A DNA stretch of 31,393 nt from Planctomycetota bacterium. GTDB taxonomy: Bacteria > Planctomycetota > Brocadiia > JAADGH01. This document shows positions 1 through 31,393 of this stretch, one piece after another. Location: contig JAADGH010000027.1 in the NCBI GenBank assembly GCA_013152475.1, positions 608 to 32,000 on the forward strand. Direction: 5' to 3'. Positions within the stretch are counted from its first letter, which is position 1. The number at the start of each line of letters is the position of its first letter. The translations under genes and the position numbers were made by a program. The notes beneath the pieces are model-generated. The model had not been told where the DNA came from. It ran no database searches and saw only the letters and a list, made by a program, of their open reading frames with translations.

Positions 1-390
1 TTCGCCGTCACGCGCAAGGGGTTGGACTTCACCGGCGAGGGCGAGTCGCTCCGGCAGCGTGCGCTCAAGCGCGGGGTGATCGGGTTCCGCCTGTCGCCGC
101 CGGCGGTGAAGTCGCTCTCGCGCGACTGGACCCAGGCGAAGAGCCTGGCCGCGATCAAGGAGCTGCTCCGCACCGACCCGGCCTGGAAGCGCCACGCCAA
201 GGCGCAGCTTATCCGCGTCAAGGAATCGCTCAACAAGGACGCCCTGAAGGACCTCGACCTCCCCGCCGAGGACCTGGCCAAGGCCGGCATGGCCATCACC
301 CAGGACGACCTTTTCTTCGCCGAAACCGCCTACCAGCGCGACCTCAAGGAAACCGAGCGCGCCAAGCGCGAGAGGGGGAAGGCGGCGTGA
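1..390 (+). CDS. hypothetical protein, C-terminal part (ORF open at window start)
   Basis: Frame 1 is open from base 1 (FAVTRKGLDF...) to the TGA at 388-390. The track start at 22 is only a TTG inside this frame. Charged helical C-terminus, no motif recognised. Confidence 0.5.
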   Translation, partial: FAVTRKGLDFTGEGESLRQRALKRGVIGFRLSPPAVKSLSRDWTQAKSLAAIKELLRTDPAWKRHAKAQLIRVKESLNKDALKDLDLPAEDLAKAGMAITQDDLFFAETAYQRDLKETERAKRERGKAA

Positions 391-490
391 GGGGGCGTGA
401 GAAGAAGGACCGCATGAGATGACCCGCCGCCTGGACCGGAAGCCGGGCCATGGAAGGGGGGGACTTCACGGATGAACACCAATCCCAAGG

Positions 491-1183
491 ATGGGAGCTG
501 TCATGGAAGACGCTTTGCTTGTCCCCGAACTCGGCGCCGTCGCCGGGCGGCGGGTATTTGATTCCTCGAACCGATGGGGCATCCCGGACCTGCTTGCGCA
601 GGGCTTCGGGCGATCGGTTCTGAAGCTGCCGCTCTATCGCTACCGAACCATCCATCGCAAGGGCATCTGCCATTTCTTTCTCCACGATGGCCGGTTCGAG
701 TCGGTCTGGAGCCGGCCGGCAATGGGGCTGAAGGTGGTGCGGAAGTATGAGGCGGTCCTGACGCCGGATTTCTCGCTCTTCCGCGACCGCCCCCCGGCGG
801 AGCAGGTCTGGAACACATATCGCGCCCGCTGGGTCGGGCGATGGTGGCAGGAGCATGGCCTGAAGGTGATCCCGACCGTCTCGTGGGCGGAGGCGCGGAC
901 GTTTCGCTTTTGCTTTGAGGGCATCCCGAAGGGCCAGATCGTCGCGATTGCGACATTCGGCACGAGCGACCGGGCGGTTCGCCGCTTCTTCGTCCGCGGA
1001 CTCGACCGGATGTTTGAACGCCTGGAACCGACGGGCCTGATCGCCTATGGCATTCCGCCGAGGGATTTCCCCCTGAAAAATCTCATCCCCTCCACCTGCC
1101 GCTGTGTGGTCCATCCGCATCAGTGGCAGCAGTGGACGATGCGCAACACATCGAAACGCAAGGCACGGAAGAAGAGAAAGTAA
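491..1183 (+). CDS. DUF4417-like protein (phage/prophage-associated family)
   Basis: HFFLHDGRFESVW, LTPDFSLF, EQVWNTYRARWVGRWWQEHGLKVIPTVSW match my recollection of the DUF4417 core. Basic KRKARKKRK tail. An alternative ATG at 503 has a better-spaced GGGAG. Confidence 0.7.
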   Translation: MGAVMEDALLVPELGAVAGRRVFDSSNRWGIPDLLAQGFGRSVLKLPLYRYRTIHRKGICHFFLHDGRFESVWSRPAMGLKVVRKYEAVLTPDFSLFRDRPPAEQVWNTYRARWVGRWWQEHGLKVIPTVSWAEARTFRFCFEGIPKGQIVAIATFGTSDRAVRRFFVRGLDRMFERLEPTGLIAYGIPPRDFPLKNLIPSTCRCVVHPHQWQQWTMRNTSKRKARKKRK

Positions 1184-1706
1184 ACGCTCAAGGAAGAGCA
1201 CTCGCCCCATCCCGCCGCAACGGGGAACGCCTTGCACGCGGTGGCAGAGGCGAGTAAGATAAGGAGGTCATCAAATGGGTGGCAGAGGAGCAGCCGGACC
1301 GCGAGGAGGATCTGTACGCGAGGGTTCCAGCGGTTGGCAAAAAGGCTGGGACAAGACGGCGCGGCAACGCGGTGGATACGAGGAGTCACACGGACGGGTT
1401 TTCCCAACGCGAACGAATATGGCTGGCAAGGTCAGAACTCGCGGGAAGAGCCGAGGGGGACGCAACAAATGGGAGTATCCCGACAAGAAAACAGTGCGTC
1501 AGGAGCAAGGAGAGTGGCTGCGAAGGCGCAAGGCCGAGGGAGCCCGTCGAGACGTGGTCGAAGGCCAGATCCGCCACGCAGGCCGAAGCCCGAACCACCC
1601 GCCCCTGAAAAAGGCGCTCGACAGCATATTCGGACAATGAGGCATGGAGAGCAAACGGCGGGCATTCCGTACGGATCAGAACAGCTTTGGATGAACCTTC
1701 AGGAGT

Positions 1707-2309
1707 ATGAGGAGAGAAATGATGGACTACCCGATTAAGATTAGATCGAAGCGCGAATTTGTGGCCTGGGTGCGAACGCAACTTGCGGAGGGCGACAAGC
1801 AGCAATTCTACATGAGGATGTTTGATCGTCCCTATATTCATACGGCAGAACGATTTGAGATGCTTTACGGGCCATTTGAACCCTTTCAACTCCCGCAGAC
1901 CGTCAAGGATGCTGAGAAATTCTGGGACAGGCTCATGGAAGACGAGATCACCGTATTCATGATTTCGGAATTCGGCATGGGAACCTTTTGGTGCGTGGCC
2001 AAGCTGGCCGTCTGGAACGCGTTGCGGCAACTCCATATCTTCTTGGATCTGGGCAATTTCAGGGAAGTAACTTACGAAGAATTCGGGAAGATTGTCGGAG
2101 ACAAAAACACATTTGACGAAATCTTGGAGGAGTGCCGATTCATGGGCATCTCCTTTCGCAACGCGAAGCGCATTCGAACCGCCGATGGCGAGTTCCTGCT
2201 GGAGAAGCGGAAGGCGGAGCGGAAAAAGGCAAAAAAGAAACCAGCGCGAAAGAGCAAAGCAAAAAAGCCCGCAAGCAGGAAGGCTCTGCGGCCCAAGAAG
2301 AAAAGGTAA
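1707..2309 (+). CDS. hypothetical protein with Lys/Arg-rich C-terminal tail
   Basis: 200-aa ORF. GAGGAGAG precedes the ATG at 1719, which is the likely true start. Non-repetitive globular N-part, then KRKAERKKAKKKPARKSKAKKPASRK. No family recognised. Confidence 0.6.
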   Translation: MRREMMDYPIKIRSKREFVAWVRTQLAEGDKQQFYMRMFDRPYIHTAERFEMLYGPFEPFQLPQTVKDAEKFWDRLMEDEITVFMISEFGMGTFWCVAKLAVWNALRQLHIFLDLGNFREVTYEEFGKIVGDKNTFDEILEECRFMGISFRNAKRIRTADGEFLLEKRKAERKKAKKKPARKSKAKKPASRKALRPKKKR

Positions 2310-2341
2310 GAGTAACCATTTAGCCAAGTGGGTGGCGGGGC

Positions 2342-2435
2342 GTCATTCCCGCGAAGCTTGTCCCCGCAGGCCGGAAGCGGGGAGCGGGAATCCAGGCCCT
2401 CGACGACTCGTGGATTCCCGCGTACGCGGGAATGA
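2342..2435. repeat. nested palindromic REP/MITE-like element (ATTCCCGCG...CGCGGGAAT type)
   Basis: gtcattcccgcg (2342-2353) is the reverse complement of cgcgggaatgac (2424-2435). Inner arms are agcgggaatcca (2383-2394) and tggattcccgcg (2411-2422), plus a tccccgc/gcgggga hairpin. attcccgcgtacgcgggaat is a perfect ATTCCC-N8-GGGAAT palindrome. Confidence 0.8.
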
Positions 2436-2780
2436 CAGTGCCTTTTTCGGGTCCAAATGTCGACCACTACATTTGGCGAAATGCTTACAGGTAAGGCAGG
2501 ACCGACATCCGGCGCGATGCGGGGGCGAACGGGCCATGGCGCAGTAGCCCCCCTCACCCCGTTCCGCAGTTGCACGTCACATGGTCCGGGTCGCGGTCGA
2601 GGTCGGTGTACATCTTGAGCGTCTCCTTGCAGAGGCCGGTGGCGGGGATGTGGAGGCGGTCGATGCAGAAACAATAGAGGGCGAGACGGGTGGGGTGGGG
2701 GATGCGGCGGCGGTTGCCCACACCAACCTCGCGGGCGAAGGAAAAAAGCTCGCTCCCCTCGCGGACGTATTCCAGGATTT

Positions 2781-2823
2781 GAAAAACGGGGACAGACCGG
2801 ACGGCAGGTCCGTCCCCGTTTTT
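2781..2823. terminator. candidate bidirectional intrinsic terminator
   Basis: GAAAAAC - stem ggggacagacc / ggtccgtcccc (6 bp + 1 mismatch + 4 bp, about 8-nt loop) - GTTTTT. An A-tract upstream and a T-tract downstream let it work on either strand. Which transcript it ends is unclear. Confidence 0.4.
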
Positions 2824-2840
2824 CCTGGGCACGCCCCATC

Positions 2841-3038
2841 CCCCATCGTGGATTCCCGCTTTCCCTCGTCCCCGGGCTCTGCCTGGGGACGGTCTGTTCA
2901 TCTGGCTCCGCCTCTTGGCCGGAAGGGGAAGGGTGGCCCGTCGCGGCAGGGAGCGTGAGTAAGGAGGCAGGCAGAGCCTGCCCCATCGTGCGTTCCCAGG
3001 CAGAGCCTGGGAACGAGAGAGCGAAGGAACGAAGGAAC
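2841..3038. repeat. cluster of short direct and inverted repeats (GGCAGAGCCTGGGAAC type)
   Basis: ccccatcgtg occurs at 2841-2850 and 2981-2990. ggctctgcctggg (2875-2887) is the reverse complement of cccaggcagagcc (2995-3007). There is a perfect hairpin gttccca-N9-tgggaac (2992-3014), a ggcag-N7-ctgcc hairpin (2966-2982), and tandem gaaggaac x2 (3023-3038). Confidence 0.75.
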
Positions 3039-3267
3039 GAGAGTACGAGGGAACAAGTTTGATCGTGGCGCCCTCTTCCGGCCGCGCAGCTCCGGGCGCT
3101 ACGCCCAAGCGAAGCTTGAGTGTGTCTTTCCGCGACGGCGGGGCAGTATGTTAACCGTACCTGGTTTGCGCGAATCCGCCTCCGGCGCCGTTCGCTGATT
3201 GACTTCGCTCGCGGCATTCGCTACGATCTGCGCGAAGGTTTCCGCAGTGCACCGGAGGATGGACCGC

Positions 3268-4485
3268 ATGACGAAGCGCGATATCATGGTTCGCCCGATG
3301 AGGTCGAAGGACGAGGTCCCTCTTATTGCCGATATGCTCGGCAAGAGTTTCCCGCGGGGATATGAAACGATGTGGGAGCAGGCGCACCGCGCCCATGCCA
3401 CGTCCCCCTATTTTGACCCGAAGTACACCCGGCTGGCCGTGCTGGCCGGCGAGATCGTCGGCCATGTCCGAATCCAGCCGAATGTCTTCAAGCTCGGCGC
3501 CGCGAGGCTTCGGGTCGGCGGCATCGGCGACGTGACCACGCACTTCCGGCAGAGAAAGAAGGGCATCGCCGCGGCTGCGATGATCGACGCCATCGATTTT
3601 ATGAAGGAAGACGGCTTCGATCTCTCGATCCTTTTCGGGATCCCGAACTTCTACCATCGCTTCGGCTTCGCCCCCGTCATCCCTCCTGCGCCGACGCTGA
3701 CCTTGGATGCGCCGGCCCTGGACGGCCTGAAGCAGCGGCATCGCTGCCGGGCGTTCCGCGCGGCGGATATTCCCAAGCTTGACGCGTTCAAGAGAAGGCA
3801 CGACCCGCTCGACACGCTCTCGGTCTGCCGCACGCCGGCGCACTGGCGGTATCGCCTGAGCCGGTGGGCCGGCAGTCCACTGTTTTACGACAAAAGGGGC
3901 CGTCTTGTCGCGTACATGCAGGTGTCCGCCGAGCAAGACCAGGTCCGTGTGCATGAGGTCGTGGCGGCGCCGGACGAGGAGGTGTATGCCAGTGTGGTGA
4001 AGGAGCTCGCCCGCCGCGCGCGCCGGCAGGTCGTCAGGCGAATTGCCCTGCAGATTCCACCCGACCACCCGATGGCCGAGTATTGCATCCGGTTCGGATG
4101 TCAGTACCTGATGCGGTACCACAAGAATGCGGACGGGCTGGGTCGGGTGATCAACGTGGGATCGTTTGTGCGCAAGATGCTCCCTGAGTGGGAGCGGCTG
4201 CTGTCGCGGTCCGAGCTCGCCGGGAAGGAGGGGTCACTGGCGCTCTCCGTGGACGGGCGGGCGATGCGGCTCTTATCGAAGAAAGGCCGCCTTGCCCTGG
4301 AAGAGACGCCTCGCCGGGTGAAGGGGGCCTTGCGCCTGACGGCGCAGCAGTTCCTGCAGGCGGCGGTTGGCTATGCGGGCCTGGGCGCGAAGCTCGCCGA
4401 GCTGAAGGGCGCCGGGCCGCGCCGCATGGCGGAGGTACTGTTCCCCAGGCGCTGTCCCTACCTGTGGCGCACCGACGGGTTCTGA
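3268..4485 (+). CDS. GNAT family N-acetyltransferase, Eis-like (GNAT + SCP2-like C-terminal domain)
   Basis: Acetyl-CoA motif QRKKGIAAAAMIDAIDF followed by LFGIPNFYHRFGF. The ~400-aa length and long C-terminal extension are typical of Eis-type enzymes. GGAGGA lies 8 nt before the ATG at 3268. The track ORF begins at 3199, with other ATGs at 3259 and 3286. Confidence 0.75.
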   Translation: MTKRDIMVRPMRSKDEVPLIADMLGKSFPRGYETMWEQAHRAHATSPYFDPKYTRLAVLAGEIVGHVRIQPNVFKLGAARLRVGGIGDVTTHFRQRKKGIAAAAMIDAIDFMKEDGFDLSILFGIPNFYHRFGFAPVIPPAPTLTLDAPALDGLKQRHRCRAFRAADIPKLDAFKRRHDPLDTLSVCRTPAHWRYRLSRWAGSPLFYDKRGRLVAYMQVSAEQDQVRVHEVVAAPDEEVYASVVKELARRARRQVVRRIALQIPPDHPMAEYCIRFGCQYLMRYHKNADGLGRVINVGSFVRKMLPEWERLLSRSELAGKEGSLALSVDGRAMRLLSKKGRLALEETPRRVKGALRLTAQQFLQAAVGYAGLGAKLAELKGAGPRRMAEVLFPRRCPYLWRTDGF

Positions 4486-4577
4486 GGGGAAATTGCGAAA
4501 AGGTTTGACCGGCCGCGCGTGAATATGCGATAATAACGCAGCGTATAGAAAGGCAGATGGCGACAAAGGAGGGCCCG

Positions 4578-5744
4578 ATGAGATACGCGAGGGTTTCACT
4601 GGCGGCTCTTGCCGTCCTGTTTCTTCTCCCCGAATCCGCATTTCCCCAGAGGAAAAAGCGCAAGCTTCCCGCCGCCGCCGAGACGATCTACCTGCCCACC
4701 GATCCCGGCCTGATCCGGTACCAGCCGATGAAGTATGAGGGGCGCTACCTTCGGGTCCCGGACCAATTCGGCGAAGTCCCCGACCCGAGCATGCTTTCAA
4801 AGAGCGCCATCAAGCGGGGCTGGGACCCGAAAGACTACCATATTTTCGACACCTCCCACGAGACGTCGGAGATGCGCTGCTATGTGCGGCGCAGCGACAA
4901 GCAGACCGTCGACGTGGCCAAGGGACTGGCCAAGGGCGAGAAGATCACCCTGTATGGGAAGCTGGACGAGGCGGAGACGAGGAAGTTGGGCCGCATGTTG
5001 CGGTTCCGGGTCTTCCACATCGAGCGAGGACACGAGCCGAAGCCGGTCCTGACGCTGGAGTTCGCCTCCGACAAGTACGGCAGGAAGCTCTACCGAGTCT
5101 GGGAGCCGAAGCGGTACGAGATCGTCTATCCTGCCGCAAGCAACAGGGATGAGGAGAAAAAGAACACGCTGTTCGTTGATATTGCATTCAAACAGGGGCA
5201 GGTCCCGCAGAAGAAGGCGACATCGGCCAATTCCGCGCCAAAGACCTATGCGCCGGTGGAGTCCGACCGAATCCCATACGACACGAAGCAGTACGTGGGG
5301 AAGAACCTGGTGGTGAAGGACATGTTCAACACCATCGAAAAGAAGTTCCCCAAGTCCGCACGGAACCTCGGCTACAACTCCAAGACACATCTGCTGTTCA
5401 GGACCCCGTCGTCGGGAAAGGGGTCGGATATGTATTGCTACGTCCCGCGCGTGGAGCCCTTCTACTGCGACCTCGTGGAGGCGCTGGTGGACAAGGTGCG
5501 AATCACGCTCTATGGCACGCTCGTCGCCTACGACGAATTCACGCTCCTGCGGGCGAGGCACTTCCTCGTCGACCGGGTGGATATCGGCTGGGAGACGAAA
5601 CCGGCCATCGAGATCAAGTTTGCGCCGGGCAAGGGGGGGCCGTGGAAGGGCTATCGCTTCTACAAGCCGTACCTCTATGTGATCGACTTTCCGCCGTGGA
5701 AAAAGCCGGCGGCATACACACTCAGGATCAAGTGCATCTATTGA
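4578..5744 (+). CDS. secreted hypothetical protein with internal two-fold duplication
   Basis: AAGGAGGG lies 5 nt before the ATG at 4578. Signal-peptide-like MRYARVSLAALAVLFLLPESAFPQ. The two halves share a motif order (see finding). Confidence 0.7.
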   Translation: MRYARVSLAALAVLFLLPESAFPQRKKRKLPAAAETIYLPTDPGLIRYQPMKYEGRYLRVPDQFGEVPDPSMLSKSAIKRGWDPKDYHIFDTSHETSEMRCYVRRSDKQTVDVAKGLAKGEKITLYGKLDEAETRKLGRMLRFRVFHIERGHEPKPVLTLEFASDKYGRKLYRVWEPKRYEIVYPAASNRDEEKKNTLFVDIAFKQGQVPQKKATSANSAPKTYAPVESDRIPYDTKQYVGKNLVVKDMFNTIEKKFPKSARNLGYNSKTHLLFRTPSSGKGSDMYCYVPRVEPFYCDLVEALVDKVRITLYGTLVAYDEFTLLRARHFLVDRVDIGWETKPAIEIKFAPGKGGPWKGYRFYKPYLYVIDFPPWKKPAAYTLRIKCIY

Positions 5745-5799
5745 CGCAGCGTGCGTCGGAGAGGGGGGCCCTCATATGGTTCAGGCAAAGGAGAGCGGC

Positions 5800-6531
5800 A
5801 TGAAGGAAAGGAATCGGGTTCGGGGTTGGCTTGTCATGGGGTTTGTTGTCCTGGTTTGCGGCGCCGTTGCGGCGGAGGATTTCTACTACGAAGCCACCAT
5901 GCAGACGTCGGGCATACAGGGCATGCCGACCATGACCCTGATGCAGAAGGTCTGGATGAGCAAGGGCAAGATGAAGGTGGAGATGACCGGTGGGCCGATG
6001 CCCATGAAGGTCTTTATCCGCACCGACCTTCGGAAGATGTACATGGTCAACGAGATGCAGCACTCCTACATGGAAATGCCCCTCAGCCAGATGATCGGGA
6101 TGGCCGGCAACACGGCCCAGGGGGTGCAGGTCAACGTGCAGAAAACCGAGGAGACCAGGCAGATCGGCAAGTGGAACTGCCGGAAGTACGTCATCACCGC
6201 CACGGGGCCCATGCCCATGAAGGTCACCTCCTGGGTTGCCCCCGGGATCGAAGTGGACAAGAAGATGATGGAGGAGATGCAAAAGGTTATGGGCAGCAAT
6301 CCCGCCATGAAGGCCCTGGCGGAGAAGACCAAAGAGATCAAAGGCTTTCCCATCGAGCAGATCGTCGAGATGAACATGGGGGGCCAGCAGATGACGACGA
6401 AGATGACCGTCACCAAGATCCAGCAGGGCCCCATCCCCGCCAGCACGTTTGATCTGCCCGCCGGCTACCAGAAGATGCAGATGCCCGCCATGCCGCCGGG
6501 AGGCGCGCCCCAGGGCGGCGGGAGGAAATAG
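5800..6531 (+). CDS. DUF4412-like exported protein, methionine-rich
   Basis: AAGGAGAG precedes the ATG at 5800. Signal peptide MKERNRVRGWLVMGFVVLVCGAVAA. IGKWNCRKYVITATG...KVTSWVAPG resembles the DUF4412 core as I recall it. Very high Met content. Confidence 0.65.
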   Translation: MKERNRVRGWLVMGFVVLVCGAVAAEDFYYEATMQTSGIQGMPTMTLMQKVWMSKGKMKVEMTGGPMPMKVFIRTDLRKMYMVNEMQHSYMEMPLSQMIGMAGNTAQGVQVNVQKTEETRQIGKWNCRKYVITATGPMPMKVTSWVAPGIEVDKKMMEEMQKVMGSNPAMKALAEKTKEIKGFPIEQIVEMNMGGQQMTTKMTVTKIQQGPIPASTFDLPAGYQKMQMPAMPPGGAPQGGGRK

Positions 6532-6923
6532 CCCCAGAGCACACGACCGAACGAAGACCATCCGGCGGCCCGGCCACGCGGCGGGATCGACGCCGGCCTT
6601 TCCCCGCGCCTCCCGGATGGTCTCGGCCGTATCCTGCTTCCTCTTTGCCGCATCGCACTTGGATCCGCCGGAGTGCGGATCGAGTATGCCCACCTTGTCG
6701 ATCCTCTTGTCTTGGATGGCGCCGGACTTGGTTTTCCCGAGGTCTTGCCATTTCACTACCCCCAAAAGTTTTCGCAAGACCTTTCACAACGAACCATTAT
6801 CAGACAACAAAATCCGCAAGCTCTGTTCACATATAAACTTACGGAATTCGTTATTCTTATGGCGGAGAGGGGGGGACTCCATAGGATGCTTCCCGGGGTT
6901 GTGCCGCATGATGTCGGAAAGAC

Positions 6924-7427
6924 ATGGAAGTTGCTGAATACAAACAGCTTACAACATATGCCCATGGGCGCCACTCGGCGGCATTGATCATGAGAGGCCG
7001 ATGCCAAGCGACGCAGAGGAGAATAGTGGAACAGGCTGCTGCAAAGGAGCTTGCACTACGCCACGTAGCGCTTCCCGTTCCCGTGTTCCAGAGACTGTCC
7101 GAGAAGTCCGTGCGCCGCTTCCTTGGGCTGATGAAGGACAAGACGGCGTTGCCTATATACCTGCATTGCCTGACAGGCGTTGATAGAGCGAGCGTTTTCG
7201 TTGCTGTCTACAGGATGTCGGACAAGGGGTGGAGTGCAGACAAGGCGTATGAGGAGATGAAGGCGAACGGTTTCAACGTGCTTCTCTTCAACTTGGCCGA
7301 CTACATCTATGAATACGAGACGCGCTGCGGCGGTTCTCTTGGAGCGCAGAAGGCAGACACGACGCCCGCCTGTACGAACTCGCCACGGATGGAGGCCCGT
7401 GGATCACAGATTGATAAGGGTCTTTGA
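6924..7427 (+). CDS. CX5R protein-tyrosine/dual-specificity phosphatase-like protein, possibly N-terminally truncated
   Basis: P-loop IYLHCLTGVDRASVFVAVYRM (HCX5R), followed by KGWSADKAYEEMK, typical of small bacterial DSP-like phosphatases. A stop lies 4 codons upstream of the only ATG, and the usual N-terminal segment seems missing. Confidence 0.55.
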   Translation: MEVAEYKQLTTYAHGRHSAALIMRGRCQATQRRIVEQAAAKELALRHVALPVPVFQRLSEKSVRRFLGLMKDKTALPIYLHCLTGVDRASVFVAVYRMSDKGWSADKAYEEMKANGFNVLLFNLADYIYEYETRCGGSLGAQKADTTPACTNSPRMEARGSQIDKGL

Positions 7428-7442
7428 AAGGGGGCAACAACC

Positions 7443-7840
7443 GTGTATAATGTATTTATTTCCTGCAACAGTGAGGACTACTCGCACGCCAAGGCGGTGT
7501 ACGACCATCTCGTTTGGAATGGCCGCAATGCCTTTTTCTGTGAGGCGACGTTGCGGGAAAAGGGGAAAGCCGATAGATTGATGAAGCCCTTGAGGGCGCG
7601 CAGCACTTGATTGTTGTGCTGTCTTCTGCCGAGAATGTGCGGGCCGGGTGGGTGGAATCGGAATGGGGTGCTTTCGTCAACGAGAAACGCTCAGGCCGGA
7701 AACAGGGGAACGTCGTGAGTGTGCTCTTCGGCGAGGTCTCGATCGAGGAGCTTCCTCTTGCACTGCGCCAGTACGCCGTGGTGAAGTGGGACAAGCAGGG
7801 AAGGGACCATATCTTGAGCCTCCTGTTAGTGGTGGGGTAG
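7443..7840 (+). pseudogene. TIR-domain gene disrupted by a frameshift
   Basis: The GTG at 7443 opens VYNVFISCNSEDYSHAKAVYDHLVWNGRNAFFCEATLREKGKAD (TIR N-terminus). The reading frame must shift by +1 near 7572-7577 to continue IDEALEGAQHLIVVLSSAENVRAGWVESEWGAFVNE...ELPLAL (TIR core with the conserved Glu). Confidence 0.7.
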
Positions 7841-7909
7841 GAGATCTTCCGCACCGACGTCAGAAGCGGCACGATACTCTGGGGCTGCCGACCGAGGAAA
7901 CACAAGGAC

Positions 7910-8128
7910 TTGAAGGACTTGGCGGAGGAGCGTCGGATCGATGACGACAAGAAGGGAAATGTTGTACGAATATGGAAAAGCTCCTTTGATGGGAAGGAGC
8001 GCTGGGAGTGTGAACGGGCGGTAAAGCTGATCCTCGGCAGTCCGGATGCCGCGAAGGCCGCGAGAGTCGGTCTGTCTCGAGTTGTCATGGAGGATAACAA
8101 CGGAGTTGTGTTCTATCCAAAAAGATAA
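7910..8128 (+). CDS. hypothetical ORF, possibly the severed C-terminal part of the upstream TIR pseudogene
   Basis: Same reading frame as the second TIR fragment. Only the single TAG at 7838-7840 separates them, and the frame stays open from 7841 to 8128. The track start at 7910 is a TTG. Confidence 0.3.
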   Translation: MKDLAEERRIDDDKKGNVVRIWKSSFDGKERWECERAVKLILGSPDAAKAARVGLSRVVMEDNNGVVFYPKR

Positions 8129-8167
8129 CTTTGTGACCGAGTACTTGAGAGAAAGACGGAGAACCTG

Positions 8168-10243
8168 GTGATGCCGCAGCCAAGGGATACGTCAGCCGAG
8201 CCGGGATCGCGCGACCGCTTGAGACTGTTCTGGCAGAATCATCTCCGTCCATGGTGGCAGGAGTATCAGTGGCCGGCGGTTGGGATGCTGGGGTTCGTTG
8301 CGCTGGTGCTGGGTTGCATGGGGTTTGATGGGTACTTCCGCGCGCTTGGGCAGGCGAGATCCCCTCTGGATATCTTCTATCTTGCCGTCCAATTGTTTGT
8401 GCTGGAATCTGGTTCTATCCCGGGACCGATGCCGTGGGAGCTTGAGGTAGCGAGGCTGCTCGCCCCTGCTGTTGCGGCCTATGCCGCGGCAAGGGCGTTG
8501 GCGGTCATTTTTCACGACCAGATCCAGGCGGTTCGGCTCCGCTTCATCAGAGGACACGTGGTCGTCTGTGGTCTGGGGCGGAAGGGATTTCAGCTTGTCC
8601 GGGACTTCCGCGAGCAGGGCGAACGCGTCGTCGTCATTGAACTCAACGAGGGGAACGACGAGATTGGGAGTTGTCTGGATCTCGGCGCCCTTGTGCTAAC
8701 CGGCAACGCACCGCATGGATCCCTCTTGCGGAAGGCACGAGTTCATACTGCAACACGCCTCGTTGCCGTCTGCGGTGATGATGGGACGAACGTGGAGATT
8801 GCGGTTCAGGCGTATAGACTTGTGCAAGACAAACGCGTCTTGGTCGGGGACATCTGGGGGTGCCTTCTTGATTTCGTAGATCGTGAGCCCTGCAGGCGAT
8901 CTGTACAGTGCCACTCTGGTGCACACAGGACCGAGGTGCATCAGTTCCGGGCTGCATGGCGCAGGTTCCTTGCGCAAACAGGTCGCTGGTGCTATCAGAT
9001 CGCGGACCTGGGGGTATGCACATTCTTCGCCCAGGGCAGAGCAGCACGCGGCGTTCTTACCGAACACCTGAGAAGCACACTGTCGCCTTCCGTCGGAAGT
9101 GTGGAGTGCTATGTGCACATTGTCGATCTCGGGTTGTGCAGGCTGTTTGGACAACACAGAGCGTTCACCGAGAGAGAAGATCCCTTCGAGGCGAGGCTTT
9201 TCAACATATACGAAAGCAACGCCCGTCTGCTTCTCGAGAAGCATCCCTTGGGCCGCGGCCTGGTCGGGGCGGAGGACCCGCGCACCGTCCATCTTGTGTT
9301 GGTGGGTTTCGGCCAGATGGGGGAGAGCGTCGCCTTGCAGGCCGCGAGAGTCGGCCACTACGCCAACGGCAAGAAGCTGCGCCTCACCATCATCGACCGG
9401 GAAGCGGAGAAGAGGAGAGGGATCTTCTACGGGCGGTACCCGCAGTTTGGCCAAATCTGCGACGCCACGTTCATGTCCGCGGATGGAGAGGATTCCGACG
9501 TGCTGAACAGTATAGGCCAATGGGCCAGCGACCCAGAAATGGTCACGACCACTGTGATCTGCTTGGACGATGATTCGCGCGGCCTGTCGTGCGCCCTGGC
9601 ATTGCTCCAGAAGCGGAAGAAGGGTGGCATCGCTCCTCTACTCGTCCGCATGTCCGGCAACGCGGGCCTGGGCGCTCTACTTCGGGATGAGGTATGTAGC
9701 CCTGAGCTAGTGGGTAATATTGACACTTTCAGTCTCGCCTGCACGTTGGGGATGCTGTTGAACGAAAGCATCGACATCCGCGCCAGAGCGATTCACCGGC
9801 AGTACGTCGAGCAACGTCGGCGTGAGGGCCATAATGCTGAGAGTGATCCCGCAATGGCAGATTGGTATTGCCTTGATGAGTCCTACAAGAATTCGAACCG
9901 CCAACAGGCCGATCATATACCTGTCAAGCTCCGAGCGATTGGGTGCTACAGTTTGCGTACCAAGGAACACCTTGCTGCCGTGATAGAATTTACGGACGAG
10001 GAAGTCGAACTACTGGCCAGGATGGAGCACTCGCGATTTGTGGCTGAGCGCCTGCTTGGGGGTTGGACCTACGGGCCGGAAAGGAACCTTGCGGAGAAAA
10101 GAAGCCCCTACCTGATCCCCTGGGATGATCCGCGATTGCCTGAAAGCGTGAAGGATTATGATCGCCAGTTTGTGCGAGATATCCCGAGATTGCTTGCCAT
10201 GGCAGGGGAAAGGGTCTATCGAAAGCCTGCCACCCATTTGTAG
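8168..10243 (+). CDS. membrane protein with two TrkA-N/Rossmann-type domains and a C-terminal RyR-type domain
   Basis: N-terminal hydrophobic helices (WPAVGMLGFVALVLGCMGF; IFYLAVQLFVLE; LLAPAVAAYAAARALAVIF). HVVVCGLGRKGFQLVRDFREQGERVVVIE is a GxGxxG Rossmann motif. A second one is VHLVLVGFGQMGESVALQAAR. C-terminus MEHSRFVAERLLGGWTYGPERNLAEKRSPYLIPWDDPRLPESVKDYDRQFVRDIP is RyR-like. The likely ATG is at 8171. Confidence 0.75.
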   Translation: MMPQPRDTSAEPGSRDRLRLFWQNHLRPWWQEYQWPAVGMLGFVALVLGCMGFDGYFRALGQARSPLDIFYLAVQLFVLESGSIPGPMPWELEVARLLAPAVAAYAAARALAVIFHDQIQAVRLRFIRGHVVVCGLGRKGFQLVRDFREQGERVVVIELNEGNDEIGSCLDLGALVLTGNAPHGSLLRKARVHTATRLVAVCGDDGTNVEIAVQAYRLVQDKRVLVGDIWGCLLDFVDREPCRRSVQCHSGAHRTEVHQFRAAWRRFLAQTGRWCYQIADLGVCTFFAQGRAARGVLTEHLRSTLSPSVGSVECYVHIVDLGLCRLFGQHRAFTEREDPFEARLFNIYESNARLLLEKHPLGRGLVGAEDPRTVHLVLVGFGQMGESVALQAARVGHYANGKKLRLTIIDREAEKRRGIFYGRYPQFGQICDATFMSADGEDSDVLNSIGQWASDPEMVTTTVICLDDDSRGLSCALALLQKRKKGGIAPLLVRMSGNAGLGALLRDEVCSPELVGNIDTFSLACTLGMLLNESIDIRARAIHRQYVEQRRREGHNAESDPAMADWYCLDESYKNSNRQQADHIPVKLRAIGCYSLRTKEHLAAVIEFTDEEVELLARMEHSRFVAERLLGGWTYGPERNLAEKRSPYLIPWDDPRLPESVKDYDRQFVRDIPRLLAMAGERVYRKPATHL

Positions 10244-10446
10244 AGATGGTTGGGGCGTTACAACAGGACAACAGGAGGAGGACGTTTGAAAGGTTTCTCA
10301 GCTTTTGAGACAGATATCTTCGGGAATTAGATGTAGTAGATAGTACTTAATCTGACAGTTTCGCTGAACTGTTCCATAGCAATGCCTGATGGACAAGAGA
10401 ATGCCGGCAACGTGGGATCTGATGAGGACGAGGAACTGGTGTCCAC

Positions 10447-10847
10447 CTATTCCTTGAGCGATCCGCATGCGGCCTCAAGCTCCCGCAATTTCTCGCTCAA
10501 TTTCTTCATTTCCGGAGCGTCCATGCCAATCGCATGAAGTTCCTGCCTCGCGCTCCTTGCCAAGTCCACAAACTTCCGTATCTCTTTCGGGTTGGTCGAT
10601 GACCAGGCTTTTCGAATTCTTTCGTTCGCGATGCGGCAAATCTCAGCCCTGGCGTAGTATCGACGCTTGAAGGCCCCTTGTCATAGACATCAGGGCCACA
10701 AAAGGAGTATTTGGCTTCGTAATCGCACGCTTGGGCATACCAATATGACTCAGTGCCGCCAACTCGCGCCTTCAGTCGACCGATCAAGCTAACGATGTCT
10801 GCCTGTATCATACCGATGTCTGGTCCTTCGGCTCTTGCTTTCGACAT
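10447..10847 (-). pseudogene. small hypothetical gene interrupted by a frameshift
   Basis: GGAGG lies 6 nt before the ATG (complement of 10845-10847). It reads MSKARAEGPDIGMIQADIVSLIGRLKARVGGTESYWYAQACDYEAKYSFCGPDVYDKG. A protein-like reading then continues only in another frame: FKRRYYARAEICRIANERIRKAWSSTNPKEIRKFVDLARSARQELHAIGMDAPEMKKLSEKLRELEAACGSLKE, with the stop at 10447-10449. Confidence 0.45.
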
Positions 10848-11349
10848 GGCATGCCTCCATCCGTTCAGGGGGAAATGGTTCCGCATACACTGTGACTACC
10901 GAGCGAATGTCGTGCCGAGTGCCCGGACCGTCAGAAAAGCCGAGACAAACCCTTGTGAGGCAGGCGAGTACGACAACGGTTTCGGGGAAAGAAAATTGAG
11001 TTCCGGCGTTGAGTTATCGATTGTTGGGGAACTGGAGAGTGGCGATGCCCAATTGCGATAAGCGTGCAAGTGGAAGATGGCAGCAAGCTTGGGGCAAGAA
11101 ACTGAATTTTGAGATGAAACGGCACGGGATATGATGCTTCGTTGCTTGCTGGCGGGGGCCGTCAGAGTAGGCATGGTACACAAGAAAAGGATTGCGCTAC
11201 CAAGCCGCAGCCTGTAACTTGGGTATGTCAGGCCAGCCAATTACAGAAACCCGTTGGTGGCGGCGTTCAGCATTGCGCGAGGCCGTAACCGTGGCGATGC
11301 GCATGGATCCTGCAAGGGTATCGAAAGCCCATGGAGAAGGAGGAAAATC

Positions 11350-11796
11350 ATGTCGGCAAAACCATTCGGACTGGCCATGAAGGCGTTCATCTACGATGAG
11401 GAAGGACGCTGTCTTCTTATCAGACGATCCATGAACTCAAAATTCTTCGCCGGCCAGTGGGATTTGCCGGGAGGCAAGGTGGATTCCGGCGAAGAATTCG
11501 ACGATGCCATGGCTCGGGAGGTGGCCGAAGAGACGGGCTTGACCATTACACTGGAAGGGGTTGCCGGAGCGAGTGAGCACGAACTGCCGCACATTCGTGT
11601 CGCGATCCTGTTCATGGAAGCGCGTGTTGCGTCGGGAGATGTCCAGTTGAGCAGTGAGCACGACGAATTCAGATGGGTATCACGGAAGGAACTCGGCAAC
11701 ATGGACATCTCCGATCAATTGAGTCCCTTTGTTTTGAGCTATCTTGAATCGAGCAATAAGTCGCAGATCATCTCGGACGAAAGGGGCCATGGATAA
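11350..11796 (+). CDS. NUDIX hydrolase
   Basis: Complete Nudix box GKVDSGEEFDDAMAREVAEETGL (GX5EX7REUXEEXGU). AAGGAGGA lies about 5 nt before the ATG at 11350. The track ORF from 11254 is an upstream extension. Confidence 0.9.
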   Translation: MSAKPFGLAMKAFIYDEEGRCLLIRRSMNSKFFAGQWDLPGGKVDSGEEFDDAMAREVAEETGLTITLEGVAGASEHELPHIRVAILFMEARVASGDVQLSSEHDEFRWVSRKELGNMDISDQLSPFVLSYLESSNKSQIISDERGHG

Positions 11797-11840
11797 TAGC
11801 TCTGAACAATAATTTGCCGGTTTTACAAAGGAGACATCCG

Positions 11841-14537
11841 ATGTCTAAGAAAGGCAAAGCGACTGAGACGAAGCACGAACGCGAACAGATCGTGAAGTAT
11901 GGAAGACTGTATCCTCGGTATAAGAAGTTCGCAGAGGTCCTCCGCCATATTCTCGAGAAAGCCGCGAAGACGCGAGCCCCCCTTGCCATCGTTCAGACAC
12001 GCCCGAAAAACATCGCAAGTTTTGCTGAGAAGATTCAGCGCAAAAAGGAAGAATACAAAGACCCGGTCAATGAGTTTACCGATCTCTGCGGAGGTCGTGT
12101 AATCGTGCACTTCCGGCGGGAAATTGATGCGATATGTGACTTCATCAAAAACCACTTCAAGGTCGATTGGGACAACAGCGTGGATGTTGTCGAACGACTC
12201 AACCCCACGGAGTTCGGCTATCGATCCGTCCACTATATCGTGTCGTTCCGGAAAGGTGTTTTTCCGACGGAAGAGATCCATGTCAAGATACCGGAAACAG
12301 TGCTGGGTCTGAAGTGCGAAATCCAGGTCAGGACCATCCTCGAACACGCGTGGGCCGACATCTCTCACGATCTGAGCTACAAGAGCGCTTTTCCCGTTCC
12401 CGAGAGGTGGATACGGGATATTGCACGTCTGGCCGCCATGCTCGAAGAAATTGACAGCGACTTCGAACGGGTTCAAGAGAGACTTCACAGTTACGCGGCC
12501 AGTTACGGCGAATACATGATGCCGGAGAAAGTCCAGGACGAAATCGACAAGCTTCGGATTGTGCTGAAGTATGACAGGAACAACGCAGAACTGGCGGACC
12601 GTATCGGCAAACTTGCCATCACGATCGGCGAATGGGATATTGCGATTCAAGTCCTTTCTCCGTATGCCGACTCCGGTCACCCGGCGGTGCTGAGGGATCT
12701 GGGGGTCGCGCTGTGCAAAAAGTATGACGGAAACAGGAAGAACGCCAAATATCGGCAAGGTCAATGCTACTTGGAGTTGGCTGCCGAACCTGAGCATCAG
12801 GATGCCGATGCGATGGCTTCCCTTGCTGGAACGTGGAAGGAAACTGATGAGGAAAAGGCACGGGAACTCTATCGGCGGGCCTACGAGGTCGATCCATCGG
12901 ATGCCTATCCCTTGGGCAACTATCTGGACCTGGAAATCATTCGCCAGAAAAACACATCCATTGTCTCGTTGATGAATCCGATGATTGAGGTGGCGGTTCA
13001 GAGATGCAGAGACCAAGCTAATGTGGGTATGAATCTGCCCTGGGTGTTCTATAGCATCGGCAAGTTCCGCCTCCTTCAGGGGAAGCCATACGAAAGCCTG
13101 GCTGCTTATGCCAAGGCAATCGACGTCAGCAGTGCGACGTTCATGATCGAATCCTCGTTGGAATCCCAGGATCGGCTTGCTGTGGTTGAGGAGCATCTAA
13201 CAGGCCTCCAGTGGGTGAGGATGTTGCTCCGCGTGGGATTGGCTGCCCACCTGATAAAGCGCCAACGAGAGGCCTTGGAGCAACGTCGTGCGGCGCGCGA
13301 GGACCTGAAGGAAAGCAAAGCAAAGCTTCGAGAGTTGGAGAAAGGGAGAAGGAAGTCACGCAAGGAGATCGCCGAACAGAAACAAGAGGTCAAGGATGCG
13401 GAGACCGGTGTCAAAGAGGCGCAGCGAGCGGTGACCCAAGCGAGGAAGGAACTTAGGGCGGCGAGATCGAAGTACATTCTGAAGAGCCAGCTCGCGTTCC
13501 GGAAAACACAACCCATCAACCAGCCTATAGTGATCGTGGTTGGCGGATGCGATCCTCAACTTAAGAAAGAAATGGCAGGATACAGATATCTCCTACTGGA
13601 GGCATTCAGGGACTTTGAGGGTACGGTCATATCCGGGGGCACAACGGCTGGAATCTCGGGCATCGTCGGCGAGATCGGCAAGAGATATCGGGGCCGCATC
13701 CACACGATAGGCTATCTTCCTCAGGCTCCGCTACCTGCCGATGCTAAGCTGGACAAGCGCTACGGTGAGGTCCGTCGGACGAAAGGCGAGGGGTTCACCC
13801 CCCTGGAACCCCTCCAGAACTGGATGGACATACTCGCCTCGGACATCGATCCGGTTGAGGTCCGCGTTCTCGGCGTCAATGGCGGCAAAATTGCGGCCGC
13901 GGAGTATCGCATCGCCCTGGCACTGGGCGCCCAGGTGGCCGTGGTGGAGGAGAGTGGCCGCGAGGCCGCCCGGTTGGCTCCCGACGAGGACTGGAGCGAC
14001 CTGCCGAACCTGATCCATCTTCCTGCCGACCCGATGACCATTCGTGCGTTCATTGGGTCGGGAAGCGGCAAACTGCCGGAGAAGATTCGGGATACCGTCG
14101 CCAAGGGCGTTCATGAGGAATACCGCCGCAATCAGGAAAAGGAGCTGCACAGCGGGAAGCCTTCGATGGCAGAATGGGCCAGCCTGAAGGAAAATCTCAA
14201 GGAGTCCAATCGCCAGCAGGCCGACGACATCTCAGCAAAGCTTCGCCGGATCGGCTGCACGGTAGAGCGCGTGAAGAATCGCGAGATTGTGCTCATGACG
14301 TTCACGAAGGCTGAAGTGGAAGCGATGGCGGTTATGGAGCACGCCCGATGGAATGTAGAGCGCCTCCTCGACGGCTGGACGTGGGGGCCGCAAAAGGACG
14401 TCGACCAGAAGATCAGCCCCTATCTGGTGAGCTGGGAAAAACTTCCCGAAAACGTCAGAGAATGGGACCGCCAGGCCGTTCGCGCCATCCCCAAACTCCT
14501 CGCCGAAGTAGGGCTGGAGGTGCGGCGGAACAGATAG
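11841..14537 (+). CDS. multidomain RelA/SpoT-type nucleotide pyrophosphokinase - TPR - coiled coil - SLOG (LOG/TRPM-N-like) - RyR-type domain protein
   Basis: - Synthetase motifs: TRPKNIASFAEKIQRKK, DLCGGRVIV, GYRSVHYIV, CEIQVRTILEHAWADISHDLSYK.
- TPR-like helices at about aa 250-400.
- Charged coiled coil: KRQREALEQRRAAREDLKESKAKLRELEKGRRKSRKEIAEQKQEVKDAE.
- SLOG-like: IVIVVGGCD...VISGGTTAGISGIVGE...GVNGGKIAAAEYRIALALGAQVAVVEESGR.
- RyR-like: MEHARWNVERLLDGWTWGPQKDVDQKISPYLVSWEKLPENVREWDRQAVRAIP.
- AAAGGAGA lies 6-7 nt before the ATG at 11841. Confidence 0.85.
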   Translation: MSKKGKATETKHEREQIVKYGRLYPRYKKFAEVLRHILEKAAKTRAPLAIVQTRPKNIASFAEKIQRKKEEYKDPVNEFTDLCGGRVIVHFRREIDAICDFIKNHFKVDWDNSVDVVERLNPTEFGYRSVHYIVSFRKGVFPTEEIHVKIPETVLGLKCEIQVRTILEHAWADISHDLSYKSAFPVPERWIRDIARLAAMLEEIDSDFERVQERLHSYAASYGEYMMPEKVQDEIDKLRIVLKYDRNNAELADRIGKLAITIGEWDIAIQVLSPYADSGHPAVLRDLGVALCKKYDGNRKNAKYRQGQCYLELAAEPEHQDADAMASLAGTWKETDEEKARELYRRAYEVDPSDAYPLGNYLDLEIIRQKNTSIVSLMNPMIEVAVQRCRDQANVGMNLPWVFYSIGKFRLLQGKPYESLAAYAKAIDVSSATFMIESSLESQDRLAVVEEHLTGLQWVRMLLRVGLAAHLIKRQREALEQRRAAREDLKESKAKLRELEKGRRKSRKEIAEQKQEVKDAETGVKEAQRAVTQARKELRAARSKYILKSQLAFRKTQPINQPIVIVVGGCDPQLKKEMAGYRYLLLEAFRDFEGTVISGGTTAGISGIVGEIGKRYRGRIHTIGYLPQAPLPADAKLDKRYGEVRRTKGEGFTPLEPLQNWMDILASDIDPVEVRVLGVNGGKIAAAEYRIALALGAQVAVVEESGREAARLAPDEDWSDLPNLIHLPADPMTIRAFIGSGSGKLPEKIRDTVAKGVHEEYRRNQEKELHSGKPSMAEWASLKENLKESNRQQADDISAKLRRIGCTVERVKNREIVLMTFTKAEVEAMAVMEHARWNVERLLDGWTWGPQKDVDQKISPYLVSWEKLPENVREWDRQAVRAIPKLLAEVGLEVRRNR

Positions 14538-14582
14538 GCTGTTGTCACCCAACGGCCGGATGAATGCCGAAAGGAGAACCAG

Positions 14583-14810
14583 ATGGCCGACGTTTTCATC
14601 AGTCACATTGAAGAGGACGCTGAAGTAGCTGAGACCATCGCGCATAGCTTGGAGGGGGCCGGGTACACGACATGGTATTACGAGCGTGACACCAGTAGCG
14701 CGCGAGCCGATTTCGCAGAGGTGCGAGGTGATCGTCGCTGGGTAACACATGCAGCAGCGCGAGAAGCAGTGCTTGATGAGCTCACAAGAAAACGGCACAA
14801 TAGCGCTTGA
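14583..14810 (+). pseudogene. decayed TIR-domain gene (N-terminal strand/helix intact, remainder scrambled)
   Basis: A good RBS (AAAGGAGAACCAG) is followed by MADVFISHIEEDAEVAETIAHSLEGAGYTTWYYERD, a typical TIR start. After about aa 35 the TIR pattern is lost. TIR-like pieces (EVIVAG; ENGTIALDP) appear in other frames up to about 14870. Confidence 0.55.
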
Positions 14811-14930
14811 TCCGCGTCTTCGTTTCGTCCGCGTTCCGCAATATGCAGGAGGAACGTGGGTCAACTGAGATGTCTGCGAAGTTGGATCAGCTCTGACGTC
14901 CAGTTCTGGGCAAAGACCCGTCTCTTGGGC

Positions 14931-16637
14931 TCACACCCCCTTCATCAACCAGTCCCGCTCGTGAAATACGGCGTCGAGGGCGCTGTCGAGATGGTCGTCA
15001 ATGATACTGCGCCAGTAGGTAACGGCATCGACGGGAACGGAGAACAGTAGGTCGTCGAAGTGGGAGAGTTTCTCGATCAGTCCTTCGAATATGCCGAAGG
15101 TGGACTTGCCGTGGAAGAGCAGCGGCTGCTGGCAGAGTCTTTCAAGTTCGAGCATGTGGTGGCGCATAGTCCTGTGGACATTCTTGAGCGCCTTGGGTTC
15201 TGTCTTGCTTTTGAGCACGCGCTGGAAGGCATTCCGAAAGGCCAAGATCAGGTCCTGCGCCTCAAGAAGGTGGCGCAGGCATTCGACGGCGTGCCGGCTT
15301 AGCTCATCGGCAGGCAGCTCGTCAGGCTCGATCGCTGCGGCCTGGCCCAGAAGGCGAAAGACCCCGCGCAAGTGTTTCGCGTTGAGACTATGTCTTGGGA
15401 CGATGTTGTGAAACACCGCATAGAGATGGGCAAGCACCGACTTCAATTCGCGTGCATTGCCGGGCCAGCGATAGGTTTGCAGTTCTGAGATGATGTCGGG
15501 GGGTAATGTCCAATTGCTGTTCCCTGTGATCTTTGCCCAGAATGCCTTGGCCAGCAAGGCCACATTTTCGGGGTTATCCTGGAGTCTCGGCGTGGAGATG
15601 ACGAACCATCGGAGGCGGTAGTACAAGTCTTCTCGAAACTGGCCGCTGTGAACCATGGACGGCAGATCGCGGTTGGTTGCGGCGATCACTCGAGCATTCA
15701 CAGGGGTCTCTTTCTGCTCACCAATTCTCCGGACCTTATGGTCCTGTATGGCACGCAATATCTTTGTTTGATGATCGAGCCTGAGTTCGCCAATCTCATC
15801 AAGGAACAGAATTCCATTCTGTGCGGACTGCCACAAGCCTACCTTATCCCTCGTCGCGCCGGTGAAGGCTCCCTTTATATAGCCGAATAGCTCCGATTCC
15901 AGCAGTTCGCTTGGAATGGCACCGCAGTTGACCGGTACGAAGGGCCCCCTTCTGAGCGGACCGAACGTGTGAATGCATTTTGCGACGAGCTCTTTGCCAG
16001 TGCCTGTATCGCCAAGGATGAGCACCGGGTTGTCGTCTTCTTTGGCGAGGACAATGAGTTTCCTAGCAAGTTCCACTTTTTTGCATGTGCCCACAAATCG
16101 TTCTGCAAGCGCCTTTGGGACCTCGACCTTGGCCAACAGAGAGATGGGCGACTCGTCTTTGCTCCCTGCCGGGTCATCCTGAAGGGCCTCCTTCCAGAGT
16201 TCCCGGAATTGATCTTCTGGAACAGCAATGAGGCAGGCCCGGAGCCGGTCGTTCCCTTCGGCCTTGGGATTAAGGAGGGCTTTGTCGGCTCTTTTAAGGA
16301 GGGCCTTTACGCCTCCCTTCAAATGCCCTGTTGTTCCGTATTTTGCGCGAATCAATCGAATTCCGTCTTGCCCCTTCAAAAGCCGGTAGAGCTCAATCTC
16401 TTCGTTTTGCACGCCTTTGTCGACAACAAGGTCATCGAGTTTTGTCAGTTGCTCAATGTCGATAGATGAGATGACGTAGGCCGTTGGCCGTTCCGGTGAG
16501 CACGCTTGCTTGAATGCTGTCTTAGTGTTCCATTCCGCTCTGCGGCATGCAAGATCTTTCTTTTTCGGTTCCTCGTCGGTTTTCGGCTCCCTGTTTGGAT
16601 CAAGAAAGAGCTCGACCGCACTTATGTTCATCTTCAT
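14931..16637 (-). CDS. sigma-54-dependent AAA+ transcriptional activator (bEBP) with unknown N- and C-terminal domains
   Basis: Walker A LILGDTGTGKELVAK. Sigma-54 contact loop YIKGAFTGA (GAFTGA). Walker B ILFLDEIGEL, then RVIAATNRDL, EDLYYRL, RWPGNARELKSV. GGAGGA RBS. No Fis-type HTH is recognisable in the ~150-aa C-terminus. Confidence 0.85.
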   Translation of the reverse strand: MKMNISAVELFLDPNREPKTDEEPKKKDLACRRAEWNTKTAFKQACSPERPTAYVISSIDIEQLTKLDDLVVDKGVQNEEIELYRLLKGQDGIRLIRAKYGTTGHLKGGVKALLKRADKALLNPKAEGNDRLRACLIAVPEDQFRELWKEALQDDPAGSKDESPISLLAKVEVPKALAERFVGTCKKVELARKLIVLAKEDDNPVLILGDTGTGKELVAKCIHTFGPLRRGPFVPVNCGAIPSELLESELFGYIKGAFTGATRDKVGLWQSAQNGILFLDEIGELRLDHQTKILRAIQDHKVRRIGEQKETPVNARVIAATNRDLPSMVHSGQFREDLYYRLRWFVISTPRLQDNPENVALLAKAFWAKITGNSNWTLPPDIISELQTYRWPGNARELKSVLAHLYAVFHNIVPRHSLNAKHLRGVFRLLGQAAAIEPDELPADELSRHAVECLRHLLEAQDLILAFRNAFQRVLKSKTEPKALKNVHRTMRHHMLELERLCQQPLLFHGKSTFGIFEGLIEKLSHFDDLLFSVPVDAVTYWRSIIDDHLDSALDAVFHERDWLMKGV

Positions 16638-16919
16638 GCCACGCTCCTCCGAGATTTCTCAGCGGTCCCCAGCTGTGAGTCCCTTTTAATGCTACTGTTG
16701 GCGTCAAACCGTGTCAACGATGAATTCGCTTTCTGTCTCAGCAATGGTTCACTCCCTGCGCCTTCTCAGCAGTTCCAGAGTAGCAGCGCAACTCAACGCC
16801 GTAGAGCCGAGGCTGAAGATAACTCAACCACAAGACTCAATTCTCTCTCGAGGACCTGACTGGACCTAAGCTGCGTGTCGGCAACGCCTTAGCAGAATTC
16901 TCCGATCCGTCGTTGAGCA

Positions 16920-16936
16920 TTGGCATAACTTGTGCA
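16920..16936 (+). promoter_or_regulatory. candidate sigma-54 (-24/-12) promoter
   Basis: TTGGCATAACTTGTGCA has GG (16922-16923) and GC (16934-16935) separated by exactly 10 nt, as in the TGGCAC-N5-TTGC consensus. There is one mismatch in each element. It lies about 70 nt upstream of the first operon gene (17007) and is divergent from the bEBP gene. Confidence 0.55.
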
Positions 16937-17006
16937 CATCCGGTCTGTCGTGAGACGGGGATCGTGGCGAGAGTTCAGGTCCCGGGAAACAAGGAAGTGA
17001 GACGAA

Positions 17007-17651
17007 ATGGTCATATGGATATTGGATCAATCAAGACACTGGAAACCTGTCGGGCTGAAAGACGGATTGATCAGCGTTGGCGTGAGCGATGGGCGAGCCG
17101 CCGTAGTGAGTCCAGATGAAGGCAATGCCGTGGCGTCGTTGATCCCTTACCAGGATCTCAATGGCCGCAGGCGCTGCTTTCTGATCTGCCGACGGGGTAG
17201 CCACGTGCGCTGCAAGGGCCTCCCTATTTTGGCGGGGGTACGGGTGCTTTCGGACAAAGATGAGATTGCGCTCGGCAACGGGCCGGAAGCGAGATTCTAC
17301 TATTCCCAGGAGTCCAAGCCGCAGATCGTGCCGTTCGAGGAGGGACCAAGGCCCACCTACTGCGCACGATCGAAGGCCAGGATCACCCAAGGCACTCCTG
17401 CGGTACAGTGCCCCTCGTGCGGGCTTTGGTACATCGAGACGGACGAGATGCCAGCGTACACCTACTGCGGGGAGCCCTGTGTGGGATGCGGGCGCCCGAC
17501 GACCACTGACTATTCGTGGGCGCCCGATCCCCTTCCCGCCCTACGACCAGAAGGCCAACGGTTATGGGAGAAGTGGTGTTCCCCCAGGACCATGAAACCG
17601 CAGGTGAGCAAACGGAGCAGTAAGGTGACTCCCGCAGCGGATTCGAGGTGA
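17007..17651 (+). CDS. hypothetical protein, FHA-like N-terminal domain plus CxxC...CxxC zinc ribbon
   Basis: LISVGVSDG...FLICRRGSHVRCKGLPILAGVRVLSDKDEIALGNGPEARFYY resembles the FHA strand pattern. C-terminal CPSCGLWY...YCGEPCVGCGRP. First gene after the sigma-54 promoter candidate. Confidence 0.6.
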   Translation: MVIWILDQSRHWKPVGLKDGLISVGVSDGRAAVVSPDEGNAVASLIPYQDLNGRRRCFLICRRGSHVRCKGLPILAGVRVLSDKDEIALGNGPEARFYYSQESKPQIVPFEEGPRPTYCARSKARITQGTPAVQCPSCGLWYIETDEMPAYTYCGEPCVGCGRPTTTDYSWAPDPLPALRPEGQRLWEKWCSPRTMKPQVSKRSSKVTPAADSR

Positions 17652-17657
17652 GACCAG

Positions 17658-18815
17658 ATGATTACACAGGAACGCTATTCGAGATTGAAAGCAATCTGGG
17701 GTGCACCCAATCTGTCTTGCCTCCGATCCAAGACCGTTATGGTCATCGGTTGTGGAAATCTCGGCGGGCAGATCATTCCGCACCTTGCGATGCTTGGCGT
17801 CGGTATGGTGCTTGTGGACCACGACCGGGTGAAAGCGCCGAACCTCGGGAATCAGGCGTTTGATGTGGCGCACATGGAAAAATCGAAGGTTTCCGGCCGT
17901 GAAGAGCAAGTGAAGAGGATCAACCCGGAGTGCAGAATCGAGACACTGGATGCGCGAGTTGAAGCCCTCGGTATGGGGGTGTTCCGAGATGTCGATATGG
18001 TGTTCTGCTGTTTGGACAATCTGGCCTCCCGTCTCTGGGTGAACGAGGCATGCCTTCGGTTGTCCGTGCCTTGGGTGGATGCCGCTCTGGATGGATCCGG
18101 CAAGACTACATATGCCAAGGTCGCCTGTTTTCCGAATACGGACGGGTCGGCCTGTTACCTCTGCTCGTGGGATGCGGACGCTCTGCAGGGGACTCTTCGC
18201 ACAGAAAATGGCGGATGCAAGTCCTGGTGGGACATCGGCAATGAAGATGCCCCTCCAACGCTGAGTTCATCGTGTCAAGCTGCAGTGGCGGCCGGCATTC
18301 AATGCGTTGCGGGACTTCGGATGCTGCTGGGCGATGGGGAAGCCGACTCCTCCCACGAGATCATCGTCAATCCAGAGGCAGGCTTCATGCGACGGGTGTG
18401 TCTGAAGGCGAATGTGGAGTCATGCATCGCGCCCCACGAGCCGTTCATGGATGTGGCAAGAGCGGGTGCTGGCCGCGCGTTGTCGGTCAACGACCTGTTC
18501 AGTCTGGCGGAGCGAAAGCTCGGCCCGGGTGTGGAGCTGGTCTTGCATGGGAGGGATTTGCTGACGACAGTCGATTGTGCAGCGTGCCAGAAAGGGAACG
18601 GTATCTGGCGGATGACCAATAACAGTGCGAAGAGCAAGATGACATGCCTGTGCGGAGCGCCGCTTACGCCGACTCCGCTGAGCGTGCTCAGGCAGATGGA
18701 CCGAGGCGCCGTGACGCCGATCCTGACACACACATGGGCGGAACTTGGATTGCCGCGGAAGGACATAGTCACCGCGAAGAAGAACGGTGCGAGTGTTCAC
18801 TTCCTCATCGAATAG
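17658..18815 (+). CDS. ThiF/MoeB-family E1-like adenylyltransferase
   Basis: RYSRL at the N-terminus. Rossmann VMVIGCGNLGGQIIPHLAMLGVGMVLVDHDRV. CCLDNLASRLWVNEAC (DN..R motif). Two CxxC pairs (CYLC, CAAC) as in the ThiF/MoeB zinc site. Only 6 nt after the previous gene. Confidence 0.85.
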   Translation: MITQERYSRLKAIWGAPNLSCLRSKTVMVIGCGNLGGQIIPHLAMLGVGMVLVDHDRVKAPNLGNQAFDVAHMEKSKVSGREEQVKRINPECRIETLDARVEALGMGVFRDVDMVFCCLDNLASRLWVNEACLRLSVPWVDAALDGSGKTTYAKVACFPNTDGSACYLCSWDADALQGTLRTENGGCKSWWDIGNEDAPPTLSSSCQAAVAAGIQCVAGLRMLLGDGEADSSHEIIVNPEAGFMRRVCLKANVESCIAPHEPFMDVARAGAGRALSVNDLFSLAERKLGPGVELVLHGRDLLTTVDCAACQKGNGIWRMTNNSAKSKMTCLCGAPLTPTPLSVLRQMDRGAVTPILTHTWAELGLPRKDIVTAKKNGASVHFLIE

Positions 18816-18828
18816 GAGCATCGACGAG

Positions 18829-19374
18829 ATGAAAGGCGAAGACAGCGTATTCAGGAAGTTCCTCGATAACAGCTACGACCGAGGACGCGAACTGGAACGG
18901 GAAAGTGATATCCTGCGAATCGAGGCGCGACGCGGGGAACCGCCGACGGGTTTTCTGTGCAGCTTTGTTGGTGTCGAACACTTGGTTCGAGATCCGGACG
19001 GCACGGTAGAGAAGTGCACAGACCCTATCCTGATCGAGGTGCAGTTCCCCCCGGACTACCTGAAGTCGTGCGATCCTCATCTGGGGCTGCGGGTTGTGGG
19101 GATGTTGAACCGGAACATCTTTCACCCCAACATCCGTCCCCCGGCAGTCTGTCTCGGGAATGCGCTCCGGCCCGGGACAACGCTCGACGAGATACTGAGG
19201 TACGTCTACGAGATTATCAGCTATCAGAACGTCACGCCGAACGAATCGGATGCATTCTCGGCAGAGGCGTGCCGTTACGTGAGAGAGCACCCGGGGGTGC
19301 TGAGCGGATTGCGCATTCCGCCTCTACGCAGGAGAAAGTTGAGGAACGTGACCACTACGGTGAGGTCGCTCTGA
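18829..19374 (+). CDS. E2-like ubiquitin-conjugating (UBC-fold) protein
   Basis: VQFPPDYL...NRNIFHPNIRPPAVCLG carries the HPN motif followed by Cys at the canonical E2 spacing. The track ORF from 18787 would overlap the E1 end. The ATG at 18829 is used here. Confidence 0.8.
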   Translation: MKGEDSVFRKFLDNSYDRGRELERESDILRIEARRGEPPTGFLCSFVGVEHLVRDPDGTVEKCTDPILIEVQFPPDYLKSCDPHLGLRVVGMLNRNIFHPNIRPPAVCLGNALRPGTTLDEILRYVYEIISYQNVTPNESDAFSAEACRYVREHPGVLSGLRIPPLRRRKLRNVTTTVRSL

Positions 19375-19391
19375 CGGGAGAAGTGGAAAAC

Positions 19392-20291
19392 ATGAACGAT
19401 GGAATTCACACACGTCTCTGGGGCCCAGGTACAGGAAGCCGCCCCCAGTCGCCTCTGGACAGGTTGGAGAAAGAGGTGAACGGATTTGTGAGGACACCGG
19501 ACGGTGCGGGCAGATTCGCCGTCGGAACCGCAGAGGTTGATGTGCGCCAGGACACGGAGCAGTGCCTGGTGCTCTCGGCCCCGCTCAGGAACGGATACGT
19601 CACGAAGATGGAGTTGTTGCGCCGTCAGCATTTCATCCAAGGTCCGTGCAAGTTCGCCGGCAATGGGCGGGGCAAGGTCCTGATCGCCGAGGCATTTCTG
19701 CGGCGTTCCAAAGAGCGGCTGATGGAGGCGTTCGAGGCGGCAACGGAGGGAATCGAGGCGGCAACACGCCTCGTTTCATGCAGCAACGCGAATTCCCAGG
19801 CGGCCCCCGGCTTCTTCCTGCGGGCAATCGACACGAAACAGAAAGACTTGGTGGAACGCTCGCTGGATGATCTCGGGGTGTCTGCGGCGCTTCGTGAAGA
19901 CGGCGTCTGGGCATGGTCTGTCGATACGAGCCGTCTACTGCATAGGATCCGGGTGAGGATTTCCGAAGGAAAGGAGAACTACTATGTTCATGTGGAAATC
20001 ACTGGCGACCCTTTGGGGACGCTTCTATCGACCGAGAGCCAAGAGGCCGTGGCCCGATTTGTTCTCGAAGCGAATCACAGCCTCCGTTTCGCTCGTTGCT
20101 CTGTGGCCGATGTTGAGAACGATTCCGGCCCCATGTTTCTTGCGGAGGCGGTCGTGCCGATAACCTTGTTCGACCATGAGCTGGCCAAGGCCATGATCGA
20201 CAGCGTTGTAGTGGCAGGGGAACAGGTTCGCGATGAAATCAACGCACTATGTCAGCCTGATGTCGCCCGCGCCTACCTCGGGATGCGGTGA
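19392..20291 (+). CDS. hypothetical protein (299 aa) embedded between E2 and Ubl genes
   Basis: Uninterrupted frame starting MNDGIHTRLW at the ATG at 19392, 17 nt after the E2 stop. The 444-aa track ORF from 18957 is an upstream extension through the E2 gene. No catalytic motif recognised. Confidence 0.65.
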   Translation: MNDGIHTRLWGPGTGSRPQSPLDRLEKEVNGFVRTPDGAGRFAVGTAEVDVRQDTEQCLVLSAPLRNGYVTKMELLRRQHFIQGPCKFAGNGRGKVLIAEAFLRRSKERLMEAFEAATEGIEAATRLVSCSNANSQAAPGFFLRAIDTKQKDLVERSLDDLGVSAALREDGVWAWSVDTSRLLHRIRVRISEGKENYYVHVEITGDPLGTLLSTESQEAVARFVLEANHSLRFARCSVADVENDSGPMFLAEAVVPITLFDHELAKAMIDSVVVAGEQVRDEINALCQPDVARAYLGMR

Positions 20292-20330
20292 TACTGGGTC
20301 TCGTGGAAAAATGGAAGGAGGTGAAGGAAT

Positions 20331-20597
20331 ATGGGAGAGCCAAGAGGGTTCATCAGATCATTGTCCGTGACGGATTGGAACCAACAGAAACGAGTGGATT
20401 TCGACGGGAAGATCGAACTGGACAGCTCTGTGGGAGAGATACTGAAGGAAGCGGTCCACAGGCTCGACCTGCCGCGGAACACGGCCTACAGCGCCGTCTT
20501 GGAGGGAAGAAAGCTGATCAACAGCGAAACCCTCGACAAGGCCGGCGTGAAAGAAGCCGACGAGATCATGGTCACCCCCGAGGTGACTGCCGGATGA
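20331..20597 (+). CDS. small ubiquitin-like (beta-grasp-sized) protein ending in Gly
   Basis: 88 aa, with a strong RBS (GGAAGGAGGTGAAGG) upstream. The C-terminus is ...MVTPEVTAG-stop, so a C-terminal Gly is exposed without processing. It sits between the E2 and JAB genes. Confidence 0.7.
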   Translation: MGEPRGFIRSLSVTDWNQQKRVDFDGKIELDSSVGEILKEAVHRLDLPRNTAYSAVLEGRKLINSETLDKAGVKEADEIMVTPEVTAG

Positions 20598-20744
20598 TCG
20601 GCAGGATCGATACGGCTACGGACCTCACGTTTCTTCAGTCTCGGCAGTGAGCCCCAAGCGCCGATGGCGGGCGAATATGGAGATGGCTGGGCTCCCGCGA
20701 AGGGGTAGCGGGAAGCTCCAGCCGGACAATAGGCATGTGATCGT

Positions 20745-21842
20745 ATGGAAAGGAAAGCTACGGTGAGTATTCCGGCAGCAGCGACCTCTCAGAACAAGTA
20801 CACGTTCACGCTTGAGTTGGCCGATCTGGAGCTGACCAAGATTTTGCACCGGGAGCCGCTCCAGGCCGTCTCCAGACTTGTCGAGCACTTCATTTTCGAG
20901 GTGCGATGCCGCGGACTCATTGATGACGGTGCGGAGGATCCCCCGTCCGAGGTGATCCCGGTCTGGTCGGGCGGTTCCGAAGGCCCGTTCGTCAATGGCA
21001 TCCGTGTGCGTCTCGACTTCAACGGAGACAAGGATGCTGTGGTGAAGGACTTCGGCATCACACACTTTGCCAGCCAAGCCCGTACCGTTGCGTCCAACCT
21101 GATTGTGCGCGGTGTGCTCAAGCAGGACGAGCGATTCCACTATCTGATCAGCGCGTTGCGCAGTGATGTGCAGACCGAAACGAGCGGCCAAGAGCCAAAA
21201 CGAGGATTCCACACCTCCGTTCGGACGCCGAGAATCGCGTTTCTCCCAACGCCTCTCGCCTCTCTGTCGTCCACTCTCGCCACAGATGAGGCGCAGGAGA
21301 AATTCTTGGATGTCTTGATTCCCAGGGTGGTCGCCGACGAGATCCTTGGGCGTGTCGAGCAGTCCAATGAAGACGAATTGGGCGGATTCCTGATAGGCAA
21401 CCTTTGTCGCGATCCATCGTCCGGTCGGGCATTTGTGCTGGTGAACGCGCAGGTTGAGGCCCGCGAAGGGACCGAAGCGACGTGCACGAGCTTCAAGTTC
21501 ACCGACCGAACATTCCTGGCGGCATCTCACTGTCTCCAATCGCGACGGCGAAAGGGCGAGCGCATCGTGGGCTGGTACCATAGCCATGTGTTCTGCAGGA
21601 AGTGCGAGAAGCGGAACACATGTGACGTCGGCACCGTGTTCTGGTCGCAGAGCGACCAGACGGTACACGAGTCGGCATTCCCACACCCCTACCAGTTCGG
21701 TTTGGTGGTGGGCTACGGTGGCGGCGCCAAGAACACCGGAAACGGCCCATACGCATTTAAGTTGTACGGTTGGCGGGACTGCATGATTACCGAACGACCG
21801 GTCACCATAGTGAATGGAGTGGATGATGGTGAAGCAGAATAA
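20745..21842 (+). CDS. JAB/MPN (JAMM) metallopeptidase with ~190-aa N-terminal extension
   Basis: JAMM elements are present: EDELGGFLIG (Glu), GWYHSH (HxH), WSQSD (SxxD). A Cys-rich insert FCRKCEKRNTCD lies between HxH and SxxD. Confidence 0.8.
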   Translation: MERKATVSIPAAATSQNKYTFTLELADLELTKILHREPLQAVSRLVEHFIFEVRCRGLIDDGAEDPPSEVIPVWSGGSEGPFVNGIRVRLDFNGDKDAVVKDFGITHFASQARTVASNLIVRGVLKQDERFHYLISALRSDVQTETSGQEPKRGFHTSVRTPRIAFLPTPLASLSSTLATDEAQEKFLDVLIPRVVADEILGRVEQSNEDELGGFLIGNLCRDPSSGRAFVLVNAQVEAREGTEATCTSFKFTDRTFLAASHCLQSRRRKGERIVGWYHSHVFCRKCEKRNTCDVGTVFWSQSDQTVHESAFPHPYQFGLVVGYGGGAKNTGNGPYAFKLYGWRDCMITERPVTIVNGVDDGEAE

Positions 21843-23520
21843 AGACGAAGACATCCTGAAGGTGCTGCTGGGTGAGGAGCTTCCGGCAGCGGAAGAAGAC
21901 AGCCGGCTGGAGAGGCTCCTCAGCGGTGATCCGCCGAAGGGCGTTCTGGTGGAGATGTTGCTGCGCGCCACCAACCAGAAGCGCAAGCTCGAGTTGGGCC
22001 TCCAGGAGGCAAAGAAGCTGGATCAAAAGAAGAGCAAGTTGATCCAGGAGTTGACGGCTCTTCCGTGGTATCCGGCGAAGTTTGTCAGGCGATGCGACAA
22101 CATGCCCGGGAAGGTCTATGTTTCTGTGGGTCACAGCGAGATGCTCGTCGGCTGCGCCAACGGGATTCGCCCGGATGAGCTGCGTCACAGCCAAACGGTT
22201 CTCCTGTCGCACGAGAGGAACTGTATCGTCGGCGTCGATGACTGCCCTTCGCGCTTTGGCGATATCGGCACGGTGGATCGTGTGCTGGGGGAACAGGCCA
22301 TTCTGAAAATCAATGAAGCCGAGGAGATTCGCGTGGGTCTCTCCGATGAACTGCGGGCGGACCCACCGAAGACGGGAGACCGGGTGATATACGACCGAGG
22401 CCTGCTTCTCGCTTTGGAGATTCTTCCCAAGCAAGAGGAGGAGAGCTCTATTCTGGAGGACGTTGACAGCTCGATCAGCTTCGACATGATTGGCGGACTG
22501 GATGACGTAATCGATCAGATCCTCGAAGACGTGGCCCTCCATCTGTTCCACCGTGACCTGGTGCGGGAGCATCGGCTCCGCCCTTCAAAAGGCATTATCC
22601 TGGCGGGACCGCCTGGGGTAGGGAAGACGATGATTGGGAAAGCGCTTGGCACGTTTCTGAAGTCACAGGCGGTCACATCCGGGGAAGTGAAGTTCTGCGC
22701 CCTCCCCCCGGGATCGTTCCGGTCACACTATTATGGGATGACGGAGCAGCGAATCCGGCAGGTTTTTCGGGTCTGCAGGGATTTCTCGAAACGCAAAGAC
22801 GGCAACCGATGCATTCTCTTCTGTGACGAACTCGATACATGGGGGCGTCGCTCCGCAGACGTCACGAACAGCGTGGATTCGAGGGTGCTGACGTGCTTCC
22901 TGAGCGAAGTGGATGGGCTTGATGAGACCGGAAACATCTTTCTCATTGGGGCGACAAACCGGGCGGACGATCTTGTGGATTCCGCCCTTATGCGGCCCGG
23001 GCGCTTTGGCGACAATATCCTTCGCATCCCCCGTCCCGGACGCGAAGCAATCCGCGACATCTTCGGGAAGTATCTCACCCCCGACCTGCCCTTCAGGCGC
23101 AACGGACACCGGGCGTCGCAGGCGGAAGCCGCCGAGATTGCGGCCGAAATCATCGATGCCGCAACATCGAGAATCTTCCGCGCCAATGATGACGCGAGGA
23201 TTGCCACGTTGATCATGCGTGATGGGTCGCGGCGCGACGTTCATGCCCGGGAGATCATATCGGGGGCCATGTGTGAGAATATCGTCCGCCGCGCGAAGGT
23301 GAGATCGTGTGTGCGTGGACTTGCGGAAGAAACGGGCATCACGCCGGCCGACGTGATCGAGGCAGTGGACGACGAAGTGACCTCGGCGGCACGCTCTCTC
23401 CGATCTCCGAGCAATGCCAGGGCGGTGCTCGGCTTGAGTAGTGACAACGATATTGTGCGCGTGGAGTTTCCTTCGGATGGCGCCGAGCACATTCGCCCTC
23501 ATCGTTATGTTCGAGCGTGA
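21814..23520 (+). CDS. Mpa/ARC/PAN-like AAA+ unfoldase (coiled coil - OB-like - classical AAA)
   Basis: Coiled coil NQKRKLELGLQEAKKLDQKKSKLIQEL, then a beta-rich segment. Walker A ILAGPPGVGKT, pore loop HYYG, Walker B ILFCDELD, sensor LIGATNR, RPGRFG box. Overlaps the JAB stop by 29 nt, with alternative ATGs at 21823 and 21826. Confidence 0.85.
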   Translation: MEWMMVKQNKDEDILKVLLGEELPAAEEDSRLERLLSGDPPKGVLVEMLLRATNQKRKLELGLQEAKKLDQKKSKLIQELTALPWYPAKFVRRCDNMPGKVYVSVGHSEMLVGCANGIRPDELRHSQTVLLSHERNCIVGVDDCPSRFGDIGTVDRVLGEQAILKINEAEEIRVGLSDELRADPPKTGDRVIYDRGLLLALEILPKQEEESSILEDVDSSISFDMIGGLDDVIDQILEDVALHLFHRDLVREHRLRPSKGIILAGPPGVGKTMIGKALGTFLKSQAVTSGEVKFCALPPGSFRSHYYGMTEQRIRQVFRVCRDFSKRKDGNRCILFCDELDTWGRRSADVTNSVDSRVLTCFLSEVDGLDETGNIFLIGATNRADDLVDSALMRPGRFGDNILRIPRPGREAIRDIFGKYLTPDLPFRRNGHRASQAEAAEIAAEIIDAATSRIFRANDDARIATLIMRDGSRRDVHAREIISGAMCENIVRRAKVRSCVRGLAEETGITPADVIEAVDDEVTSAARSLRSPSNARAVLGLSSDNDIVRVEFPSDGAEHIRPHRYVRA

Positions 23521-23547
23521 AGCGACCGAAGAAAGGCAGGAATTCCG

Positions 23548-25254
23548 ATGGCAGTCAAGAAGATCACCGGCGCCGACATCGAGTTTGGCAACAGCATCGT
23601 GGGCCGAAAGTCAGGTTCCCAAAGCACGTCATATGAAGCGTGTCAATATCTCTTGAATGAGGTGGATGGGATCGCACCGCTTTCGGGATGGCGCAATAAT
23701 GTGGGATTCTACCAGACGCATTACGCCACATGCGGGACGGAATTGCCCAATAGCGGGGTATGGGGGAATGCCACCAATGCCCACACACAAGGCAGCGCCT
23801 ACAACTATCGCGACTACGGGCGAAAGTGGCGCAACTACTGCATCTATGGTGACTTGGGCCATTGTGAAGGCTGCCTACCAGAGACCACATCGGCCTTCGA
23901 CCACGTTGCCGCCCTCCACGGCCTCTACAATCTGGTCGAGAATCTCATGAGGCAGGCCAACGAGAAACTCCCCGACGGACAAGAGTTGTTTGTAACGGCG
24001 AATAACTCGGATGGGTCCAGGGTGTCGAGTTGGGGGGCACATTTCAATGTGCTGATCACGCGCAACTTGCGGAGACAGATTTTCACGCGAAAACCTCACA
24101 AGCTTGGAATGCTTGCGTCATTCTTCGCTTCCTCGGCGCCGCTCTTCGGCCAGGGCCATGTATTGAGGCGGAGGGACGGCAAGTCGAAGTTCGTTCTGTC
24201 CTCCCGGGCCCATCAGACCGGCGTTCTGGTCGATCCCTCTACGACCGTCCCGTTTCGCCGTCCGATTGTGAACTCCCGGGACGAACGGCACGCCTCAGAA
24301 GACCTGGCGCGCCTGCACATCATCTGCTACGACGCCAATCTGCAGCAGATAGGAACGCTGCTGAGGGTGTGGCTTACCCAAGCTTTCCTCGCCGCCATGG
24401 AGGAGGGATTCTTCGACTCGAAACTGCTGCTGGATGATCCTGTGGCGGCCTTCCGCTGCTGGTCAGGAGGGTTCTCGGTCACTACGGGCAGAATCGAGAG
24501 GAAATGCCGTTTGGCCTTTGGGGGGAAGATATCGCCCGTTGAGTGGTTCATGGCCCTGACGGAGGCACTGGTGAACATGCACGACGCCGGTCTGCTTCCG
24601 GAGGAGATCGTTCCGGACACAGATCGGATACTGCCAATCTGGATTGACTCGCTCCGGAAATTCGCGGAAGGCAACGTGACCGCCCTTGCGAAGCGCTTCG
24701 ATTGGGCTCTGAAGCTGACGATCCTGGACCGTCAAATGTCGGAGCATGGCTTCGACCTGCAGTCGCCGGAAGCCGCGCTCCTGAACCAGATGTACGCTCA
24801 TATAGACAAGGAACGAGGTCTGTACTTCGCCCTGGAGAAGGCCGGTTTTCTGGAGACCGCCGTACGCCCCCAGAGAATCGCGTTCATGCAGGCAAACGGC
24901 CCTATGGATACGAGGGCCTTCGCCAGGAAGTCAATCATTGAGAAGTTCTCGGATAACATTCGGCGAATCGACTGGGGGAAAATCACGTTGGAGATTCCCA
25001 GCAACAACGGCTGGGGGAGTCGGAAGACAATACTCCTCGACCATCCCGGTCACTACACTCAAGCGGAGGTCGGACAACTGATTGAGGAGTGCCGCACAGT
25101 AGAGGACCTCTGCAGAGCCATGGAAACGCATGATCCGAACACTGTGCGGTCGTCGTCCCTTGTGGTGCGGGACTGCGGCAGCGTAGAACCCGGATGTTGC
25201 GGCACTGAAACGCAGTGGCCTAACAGGGGAGAACAGGAGACCCAGAGGAAATGA
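23548..25254 (+). CDS. Pup-ligase/Dop family (PafA-like) protein 1
   Basis: Three segments match my recollection of M. tuberculosis PafA:
- KKITGADIEFG (cf. PafA RIMGIETEFG).
- ANNSDGSRVSSWGAHFNVL (cf. KNNTDSAGNSYGCHENYL).
- RPIVNSRDERHA..LARLHIICYDANLQQIGTLL (cf. RPIINTRDEPHA..RRLHVIVGDSNMSETTTML). Confidence 0.8.
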   Translation: MAVKKITGADIEFGNSIVGRKSGSQSTSYEACQYLLNEVDGIAPLSGWRNNVGFYQTHYATCGTELPNSGVWGNATNAHTQGSAYNYRDYGRKWRNYCIYGDLGHCEGCLPETTSAFDHVAALHGLYNLVENLMRQANEKLPDGQELFVTANNSDGSRVSSWGAHFNVLITRNLRRQIFTRKPHKLGMLASFFASSAPLFGQGHVLRRRDGKSKFVLSSRAHQTGVLVDPSTTVPFRRPIVNSRDERHASEDLARLHIICYDANLQQIGTLLRVWLTQAFLAAMEEGFFDSKLLLDDPVAAFRCWSGGFSVTTGRIERKCRLAFGGKISPVEWFMALTEALVNMHDAGLLPEEIVPDTDRILPIWIDSLRKFAEGNVTALAKRFDWALKLTILDRQMSEHGFDLQSPEAALLNQMYAHIDKERGLYFALEKAGFLETAVRPQRIAFMQANGPMDTRAFARKSIIEKFSDNIRRIDWGKITLEIPSNNGWGSRKTILLDHPGHYTQAEVGQLIEECRTVEDLCRAMETHDPNTVRSSSLVVRDCGSVEPGCCGTETQWPNRGEQETQRK

Positions 25255-25300
25255 GCAGTGACCTGACGCGGAAGATGGACCCGATTGACGAAAGGAGCAC

Positions 25301-25516
25301 ATGATGAGTGGCGAAAGAGAAATATTCCGTCGTCGTCCAGGAAGCAACGATCCAAACGATGAATTGAATGGCCCAGATGCCGAGCGACTTCAGAATGCAA
25401 GGAACCAAGCTGGGGATTTTGACTCGGTTATCGGGCGGGCCCTTGCGTCTTTGCGAAACCAGAAGAACTCGGCAGAGAACATCCTGAAGTCCATAAGAAA
25501 CCCGGGCGGAGAATAA
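25301..25516 (+). CDS. Pup-like small protein modifier ending in GGE
   Basis: 71 aa, with AAAGGAG 3-6 nt before ATGATG. Polar and low-complexity N-half. The C-terminus NSAENILKSIRNPGGE-stop resembles M. tuberculosis Pup ENAEDFVRAYVQKGGQ, with the AE at the same distance from the end. The stop lies 1 nt before the next start. Confidence 0.7.
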   Translation: MMSGEREIFRRRPGSNDPNDELNGPDAERLQNARNQAGDFDSVIGRALASLRNQKNSAENILKSIRNPGGE

Positions 25517-25517
25517 G

Positions 25518-27098
25518 ATGGAAGAAGAAGTATTCATCCTGGGTTCGGAGCATGAACTGGCGGCGGCGATGTTTCCACCTCACGGCGGGCTGGGGCACAT
25601 CAGCAACGATATTGCTCACGAAGTGATCCAGCGGGAACTAAAGAGCTCCGGCGTTCCGTATCTGTTCGATACCTCTCGATCGGGCTTGTTCCTCTACCTC
25701 GGTCGGATCTACATGGACCCGACGGGACACCACGTGGAATTTGCCGTCTGTCCGGCAGGGTCGCCGCACGAAGTCGTTCAAACCGAGGCGAAGATGATCC
25801 GTCTGTTGCGCGACGCTATACGGTGGGTGCAAGTGCACTTGTCCGGCTTTGCGCTTGTTCACAACAACTACGATTACATTACGCACTCTACGTGGGGCCA
25901 GCACTGCAACTATGCCATCCAGGTGCCGCTTGATGCCCTCGAACGGGCGCTCGTCCCTTTCCTTGTTACCCGCCAGGTCTTCGCCGGGCCCGGTTCGGTT
26001 GGATGCAACGACCACGGGATGGACCTGAATCCAAGGACGCACTTCATATCGCGCACAACCGGGGGCGAGACGACGAGCAGTCGGAGCATCTATTCCACCG
26101 CACGGAATGAGCCCTTGATGGTGTCCTCCCGCTTCCATCACCGGCTCCACCTCATTTCCGGATGCTCGCTTATGAGCCAATTCGGACAATGGCTGAAGCT
26201 GGGCACTACCGCTTTGGTGATCCGGGCGGCGGAAAAGGATCCGACCATCGGCGATGCGGTTGCCTTTGCAGATCCCGTCCGTGCGATAAAGACGCTGAGC
26301 GTCTTAACTCCGGACCGGAAACATCTCTTCGATCCGCACTTGCTGAAGGTGCAGAAACACTATGTTCGAGTTGTAGCGGACATGCTCCAGGAAGGTGATT
26401 TTCCGAAGTGGTGCTTCGATATCTGGAGAGCGTGGCACGATACCCTCAAAAGACTCGAAAGCGATCCGATGGCACTGGATCGTCGGCTGGACCCATACAT
26501 CAAACTCAGACTATTCGGCCGCTTCCTGCAGGAACGAGGAAAACGGTGGCACCACGTGAGCGAAGACGAAAGCCTCTACTACGATCTCGCGTTGCTGGAT
26601 GTCCGATACCACGCCCTCTCTGGCGGTTTGTTCGAGATGCTGGATGCAGAAGGCGTGCTCGAACACAAGCTTGTGTCGGATAGGGAAGCAACGCCCGGCA
26701 GCGAGGATGATCCATATGTGCTCACCGGCCTGCCAAGGGAATCCTTCAGGGGGCGAATGATCAAGAAGCTGAATGGGCGGTCGCAGTTCCGCTGCGATTG
26801 GCAGCATATCACTGACATGGAGCGGAGGCAATATCTGGAGATGCACGACCCTTTGGAAACGCCCCGGGGGCGATGGCAGCGGATGATGACGAGAGAACAA
26901 GATGCTTTTCGCATCTCTCTCGTTTCAGAAGGAGAGCTGCGTTCACCGTCTCGGCGAGCAGGCCCCCCGCCATCGGGCCGGACACCTCGTGATAGTCTTC
27001 CCCGAGTCATTAGAGAGCTGCTGGAGGCACGCGAACACGAACTCGATGAGGTGCGACTGAGGGCGCGTCAACAGGCGCGAGAACGCCCCGGGCAGTAG
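25518..27098 (+). CDS. Pup-ligase/Dop family (PafA/Dop-like) protein 2
   Basis: FILGSEHEL, RIYMDPTGHHVEFA (cf. RLYLDVGSHPEYA), STWGQHCNYA, LVPFLVTRQVFAGPG (cf. LLPFLVTRQLICGAG), HRLHLISGCSLMSQFGQWLKLGTTALVIRAAE (cf. [31 protein letters not shown]). Confidence 0.8.
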   Translation: MEEEVFILGSEHELAAAMFPPHGGLGHISNDIAHEVIQRELKSSGVPYLFDTSRSGLFLYLGRIYMDPTGHHVEFAVCPAGSPHEVVQTEAKMIRLLRDAIRWVQVHLSGFALVHNNYDYITHSTWGQHCNYAIQVPLDALERALVPFLVTRQVFAGPGSVGCNDHGMDLNPRTHFISRTTGGETTSSRSIYSTARNEPLMVSSRFHHRLHLISGCSLMSQFGQWLKLGTTALVIRAAEKDPTIGDAVAFADPVRAIKTLSVLTPDRKHLFDPHLLKVQKHYVRVVADMLQEGDFPKWCFDIWRAWHDTLKRLESDPMALDRRLDPYIKLRLFGRFLQERGKRWHHVSEDESLYYDLALLDVRYHALSGGLFEMLDAEGVLEHKLVSDREATPGSEDDPYVLTGLPRESFRGRMIKKLNGRSQFRCDWQHITDMERRQYLEMHDPLETPRGRWQRMMTREQDAFRISLVSEGELRSPSRRAGPPPSGRTPRDSLPRVIRELLEAREHELDEVRLRARQQARERPGQ

Positions 27099-27151
27099 AG
27101 CACAAACGGGGATGACATCCCCTTCTGAGGAGTTGCGGAAACGGAGCAGGA

Positions 27152-28303
27152 ATGGATCTCGACGATGTTCTCATGAGGGAACTGAAGGGACAAGGGGTGA
27201 AGCTCGACGCCCGCGATCGAGACACCCTCATCCTCTACGGTGTCCCCGTGAGCGCACAATACAGCAAGTCCCATGTCAACCTGCTCGTCAAACGGTCACG
27301 AGAAAAGCTGTTTTTCTGTTTTGCCGATCAGGATTTGGCGTATCAGGGGCAAGATCCGGCTATATGTCGCTTGTTCGGCGGTGAAGGGGTCAAGCGCGAA
27401 GGCTGGCGATGTCTCTTTGCAGACCATTCAGATCGTACGTTCCAGGGGGCGGTTGAGCGTGCGTTGTCCATCCTGGGGTTTTTGGCAGAGCCACGTCTTC
27501 CTCCTCCCAACGTACATGCACAAGGCGGCTGCCAACTGCTGAACGCCTTCGCCAGGGACCTTTCCGGAGAAATCCGGGAAGGCATGGCGGAGCCGACAGT
27601 CGGTCGAGAGAAAACGGTCGCGGAGGTTACCATGTGCCTGCGGCGCATGGGAGGGGCCAAACTCGTGATCGTTGCCGGCCCGCCGGGCGTCGGCAAGACG
27701 AACCTATGCAGCGCAGTCGCGGCTCGACTTGCGGAATGTTGCCCGACCCTTGCCATGTGGTCGGTGGATCTCGGCCTCCTCTTCGCCGGGACACTCTTCG
27801 ACGCGGAACGGGAGGGCCTATTGATGAATCTCCTGAGTGAGACGATCGAGAACAACGGAACCGGCCTCGTTCTTGCGATGGAACATCTGGAACTGACGCT
27901 TCGTTCCCCATGTGGTCCGGATATTCTGACCCACGCGTTGAACTCCAACGCAAGGATCGTCGGGGTCACAACGGCCGAGCACCTGCGTCATATCCCCCCT
28001 GCGTTGGCCAGGCGCGCGCACGTGATCGAGCTTGCCGGTCTGTCACCGACCCAGACGCTCGGAGTGCTGAGAGCCCATGCGGAAAGGTTGGCAAAGCATC
28101 ATGGGGTGCAGATTCCTGACGCGTGCCTGCCTGCATGCGTCAAAGCGGTCCAAGAGCTGCCAGGCAACCTGCCGGCCAAGGCCTTGCTCATACTGGACAC
28201 GGCAGCCGCCAACGTGGCGCTGTCGAGTGCCGGAGTGGTTAGCGTGGACGACATCTACTTCGCCGCAAGGCTCTGCGAGAAGAGCGCGGAACGCCTTCCC
28301 TGA
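27152..28303 (+). CDS. ClpA/ClpB D1-like single AAA+ module with unknown (possibly E2/UEV-like) N-terminal domain
   Basis: GREKTVAEVTMCLRR...LVIVAGPPGVGKTNL (Walker A). VDLGLLFAGTLFDAEREGLLMNLLSE (cf. Clp LDxxxLxAGxxxRGEFEERL). RIVGVTTAEHLRHI..PALARRAHVIEL (cf. IGATTxxEYR...ALxRRFQxV). HHGVQIPDACL...LPAKALLILDTAAA (cf. LPDKAIDLLDEA). The Walker B position reads LVLAMEHL. Confidence 0.7.
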   Translation: MDLDDVLMRELKGQGVKLDARDRDTLILYGVPVSAQYSKSHVNLLVKRSREKLFFCFADQDLAYQGQDPAICRLFGGEGVKREGWRCLFADHSDRTFQGAVERALSILGFLAEPRLPPPNVHAQGGCQLLNAFARDLSGEIREGMAEPTVGREKTVAEVTMCLRRMGGAKLVIVAGPPGVGKTNLCSAVAARLAECCPTLAMWSVDLGLLFAGTLFDAEREGLLMNLLSETIENNGTGLVLAMEHLELTLRSPCGPDILTHALNSNARIVGVTTAEHLRHIPPALARRAHVIELAGLSPTQTLGVLRAHAERLAKHHGVQIPDACLPACVKAVQELPGNLPAKALLILDTAAANVALSSAGVVSVDDIYFAARLCEKSAERLP

Positions 28304-28332
28304 AAAAAACTCGTATTCTCAGAAACGTGGGG

Positions 28333-28338
28333 TATAAT
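28333..28338 (+). promoter_or_regulatory. candidate sigma-70 -10 box
   Basis: Perfect TATAAT in the 137-bp gap between the ClpA-like gene and the first TIR-TM gene. The -35 is poor (CTCGTA at 17 nt spacing). Confidence 0.3.
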
Positions 28339-28440
28339 AGGGTCGCCTGGTCGTGGGGAAGCCGTTGTTCCCACCATTCTTCACGGGGGCAACCGAAACC
28401 TGCGAGTGACACAATGAAAGCGTGAACGAGGGAGGGCCAC

Positions 28441-29286
28441 GTGAAGCAGGGGGCACGAAGAAGAACCGGCGGCCGGCAACAGGTCTTCATCAGCTACCGG
28501 CGCGAGGGCGGCGCTGAGTTAGCCCGCTTGGTGCGAAATAGCTTGGTGCAGCGAGGCTATCGAGTGTTCATGGATGTGGAAGACCTGCGCACCGGTCCCT
28601 TCAATAAGGCCCTTGCGGAGTGCATCAGGTTTTGTACGGACGTGGTGATCATTCTGACTCCAGGCAGTCTTGATCGTTGCTTCAACCAAGGGGATTGGGT
28701 CAGACTCGAGATTGCCTATGCCCTCCAGCAGAAGAAGAACATCATTCCTGTGATGGCTCGGGGTTTCGAGTGGCCGCCGAAGCCGCTTCCGAAGGATATT
28801 GGCGGTCTGCCGCTCTTCAACGCCCTCACACCCGCCCACGAAATCTTTGACGCCAGTATGGACAAGCTTGCGTCCCTGCTCCATGCGCGCCCACGCAAGA
28901 TGGCCCCAAAGCTGCTTCTCTGTGGAGCTGCAATCGCTGCCGTGGTCGCGGTCACGCTTTTCATGGTTTTACCGTCATCTGACCGAGCGAAACAGAGCCC
29001 AGTTGAGCAGACACTCAAGGATAAGAAGCCTACGAAAGACAAAGAGGCGGGGACTCCGCGTGATGCGGCCAAGGACTTGGGCCGGAAACGCCAGCAACCA
29101 CCTCTACCTCCTCTGTCTCGAATGGGCGGTCGCGAAAGACCTTTCTGCGAAACCCTATCCGGAGAAGAAGCCCTTGTGGACGTTCCAGAAACGGTAGAAG
29201 GGGATAGCGTATGTGCCGCGTGGCGTATCCATTGCGGAGGTGAAACCAATCGGAGGGATGGACGTGTTGTTCTTCACGGCCGATGA
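28441..29286 (+). CDS. TIR-domain protein with one transmembrane helix
   Basis: QVFISYRREGGAELARLVRNSLVQRGYRVFMDVEDL...DVVIILTPGSL...WVRLEIAYAL...NIIPV is a TIR with the conserved Glu. TM helix LLLCGAAIAAVVAVTLFMVL. GTG start. The 3' end overlaps the next ORF. Confidence 0.8.
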   Translation: MKQGARRRTGGRQQVFISYRREGGAELARLVRNSLVQRGYRVFMDVEDLRTGPFNKALAECIRFCTDVVIILTPGSLDRCFNQGDWVRLEIAYALQQKKNIIPVMARGFEWPPKPLPKDIGGLPLFNALTPAHEIFDASMDKLASLLHARPRKMAPKLLLCGAAIAAVVAVTLFMVLPSSDRAKQSPVEQTLKDKKPTKDKEAGTPRDAAKDLGRKRQQPPLPPLSRMGGRERPFCETLSGEEALVDVPETVEGDSVCAAWRIHCGGETNRRDGRVVLHGR

Positions 29287-29788
29287 ACACTATGGGCACG
29301 CCCACATCATCCACCTCTGCGGGCGGCCTTTTCGGACGGTGGAGGAAATGGACGAGGAGCTGATACGGCGCCACAATGCCGTCGTGAAGGACAGCGACCT
29401 CGTCGTCCATGTGGGGGACTTCACCCTCAAGAACAAGAGCCGGGCCAAATCGTACATCTCCCGCCTCAAGGGGGAACACGTCTTTCTCCGTGGAAGCCAC
29501 GACAGATGGCTGAAGGAGGCGCATGAGATTTGGGAAAAGGAGATCGCGGGAGAATACGTCGTCGTTTGCCACTACGCCATGAGAGTATGGCCGAGATCGC
29601 ACTACAACAGCTGGCAGCTCTACGGCCATTCCCACGGCAGACTCGATCCCATCGGCAAGCAGTGGGACATCGGTGTGGACAACAACGACTATTATCCCGT
29701 ATCCTTTGAGCGGATAAAAGATATCATGGCGGAGCGGCCGGACAATCCCAATCTGATCAAGGGCGGCAAACCGCGGACCCGCCGTTGA
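29213..29788 (+). CDS. calcineurin-like metallophosphoesterase
   Basis: FFTADEHYGH (motif I), VVHVGDF (GD), FLRGSHD (GNHD-like), LYGHSHG (GHxH). The start is ambiguous: GTG 29213, GTG 29240 or ATG 29258. Confidence 0.75.
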   Translation: MPRGVSIAEVKPIGGMDVLFFTADEHYGHAHIIHLCGRPFRTVEEMDEELIRRHNAVVKDSDLVVHVGDFTLKNKSRAKSYISRLKGEHVFLRGSHDRWLKEAHEIWEKEIAGEYVVVCHYAMRVWPRSHYNSWQLYGHSHGRLDPIGKQWDIGVDNNDYYPVSFERIKDIMAERPDNPNLIKGGKPRTRR

Positions 29789-29794
29789 AAGGGC

Positions 29795-30823
29795 ATGTCC
29801 TGGCGTCCGCCCGGGAGGGAAAAGGAAATCTTGAATCCACCGCAGCAAGACGCCGTTCATCCTCCCTTTGAGGCGTATTCGGGAGACGAGCCATATCTCT
29901 TTGTGAGCTATGCCCACAAGGATGCGGCGGCGGTCTACCCGGAATTGAAATGGATGCATGGGCACGGCTACCGCGTCTGGTACGACGAAGGCATTGATCC
30001 TGGGAATGAATGGCCGGAAGAGATTGCCAAAGCGCTCCACGGCTGTTCGATGTTCCTCGTCTTCATCTCCCCGCGTGCCGTCGTATCCAAGAACGTCCGC
30101 AATGAAATCAACTACGCCATCAACCACGACAAGCCCTTCCTGGCTGTGTATCTTGAAGAGACCGAACTGCCCCGGGGCCTGGAGCTCCGTATGGGTGACA
30201 TTCAGGCCATCGTGAAGTACCGTATGCCGGAAGACCGATACCATCGGCAACTACAGAGATCGCTTCCGCACGACCTGGGCGGTGGTATTCCAGAGGGTGG
30301 GGCGGTCGAGTCGCAGCCAGAGCCAGCCGCCGAAGTTGCCGCGGACACGGGCAGTCCGAAACCGTCGATCAATAGGGAAACACGCATACGACGAGAGATC
30401 TGGAAGTTCATGCTTTTTGCCCTCAGCTACGGTGTGGGGATCGCGGCGATTCAGTGCTTGGGGGTCCTTGCGAAATTCGATGGCGTTCTGTATGGGGTGG
30501 ACATTTCGGCGAAGGCGCGGTTCACGTTCAGCCTCGATGGCATACTCGCTATTGTGGTCCTGTCCGTCCTGCCCGGTGTGTGGTTTCTTCTGTGGGAGAA
30601 CAACGAGAAGGGGATTGCGTCCTCCATCGTATGCCTGCTTGCCTATTACGGATTCGCAGCGCTCCACTGGAAGTACGTCGGCCGCATGCTTCCACTGGTT
30701 GCGCCGGGCATTGCGGTCTGCGTTGCTGTATTCTGTGCTCTGGGAAATCAACTGGCGTACTGGCGCACCTGGCATTCGCCCCGGGACCCGGATGCGAAGG
30801 ACCCGTTGAAGCCGCCGTGCTAA
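29795..30823 (+). CDS. TIR-domain protein with four C-terminal transmembrane segments
   Basis: PYLFVSYAHKDAAAVYPELKWMHGHGYRVWYDEGIDPGNEW...MFLVFISPRAVVSKNVRNEINYAI...KPFLAVYL is a TIR. Hydrophobic segments: FMLFALSYGVGIAAIQCLGVL, ILAIVVLSVLPGVWFLLW, IASSIVCLLAYYGFAAL, LPLVAPGIAVCVAVFCAL. Confidence 0.8.
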   Translation: MSWRPPGREKEILNPPQQDAVHPPFEAYSGDEPYLFVSYAHKDAAAVYPELKWMHGHGYRVWYDEGIDPGNEWPEEIAKALHGCSMFLVFISPRAVVSKNVRNEINYAINHDKPFLAVYLEETELPRGLELRMGDIQAIVKYRMPEDRYHRQLQRSLPHDLGGGIPEGGAVESQPEPAAEVAADTGSPKPSINRETRIRREIWKFMLFALSYGVGIAAIQCLGVLAKFDGVLYGVDISAKARFTFSLDGILAIVVLSVLPGVWFLLWENNEKGIASSIVCLLAYYGFAALHWKYVGRMLPLVAPGIAVCVAVFCALGNQLAYWRTWHSPRDPDAKDPLKPPC

Positions 30824-30854
30824 TGGGACTCTTGATACTGCAAGGTAGGGAATT

Positions 30855-31393
30855 GTGAACGAACAGAACCAACAATCCGATGCGCTTCCGGTTGCCCGCC
30901 TCCTTCGCTATGGCCGGCAGGTGGTCATGCGGGCCATGGAGCGGACGCGCTTCGAAATGCGGGGAGGTCGCCGCTTGGCCATGAAGGAGGTGGTCGAGGG
31001 CAGCTTGGAGCACAAGAGCGTAGAGAACCCCACGAAGCAGATCGACAAAGAGATCGAGAACGACATCATCGCGAGCCTGCGCAAGAAACTGGGTACGATC
31101 GCAGGACTGCCTCCCTACGCCATCTTCTCGGAGGAGTGCGGCATCTTGGCCTGTGGGAGCGAGGCGGGCTCGGAGCAGGATGCGCGTTTCGTCATCTTCG
31201 TCGATCCCGTGGACGGCACGGAGTTTGCCGAGGCGCTGCAGGGCGGCTGGTGTCTCCTGGGTTTCTATGATGCGCAGGAGAGGAAAGCGCTCGGCGCGAT
31301 TGCCGGCGATATCTTTCTGGATCGGCTCTTCTGGACCCCCGACGAGTTCGGCAGGGCCAGCGCGCTCGACTTCATCACCCATTCCGAGTTCCA
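30855..31393 (+). CDS. inositol-monophosphatase/CysQ-family phosphatase-like protein (3' end outside window)
   Basis: Not in the ORF track because it never reaches a stop. My own translation from the GTG at 30855 gives VNEQNQQSDALP...KQIDKEIENDIIASLRKKL...IFSEECG...FVIFVDPVDGTEFA, which carries the family DPxDGT motif and the upstream D..E / EE metal motifs. The 277-aa minus-strand track ORF is its antisense shadow. Confidence 0.7.
   Translation, partial: MNEQNQQSDALPVARLLRYGRQVVMRAMERTRFEMRGGRRLAMKEVVEGSLEHKSVENPTKQIDKEIENDIIASLRKKLGTIAGLPPYAIFSEECGILACGSEAGSEQDARFVIFVDPVDGTEFAEALQGGWCLLGFYDAQERKALGAIAGDIFLDRLFWTPDEFGRASALDFITHSEF

What the first reader, a model, noticed from the sequence alone, without database searches (positions are those of the whole stretch)
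11350..14870. NUDIX + RelA/SpoT-TPR-coiled coil-SLOG-RyR giant protein + TIR remnant: a nucleotide-signal conflict module
A small NUDIX hydrolase is followed 45 nt later by an ~898-aa protein with five parts:
- an apparently catalytically complete RelA/SpoT-type pyrophosphokinase domain (all four synthetase motifs, including EIQVRT..H)
- TPR-like repeats
- a highly charged coiled coil
- a SLOG/LOG-like nucleotide-binding domain
- a RyR-type domain

A TIR gene with a good RBS starts 46 nt downstream but is decayed. The combination of a synthetase, a SLOG sensor, a Nudix eraser and a TIR effector matches the logic of the nucleotide-centric conflict systems proposed by comparative genomics. It also recalls toxic small alarmone synthetases with hydrolase antitoxins. 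I do not recognise this exact fusion as characterised.
Basis: partly seen in the sequence, partly recalled or inferred. Interest (0 to 1): 0.75.

Follow-up and report, generated by a model that had tools for sequence, protein, structure and literature searches.

The report
Nucleotide-gated alarmone synthetase with NUDIX partner
A large, uncharacterised and widely transferred enzyme fuses an alarmone-making domain to two nucleotide-sensor domains also found in animal calcium channels, travels with a NUDIX hydrolase and often with TIR immune genes, and is probably a new TIR-linked bacterial immune or signalling pathway.

Summary
Window 11350-11796 encodes an intact NUDIX hydrolase. Window 11841-14537 encodes an 898-aa protein with five parts: a RelQ/RelP-like RelA/SpoT synthetase, TPR repeats, a variable helical hairpin, a TRPM-type SLOG domain and a tandem RyR (Repeat12-like) domain.

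The downstream "TIR remnant" is only a 37-codon 5' stub, not a frame-decayed gene.

The fusion is not a one-off. At least 328 species across more than 12 bacterial and archaeal phyla carry it, with phylogeny-incongruent identities. NUDIX is present in 52 of 80 loci, directly adjacent in 47, and is fused to the protein in some relatives. TIR genes with an intact catalytic Glu occur in 28 of 80 loci, mostly abutting the core.

Two other protein families share the same RyR module and co-locate with it. One is a channel-like TM-TrkA_N-RyR protein, present in the window at 8168-10243. It is preceded there by a second, frameshifted TIR gene.

A 2026 preprint shows that phage RyR-domain proteins bind or cleave TIR-made cADPR signals. 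Three of their four ligand residues are conserved here.

Best reading: a ligand-gated alarmone synthetase in a Thoeris-like TIR network, with NUDIX as the reset. This rests on sequence and context only. I found no published description.

The parts
7443..7840 (+). Small stand-alone TIR gene disrupted by a single-base frameshift at about 7574-7577. The N-half reads VFISCNSEDY...REKGKAD and the C-half reads IDEALEGAQHLIVVLSS...WVESEW.
   Evidence: Local TIR HMM hit 1.3e-8. Three-frame translation. blastx gives two HSPs in different frames to the small TIR of L052, a locus that also carries NUDIX-RSH. The catalytic Glu is present.
8168..10243 (+). Membrane protein with 2 TM helices and a re-entrant 'YLAVQLFVLESG' motif, then TrkA_N (RCK-like Rossmann), a second Rossmann-like domain and a C-terminal tandem RyR module. 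It is a candidate channel-type effector that shares the RyR module with the giant protein.
   Evidence: Pfam TrkA_N 5e-16 and RyR 3e-10. The family alignment shows conserved TM and pore-like motifs and a C-terminal module of about 170 aa shared with the RSH protein. Homologues are adjacent to the RSH gene in about 20 of 80 loci. At least 471 homologues exist, many annotated 'Kch' by JGI.
11350..11796 (+). NUDIX hydrolase, 148 aa, of the MutT/NudG/NudI-like clade, with an intact Nudix box.
   Evidence: PF00293 2e-22. The closest solved structure is 3grn, 'MutT related protein' (1e-24), followed by BdRppH, NudI, MutT and NudG. An ortholog is present in 52 of 80 loci, within 250 nt in 47 and on the same strand in 44. 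It is fused to the RSH protein in P0306 and P0319.
11841..12521 (+). RelA/SpoT-type pyrophosphokinase (synthetase) domain of the giant protein, residues about 1-228.
   Evidence: PF04607 2e-20. The motifs RPKxIASFAEK, TDLCGGR, EFGYRSVHY and EIQVRT..H.W...H...YK are invariant. phmmer to RelQ/RelP gives about 1e-10. Foldseek to RelQ 5dec gives TM 0.78.
12522..13202 (+). TPR-like alpha-solenoid, residues about 229-455, highly conserved across the family.
   Evidence: Weak Pfam hits to TPR-S, TPR_1 and TPR_2; homologues carry TPR Pfam hits. The model shows helical hairpins H229-H453. Foldseek matches SPY and consensus TPR structures.
13206..13481 (+). Charged helical hairpin (coiled coil), residues about 457-548. 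It is a lineage-variable insert.
   Evidence: The AF2 model shows helices 457-502 and 508-548. Alignment A1 shows the segment absent or shorter in most homologues.
13515..14057 (+). SLOG domain of the TRPM type (LSDAT_prok), residues about 560-740, with the glycine-rich motifs GGTTAGISGIVGE and NGGKIAAAEYR.
   Evidence: PF18171 2e-8. A domain model with pLDDT 89 has best PDB matches that are all TRPM MHR1/2, including ADPR-bound TRPM2 (E about 1e-6).
14070..14537 (+). Tandem RyR (Repeat12-like) module, residues about 745-899. The first repeat is degenerate and the second is canonical, with H835, W838, S860 and D877.
   Evidence: PF02026 5e-14. phmmer matches RyR repeat domains and the Bacteroides RyR protein. 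Foldseek aligns about 190 columns to human RyR3 Repeat12 bound to ATP/ADP. Residue mapping onto the RyDEP ligand residues (PMC13232231).
14583..14810 (+). Truncated TIR gene. Only 14583-14693 (37 codons, beta-A/alpha-A/beta-B) is TIR-like. The rest of the ORF is unrelated sequence running towards the 3' end of the convergent sigma-54 activator gene.
   Evidence: TIR_2 profile positions 1-35 of 122 only. tblastn gives 70% identity to the TIR-TPR gene directly downstream of the RSH homologue in L031 and 59-68% to the TIR of L045; no other frame matches.

Best explanation
Shown: NUDIX plus the RelA/SpoT-TPR-SLOG-RyR protein form a conserved, horizontally mobile two-gene core of a nucleotide-signalling conflict module.

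Inferred mechanism, step by step:
1. Neighbouring TIR proteins are either TIR plus TPR/WD40/LVIVD sensor repeats or ThsB-like. They detect an invader and convert NAD+ into an ADPR-derived signal, such as a cADPR isomer.
2. The signal is bound, and possibly processed, by the tandem RyR module and/or the TRPM-type SLOG domain of the giant protein.
3. Ligand binding releases the RelQ/RelP-like pyrophosphokinase. It then makes a 3'-pyrophosphorylated nucleotide ((p)ppGpp or (p)ppApp) and imposes growth arrest.
4. The MutT-like NUDIX hydrolase degrades the alarmone, or less likely the incoming signal. This sets a threshold and resets the system. It would be analogous to the HD hydrolase that precedes the synthetase in Rel/SpoT.
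5. Proteins carrying the same RyR module on other bodies act as parallel effectors reading the same ligand. These are the channel-like TM-TrkA_N-RyR protein and an AAA-like 850-1000 aa protein.

In this window the NUDIX, RSH and TrkA_N-RyR genes are intact. Both adjacent TIR genes are disrupted. The module here is therefore either cut off from its local TIR input, or it depends on the two intact TIR genes about 14 kb downstream.
For: Domains and folds:
- Pfam, the AF2 model and Foldseek matches to RelQ/RelP, TPR proteins and RyR3 Repeat12 with ATP/ADP.
- The SLOG model matches TRPM MHR1/2, including ADPR-bound TRPM2.
- Catalytic motifs are invariant.

Distribution:
- 328 relatives in one-genome-per-species GTDB.
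- The Planctomycete protein is 53-61% identical to Chloroflexi, Actinomycetota and archaeal copies, but only 36-41% to several other Planctomycetota.
- 808 representatives (50%-identity clusters) of SLOG-RyR at E<=1e-30.
- Essentially absent from viral contigs.

NUDIX coupling:
- Present in 52 of 80 loci, 47 within 250 nt, 44 co-directional.
- NUDIX-RSH-TPR-SLOG-RyR fusions exist: P0306 and P0319.
- The NUDIX belongs to the MutT/NudG/NudI clade. MutT and NudG degrade (p)ppGpp (PMC5845004, PMC7593582).

TIR coupling:
- TIR_2 is the commonest Pfam family among co-directional flanking ORFs, 23 of 127.
- TIR ORFs occur in 28 of 80 loci.
- 25 of 38 lie within 700 nt of the core, against 14.6% expected (p 1e-12), and 33 of 39 are co-directional.
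- The catalytic Glu is present in 41 of 41 alignable TIR domains.
- A bona fide ThsB (PADLOC 5e-47) follows TrkA_N-RyR in L022.
- The window's TIR stub is 70% identical to the TIR gene in the same position in an Anaerolineales locus.

RyR as a shared sensor:
- The same tandem module sits on three co-located protein families.
- Phage RyR-domain proteins bind 2'/3'cADPR at nanomolar affinity or hydrolyse it through H75, W78, H100 and D117 (PMC13232231).
- H, the aromatic residue and D are conserved here in 64 of 68, 78 of 79 and 61 of 67 sequences.

Other conflict-type neighbours: a CBASS-type patatin (8e-47), and STAND/NACHT, DUF4062 and WD40 proteins.
Against: - No biochemical or genetic data exist for any member.
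- TIR genes are seen in only 35% of loci within +/-6 kb, whereas NUDIX is the constant partner. TIR input therefore cannot be obligatory, or it is supplied in trans.
- TIR-repeat proteins could be independent single-gene systems that merely share defence islands.
- The whole protein, TPR included, is unusually conserved (50-60% identity across phyla). That is atypical of invader-sensing components.
- The phosphate-contacting His of RyDEP is replaced by Ser/Thr/Asn in this family, so the ligand may differ.
- The NUDIX clade does not resemble ADPR pyrophosphatases, and its substrate is unknown.
- Half of the sampled TrkA_N-RyR homologues stand alone.
- The synthetase's acceptor substrate cannot be read from sequence.
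- Similarity of the RyR modules of RSH and TrkA_N-RyR within a locus, compared with between loci, is only weakly elevated.
Confidence: 0.45

Rival explanations
1. A self-contained writer-eraser pair that behaves like a toxin-antitoxin system. The giant protein is a toxic or growth-arresting alarmone synthetase, and its TPR/SLOG/RyR domains sense a cellular cue or its own product. NUDIX is its dedicated neutraliser and works by hydrolysing the product. TIR genes are only defence-island neighbours.
For: - NUDIX is the one constant partner (52 of 80 loci, 47 adjacent), and it is fused N-terminally to the synthetase in P0306 and P0319. That mirrors the hydrolase-synthetase order of Rel/SpoT.
- MutT and NudG Nudix enzymes degrade (p)ppGpp (PMC5845004, PMC7593582).
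- toxSAS toxins neutralised by small alarmone hydrolases are known (PMC7229694).
- 65% of loci show no TIR gene.
- PADLOC candidate models PDC-S07 and PDC-S33 hit the NUDIX and RSH domains.
Against: - The synthetase is nearest to RelQ/RelP, not to the solved toxSAS CapRel (E 0.5).
- At 898 aa with three sensor-type domains it is unlike any toxSAS.
- This reading does not explain the operonic adjacency of TIR genes (p 1e-12).
- It does not explain why the same RyR module sits on co-located TrkA_N and AAA-like proteins.
Confidence: 0.25
2. The giant protein is the signal writer rather than the effector. Its RelA/SpoT domain makes a dedicated second messenger that is read by RyR or SLOG modules. 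These are its own (as feedback) and those of the TrkA_N-RyR channel-like and AAA-RyR proteins. NUDIX acts as the eraser.
For: - RyR Repeat12 domains bind adenine nucleotides (ATP, ADP): Foldseek hits 6uhh and 9l9b (PMC12627627, PMC13642953).
- RelQ is allosterically regulated by its own product, pppGpp. This is established knowledge; 5ded is among the hits.
- The Ser that replaces the phosphate-binding His could reflect a differently phosphorylated ligand.
- RyR proteins co-locate with the synthetase.
Against: - In known signalling systems the sensor domain is fused to the effector, not to the writer.
- TrkA_N-RyR and AAA-RyR occur with TIR but without the synthetase in L086.
- Only about 25% of loci carry a second RyR protein.
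Confidence: 0.15
3. An ordinary physiological stress-signalling enzyme. It would be an elaborate small alarmone synthetase with regulatory domains and a NUDIX turnover enzyme, unrelated to biological conflict.
For: - Closest similarity is to the housekeeping SAS RelQ/RelP.
- Very high sequence conservation.
- Some loci are surrounded by metabolic genes, for example L083 downstream.
Against: - It occurs in only about 0.2% of species.
- Identities are phylogeny-incongruent across bacteria and archaea.
- Neighbours are recurrently TIR, STAND, patatin and transposase genes.
- Partner genes in the window are decayed.
Confidence: 0.1

Closest known systems
Small alarmone synthetases RelQ (SAS1/YjbM) and RelP (SAS2/YwaC)
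   Same: The synthetase fold and all catalytic motifs are shared. These are the best sequence matches (E about 1e-10) and the best structural matches (TM 0.7-0.78).
   Different: RelQ and RelP are single-domain proteins of about 210 aa with no fused sensors. This protein adds TPR, a helical hairpin, SLOG and tandem RyR, and it has a dedicated NUDIX partner. Its distribution is patchy and horizontally transferred.
toxSAS toxin-antitoxin modules (FaRel/ATfaRel SAH, CapRel, PhRel; PMC7229694)
   Same: A RelA/SpoT synthetase is paired with an adjacent gene that could neutralise it enzymatically by degrading the product. Both have mobile, patchy distributions.
   Different: toxSAS toxins are small. 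Their hydrolase antitoxins are HD-type SAH enzymes, not NUDIX. Similarity to the solved CapRel structure is negligible (E 0.5). Toxicity has not been tested.
Thoeris systems (ThsB TIR plus ThsA SIR2-SLOG and later types; 10.64898/2025.12.03.692087)
   Same: TIR genes with an intact catalytic Glu, one of them a strong ThsB match, are operonic with a protein that fuses a SLOG nucleotide sensor to an enzymatic output domain.
   Different: The output is an alarmone synthetase. The SLOG is the TRPM (LSDAT) clade. An additional RyR sensor module is present. TIR is present in only about 35% of loci, and NUDIX is the constant partner. No RyR, RelA_SpoT or LSDAT term appears in the text or held supplements of the Thoeris types V-XI survey.
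Phage RyDEP RyR-domain proteins (PMC13232231)
   Same: Both have the PF02026 Repeat12-like fold. The His, the aromatic residue and the Asp that contact cADPR/ADPR in RyDEP are conserved.
   Different: RyDEP proteins are small phage-encoded anti-Thoeris sponges or glycosidases. Here the domain is host-encoded, tandem with a degenerate first repeat, and fused to effectors. The phosphate-binding His is Ser/Thr/Asn.
Animal TRPM2 (MHR1/2 SLOG plus NUDT9-H NUDIX) and the ryanodine receptor Repeat12
   Same: The same two nucleotide-sensor folds occur, and a SLOG-NUDIX association is present. A channel-like partner protein carries the RyR module.
   Different: These are soluble bacterial and archaeal proteins. 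The NUDIX is MutT-like, not NUDT9-like. The sensors regulate a pyrophosphokinase rather than a channel pore.
Long RSH enzymes Rel/SpoT (HD hydrolase followed by synthetase)
   Same: The fused relatives (P0306, P0319) have a hydrolase domain immediately N-terminal to the synthetase, as in Rel/SpoT.
   Different: The hydrolase is NUDIX rather than HD. The C-terminal regulatory domains (TGS, ACT and others) are replaced by TPR-SLOG-RyR.

Membership tests
RelA/SpoT homologue (RSH) synthetase superfamily | Match to PF04607 above the gathering score | tested here: met
   73.6 bits against a cut-off of 27, E 2e-20, residues 62-191.
RelA/SpoT homologue (RSH) synthetase superfamily | Conserved synthetase motifs: RxKxxxSxxxK, DxxGxR, GYxSxH, ExQxRT...H...YK | tested here: met
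   All are present and invariant in 22 homologues. They align residue for residue with the SAS structures 3l9d and 2be3.
RelA/SpoT homologue (RSH) synthetase superfamily | Pyrophosphate transfer from ATP to the 3'-OH of a nucleotide or tRNA | not testable with these tools
   Needs an enzyme assay.
toxSAS toxin-antitoxin | Small, essentially single-domain toxic synthetase | tested here: not met
   898 aa with four additional regions.
toxSAS toxin-antitoxin | Conserved adjacent neutralising gene | tested here: inconclusive
   NUDIX is adjacent in 47 of 80 loci and fused in some relatives. NUDIX is not a known toxSAS antitoxin class, and neutralisation is untested.
toxSAS toxin-antitoxin | Sequence affinity to a toxSAS subfamily | tested here: not met
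   CapRel 7ztb/9erv E 0.5, against RelQ/RelP at 1e-10. Other toxSAS families are not in the PDB set searched.
Thoeris-type TIR signalling system | Intact TIR (ThsB-like) gene in the operon | tested here: not met
   In the window both adjacent TIR genes are broken: a stub at 14583-14693 and a frameshift at about 7575. It is met in 28 of 80 related loci, including a ThsB at 5e-47 in L022.
Thoeris-type TIR signalling system | Effector that fuses a signal-binding domain to an output domain | tested here: met
   SLOG and RyR sensor-type domains are fused to a synthetase. Ligand binding itself is not tested.
Thoeris-type TIR signalling system | Phage-triggered signal production and protection | not testable with these tools
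   Needs phage challenge and metabolite assays.
SLOG superfamily, LSDAT_prok (TRPM-type) family | Profile match above threshold, and a Rossmannoid SLOG fold with glycine-rich loops | tested here: met
   PF18171 at 34 bits against 25.4. The model's top 25 PDB hits are all TRPM MHR1/2. The GGTTxGxSG and NGGxIxxxE motifs are nearly invariant.
RyR / Repeat12 domain family (PF02026) | Profile match and a two-repeat Repeat12 fold | tested here: met
   52.8 bits against 27.4. About 190 columns align to human RyR3 Repeat12.
RyR / Repeat12 domain family (PF02026) | RyDEP-type ligand residues H75, W78, H100, D117 | tested here: inconclusive
   H835, W838 and D877 are conserved. The H100 position is Ser860, and Ser/Thr/Asn in 63 of 75 sequences.
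NUDIX hydrolase superfamily | PF00293 match and an intact Nudix box GX5EX7REUXEEXGU | tested here: met
   79.9 bits against 21.1. The box reads GGKVDSGEEFDDAMAREVAEETGL. The substrate is not testable here.

The most novel reading that the evidence does not exclude
Host-encoded RyR (Repeat12) and TRPM-type SLOG domains are receptors for TIR-made NAD-derived signals. They switch on an alarmone synthetase. This would be a new Thoeris-like immune pathway that couples NAD+-derived signalling to (p)ppGpp or (p)ppApp synthesis. A NUDIX enzyme would provide the reset, and a channel-like TrkA_N-RyR protein would be a sister effector. The system would also be the prokaryotic source of the nucleotide-sensing modules of animal TRPM2 and ryanodine-receptor channels.
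Probability: 0.3. Interest if true: 0.9.

Novelty: new variant of a known kind. Interest (0 to 1): 0.78.

Why it matters
If the model holds, it would matter in five ways.

1. It would give the first cellular, host-side function for bacterial RyR domains. Only phage counter-defence versions were characterised, in 2026.
2. It would link two major nucleotide-signalling worlds, TIR/NAD-derived signals and RelA/SpoT alarmones, in a single protein.
3. It would add a NUDIX-for-HD swap to the synthetase-hydrolase logic of the stringent response.
4. It would offer a simple, soluble bacterial model for how the SLOG domain of TRPM channels and the Repeat12 domain of ryanodine receptors read adenine nucleotides. 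Repeat12 is the dantrolene site.
5. The family is large: at least 328 species, and 808 representatives of 50%-identity clusters for the SLOG-RyR module. It is confined mostly to uncultivated Planctomycetota, Chloroflexota, Gemmatimonadota, Desulfobacterota, Bathyarchaeia and similar groups, which probably explains why defence-system screens have missed it.

Tried and rejected
- **Frame-shifted decay of the downstream TIR.** I translated all three frames and ran tblastn with eight TIR proteins. Only the first 37 codons match, so the gene is truncated, not frame-decayed.
- **The 1.1 kb gap at 10244-11349.** blastx against all locus ORFs found no homologue.
- **Riboswitch or other RNA.** Rfam at gathering thresholds found nothing in the whole window.
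- **Sigma-54 control of the module by the adjacent activator.** Matches to the -24/-12 consensus are no more frequent than chance (38 against 31 expected), and none is convincing upstream of NUDIX. The one plausible site (16921-16935) faces the divergent E1/JAB operon.
- **Sigma-70 promoter and terminator scans.** Not above shuffled expectation.
- **Phage origin.** A viral-contig scan gave only two partial, synthetase-only matches.
- **Co-variation of RyR modules.** The RSH and TrkA_N-RyR modules of the same locus are only weakly more alike than those of different loci (253 against 236, permutation p 0.003, mixed ranks). This could be shared ancestry, so I did not use it as evidence.
- **Prior description.** Ten full-text searches found nothing on this architecture, and the Burroughs et al. 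2015 NAR paper could not be fetched. That paper defined SLOG/LSDAT and may mention such fusions; I cannot verify this.
- **Acceptor substrate.** I tried to read GDP/GTP, ATP or tRNA preference from active-site residues and abandoned it as unreliable.
- **Gene calling.** Greedy calling in the loci mis-called some NUDIX genes. I replaced it with homology clustering.

Full report

Yes. The ORF list shows a NUDIX ORF with its ATG at 11350 and its stop at 11796. A 2.7-kb ORF follows 44 nt later, with its ATG at 11841 and its stop at 14537. This ORF is identical to NCBI protein GXP25_02815, a "hypothetical protein" from a Planctomycetes MAG contig of 40,759 bp.

Pfam gives these hits:
- NUDIX: 2e-22.
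- RelA_SpoT, residues 62-191: 2e-20.
- LSDAT_prok SLOG, residues 571-725: 2e-8, 34 bits against a cut-off of 25.4.
- RyR, residues 824-904: 5e-14.
- TPR-S and TPR: weak hits.

An AlphaFold2 model built on 22 homologues (pLDDT 85, pTM 0.71) resolves five regions:
- synthetase, residues 1-228;
- alpha-solenoid, 229-455;
- a hairpin of two 45-residue helices, 457-548;
- a Rossmannoid domain, 560-740;
- a helical C-terminal module, 745-899.

Foldseek against the PDB returns RelQ/RelP small alarmone synthetases (TM 0.7-0.78), TPR proteins, and human RyR3 Repeat12 crystallised with ATP, ADP and dantrolene. The Repeat12 alignments span about 190 columns, so they cover a whole tandem repeat.

A separate model of the SLOG segment (pLDDT 89) has TRPM MHR1/2 domains as its 25 best PDB matches. 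These include ADPR-bound TRPM2.

The synthetase motifs RPKxIASFAEK, TDLCGGR, EFGYRSVHY and EIQVRT..H.W...H...YK are invariant in the alignment. They align with the RelQ-family structures. The Nudix box is intact.

**2. The TIR remnant**

The ORF at 14583-14810 has a GGAG ribosome-binding site and matches TIR_2 only over profile positions 1-35.

tblastn with eight TIR proteins shows 70% identity over 37 residues to the TIR-TPR gene directly downstream of the homologous giant gene in an Anaerolineales MAG (L031). It shows 59-68% identity to the TIR-LVIVD gene of L045. No TIR similarity exists in any frame after 14693.

This is a 5' stub left by a deletion or rearrangement. It abuts the 3' end of a convergent sigma-54 activator gene.

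**3.

The ORF at 8168-10243 encodes TrkA_N plus a C-terminal RyR domain. Its family has two TM helices flanking a conserved re-entrant "D..YLtlQLf.LESG" motif. It also shares a C-terminal module of about 170 residues with the giant protein: AIHE.Y...W..L.E.LKESNRQQA.HI..KL followed by the RyR repeat. JGI annotates many members as Kch-type channels.

Directly upstream, 7443-7840 encodes a small stand-alone TIR domain split by one frameshift near 7575. Its best match is a small TIR in a Verrucomicrobiota locus that also carries NUDIX and the giant gene.

The local layout is therefore:
- TIR (frameshifted);
- TM-TrkA_N-RyR;
- a 1.1 kb gap with no recognisable content;
- NUDIX;
- the giant protein;
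- the TIR stub.

**4. Relatives**

The architecture is widespread. A protein search returned 1,342 hits, and the best 120 are all full-length (820-1,050 aa) with 47-60% identity.

A scan of one genome per GTDB species found 328 relatives. They come from Planctomycetota, Chloroflexota, Bacteroidota, Gemmatimonadota, Actinomycetota, Desulfobacterota, Verrucomicrobiota, Acidobacteriota and others. Archaea are included: Bathyarchaeia, Thermoplasmata and Methanomicrobia.

Identities cut across phylogeny. The window protein is 53-61% identical to Chloroflexi, Acidimicrobiia and Bathyarchaeota copies, but only 36-41% to several other Planctomycetota. This indicates horizontal transfer.

An exhaustive HMMER search with the SLOG-RyR half found 808 representatives of 50%-identity clusters at E<=1e-30. 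The family is essentially absent from 2.9 million viral contigs. The coiled coil is a variable insert.

**5. Conserved neighbourhood (80 loci, +/-6 kb)**

Homology clustering of all ORFs shows the following for NUDIX:
- An ortholog is present in 52 of 80 loci, and in 41 of the 61 loci with at least 1 kb of flank on both sides.
- 47 lie within 250 nt and 44 are on the same strand.
- 36 are upstream and 11 are downstream.
- Where the gene is farther away, TrkA_N-RyR usually lies in between.

Some relatives fuse NUDIX to the N-terminus of the giant protein: P0306 (1,006 aa) and P0319 (1,025 aa). Such a fusion is a strong sign of functional coupling.

TrkA_N-RyR is adjacent in about 20 loci. A third family of 850-1,000 aa shares only the tandem RyR module (33% identity). 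It carries a weak AAA signal in one relative. It flanks the giant gene in L004, L019, L068 and L075, and it accompanies TIR and TrkA_N-RyR in L086.

Among 127 co-directional flanking ORFs, TIR_2 is the commonest Pfam family, with 23 members. WD40, STAND NTPases (nSTAND1, NACHT, AAA_16) and DUF4062 follow.

An iterated local TIR HMM gives these results:
- 39 TIR ORFs in 28 of 80 loci.
- 25 of 38 lie within 700 nt of the core block, where 14.6% would be expected (binomial p 1e-12).
- 33 of 39 are co-directional.
- All 41 alignable TIR domains (window copies included) keep the catalytic Glu.

One of these, directly after TrkA_N-RyR in L022, is a near full-length ThsB match (PADLOC 5e-47). In the closest Planctomycetota relative the operon is unknown-patatin-NUDIX-giant protein. 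That patatin is a CBASS-type phospholipase effector (8e-47).

**6. What the parts suggest**

The synthetase is closest to RelQ/RelP and not to the solved toxSAS CapRel (E 0.5).

The NUDIX is closest to an uncharacterised "MutT related protein" (3grn, 1e-24), and then to BdRppH, NudI, MutT and NudG. This is the NTP-pyrophosphohydrolase clade, not the ADPR-pyrophosphatase clade. MutT and NudG degrade (p)ppGpp in E. coli (PMC5845004, PMC7593582), and the Nudix enzyme NahA trims it in Bacillus (PMC7584652).

With the NUDIX-synthetase fusions, which echo the HD-synthetase order of Rel/SpoT, this favours NUDIX as the alarmone hydrolase. This is inference.

The SLOG is of the TRPM clade, whose TRPM2 member binds ADPR.

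The RyR module gained meaning only recently:
- RyR Repeat12 binds ADP/ATP (PMC12627627, PMC13642953).
[quoted passage not shown] They do so through H75, W78, H100 and D117.

Mapping by the fixed spacing (+3, +25, +42) gives H835, W838, S860 and D877 in the window protein. Across the family:
- His is kept in 64 of 68 sequences.
- The aromatic residue is kept in 78 of 79.
- Asp is kept in 61 of 67.
- The phosphate-binding His is Ser/Thr/Asn in 63 of 75.

The same pattern holds in TrkA_N-RyR.

One sensor-type module shared by three different co-located bodies is how second-messenger effectors are built in CBASS, Thoeris and type III CRISPR systems.

**7. Most likely mechanism (confidence about 0.45)**

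TIR proteins generate an NAD-derived signal. The RyR and/or SLOG modules of the giant protein bind it and de-repress the synthetase. The alarmone arrests growth, and NUDIX resets the system. TrkA_N-RyR and the AAA-like RyR protein are sister effectors.

Shown:
- the domains, their folds and intact catalytic motifs;
- conserved NUDIX adjacency and fusion;
- TIR enrichment and adjacency;
- the shared RyR module;
- horizontal transfer.

Inferred:
- the ligand identity;
- the direction of signalling;
- the product;
- the NUDIX substrate;
- a role in defence.

Against this reading:
- TIR is visible in only 35% of loci.
- The protein is unusually conserved.
- One ligand residue differs.
- TIR-repeat proteins might be independent island neighbours.

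The rivals are:
- a self-contained synthetase/NUDIX writer-eraser or toxin-antitoxin-like pair (0.25);
- the synthetase as the signal writer for RyR readers (0.15);
- ordinary stress physiology (0.1).

**8. State of the module in this window**

NUDIX, the giant gene and TrkA_N-RyR are intact. TrkA_N-RyR carries a unique insert of about 75 residues. Both flanking TIR genes are broken, and 1.1 kb between TrkA_N-RyR and NUDIX is empty.

Two intact TIR-TM genes lie 14-16 kb downstream. The wider region looks like a conflict island: a Bil-like E1/Ubl/JAB operon and TIR genes, alongside a canonical Pup cluster.

**9. Novelty**

None of the ten full-text searches returned a paper describing this architecture or a host RyR-domain effector. 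The Thoeris types V-XI survey mentions no RyR, RelA_SpoT or LSDAT term in its text or held supplements. The RSH classification paper mentions no NUDIX, RyR or TPR partner.

The 2015 SLOG paper could not be retrieved, so an earlier in-silico mention cannot be excluded.

I rate this a new variant of known kinds: a multi-domain small alarmone synthetase and a Thoeris-like signalling system. It is of high interest because it would connect TIR signalling, alarmones and the prokaryotic ancestry of TRPM and RyR sensor domains.

Noticed in passing
window 7443-7840 (+): A second TIR relic: a small stand-alone TIR gene split by a single-base frameshift near 7575, directly upstream of the TrkA_N-RyR gene. 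Its catalytic Glu motif WVESEW is intact. I cannot tell whether the frameshift is real or a MAG assembly error.
   Followed up: yes
window 8168-10243 (+): The TM-TrkA_N-RyR protein has a K+/Na+-channel-like re-entrant motif (YLAVQLFVLESG) between its two TM helices. The window copy carries a unique insert of about 75 residues (about aa 235-320) that is absent from the other family members aligned.
   Followed up: partly
window 10244-11349: A 1.1 kb stretch between TrkA_N-RyR and NUDIX has no convincing ORF, no homologue in the 80 related loci and no Rfam match. It may be the scar of lost genes.
   Followed up: partly
window 14931-16637 (-) and 16921-16935 (+): A sigma-54 enhancer-binding AAA+ activator (PADLOC RtcR_PspF2-like, 2e-83) has an uncharacterised N-terminal domain of 175 aa. 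A plausible -24/-12 site (TGGCATAACTTGTGC) lies about 70 nt before the divergent ORF at 17007. Homologous activators also flank the giant gene or the TIR/RyR genes in L052, L056, L058, L065 and L086.
   Followed up: partly
window 17007-21842 (+): A Bil-like bacterial ubiquitination-type operon. It contains a Cys-rich unknown protein, an E1/ThiF, a 444-aa unknown protein (possibly E2-like), a small beta-grasp-like ORF (about 20331-20597) ending ...VTAG, and a JAB deubiquitinase-like protein.
   Followed up: partly
window 21814-27098 (+): A canonical pupylation cluster: an Mpa/ARC-type AAA ATPase, a Pup-ligase family gene, a 71-aa ORF (about 25301-25516) ending in GGE that looks like Pup, and a second Pup-ligase family gene. 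A ClpB-like AAA gene follows at 27152-28303.
   Followed up: partly
window 28441-30823 (+): Two intact TIR_2 proteins with hydrophobic C-terminal segments (28441-29286 and 29795-30823) flank a calcineurin-like metallophosphoesterase (29213-29788). They are possible trans sources of a TIR signal for the module.
   Followed up: no
P0306, P0319, P0282, P0321, P0343, P0105 (relatives): Architectural variants exist: NUDIX fused N-terminally to the giant protein; apparently stand-alone SLOG-RyR proteins of about 375-393 aa; and one member with a C-terminal KaiC/RecA-like ATPase.
   Followed up: partly
L024 8388-9131, L041 7532-7930, L052 4583-5032, L067 7490-8485: In several MAGs the giant gene itself is split into two ORFs, with the RyR end in a separate frame. 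This is either pseudogenisation or assembly indels.
   Followed up: no
PDB 3grn: The closest solved structure to the NUDIX partner (about 50% identity) is an uncharacterised structural-genomics 'MutT related protein'. It could serve as a ready template for substrate docking.
   Followed up: no

Follow-up and report, generated by a model that had tools for sequence, protein, structure and literature searches.

The gene lying divergently from an 11-gene conjugation operon in this Planctomycetota genome probably encodes a sigma-54 enhancer-binding activator (P0001) of a distinct, horizontally moving family. The arrangement of the locus points to an enhancer-dependent sigma-54 switch, in which the activator, targeted to conserved boxes in the intergenic region, would turn the operon on; we consider this reading, assignment and mechanism together, to be likely. 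The operon (17007..28303, plus strand; Pfam and NCBIfam) combines E1/E2/Ubl/JAB functions with Mpa/PafA-like ones, and includes genes for an FHA-like/Zn-ribbon protein, a ThiF-type E1, a JAB protein, an Mpa-like AAA+ protein, two PafA/Dop-like proteins and an AAA+ protein. Transcription from a sigma-54 promoter does not start in the absence of the activator, so that such promoters are ideally suited to locking operons that are harmful if leaky.

Domain make-up of the divergent activator

The activator gene (14931..16637, minus strand; open reading frame and translation) codes for a protein of 568 aa. The Pfam profile Sigma54_activat (PF00158) matched residues 183-347 with an E-value of 1.2e-61 and 207.7 bits (cut-off 20.2), covering positions 3-167 of the 168 in the profile, and AAA_lid_14 matched residues 357-411. 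The AAA+ sigma-54 interaction domain and its lid occupy residues 183-411 (15405..16091, minus strand), and the translation contains an intact GAFTGA loop (residues 256-261, 15855..15872), a Walker A motif GDTGTGKE (residues 209-216, 15990-16013) and a Walker B motif LFLDEIG (residues 277-283, 15789-15809), all on the minus strand. Reading frame, Pfam match and motifs agree with the first-pass annotation, which had described a 568-aa AAA+ activator with an intact GAFTGA loop divergent from the operon. The best NCBIfam matches of P0001 were all bacterial enhancer-binding proteins (bEBPs), covered the AAA+ core only and each fell below the equivalog cut-off. The rpoN gene, whose presence in the genome had been proposed as a check, was found (G000:C208:635-2029); it scores 423.3 bits, the cut-off being 277.35, and has an open frame of 490 aa. 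For the activator gene itself, a sigma-70 scan gave a putative promoter TTGACA-17-TAGCAT (16689..16717, minus strand, 10/12), one site against about 0.9 expected in shuffled sequences, which is weak on its own.

The absence of a Fis-type HTH, which the same annotation had noted, was borne out by several approaches. The C-terminal 164 aa of P0001 gave no Pfam match at E <= 10, the alignment by hhalign of the family C-domain with an HTH_8 profile built from the genome's own activators gave a probability of 0.3%, and sequence and profile searches of the PDB with the C-domain found nothing. Among the 22 strong activators of the genome, P0001 is the sole one without HTH_8, the other 21 serving as a control. 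The AF2 model (pLDDT 84.7) predicted for residues 443-567 (14937..15311, minus strand) a bundle of four helices of 21-34 residues each, with the conserved motif H-x-V-E-C-L-R-H-L; by this model the bundle replaces the usual HTH domain, and it sits C-terminal in all of 111 representative clusters. Foldseek matches of the C-domain to the ligand-binding domains of the Tar/Tsr chemoreceptors (TM 0.5-0.58, E > 0.25) were set aside as generic four-helix bundles and not homology. The family motif HRVECLRHLRR reads HAVECLRHLLE in P0001, several conserved basic residues being replaced.

The N-terminal domain (residues 1-160, 16158..16637, minus strand) was modelled with a pLDDT of 80 as a beta-hairpin and an alpha/beta fold carrying the motif D-R/K-G, which is kept across the activator family. 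The N-terminal 200 aa had no Pfam match at E <= 10, the domain had no sequence match in the PDB, and its model gave no Foldseek match in the PDB with E < 0.1 and no CARF structure among the results. The fold check for a CARF/SAVED-like sensor, suggested earlier, gave a four-helix bundle for the helical C-terminus, and no CARF and no known relative for the N-domain, which is presumably the signal input. The modelled protein has three parts: an N-domain of novel alpha/beta fold, the AAA+ domain with its GAFTGA loop, and the four-helix bundle at the C-terminus.

Promoter and boxes upstream of the operon

The intergenic region (16638-17006) is 369 bp long. The -24/-12 pattern and a position weight matrix (PWM) identified in it a predicted sigma-54 promoter, TGGCATAACTTGTGCA (16921..16936, plus strand), with the -24 GG at 16922-16923 and the -12 GC at 16934-16935. 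In its slightly longer form TTGGCATAACTTGTGCA (16920-16936), the spacing between GG and GC is exactly N10 and the end lies 70 nt before the ATG at 17007, in line with the GG-N10-GC geometry about 70 nt before the first gene that the first-pass annotation had reported. The predicted transcription start is near 16946-16948, and a ribosome-binding site AAGGAAG (16991..16997, plus strand), read from the sequence, stands 9 nt before the ATG. The pattern TGGCAYN6TGCW had a single match on both strands of the window (the whole 31.4-kb stretch of DNA analysed), which is this promoter, against a shuffle mean of 0.25. An ad hoc score equal to or above that of TGGCATAACTTGTGCA occurs at 0.036 per kb-strand genome-wide, or about 0.013 expected in this region and orientation. 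The proposed PWM check, performed with a matrix trained on the genome's own best -24/-12 sites, placed the site at rank 42 of the 106,446 GG-N10-GC sites of the 6.5-Mb genome (19.2 bits), the site itself being probably part of the training set. The promoter departs from the consensus at -21, -20 and -15. Relatives have near-identical promoters after their boxes, TGGCATAACGGTTGCA (L177) and TGGCATGAACTGTGCT (L036), with the shared start TGGCATAAC. No sigma-70-like promoter toward the operon was found in the intergenic region by a scan that is simple and insensitive. The presence of rpoN, the high rank of the promoter, this lack of a sigma-70-like site and the recurrence of the link in other phyla support, at the level of sequence, a predicted sigma-54 control of the operon.

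About 95 nt upstream of the promoter lies an array of two exact and one degenerate copies of AACTCAAC, all on the plus strand. Box 1 (16790..16797), a putative distal enhancer element, is separated by 31 nt (three helical turns) from box 2 (16821..16828), which stands 93 nt before the promoter, both being found by motif match; the degenerate box GACTCAAT (16834..16841), read from the sequence, follows 13 nt after box 2. This 13-nt spacing recurs in L004, in L039 and in a second unit of the window. There, a pair on the minus strand found by motif match (10995..11015), composed of AACTCAAC at 11015-11008 and AACTCAAT at 11002-10995, is followed 77 nt downstream by a weak -24/-12-like element, CGGCACGACATTCGCT (10902..10917, minus strand; rank 824 with the genome PWM), which precedes an orphan ORF (10506-10886). 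The CGGCACG-N4-TCGC form of this element is also seen after boxes in L176 and L190. In the whole genome, only four pairs of ACTCAAC no more than 80 nt apart exist; three of them are non-coding and front conflict-type operons, namely the tagging operon and two DUF4062-NACHT units on contig C200, whose pairs share the 30-31-nt box spacing with the operon's pair. The same boxes before the C200 DUF4062-NACHT genes and before the orphan ORF suggest a small regulon of conflict genes under the control of this one activator. The boxes were rejected by eye as IHF sites, having no WATCAAN4TTR context, and also as a MITE or other repeat: their flanks, copy number, orientation and spacing vary and the 8-mer is constant.

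Distribution of the activator family, boxes and operon

The family consists of activators of about 560 aa and was analysed at 29 loci in several phyla; within the phylum of P0001, a full-length member was found in G133 only, of 400 genomes. Metagenomes were searched with the narrower C-domain alignment A5, the diverse alignment A4 having no sufficiently conserved stretch. An unbiased k-mer count in 3,938 nt of non-coding flanks from 10 family loci placed AACTCAAC at the top; its 17 copies, spread over 8 loci, compare with an expectation of 0.12. Over the 29 loci, boxes within 500 nt of the activator gene reach 2.51 per kb and elsewhere 0.15 per kb, a 17-fold difference; one or more boxes are present in 23 loci, two or more in 19. 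Ordinary activators, taken as a control (28 loci, 102 kb), gave three copies, which is the chance level. Of 21 loci with clustered boxes, 14 have a correctly oriented -24/-12 element at 15-220 nt downstream of them, about 1.7 loci being expected from a background of 0.2 per kb-strand. The box spacings, about 13, 23 and 31-33 nt, are compatible with one helix face, and many loci have an inverted pair, GTTGAGT-N32-ACTCAAC, directly at the activator gene's 5' end. Two family loci (L002 and L040) have neither boxes nor promoter, and several box-bearing loci (L035, L039, L178 and C200:7493) have no canonical -24/-12 site. A genome scan for three boxes with AACTCAAC returned 120 places, of which one (L060) is beside a family activator, unrelated tandem repeats being also matched; by itself the motif thus lacks specificity.

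The GAFTGA loop varies in many family members, for example to YTFTDA or GAHSTA, so that part of the family may not act via sigma-54. In a kinase-fused variant, P0134, the N-domain is replaced and both the loop and the Walker B motif are degenerate; since neither boxes nor -24/-12 sites were found near its gene, this locus is uninformative on which domain binds the boxes. The neighbour genes of the family code for STAND/NACHT, TIR, MoxR, ClpB-like and RyR proteins, and RelA/SpoT-SLOG-RyR, NUDIX and TIR genes often adjoin the activators. Literature searches on sigma-54 control of defence systems and on the box motif found nothing relevant. The association of activator family, motif and promoter type beside immune-like clusters in several phyla suggests a mobile, inducible on-switch.

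The gene order of the conjugation operon is conserved in four other genomes (G063, G053, G083 and G133). In G133, a family activator again lies ahead of the operon, together with two boxes and a -24/-12-like site; upstream of the copies in G063, G053 and G083, neither a sigma-54 site nor an activator was found. The control module therefore appears portable and is not intrinsic to the conjugation operon.

Proposed switch, alternatives and known systems

In the mechanism that we propose, the activator would be produced from its own sigma-70-type promoter and recruited to the AACTCAAC array (16790-16841), most probably by binding directly through a domain other than HTH_8. A signal at the N-domain would lead to assembly of the active ring, the ATP-driven ring would open the closed E-sigma54 complex at TGGCATAACTTGTGCA, about 95 bp downstream of the boxes, and the open complex would switch on the 11-gene ubiquitin-like/Pup-like conjugation operon, which would stay silent without the activator. 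The lack of an HTH does not make the activator enhancer-less, because a conserved AACTCAAC array stands upstream of the promoter; this array indicates that P0001 is very probably targeted to DNA by a not-yet-recognised domain. As no domain of P0001 resembles a known DNA-binding fold, direct binding to the boxes is argued from their co-occurrence with the activator. A more detailed version can be offered tentatively, as a possibility that we would not favour over its negation. The four-helix C-domain (less likely the N-domain) might be a new sequence-specific DNA-binding module reading AACTCAAC, the whole acting as a portable, ligand-gated sigma-54 switch that places NLR-like (DUF4062/NIR-NACHT), TIR, MoxR and ubiquitin-like/Pup-like operons in one regulon, with a nucleotide signal from the adjoining RelA/SpoT-SLOG-RyR, NUDIX and TIR genes as possible trigger.

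The main alternative, which we regard as unlikely, is an activator devoid of DNA-binding function that acts from solution or via a partner, as do FlgR and CtcC, the boxes serving another factor or auto-regulation. A review (PMC7175178) establishes group 5 for activators that lack a D domain, a known DNA-binding fold is absent from both flanking domains, and the position of the inverted box pair would also suit auto-regulation. However, the activator is the only gene common to all box-bearing loci, the boxes are not placed at random and stand at enhancer distance upstream of -24/-12 sites, and the family keeps a conserved 125-aa C-domain at the position of the D domain, whereas group-5 activators stop soon after the AAA+ domain.

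It is still less probable that the -24/-12 match arose by chance, with the operon transcribed in a sigma-70 manner from an unrecognised promoter and the activator regulating something else or only itself. The chance of such an ad hoc score in the 369-bp region, about 1 in 75, is not negligible for one locus, the sigma-70 scan would easily miss a site, and the three operon copies with neither sigma-54 site nor activator upstream imply that the operon can be expressed in other ways. Against this stand the genomic rank of the promoter, the recurrence of the box and promoter combination in 14 of 21 loci and also upstream of the same operon in G133, and the near-identical TGGCATAAC... promoters that follow boxes in L177 and L036. 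We find it very improbable that P0001 is no transcription factor at all and is an AAA+ component of the conflict system, for example a sensor or a protein remodeller, recruited from the activator lineage. The loss of the canonical loop in part of the family, the degenerate P0134 with no boxes or sigma-54 sites near it, and neighbourhoods rich in other AAA+/STAND ATPases would fit such a role, but P0001 retains GAFTGA and matches the sigma-54 interaction domain over its full length, and remodelling of proteins would not account for conserved DNA boxes and -24/-12 sites next to the gene.

If the enhancer-dependent switch is true, a mobile activator with its own enhancer motif and promoter type would mean that part of bacterial immunity, comprising NLR-like, TIR and protein-tagging operons, is transcriptionally induced and does not stand ready, this induction being built on enhancer-dependent transcription. 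It would provide a simple sequence signature, AACTCAAC arrays with a -24/-12 site after them, by which regulated genes could be located in any genome. The odd ubiquitin-like/Pup-like operon would become testable, as an N-terminally truncated activator should turn it on at will; such truncation makes many activators constitutive. The activator also offers two uncharacterised domains, one probably a new fold that reads DNA, the other probably a new sensor.

With classical bEBPs (NtrC, NtrC1, NorR and PspF; PF00158 and HTH_8), P0001 shares the AAA+ domain with GAFTGA, the layout of input domain, ATPase and C-terminal domain, the repeated upstream sites at enhancer distance from -24/-12 and the divergent arrangement of activator and target; NorR likewise uses three sites (PMC2831303). 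It differs from them by its 125-aa C-terminal bundle of four long helices in place of a Fis-type HTH, by an N-domain that is none of REC, GAF, PAS, V4R and ACT, by a motif AACTCAAC that is kept across phyla and is not regulator-specific, and by targets that are conflict or immune-like operons and not metabolic or stress genes. RtcR (CARF-AAA+-HTH, with the rtcBA RNA-repair operon) is likewise a sigma-54 activator divergent from an operon related to stress or defence; its sensor domain is not phosphorylated and is believed to recognise a ligand of nucleotide type. The two resemble each other in the AAA+ core (NCBIfam RtcR, 244.7 bits; PADLOC RtcR_PspF2, 279 bits), but only this core of P0001 aligns: residues 176-418 pair with positions 164-410 of a profile of 481, and the RtcR profiles of PADLOC and NCBIfam begin to align at residue 176/192 of P0001. 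Unlike RtcR, P0001 has no CARF, HTH or rtcBA genes, its neighbours being E1/JAB/PafA-like genes with no rtcB or rtcA, and its 244.7 bits compare with an RtcR cut-off of 650; the comparison with RtcR-type control made by the first-pass annotation is thus only an analogy.

Group-5 activators without a D domain include FlgR (Helicobacter) and CtcC (Chlamydia), FleT lacking both R and D (PMC7175178). Like P0001, FlgR and CtcC have no HTH_8, and sigma-54 activation without a canonical D domain therefore exists (PMC7175178). These proteins have a receiver domain, end after the AAA+ domain and use no enhancers, whereas P0001 has another N-domain, with no Pfam match to a receiver domain (Response_reg), a conserved 125-aa domain after the AAA+ lid and an enhancer-like array.

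The WYL-type regulators of defence islands, CapW, BrxR and PafBC, are sigma-70 repressors or activators with wHTH-WYL domains. As with the family described here, a dedicated regulator adjoins and moves with varied immune operons that are presumably off until a signal arrives; in contrast to them, P0001 is predicted to be an ATP-driven sigma-54 activator, a mechanism that by itself would keep basal expression very low.

The activator and its flanking domains

The activator gene (14931-16637, minus strand) codes for a protein of 568 aa, with a Walker A motif at residues 209-216, a GAFTGA loop at residues 256-261 and a Walker B motif at residues 277-283. ORF translation and these motif positions agree with the 568-aa length and the intact loop reported in the first-pass annotation, whose coordinates and sequence statements were all correct on re-reading. 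Pfam assigned a sigma-54 interaction domain (residues 183-347, E 1.2e-61) and an AAA lid (residues 357-411), with no further domain, and neither the N-terminal 200 aa nor the C-terminal 164 aa gave a Pfam match, even at E <= 10.

The earlier statement that the protein carries no Fis-type HTH was borne out. The window's own genome, G000, contains 22 strong sigma-54 activators, and a genome search with HTH_8, as positive control, located this domain 300-450 nt downstream of the AAA+ domain in the other 21, the window activator being the sole one without it. A profile made from 20 HTH_8 domains of G000 activators matched the C-domain profile of the activator family with a probability of 0.3% by hhalign, and the full-length family profile with 1.5%. 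The C-terminus had been described as helical, and an AlphaFold2 model from an alignment of 35 sequences indeed predicts four long antiparallel helices for residues 443-567, with pLDDT >90 over most of the bundle. Its Foldseek matches were generic four-helix bundles only (designed proteins, Tar/Tsr ligand-binding domains; TM 0.5-0.58, E > 0.25). The N-domain was modelled as a beta-hairpin and a small alpha/beta domain (pLDDT 80). It had no structural match with E < 0.1 and no sequence match among solved structures; the first-pass annotation had likewise left it unassigned.

The window activator belongs to a large family, its members of ~560 aa aligning over the whole length at 38-45% identity and coming from Acidobacteriota, Gemmatimonadota, Thermodesulfobacteriota and others; HTH_8 was found in none of these ~560-aa members. 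The C-domain alone retrieved 111 representative clusters, with a C-terminal position in all. Within the window's phylum, a full-length member was found in one of 400 sampled genomes (G133), a patchy presence consistent with horizontal spread. The GAFTGA loop varies in many members (YTFTDA, GAHSTA, GSFTGA, GAYTHA), and YTFTDA or GAHSTA/GSHSTA replaces it across large clades (L181, L191). Some of the H-S loop variants still adjoin boxes as well as good -24/-12 sites; this is surprising if the Phe is indispensable to sigma-54 contact. The N-domain is replaced in one variant only, the 827-aa P0134 (L195, 333-2816), where a Zn-ribbon and a Ser/Thr kinase precede the retained AAA+ and C-domain. In P0134 both the loop and Walker B are degenerate; its neighbours are a TIR gene (CAP12/PCTIR) and another family-like activator, and no boxes or sigma-54 sites were found at its locus.

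Predicted operon promoter and boxes in the window's genome

Activator gene and operon (start 17007, plus strand) are separated by 369 bp. The GG-N10-GC site claimed in this region was confirmed from the sequence: TTGGCATAACTTGTGCA (16920-16936, plus strand) has this geometry, with 70 nt between its end and the ATG. The pattern TGGCAYN6TGCW matched this site alone in the entire window, both strands included (0.25 matches in shuffles). By an ad hoc consensus score, 469 sites of G000 scored at least as high (0.036 per kb-strand), so that ~0.013 would be expected by chance in the intergenic region in this orientation. The best G000 sites are canonical TGGCACG-N4-TTGCW, several of them adjoining other activator genes; TGTGC(A/T), the -12 variant of the operon promoter, is common among them. 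A PWM scoring, suggested in the first-pass annotation, was done with a matrix trained iteratively on G000's own top sites (training set of 80); the operon promoter ranked 42 of 106,446 GG-N10-GC sites (19.2 bits versus 25.6 for the top), a rank slightly flattering since the site is probably in its own training set. The genome was also found to encode an intact rpoN, a point recommended for checking. A consensus scan showed no sigma-70-type promoter toward the operon and one toward the activator gene, TTGACA-17-TAGCAT (16717->16689, minus strand).

Three boxes, AACTCAAC at 16790-16797 and 16821-16828 and GACTCAAT at 16834-16841, form an array 93 nt before the operon promoter. The heptamer ACTCAAC is rare in G000 (258 copies in 6.5 Mb), and four pairs lie <= 80 nt apart versus ~0.8 expected, one being that of the window. 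Two others are on contig C200 (locus L161; 7493-7530 and 13249-13287), with the 30-31 nt spacing of the window; both are non-coding, located before DUF4062-NACHT-WD40 and DUF4062-NACHT-TPR genes and beside an 854-aa RyR-domain protein. One is followed after ~90 nt by TGGATCAAGATTTGCA, a weak site (PWM rank 1111), and no canonical -24/-12 site was seen at the other. These pairs are probably further targets of the window activator. The fourth pair, on contig C63, looks coding and is probably due to chance.

A second unit of the window (10902-11015, minus strand) appears enhancer-like: AACTCAAC (11015-11008) and, 13 nt from it, AACTCAAT (11002-10995) are followed after 77 nt by the promoter-like CGGCACGACATTCGCT (10917-10902), with an orphan 126-aa ORF of no family downstream (10506-10886, minus strand). 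CGGCACGACATTCGCT is weak by the general PWM (rank 824); its CGGCACG-N4-TCGC form, with the odd -12 TCGC, also follows boxes in G133, L190.

Boxes and gene neighbourhoods across the family

The upstream regions of -24/-12 sites in six loci, printed side by side, had AACTCAAC in common, and an unbiased 6-, 7- and 8-mer count in the non-coding flanks of the activator gene at 10 loci (3,938 nt) gave it as the top word (17 copies in 8 loci versus 0.12 expected), all runner-up words overlapping it. The motif was written GTTGAGTT for an HTH-less activator beside DUF4062-NACHT genes in another genome. Among 18 further metagenome loci retrieved via the C-domain, 15 had boxes no more than a few hundred nt from an end of the gene, gene starts there being approximate; the other three are short fragments. 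Over 29 loci, box density was 2.51 per kb at distances up to 500 nt from the gene and 0.15 per kb elsewhere, and a correctly oriented -24/-12-like site lay 15-220 nt downstream of clustered boxes at 14 of 21 loci (~1.7 expected at background density), locus counts overstating independence as L182-184 are mutually related. L060 likewise has such a site downstream of its boxes. As negative control, 28 ordinary-activator loci (102 kb) contained three box copies, the chance level. An A precedes ACTCAAC in 58 of 67 copies, box spacings cluster at ~13, 23 and 31-33 nt, i.e. whole helical turns, and GTTGAGT-N32-ACTCAAC, an inverted pair, is found repeatedly at the activator gene 5' end. Promoters closely like that of the window are TGGCATAACGGTTGCA in L177, TGGCATGAACTGTGCT in L036 and TGGCATGCTCGGTGCA in L182.

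At L036 (12722-13084), a second box cluster (12913, 12943) lies between two -24/-12-like sites that point away from it, one to a TIR-NB-ARC gene and one to a small gene, and looks like a bidirectional enhancer. L040, a locus without boxes, carries two strong -24/-12-like motifs, TGGCACAGAAGCTGCA and TGGCACAACGGCTGCT (8381-8396 and 8458-8473, 77 nt apart), on the coding strand inside the activator's own coding region.

The neighbourhoods of 11 family members on long contigs comprise MoxR-type AAA_5 operons, ClpB-like AAA_2 operons, DUF4062-NACHT/AAA_16-TPR/WD40 STAND proteins, TIR-NB-ARC and CHAT proteins, and TrkA_N + RyR with NUDIX + RelA/SpoT-RyR, this last set being also present in the window as a trio (8168-14537). 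Near the family, RyR-domain proteins occur either by themselves or as fusions with TrkA_N or RelA/SpoT, in six or more independent contexts (the window trio; L036, L037, L039, L178; C200 13368-15932), and at L036 the TrkA_N + RyR pair is itself under a divergent sigma-54 promoter.

The conjugation operon (FHA-like/Zn-ribbon, E1, JAB, Mpa-like and two PafA-like genes) is conserved in four other genomes, G063, G053, G083 and G133, with a family activator in G133 only. There, the activator is co-directional with the operon, a TIR gene lying between, and two boxes are followed 55 nt on by a -24/-12-like site just before the first operon gene. Upstream of the operon in G063, G053 and G083 (L170, L171, L172), no activator, boxes or sigma-54 site were found; operon regulation therefore differs between genomes, and the regulatory module is a portable addition rather than a constituent of the operon.

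Proposed switch and comparison with known activators

The most economical reading of these sequences is an enhancer-dependent switch of the classical kind in which both flanking domains are unorthodox. In it, the AAA+ core with its GAFTGA loop would contact sigma-54, the boxes would serve as enhancer, the C-domain would read them and the N-domain would be the input. The C-domain, which occupies the D-domain position and varies least outside the ATPase, is the likeliest, putative box reader. A nucleotide ligand as signal is an attractive guess, since RelA/SpoT-SLOG-RyR, NUDIX and TIR genes recur near the family.

In the literature we found neither the box motif described nor any case of sigma-54 governing STAND, TIR or ubiquitin-like defence operons. 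The PADLOC profiles for RtcR/PspF CARF-AAA-HTH proteins aligned with the window activator in its AAA+ core only, to which the likeness is confined. Of the five activator groups described, only group 5 (FlgR, CtcC) has no D domain; in the other four this domain is of HTH type (PMC7175178). The present family differs from those four in being without HTH, and fits neither the HTH-type description nor that of group 5.

Follow-up and report, generated by a model that had tools for sequence, protein, structure and literature searches.

The window analysed here, a stretch of 31,393 nucleotides from a Planctomycetes MAG, contains a run of eleven intact, tightly packed plus-strand genes (17007-28303), in which E1, E2, Ubl and JAB genes are followed by AAA, Dop/PafA and Pup-like genes. 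Do these two tagging chemistries belong to one system, and what might that system do? A sequence-only reading had proposed that they are coupled in one transcription unit. All eleven ORFs were confirmed on the plus strand, as follows.

g1, 17007..17651, plus strand: 214 aa; FHA-like N-terminal region, C-terminal Cys-rich Zn-ribbon/treble-clef
g2, 17658..18815, plus strand: 385 aa; ThiF/MoeB-type E1 (PF00899, 1.7e-33)
g3, 18829..19374, plus strand: 181 aa; E2 of the UBC fold, with an HPN motif and Cys108 as catalytic residue
g4, 19392..20291, plus strand: 299 aa; unassigned N-terminal half, YbjN-like C-terminal domain
g5, 20331..20597, plus strand: 88 aa; beta-grasp Ubl ending in PEVTAG
g6, 20745..21842, plus strand: 365 aa; N-terminal domain (about 1-180), then JAMM/MPN+ metallopeptidase with a Cys-rich insert
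g7, 21814..23520, plus strand: 568 aa; Mpa/ARC/PAN-like unfoldase (coiled coil, OB, AAA+)
g8, 23548..25254, plus strand: 568 aa; PafA/Dop family, Dop architecture (PF03136, 1.2e-64)
g9, 25301..25516, plus strand: 71 aa; Pup-like modifier ending in IRNPGGE
g10, 25518..27098, plus strand: 526 aa; PafA/Dop family, PafA architecture (PF03136, 1.4e-54)
g11, 27152..28303, plus strand: 383 aa; unique N-terminal domain and one ClpB/Hsp104-D1-like AAA+ module

When the family calls were re-checked by profile HMM search, ThiF, JAB, AAA and Pup_ligase matches were obtained, and both ligase-family ORFs were placed in PF03136. The calls for g3, g5 and g9 were made by no library HMM, and each was tested separately. 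The intergenic gaps range from -29 nt to +147 nt. The g6 and g7 genes overlap by 29 nt (21814-21842) and 1 nt lies between g9 and g10. In the window, neither a promoter nor a terminator was found at the junction of the Ubl-type and Pup-type halves, and the frequency of promoter- or terminator-like sites was not above that in shuffled sequence. Together, the overlap, the 1-nt gap and the lack of excess sites support a single transcription unit and the proposed coupling of the E1/E2/Ubl/JAB genes with the AAA/Dop-PafA/Pup-like system within it.

The gene-neighbourhood check found both halves together in about ten independent contigs, with the order kept. These loci, with identities of 27-59%, come from Nitrospiraceae (L005, L009), Ca. 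Hydrogenedentota (L008, L089) and other metagenomic contigs (L004, L007, L091, L171-L173, L175). Collinearity extends to all eleven genes in L004, L005 and L007 and to ten in L089, and the flanks are unrelated from locus to locus. Judged from these comparisons, the arrangement is far beyond chance. What the analysis shows is the gene content, the folds, the catalytic motifs and the conserved linkage.

The E1 (g2) has one adenylation domain, a CxxC Zn site, Cys187 in its crossover loop and, at the C-terminal end, a CxxC...CxC domain. D54, N62, Q66, K77, D120, C166, C169, C187, C307, C310, C330 and C332 are invariant in eight orthologs. The HPN...C signature of g3 is near-invariant among 150 relatives, and the E2 family comprises at least 346 clusters. 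Comparison of g3 with eukaryotic E2s by hhalign gave a probability of 94.9%. Its AF2 model has a pLDDT of 95.6 and the best 50 Foldseek PDB matches were all E2 enzymes (probability 1.00). The UBC fold proposed for this ORF was thus borne out. An alternative GTG start for g3 lies at 18787. The Pfam match of g5 was weak (Ubiquitin_5, 0.0087). By hhalign, g5 aligned with Ub/NEDD8/SUMO (78.8%, E 1.6e-5) with its terminal Gly on Ub G76, which upholds the call of a beta-grasp Ubl ending in Gly. In nine orthologs, between 0 and 17 residues come after the conserved AG; therefore, a processing peptidase is required. The g6 protein matches JAB (PF01398, 3e-5) and Prok-JAB (PF14464, 9e-5). Its E...HxH...SxxD motif is intact (E211, H279, H281, S301 and D304 are invariant in eight orthologs). 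Its N-terminal domain is conserved and has no family assignment. In the loci compared, g6 always lies directly 5' of the AAA+ gene.

Neither g1 nor g4 has a significant family assignment. The description of g1 as an FHA-like/Zn-ribbon protein is weakly supported. Five Cys residues (C119, C135, C138, C158 and C161) are invariant in the ortholog alignment, but all matches are sub-threshold (Prok-RING_1, 0.027 and 0.04; FHA, 0.23; KIF13B FHA, 0.46; RNF126 RING, 0.88). Orthologs are present in L004, L005, L007, L089, L169 and L172, and probably in L171. We consider g1 a candidate target-recognition or E3-like factor. The g4 protein is a conserved accessory protein with orthologs 27-31% identical. 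Its match to YbjN (PF10722, 5.7e-4) is below the Pfam cutoff and is found in three of the five orthologs; a sequence search found no relative of g4 among PDB sequences.

The unfoldase g7 matches AAA (PF00004, 1.8e-24) and Prot_ATP_ID_OB_C (6.5e-9), and its top NCBIfam model is pup_AAA (TIGR03689, 2.5e-84). Walker A, Walker B and the pore-loop Tyr-Gly are intact. A docking tail of the HbYX/GQYL type was looked for and was not found at its C-terminus; the orthologs end in VRA, VRQ or VQG, not with a penultimate Tyr. No 20S proteasome-family gene was found in any locus compared, although the genes for one could lie in another part of the genome. Because the cassette encodes no peptidase chamber and a tail for 20S docking is missing from g7, its output would be unfolding, disassembly or inactivation of the tagged protein, or hand-off to host proteases, by analogy with the proteasome-less Corynebacterium.

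The second ATPase, g11, matches the D1 module of ClpB/Hsp104/ClpC (2e-39, profile against PDB sequences) and AAA_lid_9 (4e-8), and its Walker B is hhhhE[RH] in place of hhhhDE. It is present in L004, L005, L007, L088 and L173, whereas in L089, L091 and L175 the gene is either missing or truncated. We class g11 as an accessory gene that is not common to all loci.

In the Pup-type module, g8 carries a 72-81-aa insert at the position of the Dop loop. It scores 188 bits with Dop (TIGR03688) against 156 bits with PafA, and matches PDB Dop at 1e-37. It lacks the H-E-N Glu and the T-R-Q Arg, two residues with 95-100% conservation among canonical PafA/Dop proteins, and could be a pseudo-enzyme or an adaptor. 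The modifier g9 sits between the two PF03136 genes, which matches the dop-pup order. It had no Pfam Pup match in the HMM search. However, hhalign to Pup gave 49.7% (E 1.7e-4) in an alignment that pairs the two C-terminal ends, and all seven orthologs end in G-[EQ] (three in E, four in Q), so that the earlier call of a Pup-like protein stands. The four orthologs with a terminal Gln make a deamidase necessary, for which g8 is the sole candidate; it is likewise the candidate depupylase. The g10 protein has no insert of Dop size and falls within a tight subfamily (P0006-P0012). The residue audit showed that it retains GxExE, the catalytic Asp/Glu, HxE, TRQ and further motifs; in the window's g10, C130 and C216 replace residues that are acidic in canonical enzymes and most orthologs. 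We regard g10 as the candidate ligase, an assignment made within the g8/g10 pair by insert length and gene order only; in some loci both proteins are closer to Dop than to PafA by HMM score.

Genes g1 to g7, the AAA+ gene among them, are the core of the cassette. In L169 and L174 this core occurs without any Pup ligase, and a ThiF and JAB (PRTRC-like) module takes the position of the Pup module. The Pup module is a 3' add-on to the g1-g7 core. The sequence-only reading recognized the Mpa-like AAA+ protein correctly but placed it in the Pup half. AAA+ and JAB accompany the E1/E2/Ubl genes even in these two loci, and there the pup_AAA score of the g7 family equals that in Pup-bearing loci; the ring goes with the ubiquitin-type genes.

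Our best reading is a dual-tag system, which would mark proteins and then unfold or dismantle them. We think it probable, with some reserve, that the locus is a horizontally spread cassette in which two complete tagging systems of unrelated chemistry are built around one proteasome-type AAA+ unfoldase. We infer every biochemical step, which tag comes first, what is targeted and what the cassette does in the cell. From family mechanisms, g6 would trim g5 and expose its C-terminal Ala-Gly, g2 would adenylate the Gly and form a thioester on Cys187, and g3 would receive g5 on Cys108 and pass it to target lysines; g1 and g4 probably select these targets. By the same reasoning, g8 would deamidate the terminal Gln of g9 where it is Gln, and could also remove the tag, and g10 would phosphorylate the terminal Glu at its gamma-carboxylate and ligate g9 to lysines. 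The g7 ring would engage tagged proteins via its coiled-coil/OB end and thread them through the pore. By analogy with Rpn11 on the 19S cap, g6 would act at the pore mouth. With its crippled Walker B, g11 would be an optional holder or adaptor.

The role may be anti-phage or anti-MGE defence of the Bil type, in which one or both tags are placed on invader proteins (e.g. virion parts) and the ring pulls assemblies apart. This proposal concerns role, is compatible with the dual-tag unfoldase mechanism, and in our view is a real possibility that falls short of probable. All characterised bacterial E1/E2/JAB operons, namely CBASS type II and Bil, are antiviral (PMC11601596). The patchy spread across phyla and the unrelated flanks suggest horizontal transfer. 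In L169, an HsdM-type methylase lies downstream and an Avd-like gene upstream. In the window, the neighbours are two TIR genes, a Metallophos gene, a NUDIX gene and a RelA_SpoT-TPR-SLOG-RyR gene, and defence had been deduced from the TIR, SLOG, RelA/SpoT and NUDIX flanks. However, this argument does not generalise: none of the other loci compared has a homolog of TIR or EBP, no SLOG, NUDIX or TIR domain is among the neighbour genes listed for the other loci, and flanks there are mostly metabolic or transport genes. Because such neighbours occur in this window only, a defence role is unproven. Moreover, no PADLOC system model matched the cassette proteins beyond generic E1, JAB and AAA, and no plasmid match was found.

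The ordinary metabolic flanks at most loci speak for another possible role, housekeeping or stress proteostasis. The cassette would then be a Pup-ARC-type pathway that, like that of Corynebacterium, works independently of a proteasome, and its Ubl branch would be a second substrate-selection layer for remodelling the cell's own complexes. The AAA-Dop-Pup-PafA order equals the actinobacterial mpa-dop-pup...pafA order, and proteasome-less Pup/PafA neighbourhoods are known in a planctomycete, Rhodopirellula, and a deltaproteobacterium, Plesiocystis (Iyer et al. 2008, PMC2588565). A sigma-54 activator-type gene adjoins the cassette in three loci, which suggests regulated, not constitutive, expression. 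We hold this role to be possible, though slightly less so than defence. Against it, the cassette is seldom met (a search of 185,579 species-representative genomes found only 2 close g10 relatives), and its scatter across phyla is unlike that of a core proteostasis pathway.

Less likely again is hierarchical control, in which parts of one conjugation system are modified by the other as a switch, instead of both systems marking outside proteins; the E2/Ubl machinery might be pupylated, for example, or the ring or ligase might receive the Ubl. CBASS Cap2/Cap3 is a precedent for an E1/E2/JAB set that modifies an enzyme of its own system (PMC11601596). The second ThiF and JAB module in the Pup slot of L169 and L174 suggests a need for a second reversible modification, not for Pup chemistry itself. 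However, there is no conserved acceptor Lys: the Pup-like peptide is Lys-less in two orthologs and Ubl Lys61 is not kept in the wider family. Chance juxtaposition, or a ThiS/MoaD-type sulfur-carrier E1 set beside a Pup locus, is favoured only by the mostly biosynthetic ThiF-family E1s (top NCBIfam names, all far below cutoff) and is highly improbable, being refuted by eleven-gene collinearity across several phyla, the gene overlap where the halves join, a Cys-E2 whose UBC fold is confident and has structure matches, an intact JAMM peptidase, and a cassette without sulfurtransferase or cofactor-synthesis genes.

A full-text literature search found no description of a combined ubiquitin-type and Pup-type cassette, in agreement with the earlier claim that the arrangement was not described. 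The dual-tag cassette resembles the actinobacterial Pup system in its two PF03136 paralogs, one with and one without a Dop-size insert, in the short G-[EQ]-ending modifier encoded between them, and in the upstream CC-OB-AAA+ ring with pup_AAA as best model, in the same gene order. Like Corynebacterium, Plesiocystis and Rhodopirellula, it has no 20S genes. It differs from the canonical system in that all four proteins are below NCBIfam equivalog cutoffs (ring, 284 against 505 bits) and branch outside the canonical clades in the tree, the modifier escapes the Pfam Pup model, and the ring lacks the GQYL tail. Fusion of a Pup module into an E1/E2/Ubl/JAB operon is reported for no Pup locus.

BilABCD (Type I/II Bil) likewise encodes the Ubl, Cys-E2, JAB peptidase and E1 in separate genes, and some members need Ubl C-terminal processing. 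In Bil, the E1 has several domains, IAD-AAD-CYS (PMC11601596), whereas g2 has a single ThiF domain whose crossover loop holds the candidate Cys. The four-gene Bil operon has no AAA+, PafA/Dop, g1 or g4, and by structure g3 matches canonical eukaryotic E2s best. Eukaryote-like prokaryotic Ub operons share the HPN-Cys E2, MPN+ JAB, ThiF E1 and small Ubl, and possibly the FHA and RING-like parts of g1 (sub-threshold). Burroughs et al. in 2011 reportedly described bacterial E1 / YukD-like Ubl / E2-FHA / JAB / vWA-RING operons. The nearest relatives of g6 outside its family lie in eukaryote-like Ub operons (L001, L002), and its nearest relative is annotated Rpn8/Rpn11-like by JGI. The Caldiarchaeum operon encodes Ub, E1, E2, small RING and Rpn11 (PMC5654768, PMC3082918). 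Such operons have vWA/RING genes, but no AAA+ ring or Pup module.

In encoding a beta-grasp tag, an MPN+ isopeptidase and a CC-OB-AAA+ unfoldase as a set, the cassette is like the 19S regulatory particle of the eukaryotic 26S proteasome (Rpn11 and Rpt ring) and archaeal SAMP/UbaA/JAMM with PAN or Cdc48. The JAB and ring genes of the cassette are always adjacent; this likeness is a functional analogy only, and unlike those systems the cassette has neither 20S genes nor a docking tail, and physical coupling of its g6 and g7 is putative. Finally, the replacement module of L169 and L174, which is absent from this window, resembles PRTRC-type ThiF and JAB cassettes (PRTRC_A, 9e-11; PRTRC_ThiF, 7e-9; below cutoff), and hhalign of its small protein to beta-grasp gave 10.6%.

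The cassette at 17007-28303 holds eleven intact plus-strand ORFs, g1 to g11. Neighbouring genes overlap by up to 29 nt (g6/g7) or are spaced by up to 147 nt, and the close packing that had been described from the sequence alone (gaps of -29 to +147) was confirmed. The genes and their family matches are as follows.

g1 (+): FHA/Zn-ribbon-like protein
g2 (+): E1-type protein of 385 aa; ThiF (PF00899, 1.7e-33), a single domain at residues 8-237
g3, 18829-19374 (+): E2-type protein
g4 (+): YbjN-like protein
g5 (+): Ubl-type protein
g6 (+): JAB-family protein; PF01398 at 3e-5 (above cutoff), Prok-JAB at 9e-5
g7 (+): Mpa/ARC-like ring protein; AAA at 1.8e-24, Prot_ATP_ID_OB_C (proteasomal OB domain) at 6.5e-9
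g8, 23548-25254 (+): Dop-architecture protein; Pup_ligase (PF03136) at 1.2e-64, far above the 25-bit cutoff
g9 (+): Pup-like peptide
g10, 25518-27098 (+): PafA-architecture protein; PF03136 at 1.4e-54, likewise far above the cutoff
g11 (+): AAA_lid_9; as a profile, matches ClpB/Hsp104/ClpC D1 at 2e-39

The sequence-only reading had treated these genes as a single transcription unit. In a scan of 16400-28700, promoter- and terminator-like consensus sites did not exceed their frequency in shuffled sequence, and the junction of the two supposed halves has none, in agreement with that claim. The reading had also raised the question of whether the eleven-gene order recurs elsewhere, and it does. 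The g10 proteins form a tight subfamily (39-50% identity), which is clearly apart from ordinary PafA/Dop, and on the contigs of three members all eleven genes recur in unchanged order between unrelated flanks. By tblastn, at 27-59% identity, g1 to g11 are all collinear in three other loci (L004, L005 and L007), ten of the genes are collinear in L089, and L091 and L088 have parts of the set. Both halves are again present in L172, L173 and L175, which carry distant members of the E2 family; L171 stops 26 codons into a g8-like gene. The idea that two systems were juxtaposed by chance was rejected because of the collinearity of eleven genes and the g6/g7 overlap at the junction. Close relatives of g10 are rare: only two were found in 185,579 species-representative genomes (from Ca. 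Hydrogenedentota and Nitrospiraceae), and a metagenome scan added a handful more. A tblastn search of plasmids with g3 gave no match. The rarity and patchy distribution of the cassette fit an accessory, horizontally moving function.

The ubiquitin-type half contains a complete set of candidate enzymes. In g2, the ATP/Mg residues D54, N62, Q66, K77 and D120 are invariant in eight orthologs, and the CxxC pair, the crossover-loop Cys187 and the C-terminal Cys4 domain are conserved in the same eight; Cys187 is a candidate catalytic Cys for an E1 thioester. In g3, HPN...C-L-G is invariant in five orthologs, and the profile of these five matched only E2 enzymes among PDB sequences (UBE2S, 0.004). 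An exhaustive HMMER search gave 346 relatives of g3, of which 179 score below 1e-10. The only family matched among the relatives is Pfam UQ_con, which seven of them reach. Across 150 aligned relatives, conservation is at least 90% at H99, P100, N101, C108 and G110. The hhalign comparison with UBE2D2/UBC9/UBE2N gave a probability of 94.9% over 96 columns. An AlphaFold2 model without an alignment was discarded (pLDDT 35); the model that was used, built with the 150-relative alignment, has a pLDDT of 95.6 and a pTM of 0.89, and its top 50 Foldseek hits in the PDB are all E2 enzymes (probability 1.00, TM 0.50-0.67). The earlier description of 18829-19374 as an E2 is thus borne out by hhalign, AlphaFold2 and Foldseek, and g3 is predicted to be a UBC-fold E2 with HPN and a catalytic Cys108.

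Nine orthologs of g5 have ...PEVxAG in common, with 0-17 more residues after it; the AG is conserved in eight of the nine, and the ninth has LG. The g5 profile had no match among PDB sequences. By hhalign, g5 aligns with Ub/NEDD8/SUMO at 78.8% with G88 placed on Ub G76, which agrees with the proposed Ubl ending in Gly and classes g5 as a putative beta-grasp modifier with a C-terminal Gly. For g6, the assignment as a JAMM peptidase held: apart from the PF01398 match, E211, H279, H281, S301 and D304, that is the complete E...HxH...SxxD motif, are invariant in 8 orthologs. Between HxH and SxxD lies a Cys-rich insert, and the 180-residue N-terminal domain is conserved as well. The homolog search with g6 returned almost nothing although orthologs exist, which reflects the limit of the word index and not orphan status; outside its own family, the nearest relatives of g6 are in E1 / YukD-like Ubl / E2-FHA / JAB / vWA operons. 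A sulfur-carrier role for this half was rejected because the E2 has a Cys and a UBC fold, the JAMM peptidase is intact, and the cassette contains no sulfurtransferase or cofactor-synthesis genes.

In the Pup-type half, the PF03136 matches place 23548-25254 and 25518-27098 in the Pup-ligase/Dop family, as had been proposed, and PDB Dop is matched by g8 at 1e-37 and by g10 at 1e-29. The NCBIfam equivalog cutoffs (TIGR03686 for PafA, TIGR03688 for Dop) are missed by both (g8, 188 bits vs 492; g10, 140 bits vs 551), and in an NJ tree the g8 and g10 clades both lie outside the canonical PafA/Dop clades. The active sites of g8 and g10 were compared with those of 39 canonical family members. The g10 orthologs retain GxExE, the catalytic acidic residue, HxE, NN.D, HE and TRQ. 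The g10 protein in the window has C130 and C216 where canonical PafA/Dop and most orthologs have Glu and Asp; that of L007 shares the Cys at the second position (216). This Cys pair could mean altered metal use or lost activity in the window MAG. The g8 orthologs keep most invariant polar residues, but two are gone: Glu in H-E-N and Arg in T-R-Q. At the position of the Dop loop (as defined in PMC7947786), the insert has 72-81 residues in g8 and 40-42 in g10, as in PafA.

The g9 gene lies between g8 and g10, and its seven orthologs, 61-74 aa long, all have G-E or G-Q as their last two residues. By hhalign, the last 32 residues align end to end with mycobacterial (Mtb/Msm) Pup at 49.7%. Neither Pfam Pup (PF05639) nor any NCBIfam model was matched, and the g9 profile gave only chance matches among PDB sequences. 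The proposed Pup-like character stands on the G-[EQ] end, the hhalign result and the gene position between g8 and g10.

The best NCBIfam model for g7 is the Pup-system ATPase pup_AAA (TIGR03689; 284 bits, under the 505 cutoff). Together with the AAA and OB matches, this is consistent with the earlier view of g7 as an Mpa-like coiled-coil/OB/AAA+ unfoldase. The helical N-terminal segment, whose coiled-coil character was judged from the sequence, stops at an invariant Pro84; the Walker A and B motifs and the Tyr-Gly of the pore loop do not vary. A penultimate Tyr, and with it a 20S-docking tail, is missing from the C-termini (...YVRA, ...FVRQ, ...WVQG), and Proteasome-family genes (20S prcA/prcB) were found in none of the cassette loci read. 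In L005 (7230-9676), the Dop-like gene was called as two pieces (158 aa and 481 aa). In L006 (3294-5102), which has an identical g10 protein (P0010), the gene is intact (602 aa); the contrast is probably an assembly or frameshift difference.

Among the accessory proteins, g1 has five invariant Cys and reaches Prok-RING_1 only below threshold (E 0.027 and 0.04 in two orthologs; RNF126 RING, 0.88). The g4 profile had no match among PDB sequences. The profile match to ClpB/Hsp104/ClpC D1 upholds the description of g11 as a ClpA/B-D1-like ATPase. In g11, Walker A, the ClpB ALERRxQ motif and an aromatic residue in the pore are retained, and hhhhE[RH] stands where hhhhDE is expected; judging by its sequence, g11 probably binds ATP and hydrolyses it poorly. 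The gene is optional: L091 and L175 lack it, and the L089 copy is truncated. The L088 (2672-3847) and L089 (11398-11700) contigs are 94% identical over g10 and diverge after it: L088 has a full g11, and L089 has only about the first 30 codons, followed by a stop and unrelated sequence. The loss in L089 looks like a recent deletion or rearrangement.

The Pup genes are not constant either. L169/L170 and L174 have homologs of g1 to g7 in order and no PF03136 gene. Four genes occupy the Dop/Pup/PafA position.

L169, 11155-13774: replacement module of four genes
L174, 10624-13200: replacement module of four genes

These genes encode a ~105-aa protein ending in G[EQ]KG, a ~270-aa protein without assignment, a PRTRC_A-like JAB and a 250-aa ThiF protein; the ~105-aa protein aligns with ThiS/MoaD at only 10.6% by hhalign. 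The rings of these Pup-less loci score 278-279 bits against pup_AAA, the same as in Pup-bearing loci. Because g1 to g7 are present without Pup genes and with an equal ring score, they form the core. At the 3' end, at least two conjugation modules alternate, and the Pup genes are one of them.

We compared the cassette with known systems. BilABCD is a four-gene operon with a multidomain E1, which combines inactive and active adenylation domains with a mobile Cys domain (PMC11601596). In contrast, the cassette E1 has a single ThiF domain and the operon has eleven genes. Bub (6E / DUF6527) systems have the DUF6527 serine protease BubE, an E2 with Ser for Cys, and fused Ubl-E2 or E2-E1 proteins; no cassette protein matches DUF6527, the E2 has Cys108 and the genes are separate. 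In Type II CBASS (Cap2/Cap3), an E2-E1 fusion stands beside a CD-NTase and an effector; in g2, the PADLOC E1-E2 models reach no more than the ThiF part, and the cassette has no nucleotidyltransferase gene. Pup-proteasome systems have 20S genes and a docking tail, and the cassette loci read have neither. Pup loci without proteasomes and E1/E2/JAB families (6A-6E, Bil, Bub, CBASS) are already described (PMC2588565, PMC1779556, PMC11601596, PMC10557695, PMC11354881). The searchable full-text literature yielded neither a combination of both systems nor an E1/E2/Ubl set tied to a proteasomal-type AAA+, and to that extent the claim that no described system encodes both chemistries in one unit stands. 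Because all parts come from known families, the cassette is counted as a new operon family of known parts.

From the families of its members, a working scheme can be proposed. The g2 E1 would adenylate the Ubl and form a thioester, the g3 E2 would accept the Ubl by transthiolation, and the g6 JAMM protein would process and deconjugate it; Ubl precursors have C-terminal tails, so a peptidase is needed. The g8 protein would deamidate the Pup-like peptide in the manner of Dop, which Gln-ending peptides need, and g10 would ligate it via a gamma-glutamyl-phosphate, as PafA does. The g7 ring would then capture tagged proteins by its coiled coil, like Mpa, and thread them through its pore. Because the loci read lack 20S genes and the ring lacks a docking tail, the output would be unfolding/disassembly or hand-off to host proteases, and the cassette would offer a proteasome-free output for both tags.

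Ubiquitin-type tagging uses an E1 adenylate/thioester and a beta-grasp tag, and pupylation uses a GS-fold gamma-glutamyl-phosphate and a disordered tag; the two are textbook convergent, mutually exclusive answers to marking a protein for an unfoldase. The cassette keeps both chemistries beside one Mpa/PAN-like ring and an Rpn11-like peptidase, and offers a natural setting for asking how one machine reads two tags. The g3 protein is a bacterial E2 structurally nearest canonical eukaryotic E2s, and its link to a proteasomal-type ATPase bears on the origin of the ubiquitin-proteasome connection; ~350 clusters of an unannotated E2 family also gain context. The absence of a conserved acceptor Lys in either modifier counts against mixed chains. 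A rather speculative proposal, to which we give well under an even chance, is that a ring-linked ubiquitin-type core always works with a second, reversible module of interchangeable chemistry, such that, before the ring unfolds a substrate, both marks are needed or one licenses the other. The core would comprise the E1, E2, Ubl, Rpn11-like JAB and two adaptors, hard-wired to the proteasomal-type AAA+ ring; in most loci the second module would use Pup-type chemistry (GS-fold ligase/amidase), and in others it would be ThiF plus JAB. If true, the cassette would act as a precursor-like bacterial analogue of the 19S cap with no 20S core, and would be the first natural case of cooperation between ubiquitin-type and Pup-type tags.

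The role of the cassette is possibly defence or regulated proteostasis. The sequence-only reading had argued for a conflict role from the neighbours, which are real in the window.

11254-14537, upstream: NUDIX protein (180 aa) and a 907-aa RelA_SpoT + TPR + SLOG (LSDAT_prok) + RyR protein
28441-30823, downstream: TIR_2 (281 aa), Metallophos (191 aa) and TIR_2/ThsB-like (342 aa) proteins

However, such neighbours are not found around the other copies, and a search of all cassette loci found no TIR outside the window. Thoeris-like signalling has a TIR and a SLOG gene as its two halves; those in the window are 14 kb apart, with the cassette in between. If the cassette is a defence system, tagging and unfolding would be a new effector principle. 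A 691-aa protein at 8168-10243 has TrkA_N and a C-terminal RyR; the RelA_SpoT-SLOG protein, encoded 1.6 kb downstream, has RyR at its C-terminus too, which suggests that the two share a ligand or partner. A DUF4417 protein (4e-52), encoded at the left edge of the window (491-1183), is unrelated to the cassette.

The 369-nt gap upstream of g1 is shared with a divergent gene and contains a short promoter-like element.

14931-16637 (-): sigma-54 activator-type gene (EBP); GAFTGA present, no HTH_8 match
16921-16936 (+): TGGCATAACTTGTGCA, resembling a sigma-54 -24/-12 element (GG...GC spacing correct, 2 mismatches); the g1 start lies 70 nt downstream

A -24/-12 element upstream of g1 was sought in four other loci and was absent. 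Among all cassette loci searched, only L172 and L173 carry an EBP: L172 has a fragment, and a full-length homolog stands beside the L173 cassette (36% identity over 519 aa, non-AAA ends included). Just past this cassette-adjoining activator, on the opposite strand, L173 has a second Pup_ligase-family gene (20114-20717, -; 693 aa), which runs off the locus and may belong to a second system.

Follow-up and report, generated by a model that had tools for sequence, protein, structure and literature searches.

An eleven-gene cassette with ubiquitin-type and Pup-type conjugation genes in Planctomycetota: a candidate two-tag protein unfolding system

Introduction

Can a ubiquitin-type and a Pup-type conjugation system be encoded and inherited as a single unit and, if so, what would such a unit do? 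The question is raised by a 31,393-nucleotide stretch of DNA from a Planctomycetota bacterium (assembly GCA_013152475.1, contig JAADGH010000027.1, positions 608 to 32,000), hereafter the window, in which an earlier note, made from the sequence alone, had read one operon holding both kits. The pairing of ubiquitin-like and Pup-like kits is known from one sentence and had never been dissected or tested before: for the Planctomycete lineage, E1/E2/RING/JAB/Ubl genes were reported to accompany genes of Pup type, without gene list, figure or test, and the pairing was read as tying the Ubl to target degradation (Kaur et al., 2020; PMC7159879). The claim that no described system combines the two chemistries was therefore overstated. 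That both belong to one co-inherited unit is upheld by syntenic recurrence and by a junction that lacks any terminator-like site. What is added here to the published sentence is the full 11-gene anatomy, a chaperone-fold protein, the Dop-like and PafA-like assignments, a G-[Q/E] tag family, a ClpB-D1-like ATPase, a probable sigma-54 regulator and the lack of 20S genes, as well as a wider range that takes in MAGs labelled Gemmatimonadales, Hydrogenedentota and Nitrospiraceae. The reading to which we incline, with some reserve, is that of one mobile cassette in which two tagging modules are fused around one unfolding motor.

Organization of the Operon

Eleven ORFs lie on the plus strand between positions 17007 and 28303, at the coordinates claimed for them. 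Their recomputed intergenic gaps (in order +6, +13, +17, +39, +147, -29, +27, +46, +1 and +53 nt) agree with the tight packing of -29 to +147 nt described earlier, and all four types of flanking gene (TIR, SLOG, RelA/SpoT and NUDIX) are found around the operon. The features of the window are the following:

11254-11796: NUDIX flank gene
11814-14537: RelA_SpoT-TPR-SLOG-RyR flank gene
14931..16637, minus strand: sigma-54-dependent activator (bEBP), divergent from the operon (Sigma54_activat 1.2e-61)
16921..16935, plus strand: sigma-54-type -24/-12 promoter-like site, TGGCAT-N5-GTGC
17007..17651, plus strand: candidate E3, FHA-like and Prok-RING_1-like (orthologue PF14446 matches, Atlas)
17658..18815, plus strand: ThiF-type E1 (PF00899 1.7e-33)
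18829..19374, plus strand: UBC-fold E2, HPN...Cys (predicted structure, Foldseek, PDB profile)
19392..20291, plus strand: predicted tandem type-III-secretion-chaperone/YbjN-fold protein (predicted structure, Foldseek)
20331..20597, plus strand: ubiquitin-like modifier (Ubl), ends AG (Ubiquitin_5 0.0087, PDB profile)
20745..21842, plus strand: JAMM/MPN+ metallopeptidase (JAB PF01398, Prok-JAB)
21814..23520, plus strand: Mpa/ARC/PAN-like AAA+ unfoldase (AAA, Prot_ATP_ID_OB_C)
23548..25254, plus strand: Dop-like Pup-ligase-family member, Lig1 (PF03136 1.2e-64)
25301..25516, plus strand: Pup-like small modifier, 71 aa, ends GGE (position, C-terminal G-[Q/E])
25518..27098, plus strand: PafA-like Pup-ligase-family member, Lig2 (PF03136 1.4e-54)
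27152..28303, plus strand: accessory AAA+ protein, ClpV/ClpB/ClpA D1-like (AAA_lid_9 4e-8; D1 region 3.7e-22)
28441-29286: first TIR flank gene
29795-30823: second TIR flank gene

The two halves meet at the JAMM and AAA+ genes, which overlap by 29 nt in the window and overlap or abut in all loci. No terminator-like site is found at this junction, and within the operon such sites are not more numerous than in shuffled sequences.

The Ubiquitin-Type Half

The E1 matches, besides the ThiF family to which it had been assigned, the PADLOC E1-E2 models, down to 1e-15. It consists of an adenylation domain, a CxxC zinc site and a C-terminal Cys-rich domain, and the orthologue alignment shows G31/G33/G36, D54, K77, D120, R125, C166, C169 and C187 to be invariant, of which Cys187 is the candidate thioester cysteine. 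The E2 of the window has no Pfam match. The UBC fold proposed for it nevertheless holds: its AlphaFold model (pLDDT 90.5) finds only UBC E2s among the best 50 listed Foldseek matches in the PDB, all at probability 1.00, a PDB profile search places UBE2S at the top with the HPN-C aligned, and a related E2 in locus L055 matches Pfam UQ_con (8.9e-11). H99, P100, N101 and C108 are invariant or nearly so among orthologues, and a basic, disordered tail (PPLRRRKL...) is conserved as well. A GTG at 18787 was considered as the E2 start and rejected, the orthologue alignment favouring the ATG at 18829.

The first gene of the operon, previously described as FHA-like/Zn-ribbon, keeps the former label for its N-terminal half, while its Cys-rich C-terminal half is re-read from orthologue matches as a Prok-RING_1-type domain, which makes the protein an E3 candidate. 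The window copy has no Pfam match; in its RING-like domain Ser replaces the second Cys and the domain falls below Pfam detection. Orthologues match PF14446 Prok-RING_1 at 1e-6, 3.7e-6 and 0.0095, and weakly in L066. Atlas feature matches score 0.96 against a cluster of which 31% is Prok-RING_1 and 0.85-0.88 against FHA+RING clusters, and C119, C135, C138, C158 and C161 are conserved. The 299-aa protein, which had been left without an assignment, is predicted to be a pseudo-dimer with a tandem type-III-secretion-chaperone/YbjN fold: Foldseek pairs its model (pLDDT 85.3) at probability 1.0 with SicP, SycN/YscB, CesT, ExsC and YbjN, at a TM of 0.6-0.7 for each half, and Pfam YbjN (0.0015) and the Atlas YbjN/TY-Chap clusters agree. 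It is a probable peptide-binding adaptor. Its gene overlaps the E2 gene by 4 nt in many loci, an arrangement indicative of translational coupling there.

The Ubl ends in ...VTAG. All of its 20 matches in the PDB profile search are ubiquitin or ubiquitin-fold (beta-grasp) proteins, each of them weak (E >= 0.04). Some orthologues bear C-terminal extensions and would therefore need trimming. No Lys is invariant among the Ubl orthologues, and one in the N-terminal strand is mostly conserved. The peptidase (JAB PF01398 3.1e-5, Prok-JAB 9e-5) keeps E211, H279-S-H281 and S301-x2-D304 invariant in 7 orthologues, and has a CxxC...C insert as well as an N-terminal orphan domain of 185 aa.

The Pup-Type Half

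The Mpa-like ATPase (AAA 1.8e-24, Prot_ATP_ID_OB_C 6.5e-9) comprises a coiled coil, an OB domain, Walker A/B motifs and an aromatic pore loop, with an invariant Pro84 at the coiled-coil/OB junction and a conserved C-terminal HR[YF][VLI]. Against TIGR03689 pup_AAA it scores 2.5e-84, under the cut-off of that model. Both ligase-family ORFs (23548-25254 and 25518-27098) belong to PF03136, as had been proposed from their sequences. They and the ATPase score far under the NCBIfam equivalog cut-offs, and the three proteins are therefore not regarded as orthologues of Mpa, Dop and PafA. Catalytic residues are conserved in both ligase paralogues and the ATPase, as they are in the E1, E2 and JAMM proteins.

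The division of labour between the paralogues was approached with a published Dop/PafA signature table (PMC7947786). Lig1 scores 188 bits to TIGR03688 Dop and 156 to PafA, has about 90 residues between GxDxE and the catalytic Asp102, which corresponds to an insert of Dop-loop length, and follows the D-x-x-H-x-E spacing of the Dop pattern; it is probably the deamidase/de-tagging enzyme. Lig2 carries a canonical GhExE motif, about 52 residues to Asp66 without an insert of that length and, in most orthologues, a D-x-G-x-H-P-E that includes the additional residue seen typically in PafA; these features make it the probable PafA-like ligase. Since both paralogues score higher to Dop structures than to PafA structures, it is on the spacing of motifs and the order of the genes that this assignment is based. 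In the tree each paralogue falls into one split of its own (100/99 for Lig1, 100/98 for Lig2) and the subclades of the two mirror each other, the pattern of two co-diverging paralogues.

The 71-aa Pup-like protein is indeed present between the ligase genes. It has no match to Pfam Pup PF05639, and its orthologues end in G-[Q/E] in 16/16 cases (GGQ x5, GGE x3, SGQ x5, SGE x2, PGE x1). Judged by its GGE end, the tag of the window would already be the 'deamidated' form. The accessory AAA+ protein, whose gene is missing from some loci, joins an orphan N-terminal domain to a D1-like module with a Walker B of the type hhhh[L/M]E.

The cassette includes no peptidase or toxic effector of its own and no prcBA. 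None of the six cassette-bearing genomes that were searched yielded a 20S proteasome: the genome of the window, which its HslU relatives place in the Planctomycetota, has HslVU only, without 20S genes, and PF00227 is absent from four of the five others, the fifth giving one HslV-sized match. Without a 20S proteasome, tagged proteins would be unfolded or disassembled, or else handed to a housekeeping protease.

Probable Sigma-54 Regulation

Full-length orthologues of the divergent bEBP (about 40% identity, about 547 aa, non-AAA parts included) adjoin the cassette in L066 and L041. The activator is thus present at three loci, and promoter-like sites at two: in the window, 72 nt upstream of the first ATG, and in L066 at position 3875 (TGGCAT-N5-TGGC). 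Because the pattern occurs 38 times in the whole window against 31 expected by chance and so is not enriched, the promoter argument rests on position, the adjacent bEBP and the L066 site. The bEBP is a probable dedicated regulator, which in the window probably drives the operon from a sigma-54 promoter.

Recurrence and Inheritance

The earlier note had asked whether the gene order recurs. The same order of 10-11 genes is found in at least 18 other loci (L007, L008, L041-L047, L051+L052, L054, L066, L067 and contigs of P0004, P0010 and P0200) at 25-55% identity and with unrelated flanks. The hosts are Planctomycetota and MAGs labelled Gemmatimonadales and, contig-limited, Hydrogenedentota. Across the 401 phylum genomes scanned, each strong E2 match adjoins two ligase genes, contig permitting, and the halves occur together in almost every informative locus. 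At E<=1e-30 the E2 has 150 representatives in a set of 1.84 billion proteins. The distribution is patchy, with paired ligases in 12/401 phylum genomes and the cassette in 1/40 class relatives. The ligase tree disagrees with taxonomy. These sequence patterns are best explained by a horizontally mobile cassette, co-inherited as one unit.

Proposed Mechanism and Alternative Readings

Most likely, the cassette is mobile and regulated and works with two tags, by which proteins are marked for delivery to an AAA+ unfoldase. In a cascade of eukaryotic type, the E1 would adenylate the C-terminal Gly of the Ubl, which would then move via Cys187 to the HPN-Cys E2, with the FHA-like/RING-like protein acting as the E3 that selects targets and the tandem chaperone-fold protein as an adaptor linked to the E2. 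The JAMM peptidase could both trim the Ubl precursor and remove the Ubl from targets. In the other pathway, the Dop-like enzyme would convert the C-terminal Gln to Glu in Q-ending homologues and also take the tag off, while the PafA-like enzyme would phosphorylate the terminal Glu and ligate it to Lys. The Mpa-like ring may bind the disordered tag and thread the tagged protein, and the coupling that we favour is that both tags meet on the same substrates at this ring.

Might the two halves, the one a defence module of E1-E2-Ubl-JAB genes, the other of Pup/UBact type, have come together by chance? Each also stands alone in the phylum, as Pup-less Ubl-E1-JAB-FHA-RING-E2 loci (L055, L057, L059, L060), as the Pup-type half in L049 (with no E1, E2 or JAMM within 6 kb upstream), and as single-ligase loci (L061-L064). 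Against this stand the recurrent order amid unrelated flanks in more than one phylum, the overlapping or abutting junction genes with no terminator-like site between them, and the mirrored ligase subclades; the comparative data refute chance juxtaposition, to which we give almost no credence. It is likewise improbable that the Pup half acts on the Ubl machinery (E2, E3 or Ubl conjugates), switching it off or resetting it, or the reverse. Both tags do have their own reversal enzymes, the E2 tail is conserved, the chaperone-fold adaptor is translationally coupled to the E2, and the Ubl has its mostly conserved Lys; yet none of its Lys is invariant, and an unfoldase with a ligase pair would be a costly control for three small proteins.

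The preferred reading of two tags converging on one motor leaves the physiological role to be weighed, and for biological conflict or defence the chances seem about evenly balanced. Conflict-type neighbours (STAND/NACHT, RelA_SpoT-RyR, RyR) occur at some other loci, and the TIR/SLOG/RelA/NUDIX flanks are specific to this window. The same anatomy might instead serve housekeeping or stress proteostasis by controlled turnover or remodelling of proteins of the cell itself, perhaps phosphorylated ones, as in the actinobacterial Pup system. This role, which we judge unlikely but deserving of serious attention, would fit the lack of a toxic effector, the ordinary genes next to the cassette at L007, L008, L067 and on the P0004 contig, a sigma-54 activator of the kind typical of stress and metabolic regulons, and an FHA-like domain suggestive of reading the cell's own Ser/Thr-kinase signals. 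It would also fit the PADLOC result on the operon, which gave only generic E1-E2, JAB and AAA+ (IetA, TRIP13) models and no defence-specific one. It is harder to reconcile with the patchy distribution, the horizontal spread, the recurrent STAND/NACHT, TIR, RelA_SpoT-SLOG and RyR neighbours, and the classification of the closest Pup-less relatives as conflict systems (PMC7159879).

Comparison with Known Systems

The actinobacterial Pup-proteasome system (Mpa/ARC, Dop, Pup, PrcBA, PafA) and the Gram-negative UBact loci resemble the cassette in the order AAA+ - Dop-like - tag - PafA-like, in having both enzymes in the PF03136 carboxylate-amine ligase family, in a tag of about 70 aa ending G-G/S-Q/E, and in a coiled-coil/OB/AAA+ ATPase. 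The cassette differs in lacking prcBA and, in the six host genomes searched, 20S genes, in a tag that fails PF05639, in enzymes and an ATPase that score well below the equivalog cut-offs, and in that its Pup-type pathway is fused to a full set of E1, E2 and E3.

Pup-less prokaryotic E1-E2-RING(E3)-JAB-Ubl 'tri-ligase' systems were reportedly described by Burroughs and co-workers in 2011. A version associated with the FtsH-ternary system is given by Kaur et al. (2020; PMC7159879). The tri-ligase loci L055, L057, L059 and L060 have homologous E1, E2, Ubl and JAMM proteins (tblastn 1e-7 to 2e-32), and Prok-RING_1 and FHA partners are common to both. They differ in a separate FHA protein and three RING proteins, of which one is a fusion with a trypsin-like peptidase, whereas the window has FHA-like and RING-like parts in one protein; their JAMM bears a C-terminal coiled coil in place of the orphan N-terminal domain, and they lack the AAA+, ligase-pair and Pup-like genes. 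The antiphage operons Bil (BilABCD), Bub and Cap2/Cap3, which are ubiquitination-like, also employ an E1 and an E2, together with a Ubl (or the C-terminus of a substrate) and a peptidase of the JAB/JAMM type. The window departs from them in its separate E1 and E2, its canonical Cys chemistry (HPN-Cys, E1 Cys187) and its E3 candidate; Bub works through Ser/Tyr oxyesters and has a DUF6527 protease (PMC11601596). Two preprints from the Corbett laboratory (one of them PMC11601596) name no Pup, PafA or AAA+ partners.

Unlike the eukaryotic 26S regulatory particle, in which the Rpn11 JAMM sits on the Rpt ring, the window has no 20S core and adds a second, Pup-type tag. What recalls that particle in the window is a JAMM gene translationally coupled to a PAN/Mpa/Rpt-type ATPase gene, the invariant Pro of that ATPase at the coiled-coil/OB junction, and the adjoining ubiquitin-type cascade. 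Purely by analogy, the JAMM peptidase of the cassette might be docked on its unfoldase ring in a similar way.

Organization of the operon

The eleven plus-strand open reading frames described in the earlier note were confirmed between 17007 and 28303. Their recomputed intergenic spacings are, from gene 1 to gene 11, +6, +13, +17, +39, +147, -29, +27, +46, +1 and +53 nt, from which the operon is read as a single putative transcript. Scans of the window for sigma-70 promoters and terminators gave counts at or below those of shuffled controls, and the RNA fold of the 147-nt gap between the Ubl and JAMM genes has no notable structure (z = -0.82). The best-supported reading of this cassette is a regulated, mobile two-tag system that works without a proteasome, in which the tags, their writers, their erasers and an Mpa-like unfoldase are kept together. 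The genes are:

17007-17651 (+), gene 1, FHA-like protein with a RING-like domain
gene 2 (+), ThiF-type E1
18829-19374 (+), gene 3, E2
gene 4 (+), chaperone-fold protein
gene 5 (+), Ubl
gene 6 (+), JAMM peptidase
gene 7 (+), Mpa-like AAA+ ATPase
23548-25254 (+), gene 8, ligase 1 (Lig1, Dop-like)
25301-25516 (+), gene 9, Pup-like tag
25518-27098 (+), gene 10, ligase 2 (Lig2, PafA-like)
27152-28303 (+), gene 11, ClpB-D1-like ATPase

The Pup-type half

The Pup-like tags encoded between the two ligase genes range from 65 to 84 aa, and in 16 of 16 cases the C-terminus is G-[Q/E]; eleven of them terminate as Pup does, in Q or in E after GG. A pattern common to many tags, '...S.AFL...RQ.GGQ', resembles the C-terminus of Pup. 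The Pup family PF05639 gave no match to the tags, neither by direct hmmscan at E<=5 nor by genome search in five genomes. At the other end, an M-x-x-RERR motif is present in 10 of the 16 sequences (the window's tag and 15 orthologues) and, by analogy with Pup, this end would enter the pore of the ATPase. That ATPase, the product of gene 7, matches the AAA (1.8e-24) and proteasomal-ATPase OB_C (6.5e-9) profiles, as well as the TIGR03689 'proteasome ATPase' model (2.5e-84; 283.8 bits for a cut-off of 504.75). Walker A and B, an aromatic pore loop, an invariant Pro at the coiled-coil/OB junction and the overall architecture are all conserved.

The assignment of genes 8 and 10 to the Pup-ligase family held in the profile search (PF03136 at 1.2e-64 and 1.4e-54), with scores of 188 and 140 bits for Lig1 and Lig2, where the equivalog cut-offs are 492 and 551. 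Lig1 carries about 90 residues between the GxDxE motif and the catalytic Asp, an insert of Dop-loop length, and its Asp motif, D-x-x-H-x-E, follows the Dop pattern. Lig2 has a canonical GhExE motif with a short spacer and, in most orthologues, the sequence D-x-G-x-H-P-E, a type whose extra residue and Gly are PafA signatures (Hecht et al., PMC7947786). Based on insert length and Asp-motif spacing, Lig1 is likely the deamidase or de-tagging enzyme and Lig2 the ligase. The assignment is graded no higher because both paralogues score better to Dop structures, and because Planctomycete homologues fall outside both the Dop and the PafA clades (Hecht et al., PMC7947786). Large Planctomycetota genomes also contain single-copy PF03136 homologues (loci L061-L064 and many others, such as G385:C109 and G232:C4), whose match to the profile is split into two segments (1-360 and 368-440) and which have no other cassette genes nearby; they probably correspond to the 'single copy' Planctomycete outgroup of the same authors.

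The last gene of the operon matches AAA_lid_9 and the ClpV/ClpB/ClpA D1 region. In the four aligned copies (the window and the cassette loci L007, L008 and L054), its Walker B motif is hhhh[L/M]E instead of hhhhDE, with Walker A and the ERR-type arginines retained; the protein may bind ATP and hydrolyse it poorly.

The ubiquitin-type half

Gene 2 encodes a ThiF-type E1 (PF00899 at 1.7e-33) with all the adenylation motifs. GxGxxG, D54, K77, D120, R125, CxxC and C187 are invariant in the orthologue alignment; the CxxC forms the zinc site. The E2 of the window has no Pfam match. Nevertheless, the UBC fold proposed for it was recovered along three lines: every one of the 50 best PDB matches listed for its AlphaFold model (pLDDT 90.5) is a UBC enzyme, its family profile aligns the HPN...C with that of UBE2S, and a homologue of this E2 encoded at L055, a related locus without Pup genes, passes Pfam UQ_con. 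These agree in placing the predicted protein, with its HPN motif and catalytic Cys108, in the UBC family. Its basic C-terminal tail (residues ~160-181), PPLRRRKL-NV-TTV, is conserved yet disordered (pLDDT ~53) and might serve as a peptide for docking, perhaps onto the product of the next gene, the chaperone-fold protein. The model of the latter (pLDDT 85) contains two copies of the type-III-secretion-chaperone/YbjN fold, and at most loci gene 4 overlaps the E2 gene by 4 nt, an arrangement suggestive of a peptide-binding adaptor associated with the E2.

The last two residues of the Ubl are AG, and the extensions found on some orthologues would need trimming; its beta-grasp fold is indicated by weak profile matches. 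An invariant lysine of the Ubl was considered as a pupylation site and discarded because K61 is replaced by His in half of the orthologues. The gene 6 product matches JAB and Prok-JAB (3e-5 and 9e-5), and the JAMM motif E...HxH...S..D is invariant in its orthologues. The protein also has an insert rich in Cys, and its N-terminal domain is an orphan for which an Atlas search gave no usable match.

The product of gene 1 is read as a candidate E3. Two of its orthologues reach 1e-6 and 3.7e-6 with Prok-RING_1 (27-29 bits for a cut-off of 29.1), the copy in the window falling below Pfam detection for this family; its language-model neighbours include Prok-RING_1 and FHA+RING clusters, and the N-terminal half carries the FHA-like signature '...NG...L...DEI.L'. 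At residue 122 the second Cys is changed to Ser in the subclade formed by the window, L007 and L008 (CPRC to CARS), in which one zinc site of the RING-like domain may have been lost, by analogy with U-box domains.

Absence of a 20S proteasome

The actinobacterial gene order is mpa-dop-pup-(prcBA)-pafA. The order in the cassette, AAA+, ligase 1, tag and ligase 2, is identical except for prcBA, for which there is no room between the tag gene and Lig2. A 20S core (PrcA/PrcB) was not found in the genome of the window (95% complete), in which the single PF00227 match is HslV beside HslU, nor were 20S genes in five other cassette genomes, where PF00227 gave either no match or one of HslV size.

Recurrence and inheritance

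It had been left open that the two halves might never co-occur elsewhere, and this clearly fails: the gene order recurs, and both halves are present at 18 loci or more. The closest relatives of ligase 1 (from 54% down to 32% identity) lie within this gene order too, on contigs whose flanking sequences are unrelated, and tblastn searches with the eleven proteins of the window recovered the ordered cassette in L041-L047, L051+L052 and L054, along with the Pup-type half alone in L049. Among 401 genomes of the same phylum, 43 have a PF03136 match and 60 have one to the E2 profile; all the strong E2 matches (E<1e-29) adjoin two ligase genes where the contig is long enough. At E<=1e-30, 150 representatives of the E2 family were counted among 1.84 billion proteins, and the one sampled belongs again to a cassette. 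Another locus, L010 (3000-13400), is probably a decaying copy: it lacks the E1 and RING genes, its E2 is devoid of the HPN and its Ubl ends in AA, while the JAMM, the AAA+ ATPase, both ligases and the tag are retained.

When the two ligases are placed in a maximum-likelihood tree, each forms one split (100/99 for ligase 1 and 100/98 for ligase 2), and the subclades mirror each other; the pair has thus travelled together. The window is placed with L007, L008 and a Hydrogenedentota MAG and not with its class-mate G011, and this placement indicates that the cassette has spread horizontally.

Regulation and neighbourhood

Upstream of the operon, and divergent from it, lies:

14931-16637 (-), sigma-54 activator gene

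Full-length orthologues of this activator are found beside the cassette in L066 (2050-3777), a MAG labelled Gemmatimonadales, and in L041 (1355-2959, genome G168). Across these three loci and two phyla they are ~40% identical over ~547 aa, including the non-AAA N- and C-terminal regions. A TGGCAT-N5-GTGC site is located 72 nt ahead of the first ATG of the operon, with a similar site upstream in L066. Since the number of such motifs in the window is by itself not above chance, sigma-54 control of the operon is something that we infer.

The flanking genes from which the earlier note had argued a defence role are real: NUDIX, RelA_SpoT-TPR-SLOG-RyR and two TIR genes. The TIR, RelA and NUDIX genes were ruled out as members of the cassette, not being conserved at other loci. 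Conflict-type neighbours (NACHT/STAND, RelA_SpoT-RyR, RyR) are recurrent at some cassette loci and absent at others. A conflict or defence role for the cassette is plausible, and we would give it about an even chance.

Proteins with an RyR domain (PF02026) are repeated neighbours of the cassette. Two are encoded in the window, a TrkA_N-RyR (8168-10243) and a RelA_SpoT-TPR-SLOG-RyR protein (11814-14537), another contig, that of P0003, has a RelA_SpoT-RyR gene directly 3' of the last AAA gene, and L066 has two small RyR proteins (19686-21508). At 11254-14537 of the window, a NUDIX gene is followed, after an 18-nt gap, by the gene of the RelA_SpoT-TPR-S-SLOG-RyR protein (907 aa), and the two have the look of a conflict pair of their own, based on nucleotide signalling. 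The region 28441-30823 encodes a TIR protein of 281 aa, a calcineurin-like phosphoesterase (29213-29788, a weak match overlapping the end of the first TIR gene) and a second TIR protein of 342 aa (ThsB_TIR match at 2e-7); it is possibly a TIR module, of the Thoeris-like or another kind.

How the two tags may be coupled

Ubiquitin-type tagging, through an E1 adenylate and thioester, and Pup-type tagging, through the gamma-glutamyl phosphate of a glutamine-synthetase fold, are regarded as independent inventions. Here the two chemistries are kept together at many loci in more than one phylum, accompanied by a JAMM and an AAA+ ring of the proteasome type but by no proteasome. In the favoured form of coupling, both tags would converge on the same substrates at the ring. 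A more specific reading, which we consider rather unlikely, is that a single substrate receives the two tags one after the other, and that the system is what bacteria without a proteasome have in place of the 19S regulatory particle. In this reading the FHA/RING E3 would place the folded Ubl on a chosen protein, perhaps phosphorylated and perhaps derived from an invader; the PafA-like ligase would then attach the Pup-like tag, which is disordered, either to the Ubl or to the protein so marked, and this tag would be the handle that the Mpa-like ring needs for initiation. The JAMM would act at the ring in the manner of Rpn11, and the tag would be recycled by the Dop-like enzyme. A complex prediction in which the JAMM was paired with a dimer's worth of the N-terminal region of the Mpa-like protein (two copies of residues 1-215; score 0.00, mark 0.32) speaks neither for nor against. 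With the Ubl giving specificity and the Pup-like tag a handle, specificity and unfoldase engagement would be split between the two chemistries.

Three questions become directly testable: the reason for two tags in one cell, the role of a Pup/Mpa-type pathway where the 20S core is absent, and the bacterial precedents for combining a ubiquitin cascade, a JAMM peptidase and an Rpt/PAN-type ring. For the field of bacterial ubiquitination (Bil, Bub, Cap2), the cassette also provides a family whose E2 has the canonical Cys, which includes a candidate E3 and whose catalytic residues are defined.

Comparison with known systems

The claim that no such system had been described was not borne out. Kaur et al. 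2020 (PMC7159879) mention, as the sole defining feature, the co-occurrence of Ubl and Pup genes in a Planctomycete or Thermofonsia lineage, and the cassette likewise joins Ubl- and Pup-conjugation genes in one Planctomycete neighbourhood. The relatives of its HslU place the genome of the window in Planctomycetota, close to Brocadiia, whereas the PSD1 family, tried as a Planctomycete marker, matched neither this genome nor the controls. Kaur et al. do not describe the anatomy of the locus; therefore, the cassette is of a kind already noticed and otherwise undescribed. Pup is unmentioned in the Bil/Bub preprints of the Corbett laboratory (including PMC11601596), and no further literature on the pairing was found. 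Against the defence models of PADLOC 2.0.0, dated 2023, no system-specific model matched; only the generic E1-E2, JAB and AAA+ (IetA/TRIP13) models did, both ligases, the E2, the Ubl and the products of genes 1 and 4 being unmatched or insignificant.

Set beside the Pup-proteasome system of Actinobacteria, the two PF03136 paralogues and the coiled-coil/OB/AAA+ ATPase of the cassette are putative counterparts of Dop, PafA and Mpa, all scoring below the equivalog cut-offs. Its tag shares with Pup the size, the gene position and the G-[Q/E] end, but not the family profile, and the 20S core is missing from the cassette and from the six host genomes searched. UBact, which Lehmann et al. reportedly described in 2017, is said to be a small tag ending in [ST]-G-[QE] beside Dop, PafA and Mpa homologues and proteasome genes. 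Of the 16 cassette tags, 7 end in SGQ or SGE, and the cassette has no proteasome genes.

With the prokaryotic E1-E2-RING-JAB-Ubl system of Burroughs, Iyer and Aravind, the cassette has in common a ThiF E1, an HPN-Cys E2, a JAMM and a Gly-ending Ubl. Related loci of the same phylum without Pup genes (L055, L057, L059 and L060) contain Ubl, E1, JAMM, FHA, three Prok-RING_1 proteins, one of them fused to a trypsin-like peptidase, and E2, and they represent the system that Burroughs et al. and Kaur et al. describe as 'tri-ligase'. The cassette thus amounts to a fusion of this module with a Pup-type one.

Follow-up and report, generated by a model that had tools for sequence, protein, structure and literature searches.

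A conserved bacterial gene cassette combining E1–E2–Ubl and Pup-like conjugation genes with two AAA+ ATPases

Eleven forward-strand genes, tightly packed between positions 17007 and 28303 of a 31,393-nucleotide window (the whole stretch of planctomycetotal DNA analyzed here), encode a ubiquitin-like (Ubl) conjugation arm with E1, E2, Ubl, and JAB components together with a pupylation-type arm with Mpa-like, Dop/PafA-family, and Pup-like components. Such a two-armed anatomy had been proposed from the sequence alone; it proved correct, and all 11 open reading frames lie at the positions and on the strand given in that original prediction. Intergenic gaps range from −29 to +147 nt, and no intrinsic terminator was found within the 11-gene cassette, including between the Ubl arm and the Pup arm. 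Judged from sequence features, the cassette may encode a conflict system, probably directed against phage, that conjugates two kinds of tag and unfolds the tagged proteins without a proteasome, a reading to which we assign roughly even odds of being correct.

The distribution of the cassette was assessed in 80 named genomes in which an alignment-based contig scan detected a relative of PafA/Dop paralog 1. All six core enzymes are found in one cluster in 45 of these genomes, which span at least 10 phyla, and the same gene order recurs in them. The groups represented include Acidobacteriota, Planctomycetota, Nitrospirota, Gemmatimonadota, deltaproteobacteria, Armatimonadota, Eisenbacteria, and others, with many Planctomycetota loci among the 80 genomes. 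A Pup-like open reading frame lies between the two PafA/Dop genes in most of the 80, and a relative genome of another family (Brocadiaceae) exhibits the same gene order. Within the same class, the cassette is present in 2 of 61 genomes; patchy phyletic spread is typical of conflict systems. A scan of IMG/VR viral contigs detected no copies of the cassette.

The first gene of the Ubl arm (17007..17651) encodes an FHA domain joined to a Cys-rich Zn-binding domain. Its AlphaFold model (pLDDT 86) matches FHA domains in Foldseek, with the matches covering the FHA part only and not the six-Cys Zn domain. These six Cys residues are invariant among orthologs, the gene is present at most loci, and its ESM-atlas neighbors include Prok-RING_1 and FHA-RING clusters; the protein is a possible E3-like adaptor. 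No sigma-54 promoter was detected upstream of this gene. The second gene (17658..18815) encodes a 385-aa ThiF/MoeB-type E1, i.e., the Ubl-activating enzyme, identified by Pfam (ThiF PF00899, E = 1.7e-33) and by PADLOC E1-E2 models, in which two CxxC motifs are invariant across 40 orthologs. The third gene product (18829..19374), an E2 predicted to adopt the UBC fold, has the hallmark residues of that fold, although HMM support is weak (UQ_con, 0.12), as are PDB alignments to UBE2S/UBC9 (0.03). These alignments bring the HPN motif and the Cys into correspondence, and both HPN and the active-site Cys, which sits within FHPNIRPPAVCLG, are invariant in 40 orthologs. Translation of this E2 may start at ATG 18829 or alternatively at GTG 18787.

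The fourth gene (19392..20291) encodes two T3SS-chaperone/YbjN-like (TY-Chap) domains, as indicated by a weak YbjN match (PF10722) and by an AlphaFold model (pLDDT 87) that matches SycH, CesT, SycT, and YbjN domains. Orthologs recognized by position at approximately 42 loci mark it as a conserved component of the system. An overlapping GTG start at 18957 was rejected for this gene; ATG 19392 is preceded by a ribosome binding site and yields 299 aa. The β-grasp Ubl (20331..20597; weak Pfam match to Ubiquitin_5, 0.0087) ends in EVTAG, and its orthologs, encoded between E2 and JAB, terminate in PEV[SN]AG or P[NI]IDAG, some carrying residues beyond the terminal Gly. The arm closes with a JAB/JAMM-like metallopeptidase (20745..21842; PF01398, 3.1e-5; Prok-JAB PF14464, 9e-5), predicted to process or deconjugate the Ubl, which contains a Cys insertion and whose HxH and SxxD motifs are each present in 40 of 40 orthologs.

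The Pup arm begins with an Mpa/ARC-like AAA+ unfoldase (21814..23520) consisting of an N-terminal region, an OB domain, and an AAA domain (AAA PF00004, 1.8e-24; Prot_ATP_ID_OB_C, 6.5e-9). It matches the NCBIfam model pup_AAA (TIGR03689) at 2.5e-84, under the curated cutoff, and its nearest solved structures in a PDB search are VCP-like proteins, Mpa, and ARC. The GQYL proteasome-docking motif is absent from the C-termini of 73 Mpa-like orthologs. No 20S proteasome (PrcA/PrcB) is encoded in the cassette or the genome, which encodes HslV only, and a tie to the canonical 20S proteasome was accordingly rejected. The absence of a 20S proteasome from the genome and of GQYL from the Mpa-like proteins makes unfolding, rather than proteasomal degradation, the likely end point.

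Two further genes (paralog 1, 23548..25254; paralog 2, 25518..27098) belong to the Pup-ligase/Dop family, where the prediction had placed them, with strong matches to Pup_ligase PF03136 (1.2e-64 and 1.4e-54, respectively) as well as matches to both the Dop and PafA models of NCBIfam and to both Dop and PafA structures in the PDB. For paralog 1, Dop structures outscore PafA, the N-terminal region is of Dop length, the canonical RPIVNSRDE motif is present, and the gene position mirrors that of dop in the mpa-dop-pup order. Paralog 2 has an N-terminal region of PafA length and a canonical N-terminal GhExE motif, while its catalytic-loop motif is divergent, with the family motif RGI[FWY]HTK[DS]E. 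Searches with phmmer place both paralogs nearer to Dop than to PafA. From N-terminal length and gene order only, we infer that paralog 1 is Dop-like (a deamidase/depupylase) and paralog 2 a PafA-like ligase.

Between these paralogs lies a gene for a small Pup-like modifier (25301..25516) ending in IRNPGGE. This protein matched no HMM (Pfam, NCBIfam TIGR03687) and no PDB entry, so its assignment as Pup-like rests on motif and position; HMMs, PDB searches, and AlphaFold models support the other domain calls in the cassette. Orthologs between the two PafA/Dop genes end in [RK]Q[QE]GG[QE], a motif which recurs at dozens of loci, approximately half of them terminating in GGQ and half in GGE; the Brocadiaceae relative has the GGQ form. 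The last gene (27152..28303), found at about half of the loci, encodes a ClpA/ClpB/TssH-type N-domain and D1 AAA+ ATPase, a second unfoldase (NCBIfam TssH, ClpB, and ClpA models; AAA_lid_9).

The neighbors of the cassette include a TIR protein (Thoeris ThcB4/ThsB-like), a RelA/SpoT-TPR-SLOG-RyR protein, TrkA-RyR, and NUDIX. The TIR, SLOG, RelA/SpoT, and NUDIX genes expected in the flanks were thus all confirmed, SLOG being a part of the single RelA/SpoT-TPR-SLOG-RyR protein. In the Brocadiaceae relative, NUDIX, RelA-SLOG-RyR, and TIR genes are also close to the cassette. No tRNA or integrase marking an island was found, and PADLOC, whose models do not include the system as a whole, returned only generic E1, JAB, and AAA matches. 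The spread of the cassette and its frequent immune-like neighbors suggest a conflict or defense system. Consistent with this reading are the conservation of the cluster, its patchy distribution, the defense-type neighbors here and in the relative, the resemblance of the Ubl arm to Bil/Bub, and the placement of such systems among conflict systems in the relevant passage of Kaur et al. 2020. Counted against it are the lack of conservation of the flanking defense genes across loci (TIR adjoins the cassette in only 2 of 80), the absence of copies from IMG/VR viral contigs, the weak HMM support for the E2, and the derivation of the paralog roles from N-terminal length and gene order; in addition, no experiment on phage defense or conjugation activity was found in the accessible literature.

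In the mechanism that we propose, the JAB peptidase would expose the C-terminal Gly of the Ubl where needed; once adenylated by the ThiF-type E1, the Ubl would pass to the E2 active-site Cys and be conjugated by the E2 to target lysines. Substrates may be chosen by the FHA-Zn protein, perhaps also by the tandem chaperone-fold protein, and the targets of the former are possibly phosphothreonine-marked, in the manner of RNF8/CHFR-type FHA-RING E3s. The PafA-like paralog would join Pup via its C-terminal Glu to lysines through gamma-glutamyl phosphate chemistry. Deamidation of any GGQ-type Pup, along with removal of Pup from its targets, would fall to the Dop-like paralog. Unable to dock on a 20S proteasome, the Mpa-like ATPase would bind pupylated proteins via Pup and unfold them or extract them from complexes, helped by the ClpB-D1-like ATPase. 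As a defense outcome, phage or host proteins would be inactivated by tagging, unfolding, and disassembly, not by proteasomal breakdown. A stricter version of joint working, which we consider unlikely, is that both arms act sequentially on the same substrates as a two-tag code. In one such scheme, the Ubl, or phage proteins already conjugated to it, would next be pupylated, and doubly marked proteins alone would be pulled apart by the Mpa-like and ClpB-like unfoldases. If true, this would constitute a bacterial mixed-modifier chain without precedent.

Alternatively, the cassette could be a proteasome-less analog of the actinobacterial Pup-proteasome system, in which an Mpa-like unfoldase and a ClpB-like disaggregase serve housekeeping protein quality control or stress responses in non-actinobacteria, the Pup arm marking and unfolding damaged or regulated proteins and the Ubl arm acting as a regulator. 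Pup, PafA, Dop, and Mpa serve housekeeping in Actinobacteria, HslV is kept in this genome, and the cassette is widespread over phyla and absent from viral contigs; however, its patchy occurrence (2 of 61 genomes of the class), the defense-type neighbors in this genome, and the likeness of the Ubl arm to antiphage Bil/Bub systems argue in the other direction, as does the classification of such systems as conflict systems in the passage by Kaur et al. 2020, and we regard a housekeeping role as possible, with perhaps half the weight of a conflict role. Less probable still is a regulatory or developmental function in multicellular or aggregative lifestyles, in which host proteins would be tagged to control programmed cell death or differentiation instead of phage being attacked directly. 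Rosettes, aggregates, or complex biofilms are formed by many of the hosts (Planctomycetota, Acidobacteriota, deltaproteobacteria), and the same passage of Kaur et al. 2020 links these conflict systems to multicellularity. Chance juxtaposition of two independent systems, favored by the different chemistries of the arms and nothing further, is exceedingly improbable and was rejected, as dozens of genomes (45 of 80, at least 10 phyla, plus the relative of another family) carry both halves in the same order, and no terminator lies between the two arms here.

Work on pupylation has dealt almost exclusively with Actinobacteria that possess a proteasome, and E1-E2-Ubl-DUB systems are a recent addition to the known antiphage repertoire. 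The cassette brings both chemistries and two unfolding motors into one inherited unit without a proteasome, in 45 of 80 genomes and at least 10 phyla. Should it act in defense, it would stand alone among known bacterial systems in pairing a Pup ligase of the gamma-glutamyl-phosphate type with a thioester cascade of E1 and E2, raising the questions of whether both tags share targets and whether unfolding takes the place of degradation. In eukaryotes, FHA-RING E3s such as RNF8 couple phosphosignaling to tagging, and a defense role would raise the further question of whether an FHA-type reader does so here.

Among known systems, the closest is a pairing of Ubl conjugation with Pup conjugation noted in Thermofonsia and Planctomycetes by Kaur et al. 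2020 (eLife), who placed it among conflict systems and related it to the FtsH-ternary Ubl systems with their prokaryotic RING E3. The statement in the original prediction that no described system encodes both tagging chemistries was therefore wrong. Shared with that system are E1, E2, Ubl, and JAB alongside PafA/Dop, Pup, and Mpa in one neighborhood and an occurrence in Planctomycetes-type bacteria. The passage of Kaur et al. is a passing mention that does not give gene content or order; set out here beyond it are the 11 genes, the FHA-Zn and tandem chaperone-fold proteins, the GQYL-less Mpa, the ClpB-D1 ATPase, Pup between two flanking PafA/Dop paralogs, and the spread over at least 10 phyla. 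The Bil (BilABCD)/Bub antiphage systems likewise comprise E1, E2, Ubl, and JAB (Chambers et al. bioRxiv 2023, PMC10557695; Hör et al.), and their JAB deubiquitinase can pre-process the Ubl (PMC10557695). The cassette resembles them in its separate E1, UBC-like E2 with a catalytic Cys, JAB, and β-grasp Ubl with a C-terminal Gly (here TAG). Whereas the E1 of the Bil system, BilD, is multidomain and contains a CYS domain of its own, the E1 here is a single-domain ThiF/MoeB-type protein with CxxC motifs; the order is E1-E2-x-Ubl-JAB rather than BilA-B-C-D; and the cassette additionally encodes an FHA-Zn protein and the entire pupylation/unfolding arm. The actinobacterial Pup-proteasome system comprises Mpa/ARC, Dop, Pup, PrcB, PrcA, and PafA in the order Mpa-Dop-Pup-...-PafA. 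The cassette shares with it an Mpa-like AAA+ protein with an OB domain, two PafA/Dop paralogs, a similar gene order, and, by motif and position, a Pup-like protein ending in GGQ or GGE. It differs in its non-actinobacterial hosts, the divergent Pup-like sequence ([RK]Q[QE]GG[QE]), the absence of PrcA/PrcB, an Mpa without GQYL, and the addition of the ClpB-D1 ATPase and the Ubl arm. UBact, reportedly described by Lehmann et al. in 2017, is a Pup-like modifier found in Nitrospira and further Gram-negative bacteria, and its loci come with a proteasome. Like UBact, the present loci, a Nitrospiraceae locus included, combine Pup-like modifiers with PafA-like ligases outside Actinobacteria, but no proteasome is found at the cassette.

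All eleven genes of the originally predicted cassette (17007-28303) are present on the + strand, with intergenic gaps of −29 to +147 nt; the sole terminator-like hairpin sits within the E2 gene, and terminator counts equal the shuffled expectation. Gene 1, a protein with predicted FHA and six-cysteine Zn domains (FHA-Zn protein), is followed by a ThiF E1 (17658-18815; PF00899, 1.7e-33). The UBC assignment made earlier for the E2 (18829-19374) was upheld by an HPN motif and catalytic cysteine that align in register with UBC enzymes and are unchanged in 40 orthologs, but its HMM and PDB matches are weak. Gene 4 (19392-20291; 299 aa from the ATG at 19392) is predicted to contain two T3SS-chaperone/YbjN-like domains and has a positional ortholog in ∼42 loci; in Foldseek, the best match over its full length is to the Arp2/3 complex protein ArpC2. 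The Ubl (20331-20597) has a weak Ubiquitin_5 match, and across loci the ORF between E2 and JAB ends in ...PEV[SN]AG or ...P[NI]IDAG, in some loci with residues beyond the glycine that JAB could trim. JAB (20745-21842; family assignment) and its orthologs carry HxH and SxxD ∼20 residues apart with a conserved cysteine insertion (C..C...C) in between; judging from these motifs, JAB is an unusual JAMM variant, the insertion possibly providing an extra Zn site.

The PafA/Dop paralogs PafA1 (23548-25254) and PafA2 (25518-27098) both match PF03136 (1.2e-64 and 1.4e-54), as anticipated, and are the only Pup_ligase genes in the genome. The Pup-like protein between them (25301-25516) was assigned from its C-terminal motif and position, an HMM search with it yielding no match. 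Nearly every locus encodes a 60-110 aa ORF ending in [RK]Q[QE]GG[QE] between the two PafA/Dop genes, and this resemblance to the GGQ/GGE end of Pup (...VQKGGQ in Mtb) supports the assignment. Among loci L011-L090, from 80 named genomes with a PafA1 relative, about half of these C-termini are GGQ and half GGE, implying that deamidation by the Dop-like paralog is required in half of the systems. The PafA1 family retains the canonical RP[IL]VN[SA]RDE, with an N-terminal GAD[IVF]E and a Dop-length region of ∼233 residues ahead of the catalytic motif, like Acidothermus Dop. In the PafA2 family, the N-terminal motif is the canonical GhETE and the region is of PafA length (∼188 residues); this subfamily carries RGI[FWY]HTK[DS]E in place of the canonical PafA/Dop RPIINTRDE, from which PafA2 of the window deviates as an outlier (RSIYSTARNE). 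The order PafA1-Pup-PafA2 mirrors the actinobacterial dop-pup-(prcBA)-pafA. This order, the N-terminal lengths, and the literature on the Dop-loop, which is described as occurring in all Dop orthologs and not in PafA (PMC8599861; PMC7947786), suggest that PafA1 is Dop-like and PafA2 PafA-like; phmmer places both closer to Dop.

Upstream of PafA1 lies an Mpa/ARC-like AAA+ protein with an OB domain (21814-23520; TIGR03689, 2.5e-84). All its orthologs lack the C-terminal GQYL by which Mpa docks onto the proteasome, having a conserved R-x-H-x-Y...VA end instead. The last gene (27152-28303) is ClpA/B/TssH D1-like by family assignment. HslV (contig C81, locus L003) is the sole proteasome-family gene in the 6.5-Mb genome (250 contigs) and PrcA/PrcB were not found there; the genome therefore lacks a 20S proteasome.

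The gene order is identical in G011, a genome from another family of the same class (FHA-E1-E2-...-JAB-Mpa-PafA1-Pup(GGQ)-PafA2-ClpB), and the 11-gene order is repeated on public-assembly contigs. The 80 genomes, obtained by scanning a profile of PafA1 homologs against genome contigs, include Acidobacteriota, Nitrospiraceae, Gemmatimonadales, Longimicrobiales, deltaproteobacteria, Planctomycetota (Thermoguttaceae, Phycisphaerae, Tepidisphaeraceae, and Brocadiaceae), Armatimonadota, Eisenbacteria, Margulisiibacteriota, Hydrogenedentota, and Spirochaetales. In 45 of the 80, all six core enzymes (E1, E2, JAB, Mpa, PafA1, and PafA2) form one cluster; in most others the locus is interrupted by contig ends. 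The cassette spans at least 10 phyla, is patchy (2 of 61 same-class genomes), and was not found in viral contigs in an IMG/VR scan.

The predicted flanking TIR, SLOG, RelA/SpoT, and NUDIX genes were confirmed. Upstream on the + strand are a 691-aa TrkA_N and RyR domain protein (8168-10243), a NUDIX hydrolase (11254-11796) with homologs near the cassette in G011 and locus L088, and a large RelA_SpoT, TPR, SLOG (LSDAT_prok), and RyR protein (11814-14537), which is a nucleotide-signalling or toxin-like conflict protein with a homolog by the G011 cassette (L007, 4157-7069). A PrdR/NorR-like sigma-54 enhancer-binding activator (14931-16637, − strand) is divergent from gene 1, upstream of which no sigma-54 promoter motif was found. 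Directly downstream lie two Thoeris-like TIR genes (+ strand), ThcB4-like (28441-29286) and ThsB_TIR/FxsC-like (29795-30823), adjoined by a calcineurin-like metallophosphoesterase (29213-29788, + strand); no ThsA-type partner was seen within the window. NUDIX, RelA-SLOG-RyR, and TIR genes are likewise close by in G011.

In the proposed mechanism, Ubl would be processed by JAB, activated by E1, and conjugated by E2, perhaps steered by the FHA-Zn protein as an E3-like phosphothreonine reader, by analogy with the architecture of RNF8 and CHFR. The PafA-like paralog would attach Pup to lysines, the Dop-like paralog would deamidate GGQ Pup and edit conjugates, and the Mpa-like and ClpB-D1 ATPases would unfold or disassemble tagged proteins without a proteasome. 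The cassette is likely a conflict or antiphage system, a reading supported by its defence-island neighbours in the window and G011, by its patchy distribution, by the resemblance of the Ubl arm to Bil/Bub, and by the classification of Kaur et al. Housekeeping quality control without a proteasome is a possible but doubtful role, and regulation linked to development or multicellularity is improbable; chance side-by-side placement of the two arms is refuted with near certainty.

Contrary to the original prediction that no described system encodes both chemistries in a single transcription unit, Kaur et al. already note, in Thermofonsia and Planctomycetes, a Ubl-conjugation system coupled to a Pup-conjugation system, so the pairing is known, its kind has been noted in comparative genomics, and the cassette is not categorically new. 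No experimental study of the pairing was found in the literature; experiments are merited, since the system extends over at least 10 phyla and its role is putative. Phage protection is conferred by Bil/Bub systems, in which E1, E2, Ubl, and JAB are separate proteins (PMC10557695); the cassette E1 differs from theirs, being a single-domain ThiF/MoeB-type enzyme with CxxC motifs. The architecture detailed here comprises 11 genes, with a Dop/PafA pair around Pup, a GQYL-less Mpa, a ClpB-D1 protein, the FHA-Zn protein, and a tandem chaperone-fold protein.

Follow-up and report, generated by a model that had tools for sequence, protein, structure and literature searches.

A Probable Pup-Lineage Tag Encoded in a Conserved Bacterial Operon for Ubiquitin-Like Tagging without Proteasome Genes

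The Operon and Its Genes

The window, i.e., the whole stretch of 31,393 nucleotides of planctomycete DNA analysed here, carries a small gene at positions 25,301–25,516 which belongs to a widely conserved 11-gene operon. This operon encodes a complete ubiquitin-like tagging system and no proteasome. Its features are listed below.

17007..17651, + strand: first gene of the operon, conserved, 214 aa; no Pfam or PADLOC match, homologues equally placed in most loci
17658..18815, + strand: E1-like adenylating enzyme of the ThiF family (PF00899, 1.7e-33; PADLOC E1-E2 models, about 1e-15)
18829..19374, + strand: eukaryote-like E2 with UBC fold, HPN motif and catalytic Cys (PDB profile matches)
19392..20291, + strand: conserved protein, about 300 aa, weakly YbjN-like (PF10722, 5.7e-4, below cut-off)
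20331..20597, + strand: candidate ubiquitin-like protein (Ubl), 88 aa, C-terminus PEVTAG (weak PF18037 match, below the Pfam cut-off)
20745..21842, + strand: JAB/MPN metalloprotease (PF01398, PF14464); 29-nt overlap with the AAA gene
21814..23520, + strand: Mpa/ARC-like AAA+ ATPase with OB domain, 568 aa (TIGR03689, 2.5e-84; PF16450; PF00004)
23548..25254, + strand: Lig1, Dop-like member of the Pup-ligase/deamidase family, 568 aa (Pfam PF03136, 1.2e-64)
25292..25297, + strand: Shine-Dalgarno sequence AAGGAG, read directly, 6 nt 5' of the ATG at 25304
25301, + strand: alternative ATG of the small gene, giving 71 aa
25304..25516, + strand: Pup-like modifier gene, 70 aa, C-terminus NPGGE (conservation, purifying selection, transitive profile link)
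25505..25513, + strand: codons GGC GGA GAA of the C-terminal Gly-Gly-Glu, read directly, with GGAG inside
25518..27098, + strand: Lig2, second Pup-ligase-family enzyme, PafA-like architecture, 526 aa (PF03136, 1.4e-54)
27152..28303, + strand: single-module ClpA/B/V-like AAA+ protein, final gene of the conserved operon (AAA_lid_9; matches to the D1 region of TIGR03345/03346)

Among the 34 related loci whose sequence extends far enough upstream, 32 showed the same succession ahead of the Pup-like module: a protein of unknown family, E1, eukaryote-like E2, a second protein of unknown family, Ubl and JAB. This wider context was not part of the first-pass annotation of the DNA; the Pup-like module forms the distal half of the operon. 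The E2 profile had 117 matches in the PDB (E ≤ 1), and the 60 listed were all UBC-type E2 proteins or E2-derived, the best with an E-value of 6.6e-4. The H-P-N residues and the Cys were invariant in the E2 alignment. The YbjN-like protein occupied the equivalent position in the loci L085, L087 and L089. The orthologues of the candidate Ubl ended in ...AG or ...LQPNIDAG, followed by zero to four extra residues. In one relative (L098) the JAB and AAA genes were fused into a single ORF of 957 aa, and in many loci the Clp-like AAA gene came after Lig2 or after the small gene. The hosts of the related loci were Planctomycetota, Acidobacteriota and Hydrogenedentota, and one Lig1 homologue (P0008) came, by its source label, from a Nitrospiraceae MAG. 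The flanks of the loci contained mostly housekeeping genes and were not defence islands.

The Small Gene and Its Conservation

The + strand ORF at 25301–25516 terminated in ...IRNPGGE, followed by TAA. The first-pass annotation had given its product as 71 aa. The ORF itself was confirmed, but the true start is probably the second ATG, at 25304, and the product 70 aa long, because the AAGGAG is spaced 6 nt from this ATG, compared with 3 nt for the one at 25301, and because the database copy (P0001) and an orthologue (P0002) both have 70 aa. The stop codon at 25514–25516 was separated by a single base from the ATG of Lig2 at 25518. The GGAG embedded in the Gly-Gly-Glu codons, 6 nt 5' of that ATG, is likely the ribosome-binding site of Lig2. 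An overlap of 1–4 nt between the small gene and Lig2 was present in four close relatives, and the tight translational coupling of the two genes is conserved. Both the ribosome-binding site ahead of the small ORF and the coupling to a ligase-family gene, proposed in the first-pass annotation, were found again. The polar N-terminal half, described there as disordered-looking, fits a GRAVY value of −1.19 and a content of 82% disorder-promoting residues in the first 28 aa, as judged from composition and not from a dedicated predictor.

An orthologue of 70 aa, 61% identical, was present at the equivalent position on four independent contigs. The substitutions separating it from the window gene were distributed 23/14/47 over the three codon positions, with a pN of 0.275 against a pS of 0.815, the latter being saturated. 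The small gene is real, conserved and under purifying selection.

When 1.84 billion representative proteins were searched exhaustively with HMMER, eight small proteins of 69–72 aa were retrieved. Seven ended in G-[E/Q] and the remaining one in GR. The window subfamily is rare and fast-evolving. A scan of genome contigs with a profile from a narrow alignment yielded seven loci; a scan of viral contigs yielded no relatives. The picture was much broader at the level of the neighbouring enzyme. In 80 metagenomic loci, nearly every Lig1 homologue had on its 3' side a small ORF whose product ends in G-[E/Q], and about 64 distinct sequences with this end were collected directly downstream of Lig1 homologues. 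The C-termini of the relatives were GGE, GGQ, SGQ, SGE, PGQ or PGE, with GAQ and GR as single exceptions, so that E and Q termini both occur in the family. Two PF03136 genes flanked the small gene in the window, in L085–L089 and in most other loci. The first-pass annotation had made its proposal depend on the conservation of the small ORF and its GG[EQ] end; in homologous loci the small ORF is kept, with its end in the form G-[E/Q]. Lig2 came directly after 39 of 42 Q-ending tags and after 13 of 26 E-ending tags. The loci without an adjacent Lig2 all belonged to one peat-metagenome clade, and for this reason no functional reading is given to the bias.

Relationship to Pup

The window protein showed no match to Pfam or NCBIfam models, including PF05639 and TIGR03687, even at E ≤ 10, whereas the positive control, Mycobacterium tuberculosis Pup, was recognised by the Pup model at 3e-22. 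No BLASTP alignment was obtained between the window protein and M. tuberculosis Pup. The profile of the window subfamily (A3) reached a probability of 0.3% against a Pup alignment in hhalign, and did not retrieve Pup from the PDB. The comparison with Pup and UBact profiles suggested in the first-pass annotation was consequently negative for the window protein, which matches neither directly.

The situation was different when a large, unannotated family of proteins of 62–80 aa with the C-terminus ...RQQGG[E/Q], hereafter the main family (A4), was used as an intermediate. The window subfamily aligned with the main family with an hhalign probability of 93.9% (E = 1.6e-7), the C-termini being in register. 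The main family in turn aligned with 24 actinobacterial Pups with a probability of 89.4% (E = 2e-6), the alignment covering the 24 C-terminal residues. A combined profile reached 90.8% against Pup. When the combined profile built from the window protein and its relatives (A2) was searched against 177,635 PDB sequences, the top six matches were Pup chains only, with E-values from 0.0015 to 0.08. The main-family HMM ranked the small ORF first among 588 ORFs of the window, with an E-value of 0.09 only, which is not taken as proof by itself. Of six relatives compared with PF05639 and TIGR03687, the L071 protein alone gave a match, below threshold (E-values of 0.006 and 0.018). The residue-by-residue register with M. 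tuberculosis Pup proposed in the first-pass annotation was identical to that produced by hhalign.

Homology between the window protein and Pup is most likely, as a transitive relationship through the main family, backed by synteny. It rests on one profile-profile step and synteny, because the direct similarity of the two proteins is not significant. A length of 50–90 aa and a G-[E/Q] at the C-terminus have been given as the features of Pup (Iyer et al. 2008, PMC2588565). The small protein, with its 70 aa and its GGE end, corresponds to this definition, and its gene adjoins a gene of the PafA/Dop family as expected of a Pup gene.

The Two Pup-Ligase-Family Enzymes

The two neighbours designated as ligase-family proteins in the first-pass annotation both belong to PF03136, Lig1 being Dop-like and Lig2 collinear with PafA. 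With the NCBIfam models, Lig1 scored 188 bits for Dop and 156 for PafA (the equivalog cut-off of TIGR03688 is 492 bits), and the Dop score exceeded the PafA score in seven of seven Lig1 orthologues. The best match of its AF2 model (pLDDT 85) was Dop (7oyh_A, TM-score 0.92, compared to 0.76 for PafA). Residues 47–87 were disordered in this model and formed an insert of about 40 residues at the position of the Dop-loop. The catalytic Asp102 was kept. Lig1 is, as modelled, Dop-like in fold.

Lig2 scored 140 bits for PafA and 137 for Dop (the equivalog cut-off of TIGR03686 is 551 bits). In its orthologues, the PafA model aligned from its residues 1–4, and there was no Dop-loop. The GxExE motif, the catalytic Asp and the residues H129, R173, R189 and H211 were conserved. 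The window Lig2 deviated at two positions conserved in its relatives, N197 and C216, the latter being E or D in the relatives. The AF2 run for Lig2, made from a single sequence, was unusable (pLDDT 38). Against PDB sequences, Lig1 and Lig2 both scored nearer to Dop than to PafA, and both retain the ATP/Mg and catalytic Asp motifs. The alpha-loop residues (after Hecht et al. 2020) gave mixed signals in the alignments as to a ligase or hydrolase role, and no weight is placed on them. The assignment of ligase and depupylase functions to Lig1 and Lig2 from sequence is uncertain. The family-model scores of the AAA protein, Lig1 and Lig2 were all below the NCBI equivalog cut-offs, and neither the ligases nor the small tag are represented by a PADLOC model.

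The AAA ATPase and the Absence of Proteasome Genes

The best family match of the AAA protein was TIGR03689, the proteasome ATPase Mpa/ARC, with 284 bits compared to an equivalog cut-off of 505 bits, and the OB domain PF16450 was found at 6.5e-9. Its C-terminus reads ...IRPHRYVRA in the window and ...PHRY[LR]xxAA in the relatives. The GQYL motif, by which Mpa docks to the proteasome, was absent from this tail. No proteasome domain was found in the window ORFs scanned, nor in the Pfam-annotated neighbours of L085–L090, L098 and L099, and the spacing between the tag gene and Lig2 leaves no room for prcA/prcB. The order AAA, ligase-family, pup-like, ligase-family with prcBA absent, as described in the first-pass annotation, holds, with an Mpa-like AAA gene and with both flanking genes in the Pup-ligase family.

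Proposed Function of the Small Protein

We consider it probable that the 70-aa product is a highly divergent, largely unstructured tag of the Pup lineage, attached through the gamma-carboxylate of its C-terminal Glu to lysines of target proteins. For this reading we infer the conjugation, the ligating enzyme, the tag reader and the biological role as follows. One of the flanking carboxylate-amine ligases would use ATP to phosphorylate the terminal Glu and would then form the isopeptide bond, as in the actinobacterial system. Lig2 is the more likely ligase, because of its PafA-like architecture and the lack of a Dop-loop. The other enzyme would remove the tag, and Lig1 is the more likely candidate, because of its Dop-like fold and the disordered insert at the Dop-loop position. 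In the relatives whose tags end in Gln, the tag-removing enzyme would first deamidate Gln to Glu. The window tag ends in Glu and therefore would not need deamidation, in keeping with the first-pass proposal, the core of which is supported. The tag is likely to be read by the Mpa-like AAA+ unfoldase encoded upstream. Since the operon lacks 20S proteasome genes, the outcome would probably be unfolding, extraction or hand-over to another protease, and not the canonical Pup-proteasome degradation.

The genetic association with E1, E2 and JAB could also mean that the small protein serves specifically for cross-talk and not as a general tag; it would be ligated only to the Ubl, the E2, an adaptor or the AAA machine, so as to activate or silence the ubiquitin-like system. 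In this clade the Pup-like module hardly ever occurs without E1/E2/JAB, which accompany it in 32 of the 34 loci, the Mpa-like AAA gene overlaps the JAB gene in the window and forms a single ORF with it in L098, and the rarity and fast evolution of the window subfamily are as expected of a specific co-evolving partner. However, nothing in the sequence singles out a particular acceptor, and the chemistry and the enzymes match general pupylation, in which PafA modifies hundreds of proteins according to the literature. We regard such a restricted role as rather improbable.

A little less probable still is a non-covalent role, in which the small protein would work as an adaptor, inhibit the two GS-fold enzymes, or regulate the AAA protein or mimic its substrate, its G-[E/Q] end serving for binding only. 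The conjugation of the small protein is indeed a prediction by analogy, the substitutions C216 and N197 of the window Lig2 affect positions conserved in the relatives, and no proteasome is encoded at the locus which would make the tag degradative. A terminus with Gly followed by Glu or Gln is nevertheless conserved across about 70 very divergent sequences, and such a terminus is diagnostic of activation at the gamma-carboxylate (Iyer et al. 2008, PMC2588565). The retention of the ATP/Mg and catalytic Asp motifs by Lig1 and Lig2 also argues against this possibility and for a conjugated tag.

UBact, the Pup analogue of Gram-negative phyla, reportedly described by Lehmann and co-workers in 2017, was another candidate family. 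UBact systems (Nitrospirae, Verrucomicrobia and related phyla) resemble the present one in that a small non-actinobacterial protein with a C-terminal Glu is encoded beside Mpa/Dop/PafA homologues. However, neither the window protein nor any of the six relatives tested matched NF033388, and hhalign gave less than 1% for either family (A3 or A4) against a UBact-like proxy sequence which itself, as a control, matched NF033388 at 3.5e-22. UBact loci carry proteasome genes and these loci do not, and the operon is a different one. Membership in UBact was rejected on the profile results and is very improbable. Thus, of the Pup/UBact-like modifier announced in the first-pass annotation, the Pup-type part is supported by transitive profiles and synteny, and the UBact part is not.

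Finally, although the window is rich in spurious overlapping ORFs, including one of 105 aa on the opposite strand at 25220–25537, the reading of the small gene as an accidental ORF of GC-rich intergenic DNA has practically no probability left and is already refuted by the conservation data, i.e., orthologues with third-position-biased divergence whose length, ends and synteny are kept across phyla.

Coming back to the Pup-lineage tag, its place in the operon suggests that Pup-like and beta-grasp Ubl tagging may act on a common process around a shared AAA machine. A bolder reading, which we propose only tentatively and hold to be possible though doubtful, is that the 11-gene operon encodes a single two-tag machine in which both the beta-grasp Ubl and the Pup-like tag feed substrates to one proteasomal-type AAA+ unfoldase, as a bacterial, proteasome-independent counterpart of the 19S regulatory logic.

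In such a machine, the Ubl would be handled by the eukaryote-like E1/E2 and removed by the JAB protein, and the Pup-like tag would be handled by the Dop/PafA-like enzymes. The organisation would be spread over Planctomycetota, Acidobacteriota and Hydrogenedentota. The overlap of the JAB and AAA genes in the window and their fusion in one relative resemble the location of Rpn11 on the Rpt ring.

Comparison with Known Systems

The actinobacterial Pup-proteasome locus (mpa-dop-pup-prcB-prcA...pafA) shares with the present one a polar, probably disordered tag of 60–70 aa ending in GG[E/Q], the gene order AAA, Dop-like, tag, PafA-like, and the GS-fold enzyme family with its catalytic motifs retained. 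E and Q termini occur in both, and the main family can be aligned with Pup over its final 24 residues. In contrast, the window protein falls short of PF05639/TIGR03687, prcA and prcB are absent from the window and from the annotated related loci, the AAA protein has another conserved tail in place of the GQYL of Mpa, and both enzymes remain below equivalog cut-offs. The window module is, in addition, embedded with E1/E2/Ubl/JAB and a Clp-like AAA gene.

Proteasome-less pairs of Pup and PafA were described in Rhodopirellula and Plesiocystis, where a membrane protein is linked to the ligases and the ligases themselves contain a four-TM insertion (Iyer, Burroughs & Aravind 2008, PMC2588565). They are similar in their planctomycete or Gram-negative hosts, in the location of Pup beside a PafA homologue and in the absence of linked proteasome genes. 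They differ in that no four-TM-like insertion was seen in the Lig1/Lig2 alignments or in the Lig1 model, as inspected without dedicated TM prediction, and in that the window has two paralogues and an Mpa-like AAA, in one operon with a complete set of genes for Ubl conjugation.

The proximal half of the operon, with its ThiF-type E1, HPN-Cys E2 and JAB peptidase, resembles the bacterial E1/E2/Ubl/JAB operons (Bil, type II CBASS Cap2/Cap3 and Bub), as does the candidate Ubl, which ends in Gly, with short extensions in the relatives. Unlike them, it is joined to a Pup-like module, and the loci have mostly housekeeping flanks in place of defence islands. Pup and PafA were unmentioned in the bacterial ubiquitination papers whose text was searched, and a 2024 ubiquitin review names Pup in passing only. 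No paper linking Pup-ligase genes to E1/E2/JAB operons was found by the literature search, which covered works readable without a subscription.

Significance and Annotation of the Family

Protein tagging is regarded as having two separate solutions, pupylation and ubiquitin-like conjugation, which arose by convergence, and pupylation is tied to the actinobacterial proteasome. Here one conserved operon, present in at least three Gram-negative phyla, unites both tagging systems with a proteasomal-type AAA and contains no proteasome. Should the small protein prove to be conjugated, Pup-type chemistry would extend to a large, currently unannotated protein family, and the operon would offer a natural system for asking what a Pup tag does without the 20S particle. 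It would also be a tractable bacterial model for the partnership of deubiquitinase and unfoldase, bearing on the origin of the ubiquitin-proteasome system. The missed small genes can be annotated by a simple rule: an ORF of 60–80 aa with a G-[E/Q] end, directly 3' of a PF03136 gene. In the public records sampled, the Pup-like tags were all labelled "hypothetical protein".

Organization of the operon

The small gene encoding the candidate Pup-like modifier (the tag) lies between two enzymes of the Pup-ligase family, Lig1 and Lig2. According to tblastn searches with the window proteins, this putative Pup-like module makes up the distal half of an operon that is conserved in the order X (about 214 aa), E1 (ThiF), E2, an approximately 300-aa protein, a ubiquitin-like protein (Ubl), JAB, an Mpa-like AAA, Lig1, tag, Lig2 and a Clp-like AAA. 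The following features were located:

17007–17651 (+), first operon gene, 214 aa, no clear domain
18829–19374 (+), E2 with the UBC fold, HPN motif and catalytic Cys invariant
19392–20291 (+), protein of about 300 aa, no clear domain, weak YbjN-like match
20331–20597 (+), candidate Ubl, ending in PEVTAG
21814–23520 (+), Mpa-like AAA, best match TIGR03689 (Mpa/ARC) at 2.5e-84, with a proteasomal OB domain
23548–25254 (+), Lig1, PF03136
25292–25297 (+), Shine-Dalgarno sequence AAGGAG, 3 nt from the ATG at 25301 and 6 nt from the ATG at 25304
25514–25516 (+), stop codon of the tag gene, followed by one base and then the Lig2 ATG at 25518
25518–27098 (+), Lig2, PF03136

Of these genes, the first-pass annotation had described only four: the AAA, the tag and the two of the ligase family. 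Their order was correct, the AAA matching TIGR03689 and the two PF03136 enzymes surrounding the tag, and the larger operon had gone unmentioned. The absence of prcBA that it had noted also held, as no proteasome domain was found in the window ORFs scanned or in the annotated related loci. E2, JAB and the AAA occurred together in 32 of the 34 loci whose sequence extends 6.8 kb or more upstream of Lig1. Gene calls and Pfam tags revealed an identical order in the related loci L085, L087, L089, L090 and L098. In L099 the order was broken by an IS110-family transposase gene, and L086 and L088 begin too near Lig1 to reveal the upstream half.

The tag gene

The tag gene is real. The + strand ORF reported at 25301–25516 was confirmed, with a product ending in SIRNPGGE followed by TAA. 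Its start was placed at 25304 instead of 25301, because of the 6 nt rather than 3 nt spacing from AAGGAG and because both the copy in the database, P0001, and an orthologue, P0002, are 70 aa long. The coupling to a ligase-family gene proposed in the first-pass annotation was borne out: a single base separates the stop codon from the Lig2 ATG, and a GGAG within the tag's own Gly-Gly-Glu codons lies 6 nt 5' of this ATG. The tight coupling is conserved, since the tag and Lig2 genes share 1–4 nt in four close relatives. Four independent contigs carry a 70-aa orthologue with 61% identity, located 3' of a partial Pup_ligase. The differences between the two genes were distributed as 23/14/47 over the three codon positions, with a pN of 0.275 and saturated synonymous sites. 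When 1.84 billion representative proteins were searched exhaustively with HMMER, eight proteins of 69–72 aa were found in the window subfamily; seven of them end in G-[E/Q] and the remaining one in GR. With a GRAVY of -1.19 the tag protein is strongly hydrophilic, and 82% of residues 1–28 are disorder-promoting.

Relationship of the tag to Pup

The tag protein had no Pfam or NCBIfam match, even at E ≤ 10. BLASTP gave no alignment with Mycobacterium tuberculosis Pup; the Pup sequence used was a valid control, scoring 3e-22 against PF05639. Scanning metagenome contigs with a Lig1-homologue alignment provided 80 loci, nearly all with an ORF of 62–80 aa directly 3' of the Lig1 homologue. The approximately 64 distinct sequences share the consensus LLAAGDEAIxRALSGxSEAFLxAxRQQGG[E/Q]. 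When a combined profile of the window protein and its relatives was compared with all 177,635 PDB sequences, the best six matches were Pup chains (E 0.0015–0.08), aligned at the C-terminus. With hhalign, the main family of tags matched 24 actinobacterial Pups at 89.4% (E 2e-6), the final 24 residues being in register, and the window subfamily profile (8 sequences) matched the main family at 93.9% (E 1.6e-7), again with C-termini in register. Directly against the actinobacterial Pups the window subfamily reached 0.3%, and Pup was not among its PDB matches. The tag ORF ranked first among 588 window ORFs searched with the main-family HMM, at an E-value of only 0.09.

The first-pass annotation had called the protein Pup/UBact-like. 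The UBact part was rejected: neither the window subfamily nor the main family matched NF033388, a model which a UBact-like proxy sequence reached at 3.5e-22, and hhalign of both families against the proxy remained below 1%. The Pup-like part was supported as an interpretation, with the limit that the window protein connects to Pup indirectly. What lends this transitive homology credibility is chiefly the agreement in length, terminal chemistry and exact syntenic position. The window protein is probably a conjugated tag of the Pup type; it lies outside the formal membership of PF05639, TIGR03687 and NF033388, and it most likely works like Pup. All ten tag-family members checked were unnamed or recorded as "hypothetical protein" in public sources.

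The two flanking enzymes

Lig1 and six orthologues all scored higher for Dop than for PafA. An AF2 model of Lig1 built from 20 homologues (pLDDT 85, pTM 0.86) was closest to Dop structures (TM 0.85–0.92, E 1e-31), compared with 0.73–0.76 for PafA. Residues 47–87 of Lig1, at the position of the Dop-loop, were disordered, and a loop with proline took the place of the alpha-loop. Invariant in Lig1 were the metal/ATP motifs and the catalytic Asp (IYGD102). Lig2 retained GxExE, the catalytic Asp, H129, R173, R189 and H211. Its scores for PafA and Dop were close together, and the alignment of its orthologues to the PafA model began at model residues 1–4, without a Dop-loop. We infer that Lig1 is a Dop-like and Lig2 a PafA-like enzyme, both falling outside the Dop and PafA equivalogs. 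The window Lig2 has Asn197 against Asp in most orthologues, and Cys216 against Glu or Asp in the [QH]x4D motif; these two residues could alter or weaken its catalysis.

The tag family contains both Glu and Gln termini, which implies a deamidase activity somewhere in it, as in actinobacteria (Hecht et al. 2020, PMC7947786). Among loci L005–L099, Lig2 directly followed the tag in 39 of 42 distinct Gln-ending cases versus 13 of 26 Glu-ending ones. Where it did not, the Clp-like AAA came next, and several of these loci carried Lig2 elsewhere on the opposite strand. This pattern is probably clade-specific.

The ubiquitin-like module and the AAA

The E2-like protein had no Pfam match. The 60 PDB matches listed for its orthologue profile, out of 117 at E ≤ 1, were UBC-type E2 or E2-derived entries (best E 6.6e-4). 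In the main family (L008–L097) the Ubl ends in LQPNIDAG followed by 0–4 variable extra residues, like a ubiquitin precursor. Such an extension implies that a precursor is processed, presumably by JAB. Candidate roles for the 214-aa protein and the one of about 300 aa are those of an E3, adaptor or sensor.

Within 20745–23520 the JAB gene overlaps that of the Mpa-like AAA by 29 nt, and in L098 (6965–9838) the two form a single ORF of 957 aa, with JAB at residues 55–332 and AAA at 461–940. The layout is reminiscent of Rpn11 on the ATPase ring of the proteasome. The proteasome-docking motif of Mpa is GQYL. It is absent from the conserved AAA tail, which reads IRPHRYVRA in the window (23494–23517) and shares the motif RKVxxPHRY[LR]xxAA with the Mpa-like AAAs of about 70 related loci. 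This tail may be a docking site for another partner.

The analysis shows the gene to be real and conserved, assigns families and folds, and provides the profile links. The scheme that follows is proposed by analogy with the characterised actinobacterial system. One GS-fold enzyme would phosphorylate the gamma-carboxylate of Glu70 and ligate Glu70 to lysine; the other would reverse the ligation and deamidate the Gln-ending tags of relatives. The Mpa-like AAA would engage the tag. As there is no 20S particle, tagged proteins would probably be unfolded, extracted or passed to another factor; the Clp-like AAA at the end of the operon and the conserved tail of the Mpa-like AAA are candidates for such partners. 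The obligatory linkage of the Pup-like module to E1, E2, Ubl and JAB, together with the JAB–AAA fusion, suggests that the Ubl and the Pup-like tag converge on the same unfoldase.

Comparison with known systems

Sporadic Pup and PafA were already known outside Actinobacteria (Iyer, Burroughs and Aravind 2008, PMC2588565). The examples include Pup/PafA pairs of Rhodopirellula and Plesiocystis that lack a proteasome; their ligases carry TM insertions, and their partner is a membrane protein. These pairs resemble the present locus in the adjacency of Pup and PafA and differ in the TM insertion, which the alignments and the Lig1 model do not show here. Single PafA/Dop-like paralogues have been described in Planctomycetes (Hecht et al. 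2020, PMC7947786). A planctomycete Pup-like gene beside Pup-ligase genes is therefore not new in kind, and the small gene alone is moderately interesting. Within the literature searched, three features appear to be new: a large family of tags that has gone unannotated, the highly divergent window subfamily, and the conserved joining of pupylation-like and eukaryote-like Ubl conjugation modules in one operon; the two-tag operon is the more surprising finding.

Hosts and flanking genes

By record, the hosts were Planctomycetes (the window MAG, Tepidisphaeraceae and Isosphaeraceae), Acidobacteriaceae, Blastocatellia, Hydrogenedentota and one Nitrospiraceae MAG. No relatives turned up among viral contigs. 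The flanking genes vary between loci and are mostly housekeeping. In the window they include:

491–1183, DUF4417 protein
5776–6531, DUF4412 protein
6924–7427, dual-specificity phosphatase-like protein
8168–10243, TrkA_N and RyR protein
11254–11796, NUDIX protein
11814–14537, RelA_SpoT, TPR-S, SLOG and RyR protein of 907 aa
14931–16637 (-), sigma-54-dependent transcriptional activator, divergent, about 370 bp upstream of the first operon gene
28441–29286, TIR-domain protein directly downstream of the operon
29213–29788, metallophosphoesterase, between the two TIR genes
29795–30823, second TIR-domain protein, also matching ThsB_TIR

The sigma-54-dependent activator could regulate the operon. Upstream, 8168–14537 is a signalling or conflict-type cluster, and a RelA_SpoT and RyR homologue also lies 3' of the operon in L086. 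The TIR and metallophosphoesterase genes are not conserved beside the operon in other loci. The flanking genes hint at a part in defence or signalling, but the evidence for it is not consistent. The DUF4417, DUF4412 and phosphatase-like genes appear unrelated to the tag.

What the first reader, a model, noticed from the sequence alone, without database searches (positions are those of the whole stretch)
28441..31393. TIR-TM / metallophosphoesterase / TIR-4TM / IMPase-like cassette directly downstream of the conjugation operon
Two intact TIR proteins each retain the conserved catalytic-position Glu (WVRLEIAYAL; VRNEINYAI). Each is fused to membrane-spanning segments, one helix in the first and four in the second. 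They bracket a calcineurin-like phosphoesterase and are followed by an IMPase/CysQ-family phosphatase. TIR NADase or signal-synthase domains, membrane effectors and two phosphohydrolases that could trim or erase nucleotide signals together resemble Thoeris/CBASS-like logic. The arrangement matches no described type that I know. Its position 137 bp after the conjugation operon, with a possible own TATAAT, raises the question of whether it is that system's effector arm.
Basis: partly seen in the sequence, partly recalled or inferred. Interest (0 to 1): 0.62.

Follow-up and report, generated by a model that had tools for sequence, protein, structure and literature searches.

The report
Membrane TIR pair with two phosphatases
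Four tightly packed genes in an uncultured planctomycete encode two membrane-anchored TIR enzymes (one closely resembling human SARM1) and two phosphatases; the set is unique as a unit, but its parts tie it to a widespread, unstudied TIR / RyR-SLOG / alarmone-synthetase network rather than to the protein-tagging operon next door.

Summary
There are four co-directional genes, spaced -29, 6 and 31 nt apart:
- a SARM1-like TIR with one TM helix (PDB E 7e-28, catalytic Glu aligned);
- a 176-aa metallophosphoesterase (MPE) with all metal ligands kept;
- a TIR with a 4TM tail (Glu invariant in 121 relatives);
- a divergent IMPase-fold phosphatase, complete just beyond the window.

The "effector arm of the conjugation operon" reading is mostly not supported. 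Five homologous Ubl+Pup operons with readable downstream DNA lack the cassette. It also has a housekeeping-type extended -10 site, whereas the operon has a sigma-54-like site.

New evidence:
- The 4TM module has only six relatives among 1.84 billion representatives. Four are 4TM fused to a SARM1-like TIR, so the two window TIR proteins probably form one membrane complex.
- The IMPase-like family is conserved across phyla. It sits beside TIR proteins, mostly TIR-STAND (16/35 loci, adjacent in 11), and beside RyR/SLOG/RelA-SpoT/NUDIX proteins (20/35). Those proteins also lie upstream in this island.
- Two of the six nearest MPE homologues lie between TIR-STAND genes.

It fits no described Thoeris, CBASS or Pycsar type. 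Most likely it is a membrane TIR NAD(P)ase module with two nucleotide-processing phosphohydrolases. The biochemistry is inferred.

The parts
28325..28339 (+). Promoter-like site ACGTGGGGTATAAT (extended -10 type, weak -35) in the 137-nt gap after the ClpA/B-like AAA gene
   Evidence: Sequence read. Genome-wide, GTGGGGNATANT sites often carry TTGACA at the -35 position, so this looks like the organism's housekeeping promoter form. The same ACGTGGGG-CATATT element with a perfect TTGACA precedes the next operon (vWA). No terminator-like hairpin lies in the gap. Function not tested.
28441..29286 (+). TIR-1TM: N-terminal SARM1-like TIR domain (aa ~10-150), one TM helix (aa 153-181), ~100-aa charged tail
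   Evidence: Pfam TIR_2 7.7e-15. phmmer against PDB gives SARM1 TIR at E 7e-28, with the catalytic Glu aligned. Hydropathy. It is 45% identical to the TIR half of the 4TM-TIR fusion P0364. A GAGGGAGG Shine-Dalgarno-like stretch lies before the GTG start.
29258..29788 (+). Small calcineurin-like metallophosphoesterase (GSHD variant of motif III), overlapping the TIR-1TM stop by 29 nt
   Evidence: invariant D7, H9, G51-D52, G77-S-H-D80, H103, G121-H-x-H124. AF2 pLDDT 91.8; the closest solved structure is Aquifex aq_1665, 1XM7. phrog_547 at 1.2e-37.
29795..30823 (+). TIR-4TM: TIR_2-type TIR (aa ~30-160), linker, rare 4TM module (aa ~200-325)
   Evidence: E104 invariant. The 4TM module has only 6 relatives in 1.84e9 representatives, 4 of them fused to a SARM1-like TIR.
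30855..31393 (+). Divergent IMPase-fold phosphatase. The window cuts it; the full gene is 335 aa and ends at contig C241:32469 (window-equivalent 31862).
   Evidence: The genome has a separate canonical IMPase on C111.
7568..7810 (+). TIR remnant with an internal TAG, next to the TrkA_N-RyR gene. Associated feature, not part of the cassette.
   Evidence: PF13676 search of the whole genome: only four matches, all on this contig.
14592..14696 (+). Second TIR remnant, directly after the RelA/SpoT-TPR-S-SLOG-RyR gene. Associated feature.
8168..14537 (+). TrkA_N-RyR, NUDIX and RelA/SpoT-TPR-S-SLOG-RyR genes: the module that in other genomes lies directly beside IMPase-like and TIR genes. Inferred partner of the cassette.
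   Evidence: Pfam; neighbourhood tallies.

Best explanation
The cassette is a membrane-based TIR module with two accessory nucleotide phosphohydrolases. It belongs to a widespread but uncharacterised network of TIR, RyR/SLOG-sensor, RelA/SpoT-like synthetase and NUDIX genes. It is not a dedicated arm of the Ubl+Pup tagging operon.

Proposed working:
1. TIR-1TM (SARM1-like) and TIR-4TM are made together and associate through their membrane parts. (Inferred from domain fusion elsewhere.)
2. An envelope or infection cue makes the cytoplasmic TIR domains assemble and cleave NAD(P)+ into nicotinamide plus ADPR or cyclic-ADPR-type products. (Inferred from homology; the catalytic Glu is shown.)
3. 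The products deplete NAD+, and/or are read by the SLOG and RyR domains of the RelA/SpoT-like synthetase and the TrkA_N-RyR protein encoded 14-20 kb upstream. (Inferred from recurrent neighbourhoods.)
4. The IMPase-like enzyme removes a ribose 2'/3'-phosphate, for example from NADP-derived 2'-phospho-ADPR or from pNp left after NUDIX cleavage of an alarmone. The MPE removes a phosphodiester or cyclic phosphate. Together they process or erase the signal. (This is the weakest step. It rests on superfamily chemistry only.)
For: Shown:
- Tight operon geometry with spacings of -29, +6 and +31 nt.
- TIR-1TM matches the SARM1 TIR at E 7e-28 with the catalytic Glu aligned.
- TIR-4TM Glu104 is invariant in 121 relatives.
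- Both phosphatases keep all metal ligands, and their folds are confirmed.

Rosetta stone. The 4TM tail has only six relatives. Four are 4TM plus TIR. In the one tested against PDB (P0364), the TIR matches SARM1 at E 4e-29. P0364 maps half to TIR-1TM (E 1e-33) and half to the TIR-4TM tail (E 1e-19).

IMPase-like family, 35 loci from many phyla:
- TIR ORFs occur in 16 loci and lie directly adjacent to the IMPase-like gene in 11. Most are TIR-NB-ARC/NACHT-TPR/WD40 proteins.
- Controls: 2/86 MPE loci (Fisher p 1e-8) and 1/20 Ubl+Pup loci (p 0.002).
- Proteins homologous to the window's RyR / RelA-SpoT / NUDIX proteins occur in 20/35 loci.
- The family's weak best sequence hits in PDB are 3'(2'),5'-bisphosphate nucleotidases.

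MPE contexts:
- The closest MPE homologues P0244 and P0251 (72-74% identical) lie between two TIR genes.
- Another, P0250, lies two genes from an IMPase + ADP-ribosylglycohydrolase fusion.
- An MPE + IMPase-like fusion, P0163, sits beside RelA/SpoT-SLOG-RyR, NUDIX and TIR genes.

Own genome:
- It has only four TIR_2 matches, all in this island. Two are decayed copies beside the RyR/RelA-SpoT genes.
- The cassette is absent from 60 relatives, including the same genus.
Against: - The four-gene unit itself was found nowhere else, so co-function of all four genes rests on spacing and pairwise links.
- The MPE family at large associates with RNA-repair and phage genes (RlaP, RNA ligase, RtcB, HAD_SAK; phrog_547), not with TIR. 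Its TIR link is seen in only 2 of the 6 nearest relatives.
- The MPE domain of fusion P0163 and the IMPase domain of the L187 fusion are different families from those in the window.
- The RyR/RelA-SpoT module is 14 kb away, with a whole operon in between.
- No substrate, NADase activity, trigger or phage phenotype is known.
- TM topology comes from hydropathy only.
- The genomic contexts of the 4TM-TIR fusions could not be retrieved.
Confidence: 0.5

Rival explanations
1. The cassette is the effector or output arm of the adjacent Ubl (E1/E2/JAB) plus Pup (Mpa/Dop/PafA) operon. It would be co-transcribed with it and regulated by conjugation, as CBASS enzymes are primed by Cap2/Cap3.
For: - Only 137 nt separate the two, with no terminator-like hairpin.
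- In G061:C127 the same operon is followed in one row by NUDIX, RelA/SpoT-SLOG-RyR, NUDIX and IMPase-like.
- In L172 a tandem-TIR gene lies between the bEBP and the operon.
- Full-length relatives of the window's sigma-54 activator flank both Ubl+Pup operons (L172) and IMPase/TIR loci (L009, L017, L024, L025).
- From my own knowledge: coupling of nucleotide systems to prokaryotic ubiquitin-like systems is a known theme (Burroughs et al. 2015; CBASS Cap2/Cap3).
Against: - No TIR, MPE or IMPase lies downstream of five homologous operons (L154-L158). Their neighbours there are TPR, DUF6088, ThuA, nitroreductase, HEAT and beta-helix proteins.
- The operon has a sigma-54-like -24/-12 site (16921-16936). 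The cassette has none, and instead has a housekeeping-type extended -10.
- The IMPase-like family occurs in 34 other loci, only one of which has the operon.
Confidence: 0.17
2. The four genes are a chance stack of independent accessory genes in a defence/conflict island. On this view the two TIRs are stand-alone NAD+-depleting abortive-infection proteins, the MPE is a phage-type RNA-end-healing phosphoesterase, and the IMPase-like gene belongs to the RyR/RelA-SpoT system.
For: - The unit is unique.
- MPE neighbours elsewhere are mainly RNA-repair and mobile-element genes, and the family is common in phages.
- The island is absent from relatives and is full of other conflict-type genes.
Against: - Overlapping or near-abutting reading frames.
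- TIR-IMPase adjacency recurs in 11/35 loci.
- The TIR-MPE-TIR order recurs in the nearest MPE relatives.
- The 4TM / SARM1-like-TIR fusion links the two TIR genes.
Confidence: 0.23
3. The TIR domains are non-enzymatic scaffolds in a membrane signal-transduction or housekeeping pathway, and the phosphatases are ordinary metabolic enzymes.
For: - The TIR of TIR-4TM belongs to a very large family fused to many non-immune-looking domains such as FGE-sulfatase, kinases and GYF.
- No defence-system model matches the cassette.
Against: - The catalytic Glu is invariant in that family.
- The other TIR is SARM1-like, and SARM1 is an established NADase.
- The genome has a separate canonical IMPase.
- Distribution is patchy and island-like.
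- Partners elsewhere are STAND NTPases.
Confidence: 0.1

Closest known systems
SARM1 TIR domain (animal NAD+ hydrolase) and bacterial SARM1-like TIRs
   Same: TIR-1TM aligns over ~140 residues at E 7e-28, including the DW-x-x-x-E catalytic helix. The expected chemistry is NAD(P)+ cleavage or cyclisation upon oligomerisation.
   Different: There are no ARM or SAM domains. Instead there is a single TM helix and a charged tail, and the gene is encoded with a second TIR carrying a 4TM module. Activation logic is unknown.
Thoeris (ThsB TIR + ThsA; types I-III)
   Same: A TIR protein acts as the presumed signal maker. In type II the effector is membrane-spanning. There are weak partial hits to ThsB / ThcB4 models.
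   Different: There is no ThsA (SIR2-SLOG or Macro-TM) and no ThcA. Scores are far below the family cut-offs (44.6 against 220 bits). The TM segments are on the TIR proteins themselves, and two phosphohydrolases are present.
TIR-STAND (NLR-like) bacterial immune proteins and TIR-SAVED CBASS / type III CRISPR effectors
   Same: They use the same TIR_2-type domain. TIR-STAND genes are the usual neighbours of the IMPase-like family and of the nearest MPE relatives. TIR-SAVED (7QQK) is the only solved match to TIR-4TM.
   Different: The window proteins have no STAND NTPase or SAVED sensor; membrane modules take their place.
Predicted nucleotide-centric conflict systems with SLOG / LSDAT, RyR, RelA/SpoT and NUDIX domains (comparative-genomics predictions of the Aravind group; Pfam LSDAT_prok, TPR-S)
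   Same: The domain vocabulary and the neighbourhood logic are the same. The island contains RelA_SpoT + TPR-S + LSDAT_prok + RyR, NUDIX and TrkA_N-RyR.
   Different: My searches of the held literature found no mention of an IMPase-like partner or of a 4TM-TIR module. The 2015 NAR paper itself was not held, so prior description cannot be excluded.
IMPase superfamily nucleotide phosphatases (CysQ / BPNT1 3'(2'),5'-bisphosphate nucleotidase; archaeal NADP phosphatase; SuhB)
   Same: The fold and the metal-binding motifs match. The weak best sequence hits are BPNT1-type enzymes.
   Different: Identity is only 14-19%. There is a family-specific N-terminal helix of ~40 residues. The family is not a housekeeping orthologue, because the genome has a separate canonical IMPase.

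Membership tests
Catalytic TIR (NADase/cyclase) domains | TIR fold with the conserved catalytic Glu in the alpha-C region | tested here: met
   TIR_2 hits for both proteins. The TIR-1TM Glu aligns with the SARM1 catalytic Glu. TIR-4TM E104 is invariant in 121 relatives.
Catalytic TIR (NADase/cyclase) domains | Demonstrated NAD(P)+ cleavage or cADPR-isomer production | not testable with these tools
   Needs an enzyme assay and LC-MS.
Thoeris | ThsB TIR together with a ThsA effector (SIR2-SLOG or Macro-TM), or the type III ThcA/ThcB set | tested here: not met
   PADLOC and NCBIfam give only partial TIR-region hits (ThcB4 44.6 bits against a cut-off of 220). Neither library gives a ThsA or ThcA hit to any cassette gene or to the six upstream genes scanned, and Pfam finds no SIR2 or Macro domain in the ORFs scanned across the island.
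CBASS / Pycsar | CD-NTase or pyrimidine cyclase signal generator | tested here: not met
   The ORFs scanned by Pfam across the window and the contig extension, and the ten scanned by PADLOC, show no such domain.
Calcineurin-like metallophosphoesterase superfamily | Motifs D-x-H, G-D, G-N-H-[DE], H, G-H-x-H, and the alpha/beta sandwich fold | tested here: met
   All motifs are invariant in 25 relatives, with Ser replacing Asn in motif III. The AF2 model matches 1XM7 at TM 0.72. The Pfam score itself is just below the gathering threshold (21.0 against 21.5).
IMPase / FBPase / CysQ superfamily | Metal-binding Glu, the D-P-x-D-G-T motif, the C-terminal [WY]-D motif, and the five-layer fold | tested here: met
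   Invariant E93/E94, D117, D120-G-T and Y258-D259. Inositol_P 3.6e-16. Foldseek probability 1.0 to IMPA2 and SuhB.
CysQ / BPNT1 orthologues (3'-phosphoadenosine 5'-phosphatase) | Orthology-level similarity to CysQ / BPNT1 | tested here: not met
   The profile against PDB gives only E 1.7e-4. NCBIfam hits are far below cut-offs. It is a separate, divergent family.
Effector arm of the Ubl+Pup operon | Conserved presence next to homologous operons | tested here: not met
   Absent downstream of L154-L158. Only G061 has the IMPase-like gene (with the RelA/SpoT module), and L172 has a tandem TIR upstream.

The most novel reading that the evidence does not exclude
The divergent IMPase-like family is the dedicated processing or erasing enzyme of an undescribed immune or stress signalling pathway. 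In that pathway TIR enzymes (STAND-coupled in most genomes, membrane-coupled here through a 4TM module shared with SARM1-like TIRs) make an NAD(P)-derived nucleotide. SLOG/RyR domains read it and gate a RelA/SpoT-like alarmone synthetase. The window would then show a membrane-sensing version of that pathway, and a bacterial antecedent of membrane-associated SARM1-type signalling.
Probability: 0.3. Interest if true: 0.75.

Novelty: new variant of a known kind. Interest (0 to 1): 0.55.

Why it matters
TIR enzymes are central to immunity in bacteria, plants and animals, and SARM1 drives axon degeneration. Three things follow from this locus:
- A bacterial SARM1-like TIR tied to a rare, TIR-specific 4TM module points to a way of coupling TIR activation to the membrane.
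- A conserved IMPase-fold phosphatase beside TIR-STAND and RyR/SLOG/RelA-SpoT genes in many phyla points to an unknown phosphorylated nucleotide intermediate, or to a host-encoded signal eraser.
- RyR and TRPM-type SLOG domains are the nucleotide-sensing modules of animal Ca2+ channels. Finding what they bind in bacteria could clarify their ancestral ligands.

All of this is directly testable with recombinant proteins.

Tried and rejected
- **Cassette in relatives.** Neither the IMPase-like gene nor the PafA-like gene was found in 60 relatives, including the same genus.
- **Cassette next to homologous Ubl+Pup operons.** Rejected.
- **MPE family as a general TIR partner.** Rejected. Of 86 MPE loci only 2 have TIR. 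The Pfam tally of flanks shows RNA-repair and mobile-element genes instead.
- **MPE as a general partner of the IMPase-like family.** Rejected. The MPE domain of fusion P0163 is a different family, and the IMPase domain of the L187 IMPase-ARH fusion is also a different family.
- **Sigma-54 promoter before the cassette.** None found. Only a chance-level GG-N10-GC is present.
- **4TM module in other genomes.** Not found in 400 Planctomycetota or 400 Verrucomicrobiota genomes, nor in viral contigs. Contexts of the 4TM-TIR fusions could not be fetched because they came from a tool whose proteins look-up of encoding contigs does not accept.
- **Literature.** No paper held links TIR with an IMPase-like partner. 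The Burroughs 2015 NAR paper is not held.
- **Earlier scan notes.** Searches by sequence and by words gave nothing for the IMPase-like protein.


Full report
**Anatomy.** The window is G000:C241:608-32000 of a 6.5-Mb, 61% GC planctomycete MAG, and the contig runs on for about 8.8 kb more. Four + strand ORFs fill 28441-31862:
- TIR-1TM, 281 aa.
- A 176-aa metallophosphoesterase (MPE) that overlaps the TIR-1TM stop by 29 nt.
- TIR-4TM, 342 aa, 6 nt further on.
- After 31 nt, an IMPase-like gene. The window cuts it, but it is complete on the contig at 335 aa.

Upstream, a 137-nt gap follows a ClpA/B-D1-like AAA gene that ends the E2?/E1/Ubl/JAB + Mpa/Dop/Pup/PafA operon. Downstream, about 340 nt containing a consensus TTGACA-N17-CATATT promoter precede a vWA gene and two Tubulin_2 genes. 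The cassette is therefore a bounded four-gene unit.

**The two TIRs.**
- TIR-1TM is strikingly SARM1-like. phmmer against PDB gives E 7e-28 over about 140 residues, and DWVRLEI pairs with SARM1 DWVHKEI, the catalytic-Glu helix.
- The TIR of TIR-4TM belongs to a huge family that is 60-74% identical and carries very varied C-termini (FGE-sulfatase, kinase, TPR, WD40, RyR). Its Glu104 is invariant in 121 members.
- Hydropathy gives one TM helix in the first protein. In the second it gives three strong segments plus one moderate one.
- These are the only intact TIR genes in the genome. The only other TIR_2 matches are two decayed fragments at window 7568-7810 and 14592-14696, beside the RyR/RelA-SpoT genes of the same island.

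**A domain-fusion link between the two TIR proteins.** I scored the 4TM tail alone against 1.84 billion cluster representatives and found only six relatives.
- Four of them are proteins with the 4TM module at the N-terminus and a TIR at the C-terminus. One is a stand-alone 4TM protein. The sixth match is weak, at E 2.9e-6, to an FG-GAP repeat protein.
- The TIR of P0364 is SARM1-like (E 4e-29). Its sequence block resembles those of P0363 and P0366.
- P0364 maps onto this contig in two halves. Its TIR matches TIR-1TM (45% identity, E 1e-33), and its 4TM region matches the tail of TIR-4TM (38% identity, E 1e-19).

What is one protein elsewhere is split over the two TIR genes here. That is good comparative evidence that the two act as one membrane complex.

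**The IMPase-like gene.** It is not a housekeeping IMPase, because the genome has a canonical one on C111. It belongs to a distinct family of about 316 aa, 50-70% identical across Planctomycetota, Verrucomicrobiota, Acidobacteriota, Aminicenantes and others. All IMPase metal ligands are invariant, and the IMPase fold is confident. The best sequence hits in PDB, though weak, are 3'(2'),5'-bisphosphate nucleotidases.

I examined 35 loci carrying this family.
- Proteins homologous to the window's RelA/SpoT-SLOG-RyR, TrkA_N-RyR or NUDIX proteins occur in 20.
- TIR ORFs occur in 16 and are directly adjacent to the IMPase-like gene in 11. Most are TIR-NB-ARC/NACHT-TPR/WD40 proteins.
- A giant HD_4 (SpoT-type) protein occurs in 6.
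- A full-length relative of the window's sigma-54 activator occurs in 4.
- TIR frequency in control loci is 2/86 (Fisher p 1e-8) and 1/20 (p 0.002).

This family is therefore a dedicated partner of TIR and RyR/SLOG/alarmone-type proteins. The window's TIR-4TM then IMPase-like order is the common arrangement, with an unusual TIR partner.

**The MPE.** It belongs to a very conserved small family of more than 1380 members. Motif III reads GSHD, and the family matches phrog_547. Across the family, neighbours are RNA-repair and mobile-element genes such as RlaP, RNA ligase, RtcB and HAD_SAK. Among the six nearest homologues (68-74% identical):
- two lie between two TIR genes;
- one lies two genes from an IMPase + ADP-ribosylglycohydrolase fusion;
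- three have unrelated neighbours.

A different MPE domain is fused to an A1-type IMPase in P0163, beside RelA/SpoT-SLOG-RyR, NUDIX and TIR genes. The MPE link to TIR and IMPase is real but local to a subclade or analogous, not general.

**Relation to the conjugation operon.** Kaur et al. 2020 (PMC7159879) already mention a Ubl system coupled to a Pup system in Planctomycetes and Thermofonsia. Earlier notes of this scan say the same.
- PafA-like genes occur in 22 of 401 Planctomycetota genomes.
- In five homologous operons with readable downstream DNA, nothing resembling the cassette follows.
- In the verrucomicrobial G061:C127 the operon runs on into NUDIX, RelA/SpoT-SLOG-RyR, NUDIX and IMPase-like.
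- In L172 a tandem-TIR gene lies between the bEBP and the operon.
- The operon has a sigma-54-like TGGCATaacttGTGCA site about 70 nt before its first gene.
- The cassette has ACGTGGGGTATAAT, which matches the extended -10 seen at TTGACA-bearing promoters elsewhere in this genome. No terminator lies in between.

The cassette is not the operon's conserved arm. Occasional physical and possibly regulatory coupling of the two kinds of system remains possible.

**Mechanism.** The most likely reading is a membrane TIR NAD(P)ase complex whose products deplete NAD+ and/or signal to SLOG/RyR-bearing proteins of the island. The IMPase-like enzyme (ribose 2'/3'-phosphate monoesterase chemistry) and the MPE (phosphodiester or cyclic phosphate) would trim or erase nucleotides.
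- Shown: the domains, the catalytic residues, the gene geometry, the neighbourhood statistics and the fusion evidence.
- Inferred: all of the biochemistry, the trigger and the topology.

**Verdict.** The cassette fits no described system and is best filed as a new variant of TIR-based nucleotide systems. Two items seem undescribed in the literature I could search: the IMPase-like partner family and the 4TM / SARM1-like-TIR module.

Noticed in passing
L002 4765-12760 (contig C241:32764-40759, just beyond the window) and L130 (C200): A vWA protein (1077 aa) and two Tubulin_2 proteins (922 aa and >732 aa) form the next operon, which has a consensus TTGACA-N17-CATATT promoter. The contig end overlaps C200, which carries a further RyR-domain protein about 3 kb on. 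This resembles the vWA/tubulin conflict systems of Kaur et al. 2020.
   Followed up: partly
window 14931-16637 (-), and loci L009, L017, L024, L025, L172: The island's sigma-54 activator matches, over nearly its full length (including the unassigned N-terminal ~180 aa), activators that sit beside IMPase-like/TIR loci and beside another Ubl+Pup operon. Paralogues in the same genome match only the AAA+ core. This may be a shared regulator subfamily for both kinds of system.
   Followed up: partly
window 7568-7810 and 14592-14696: Two decayed TIR fragments (one with an internal TAG) flank the TrkA_N-RyR / NUDIX / RelA-SpoT-SLOG-RyR genes. Together with the cassette TIRs they are the only TIR_2 matches in the 6.5-Mb genome.
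   Followed up: partly
L187 2465-4336 (Kiritimatiellae MAG JAFGHX010000252.1): A 623-aa fusion of a canonical IMPase domain with an ADP-ribosylglycohydrolase domain lies two genes upstream of a 72%-identical homologue of the window's MPE. An ankyrin-repeat protein, AbiEii and an FtsH-like gene are nearby.
   Followed up: partly
L172 1955-2905 (G189:C53): A soluble tandem TIR-TIR protein is encoded between the sigma-54 activator and the first gene of a homologous Ubl+Pup operon.
   Followed up: no
L129 (G061:C127, Verrucomicrobia VER2 MAG) 645-15568: A single + strand row reads E2-like, E1, JAB, Mpa, Dop, PafA, NUDIX, RelA/SpoT-SLOG-RyR, NUDIX, IMPase-like. This is the same combination of modules as in the window, but contiguous and without the TIR/MPE genes.
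   Followed up: partly
loci L012, L013, L031, L034, L037 (cluster c7) and L010: Giant proteins of 1330-1517 aa, with a SpoT-type HD_4 domain (plus RelA_SpoT in L010) and a ROK/actin-like ATPase-looking region, recur 4-6 kb from or next to the IMPase-like gene.
   Followed up: no
window 6924-7427: A DSP-type phosphatase of the PTP-NADK / Swiss-Army-Knife kind lies at the left edge of the RyR module. It is another nucleotide or ADPR-type phosphatase candidate in the island.
   Followed up: no
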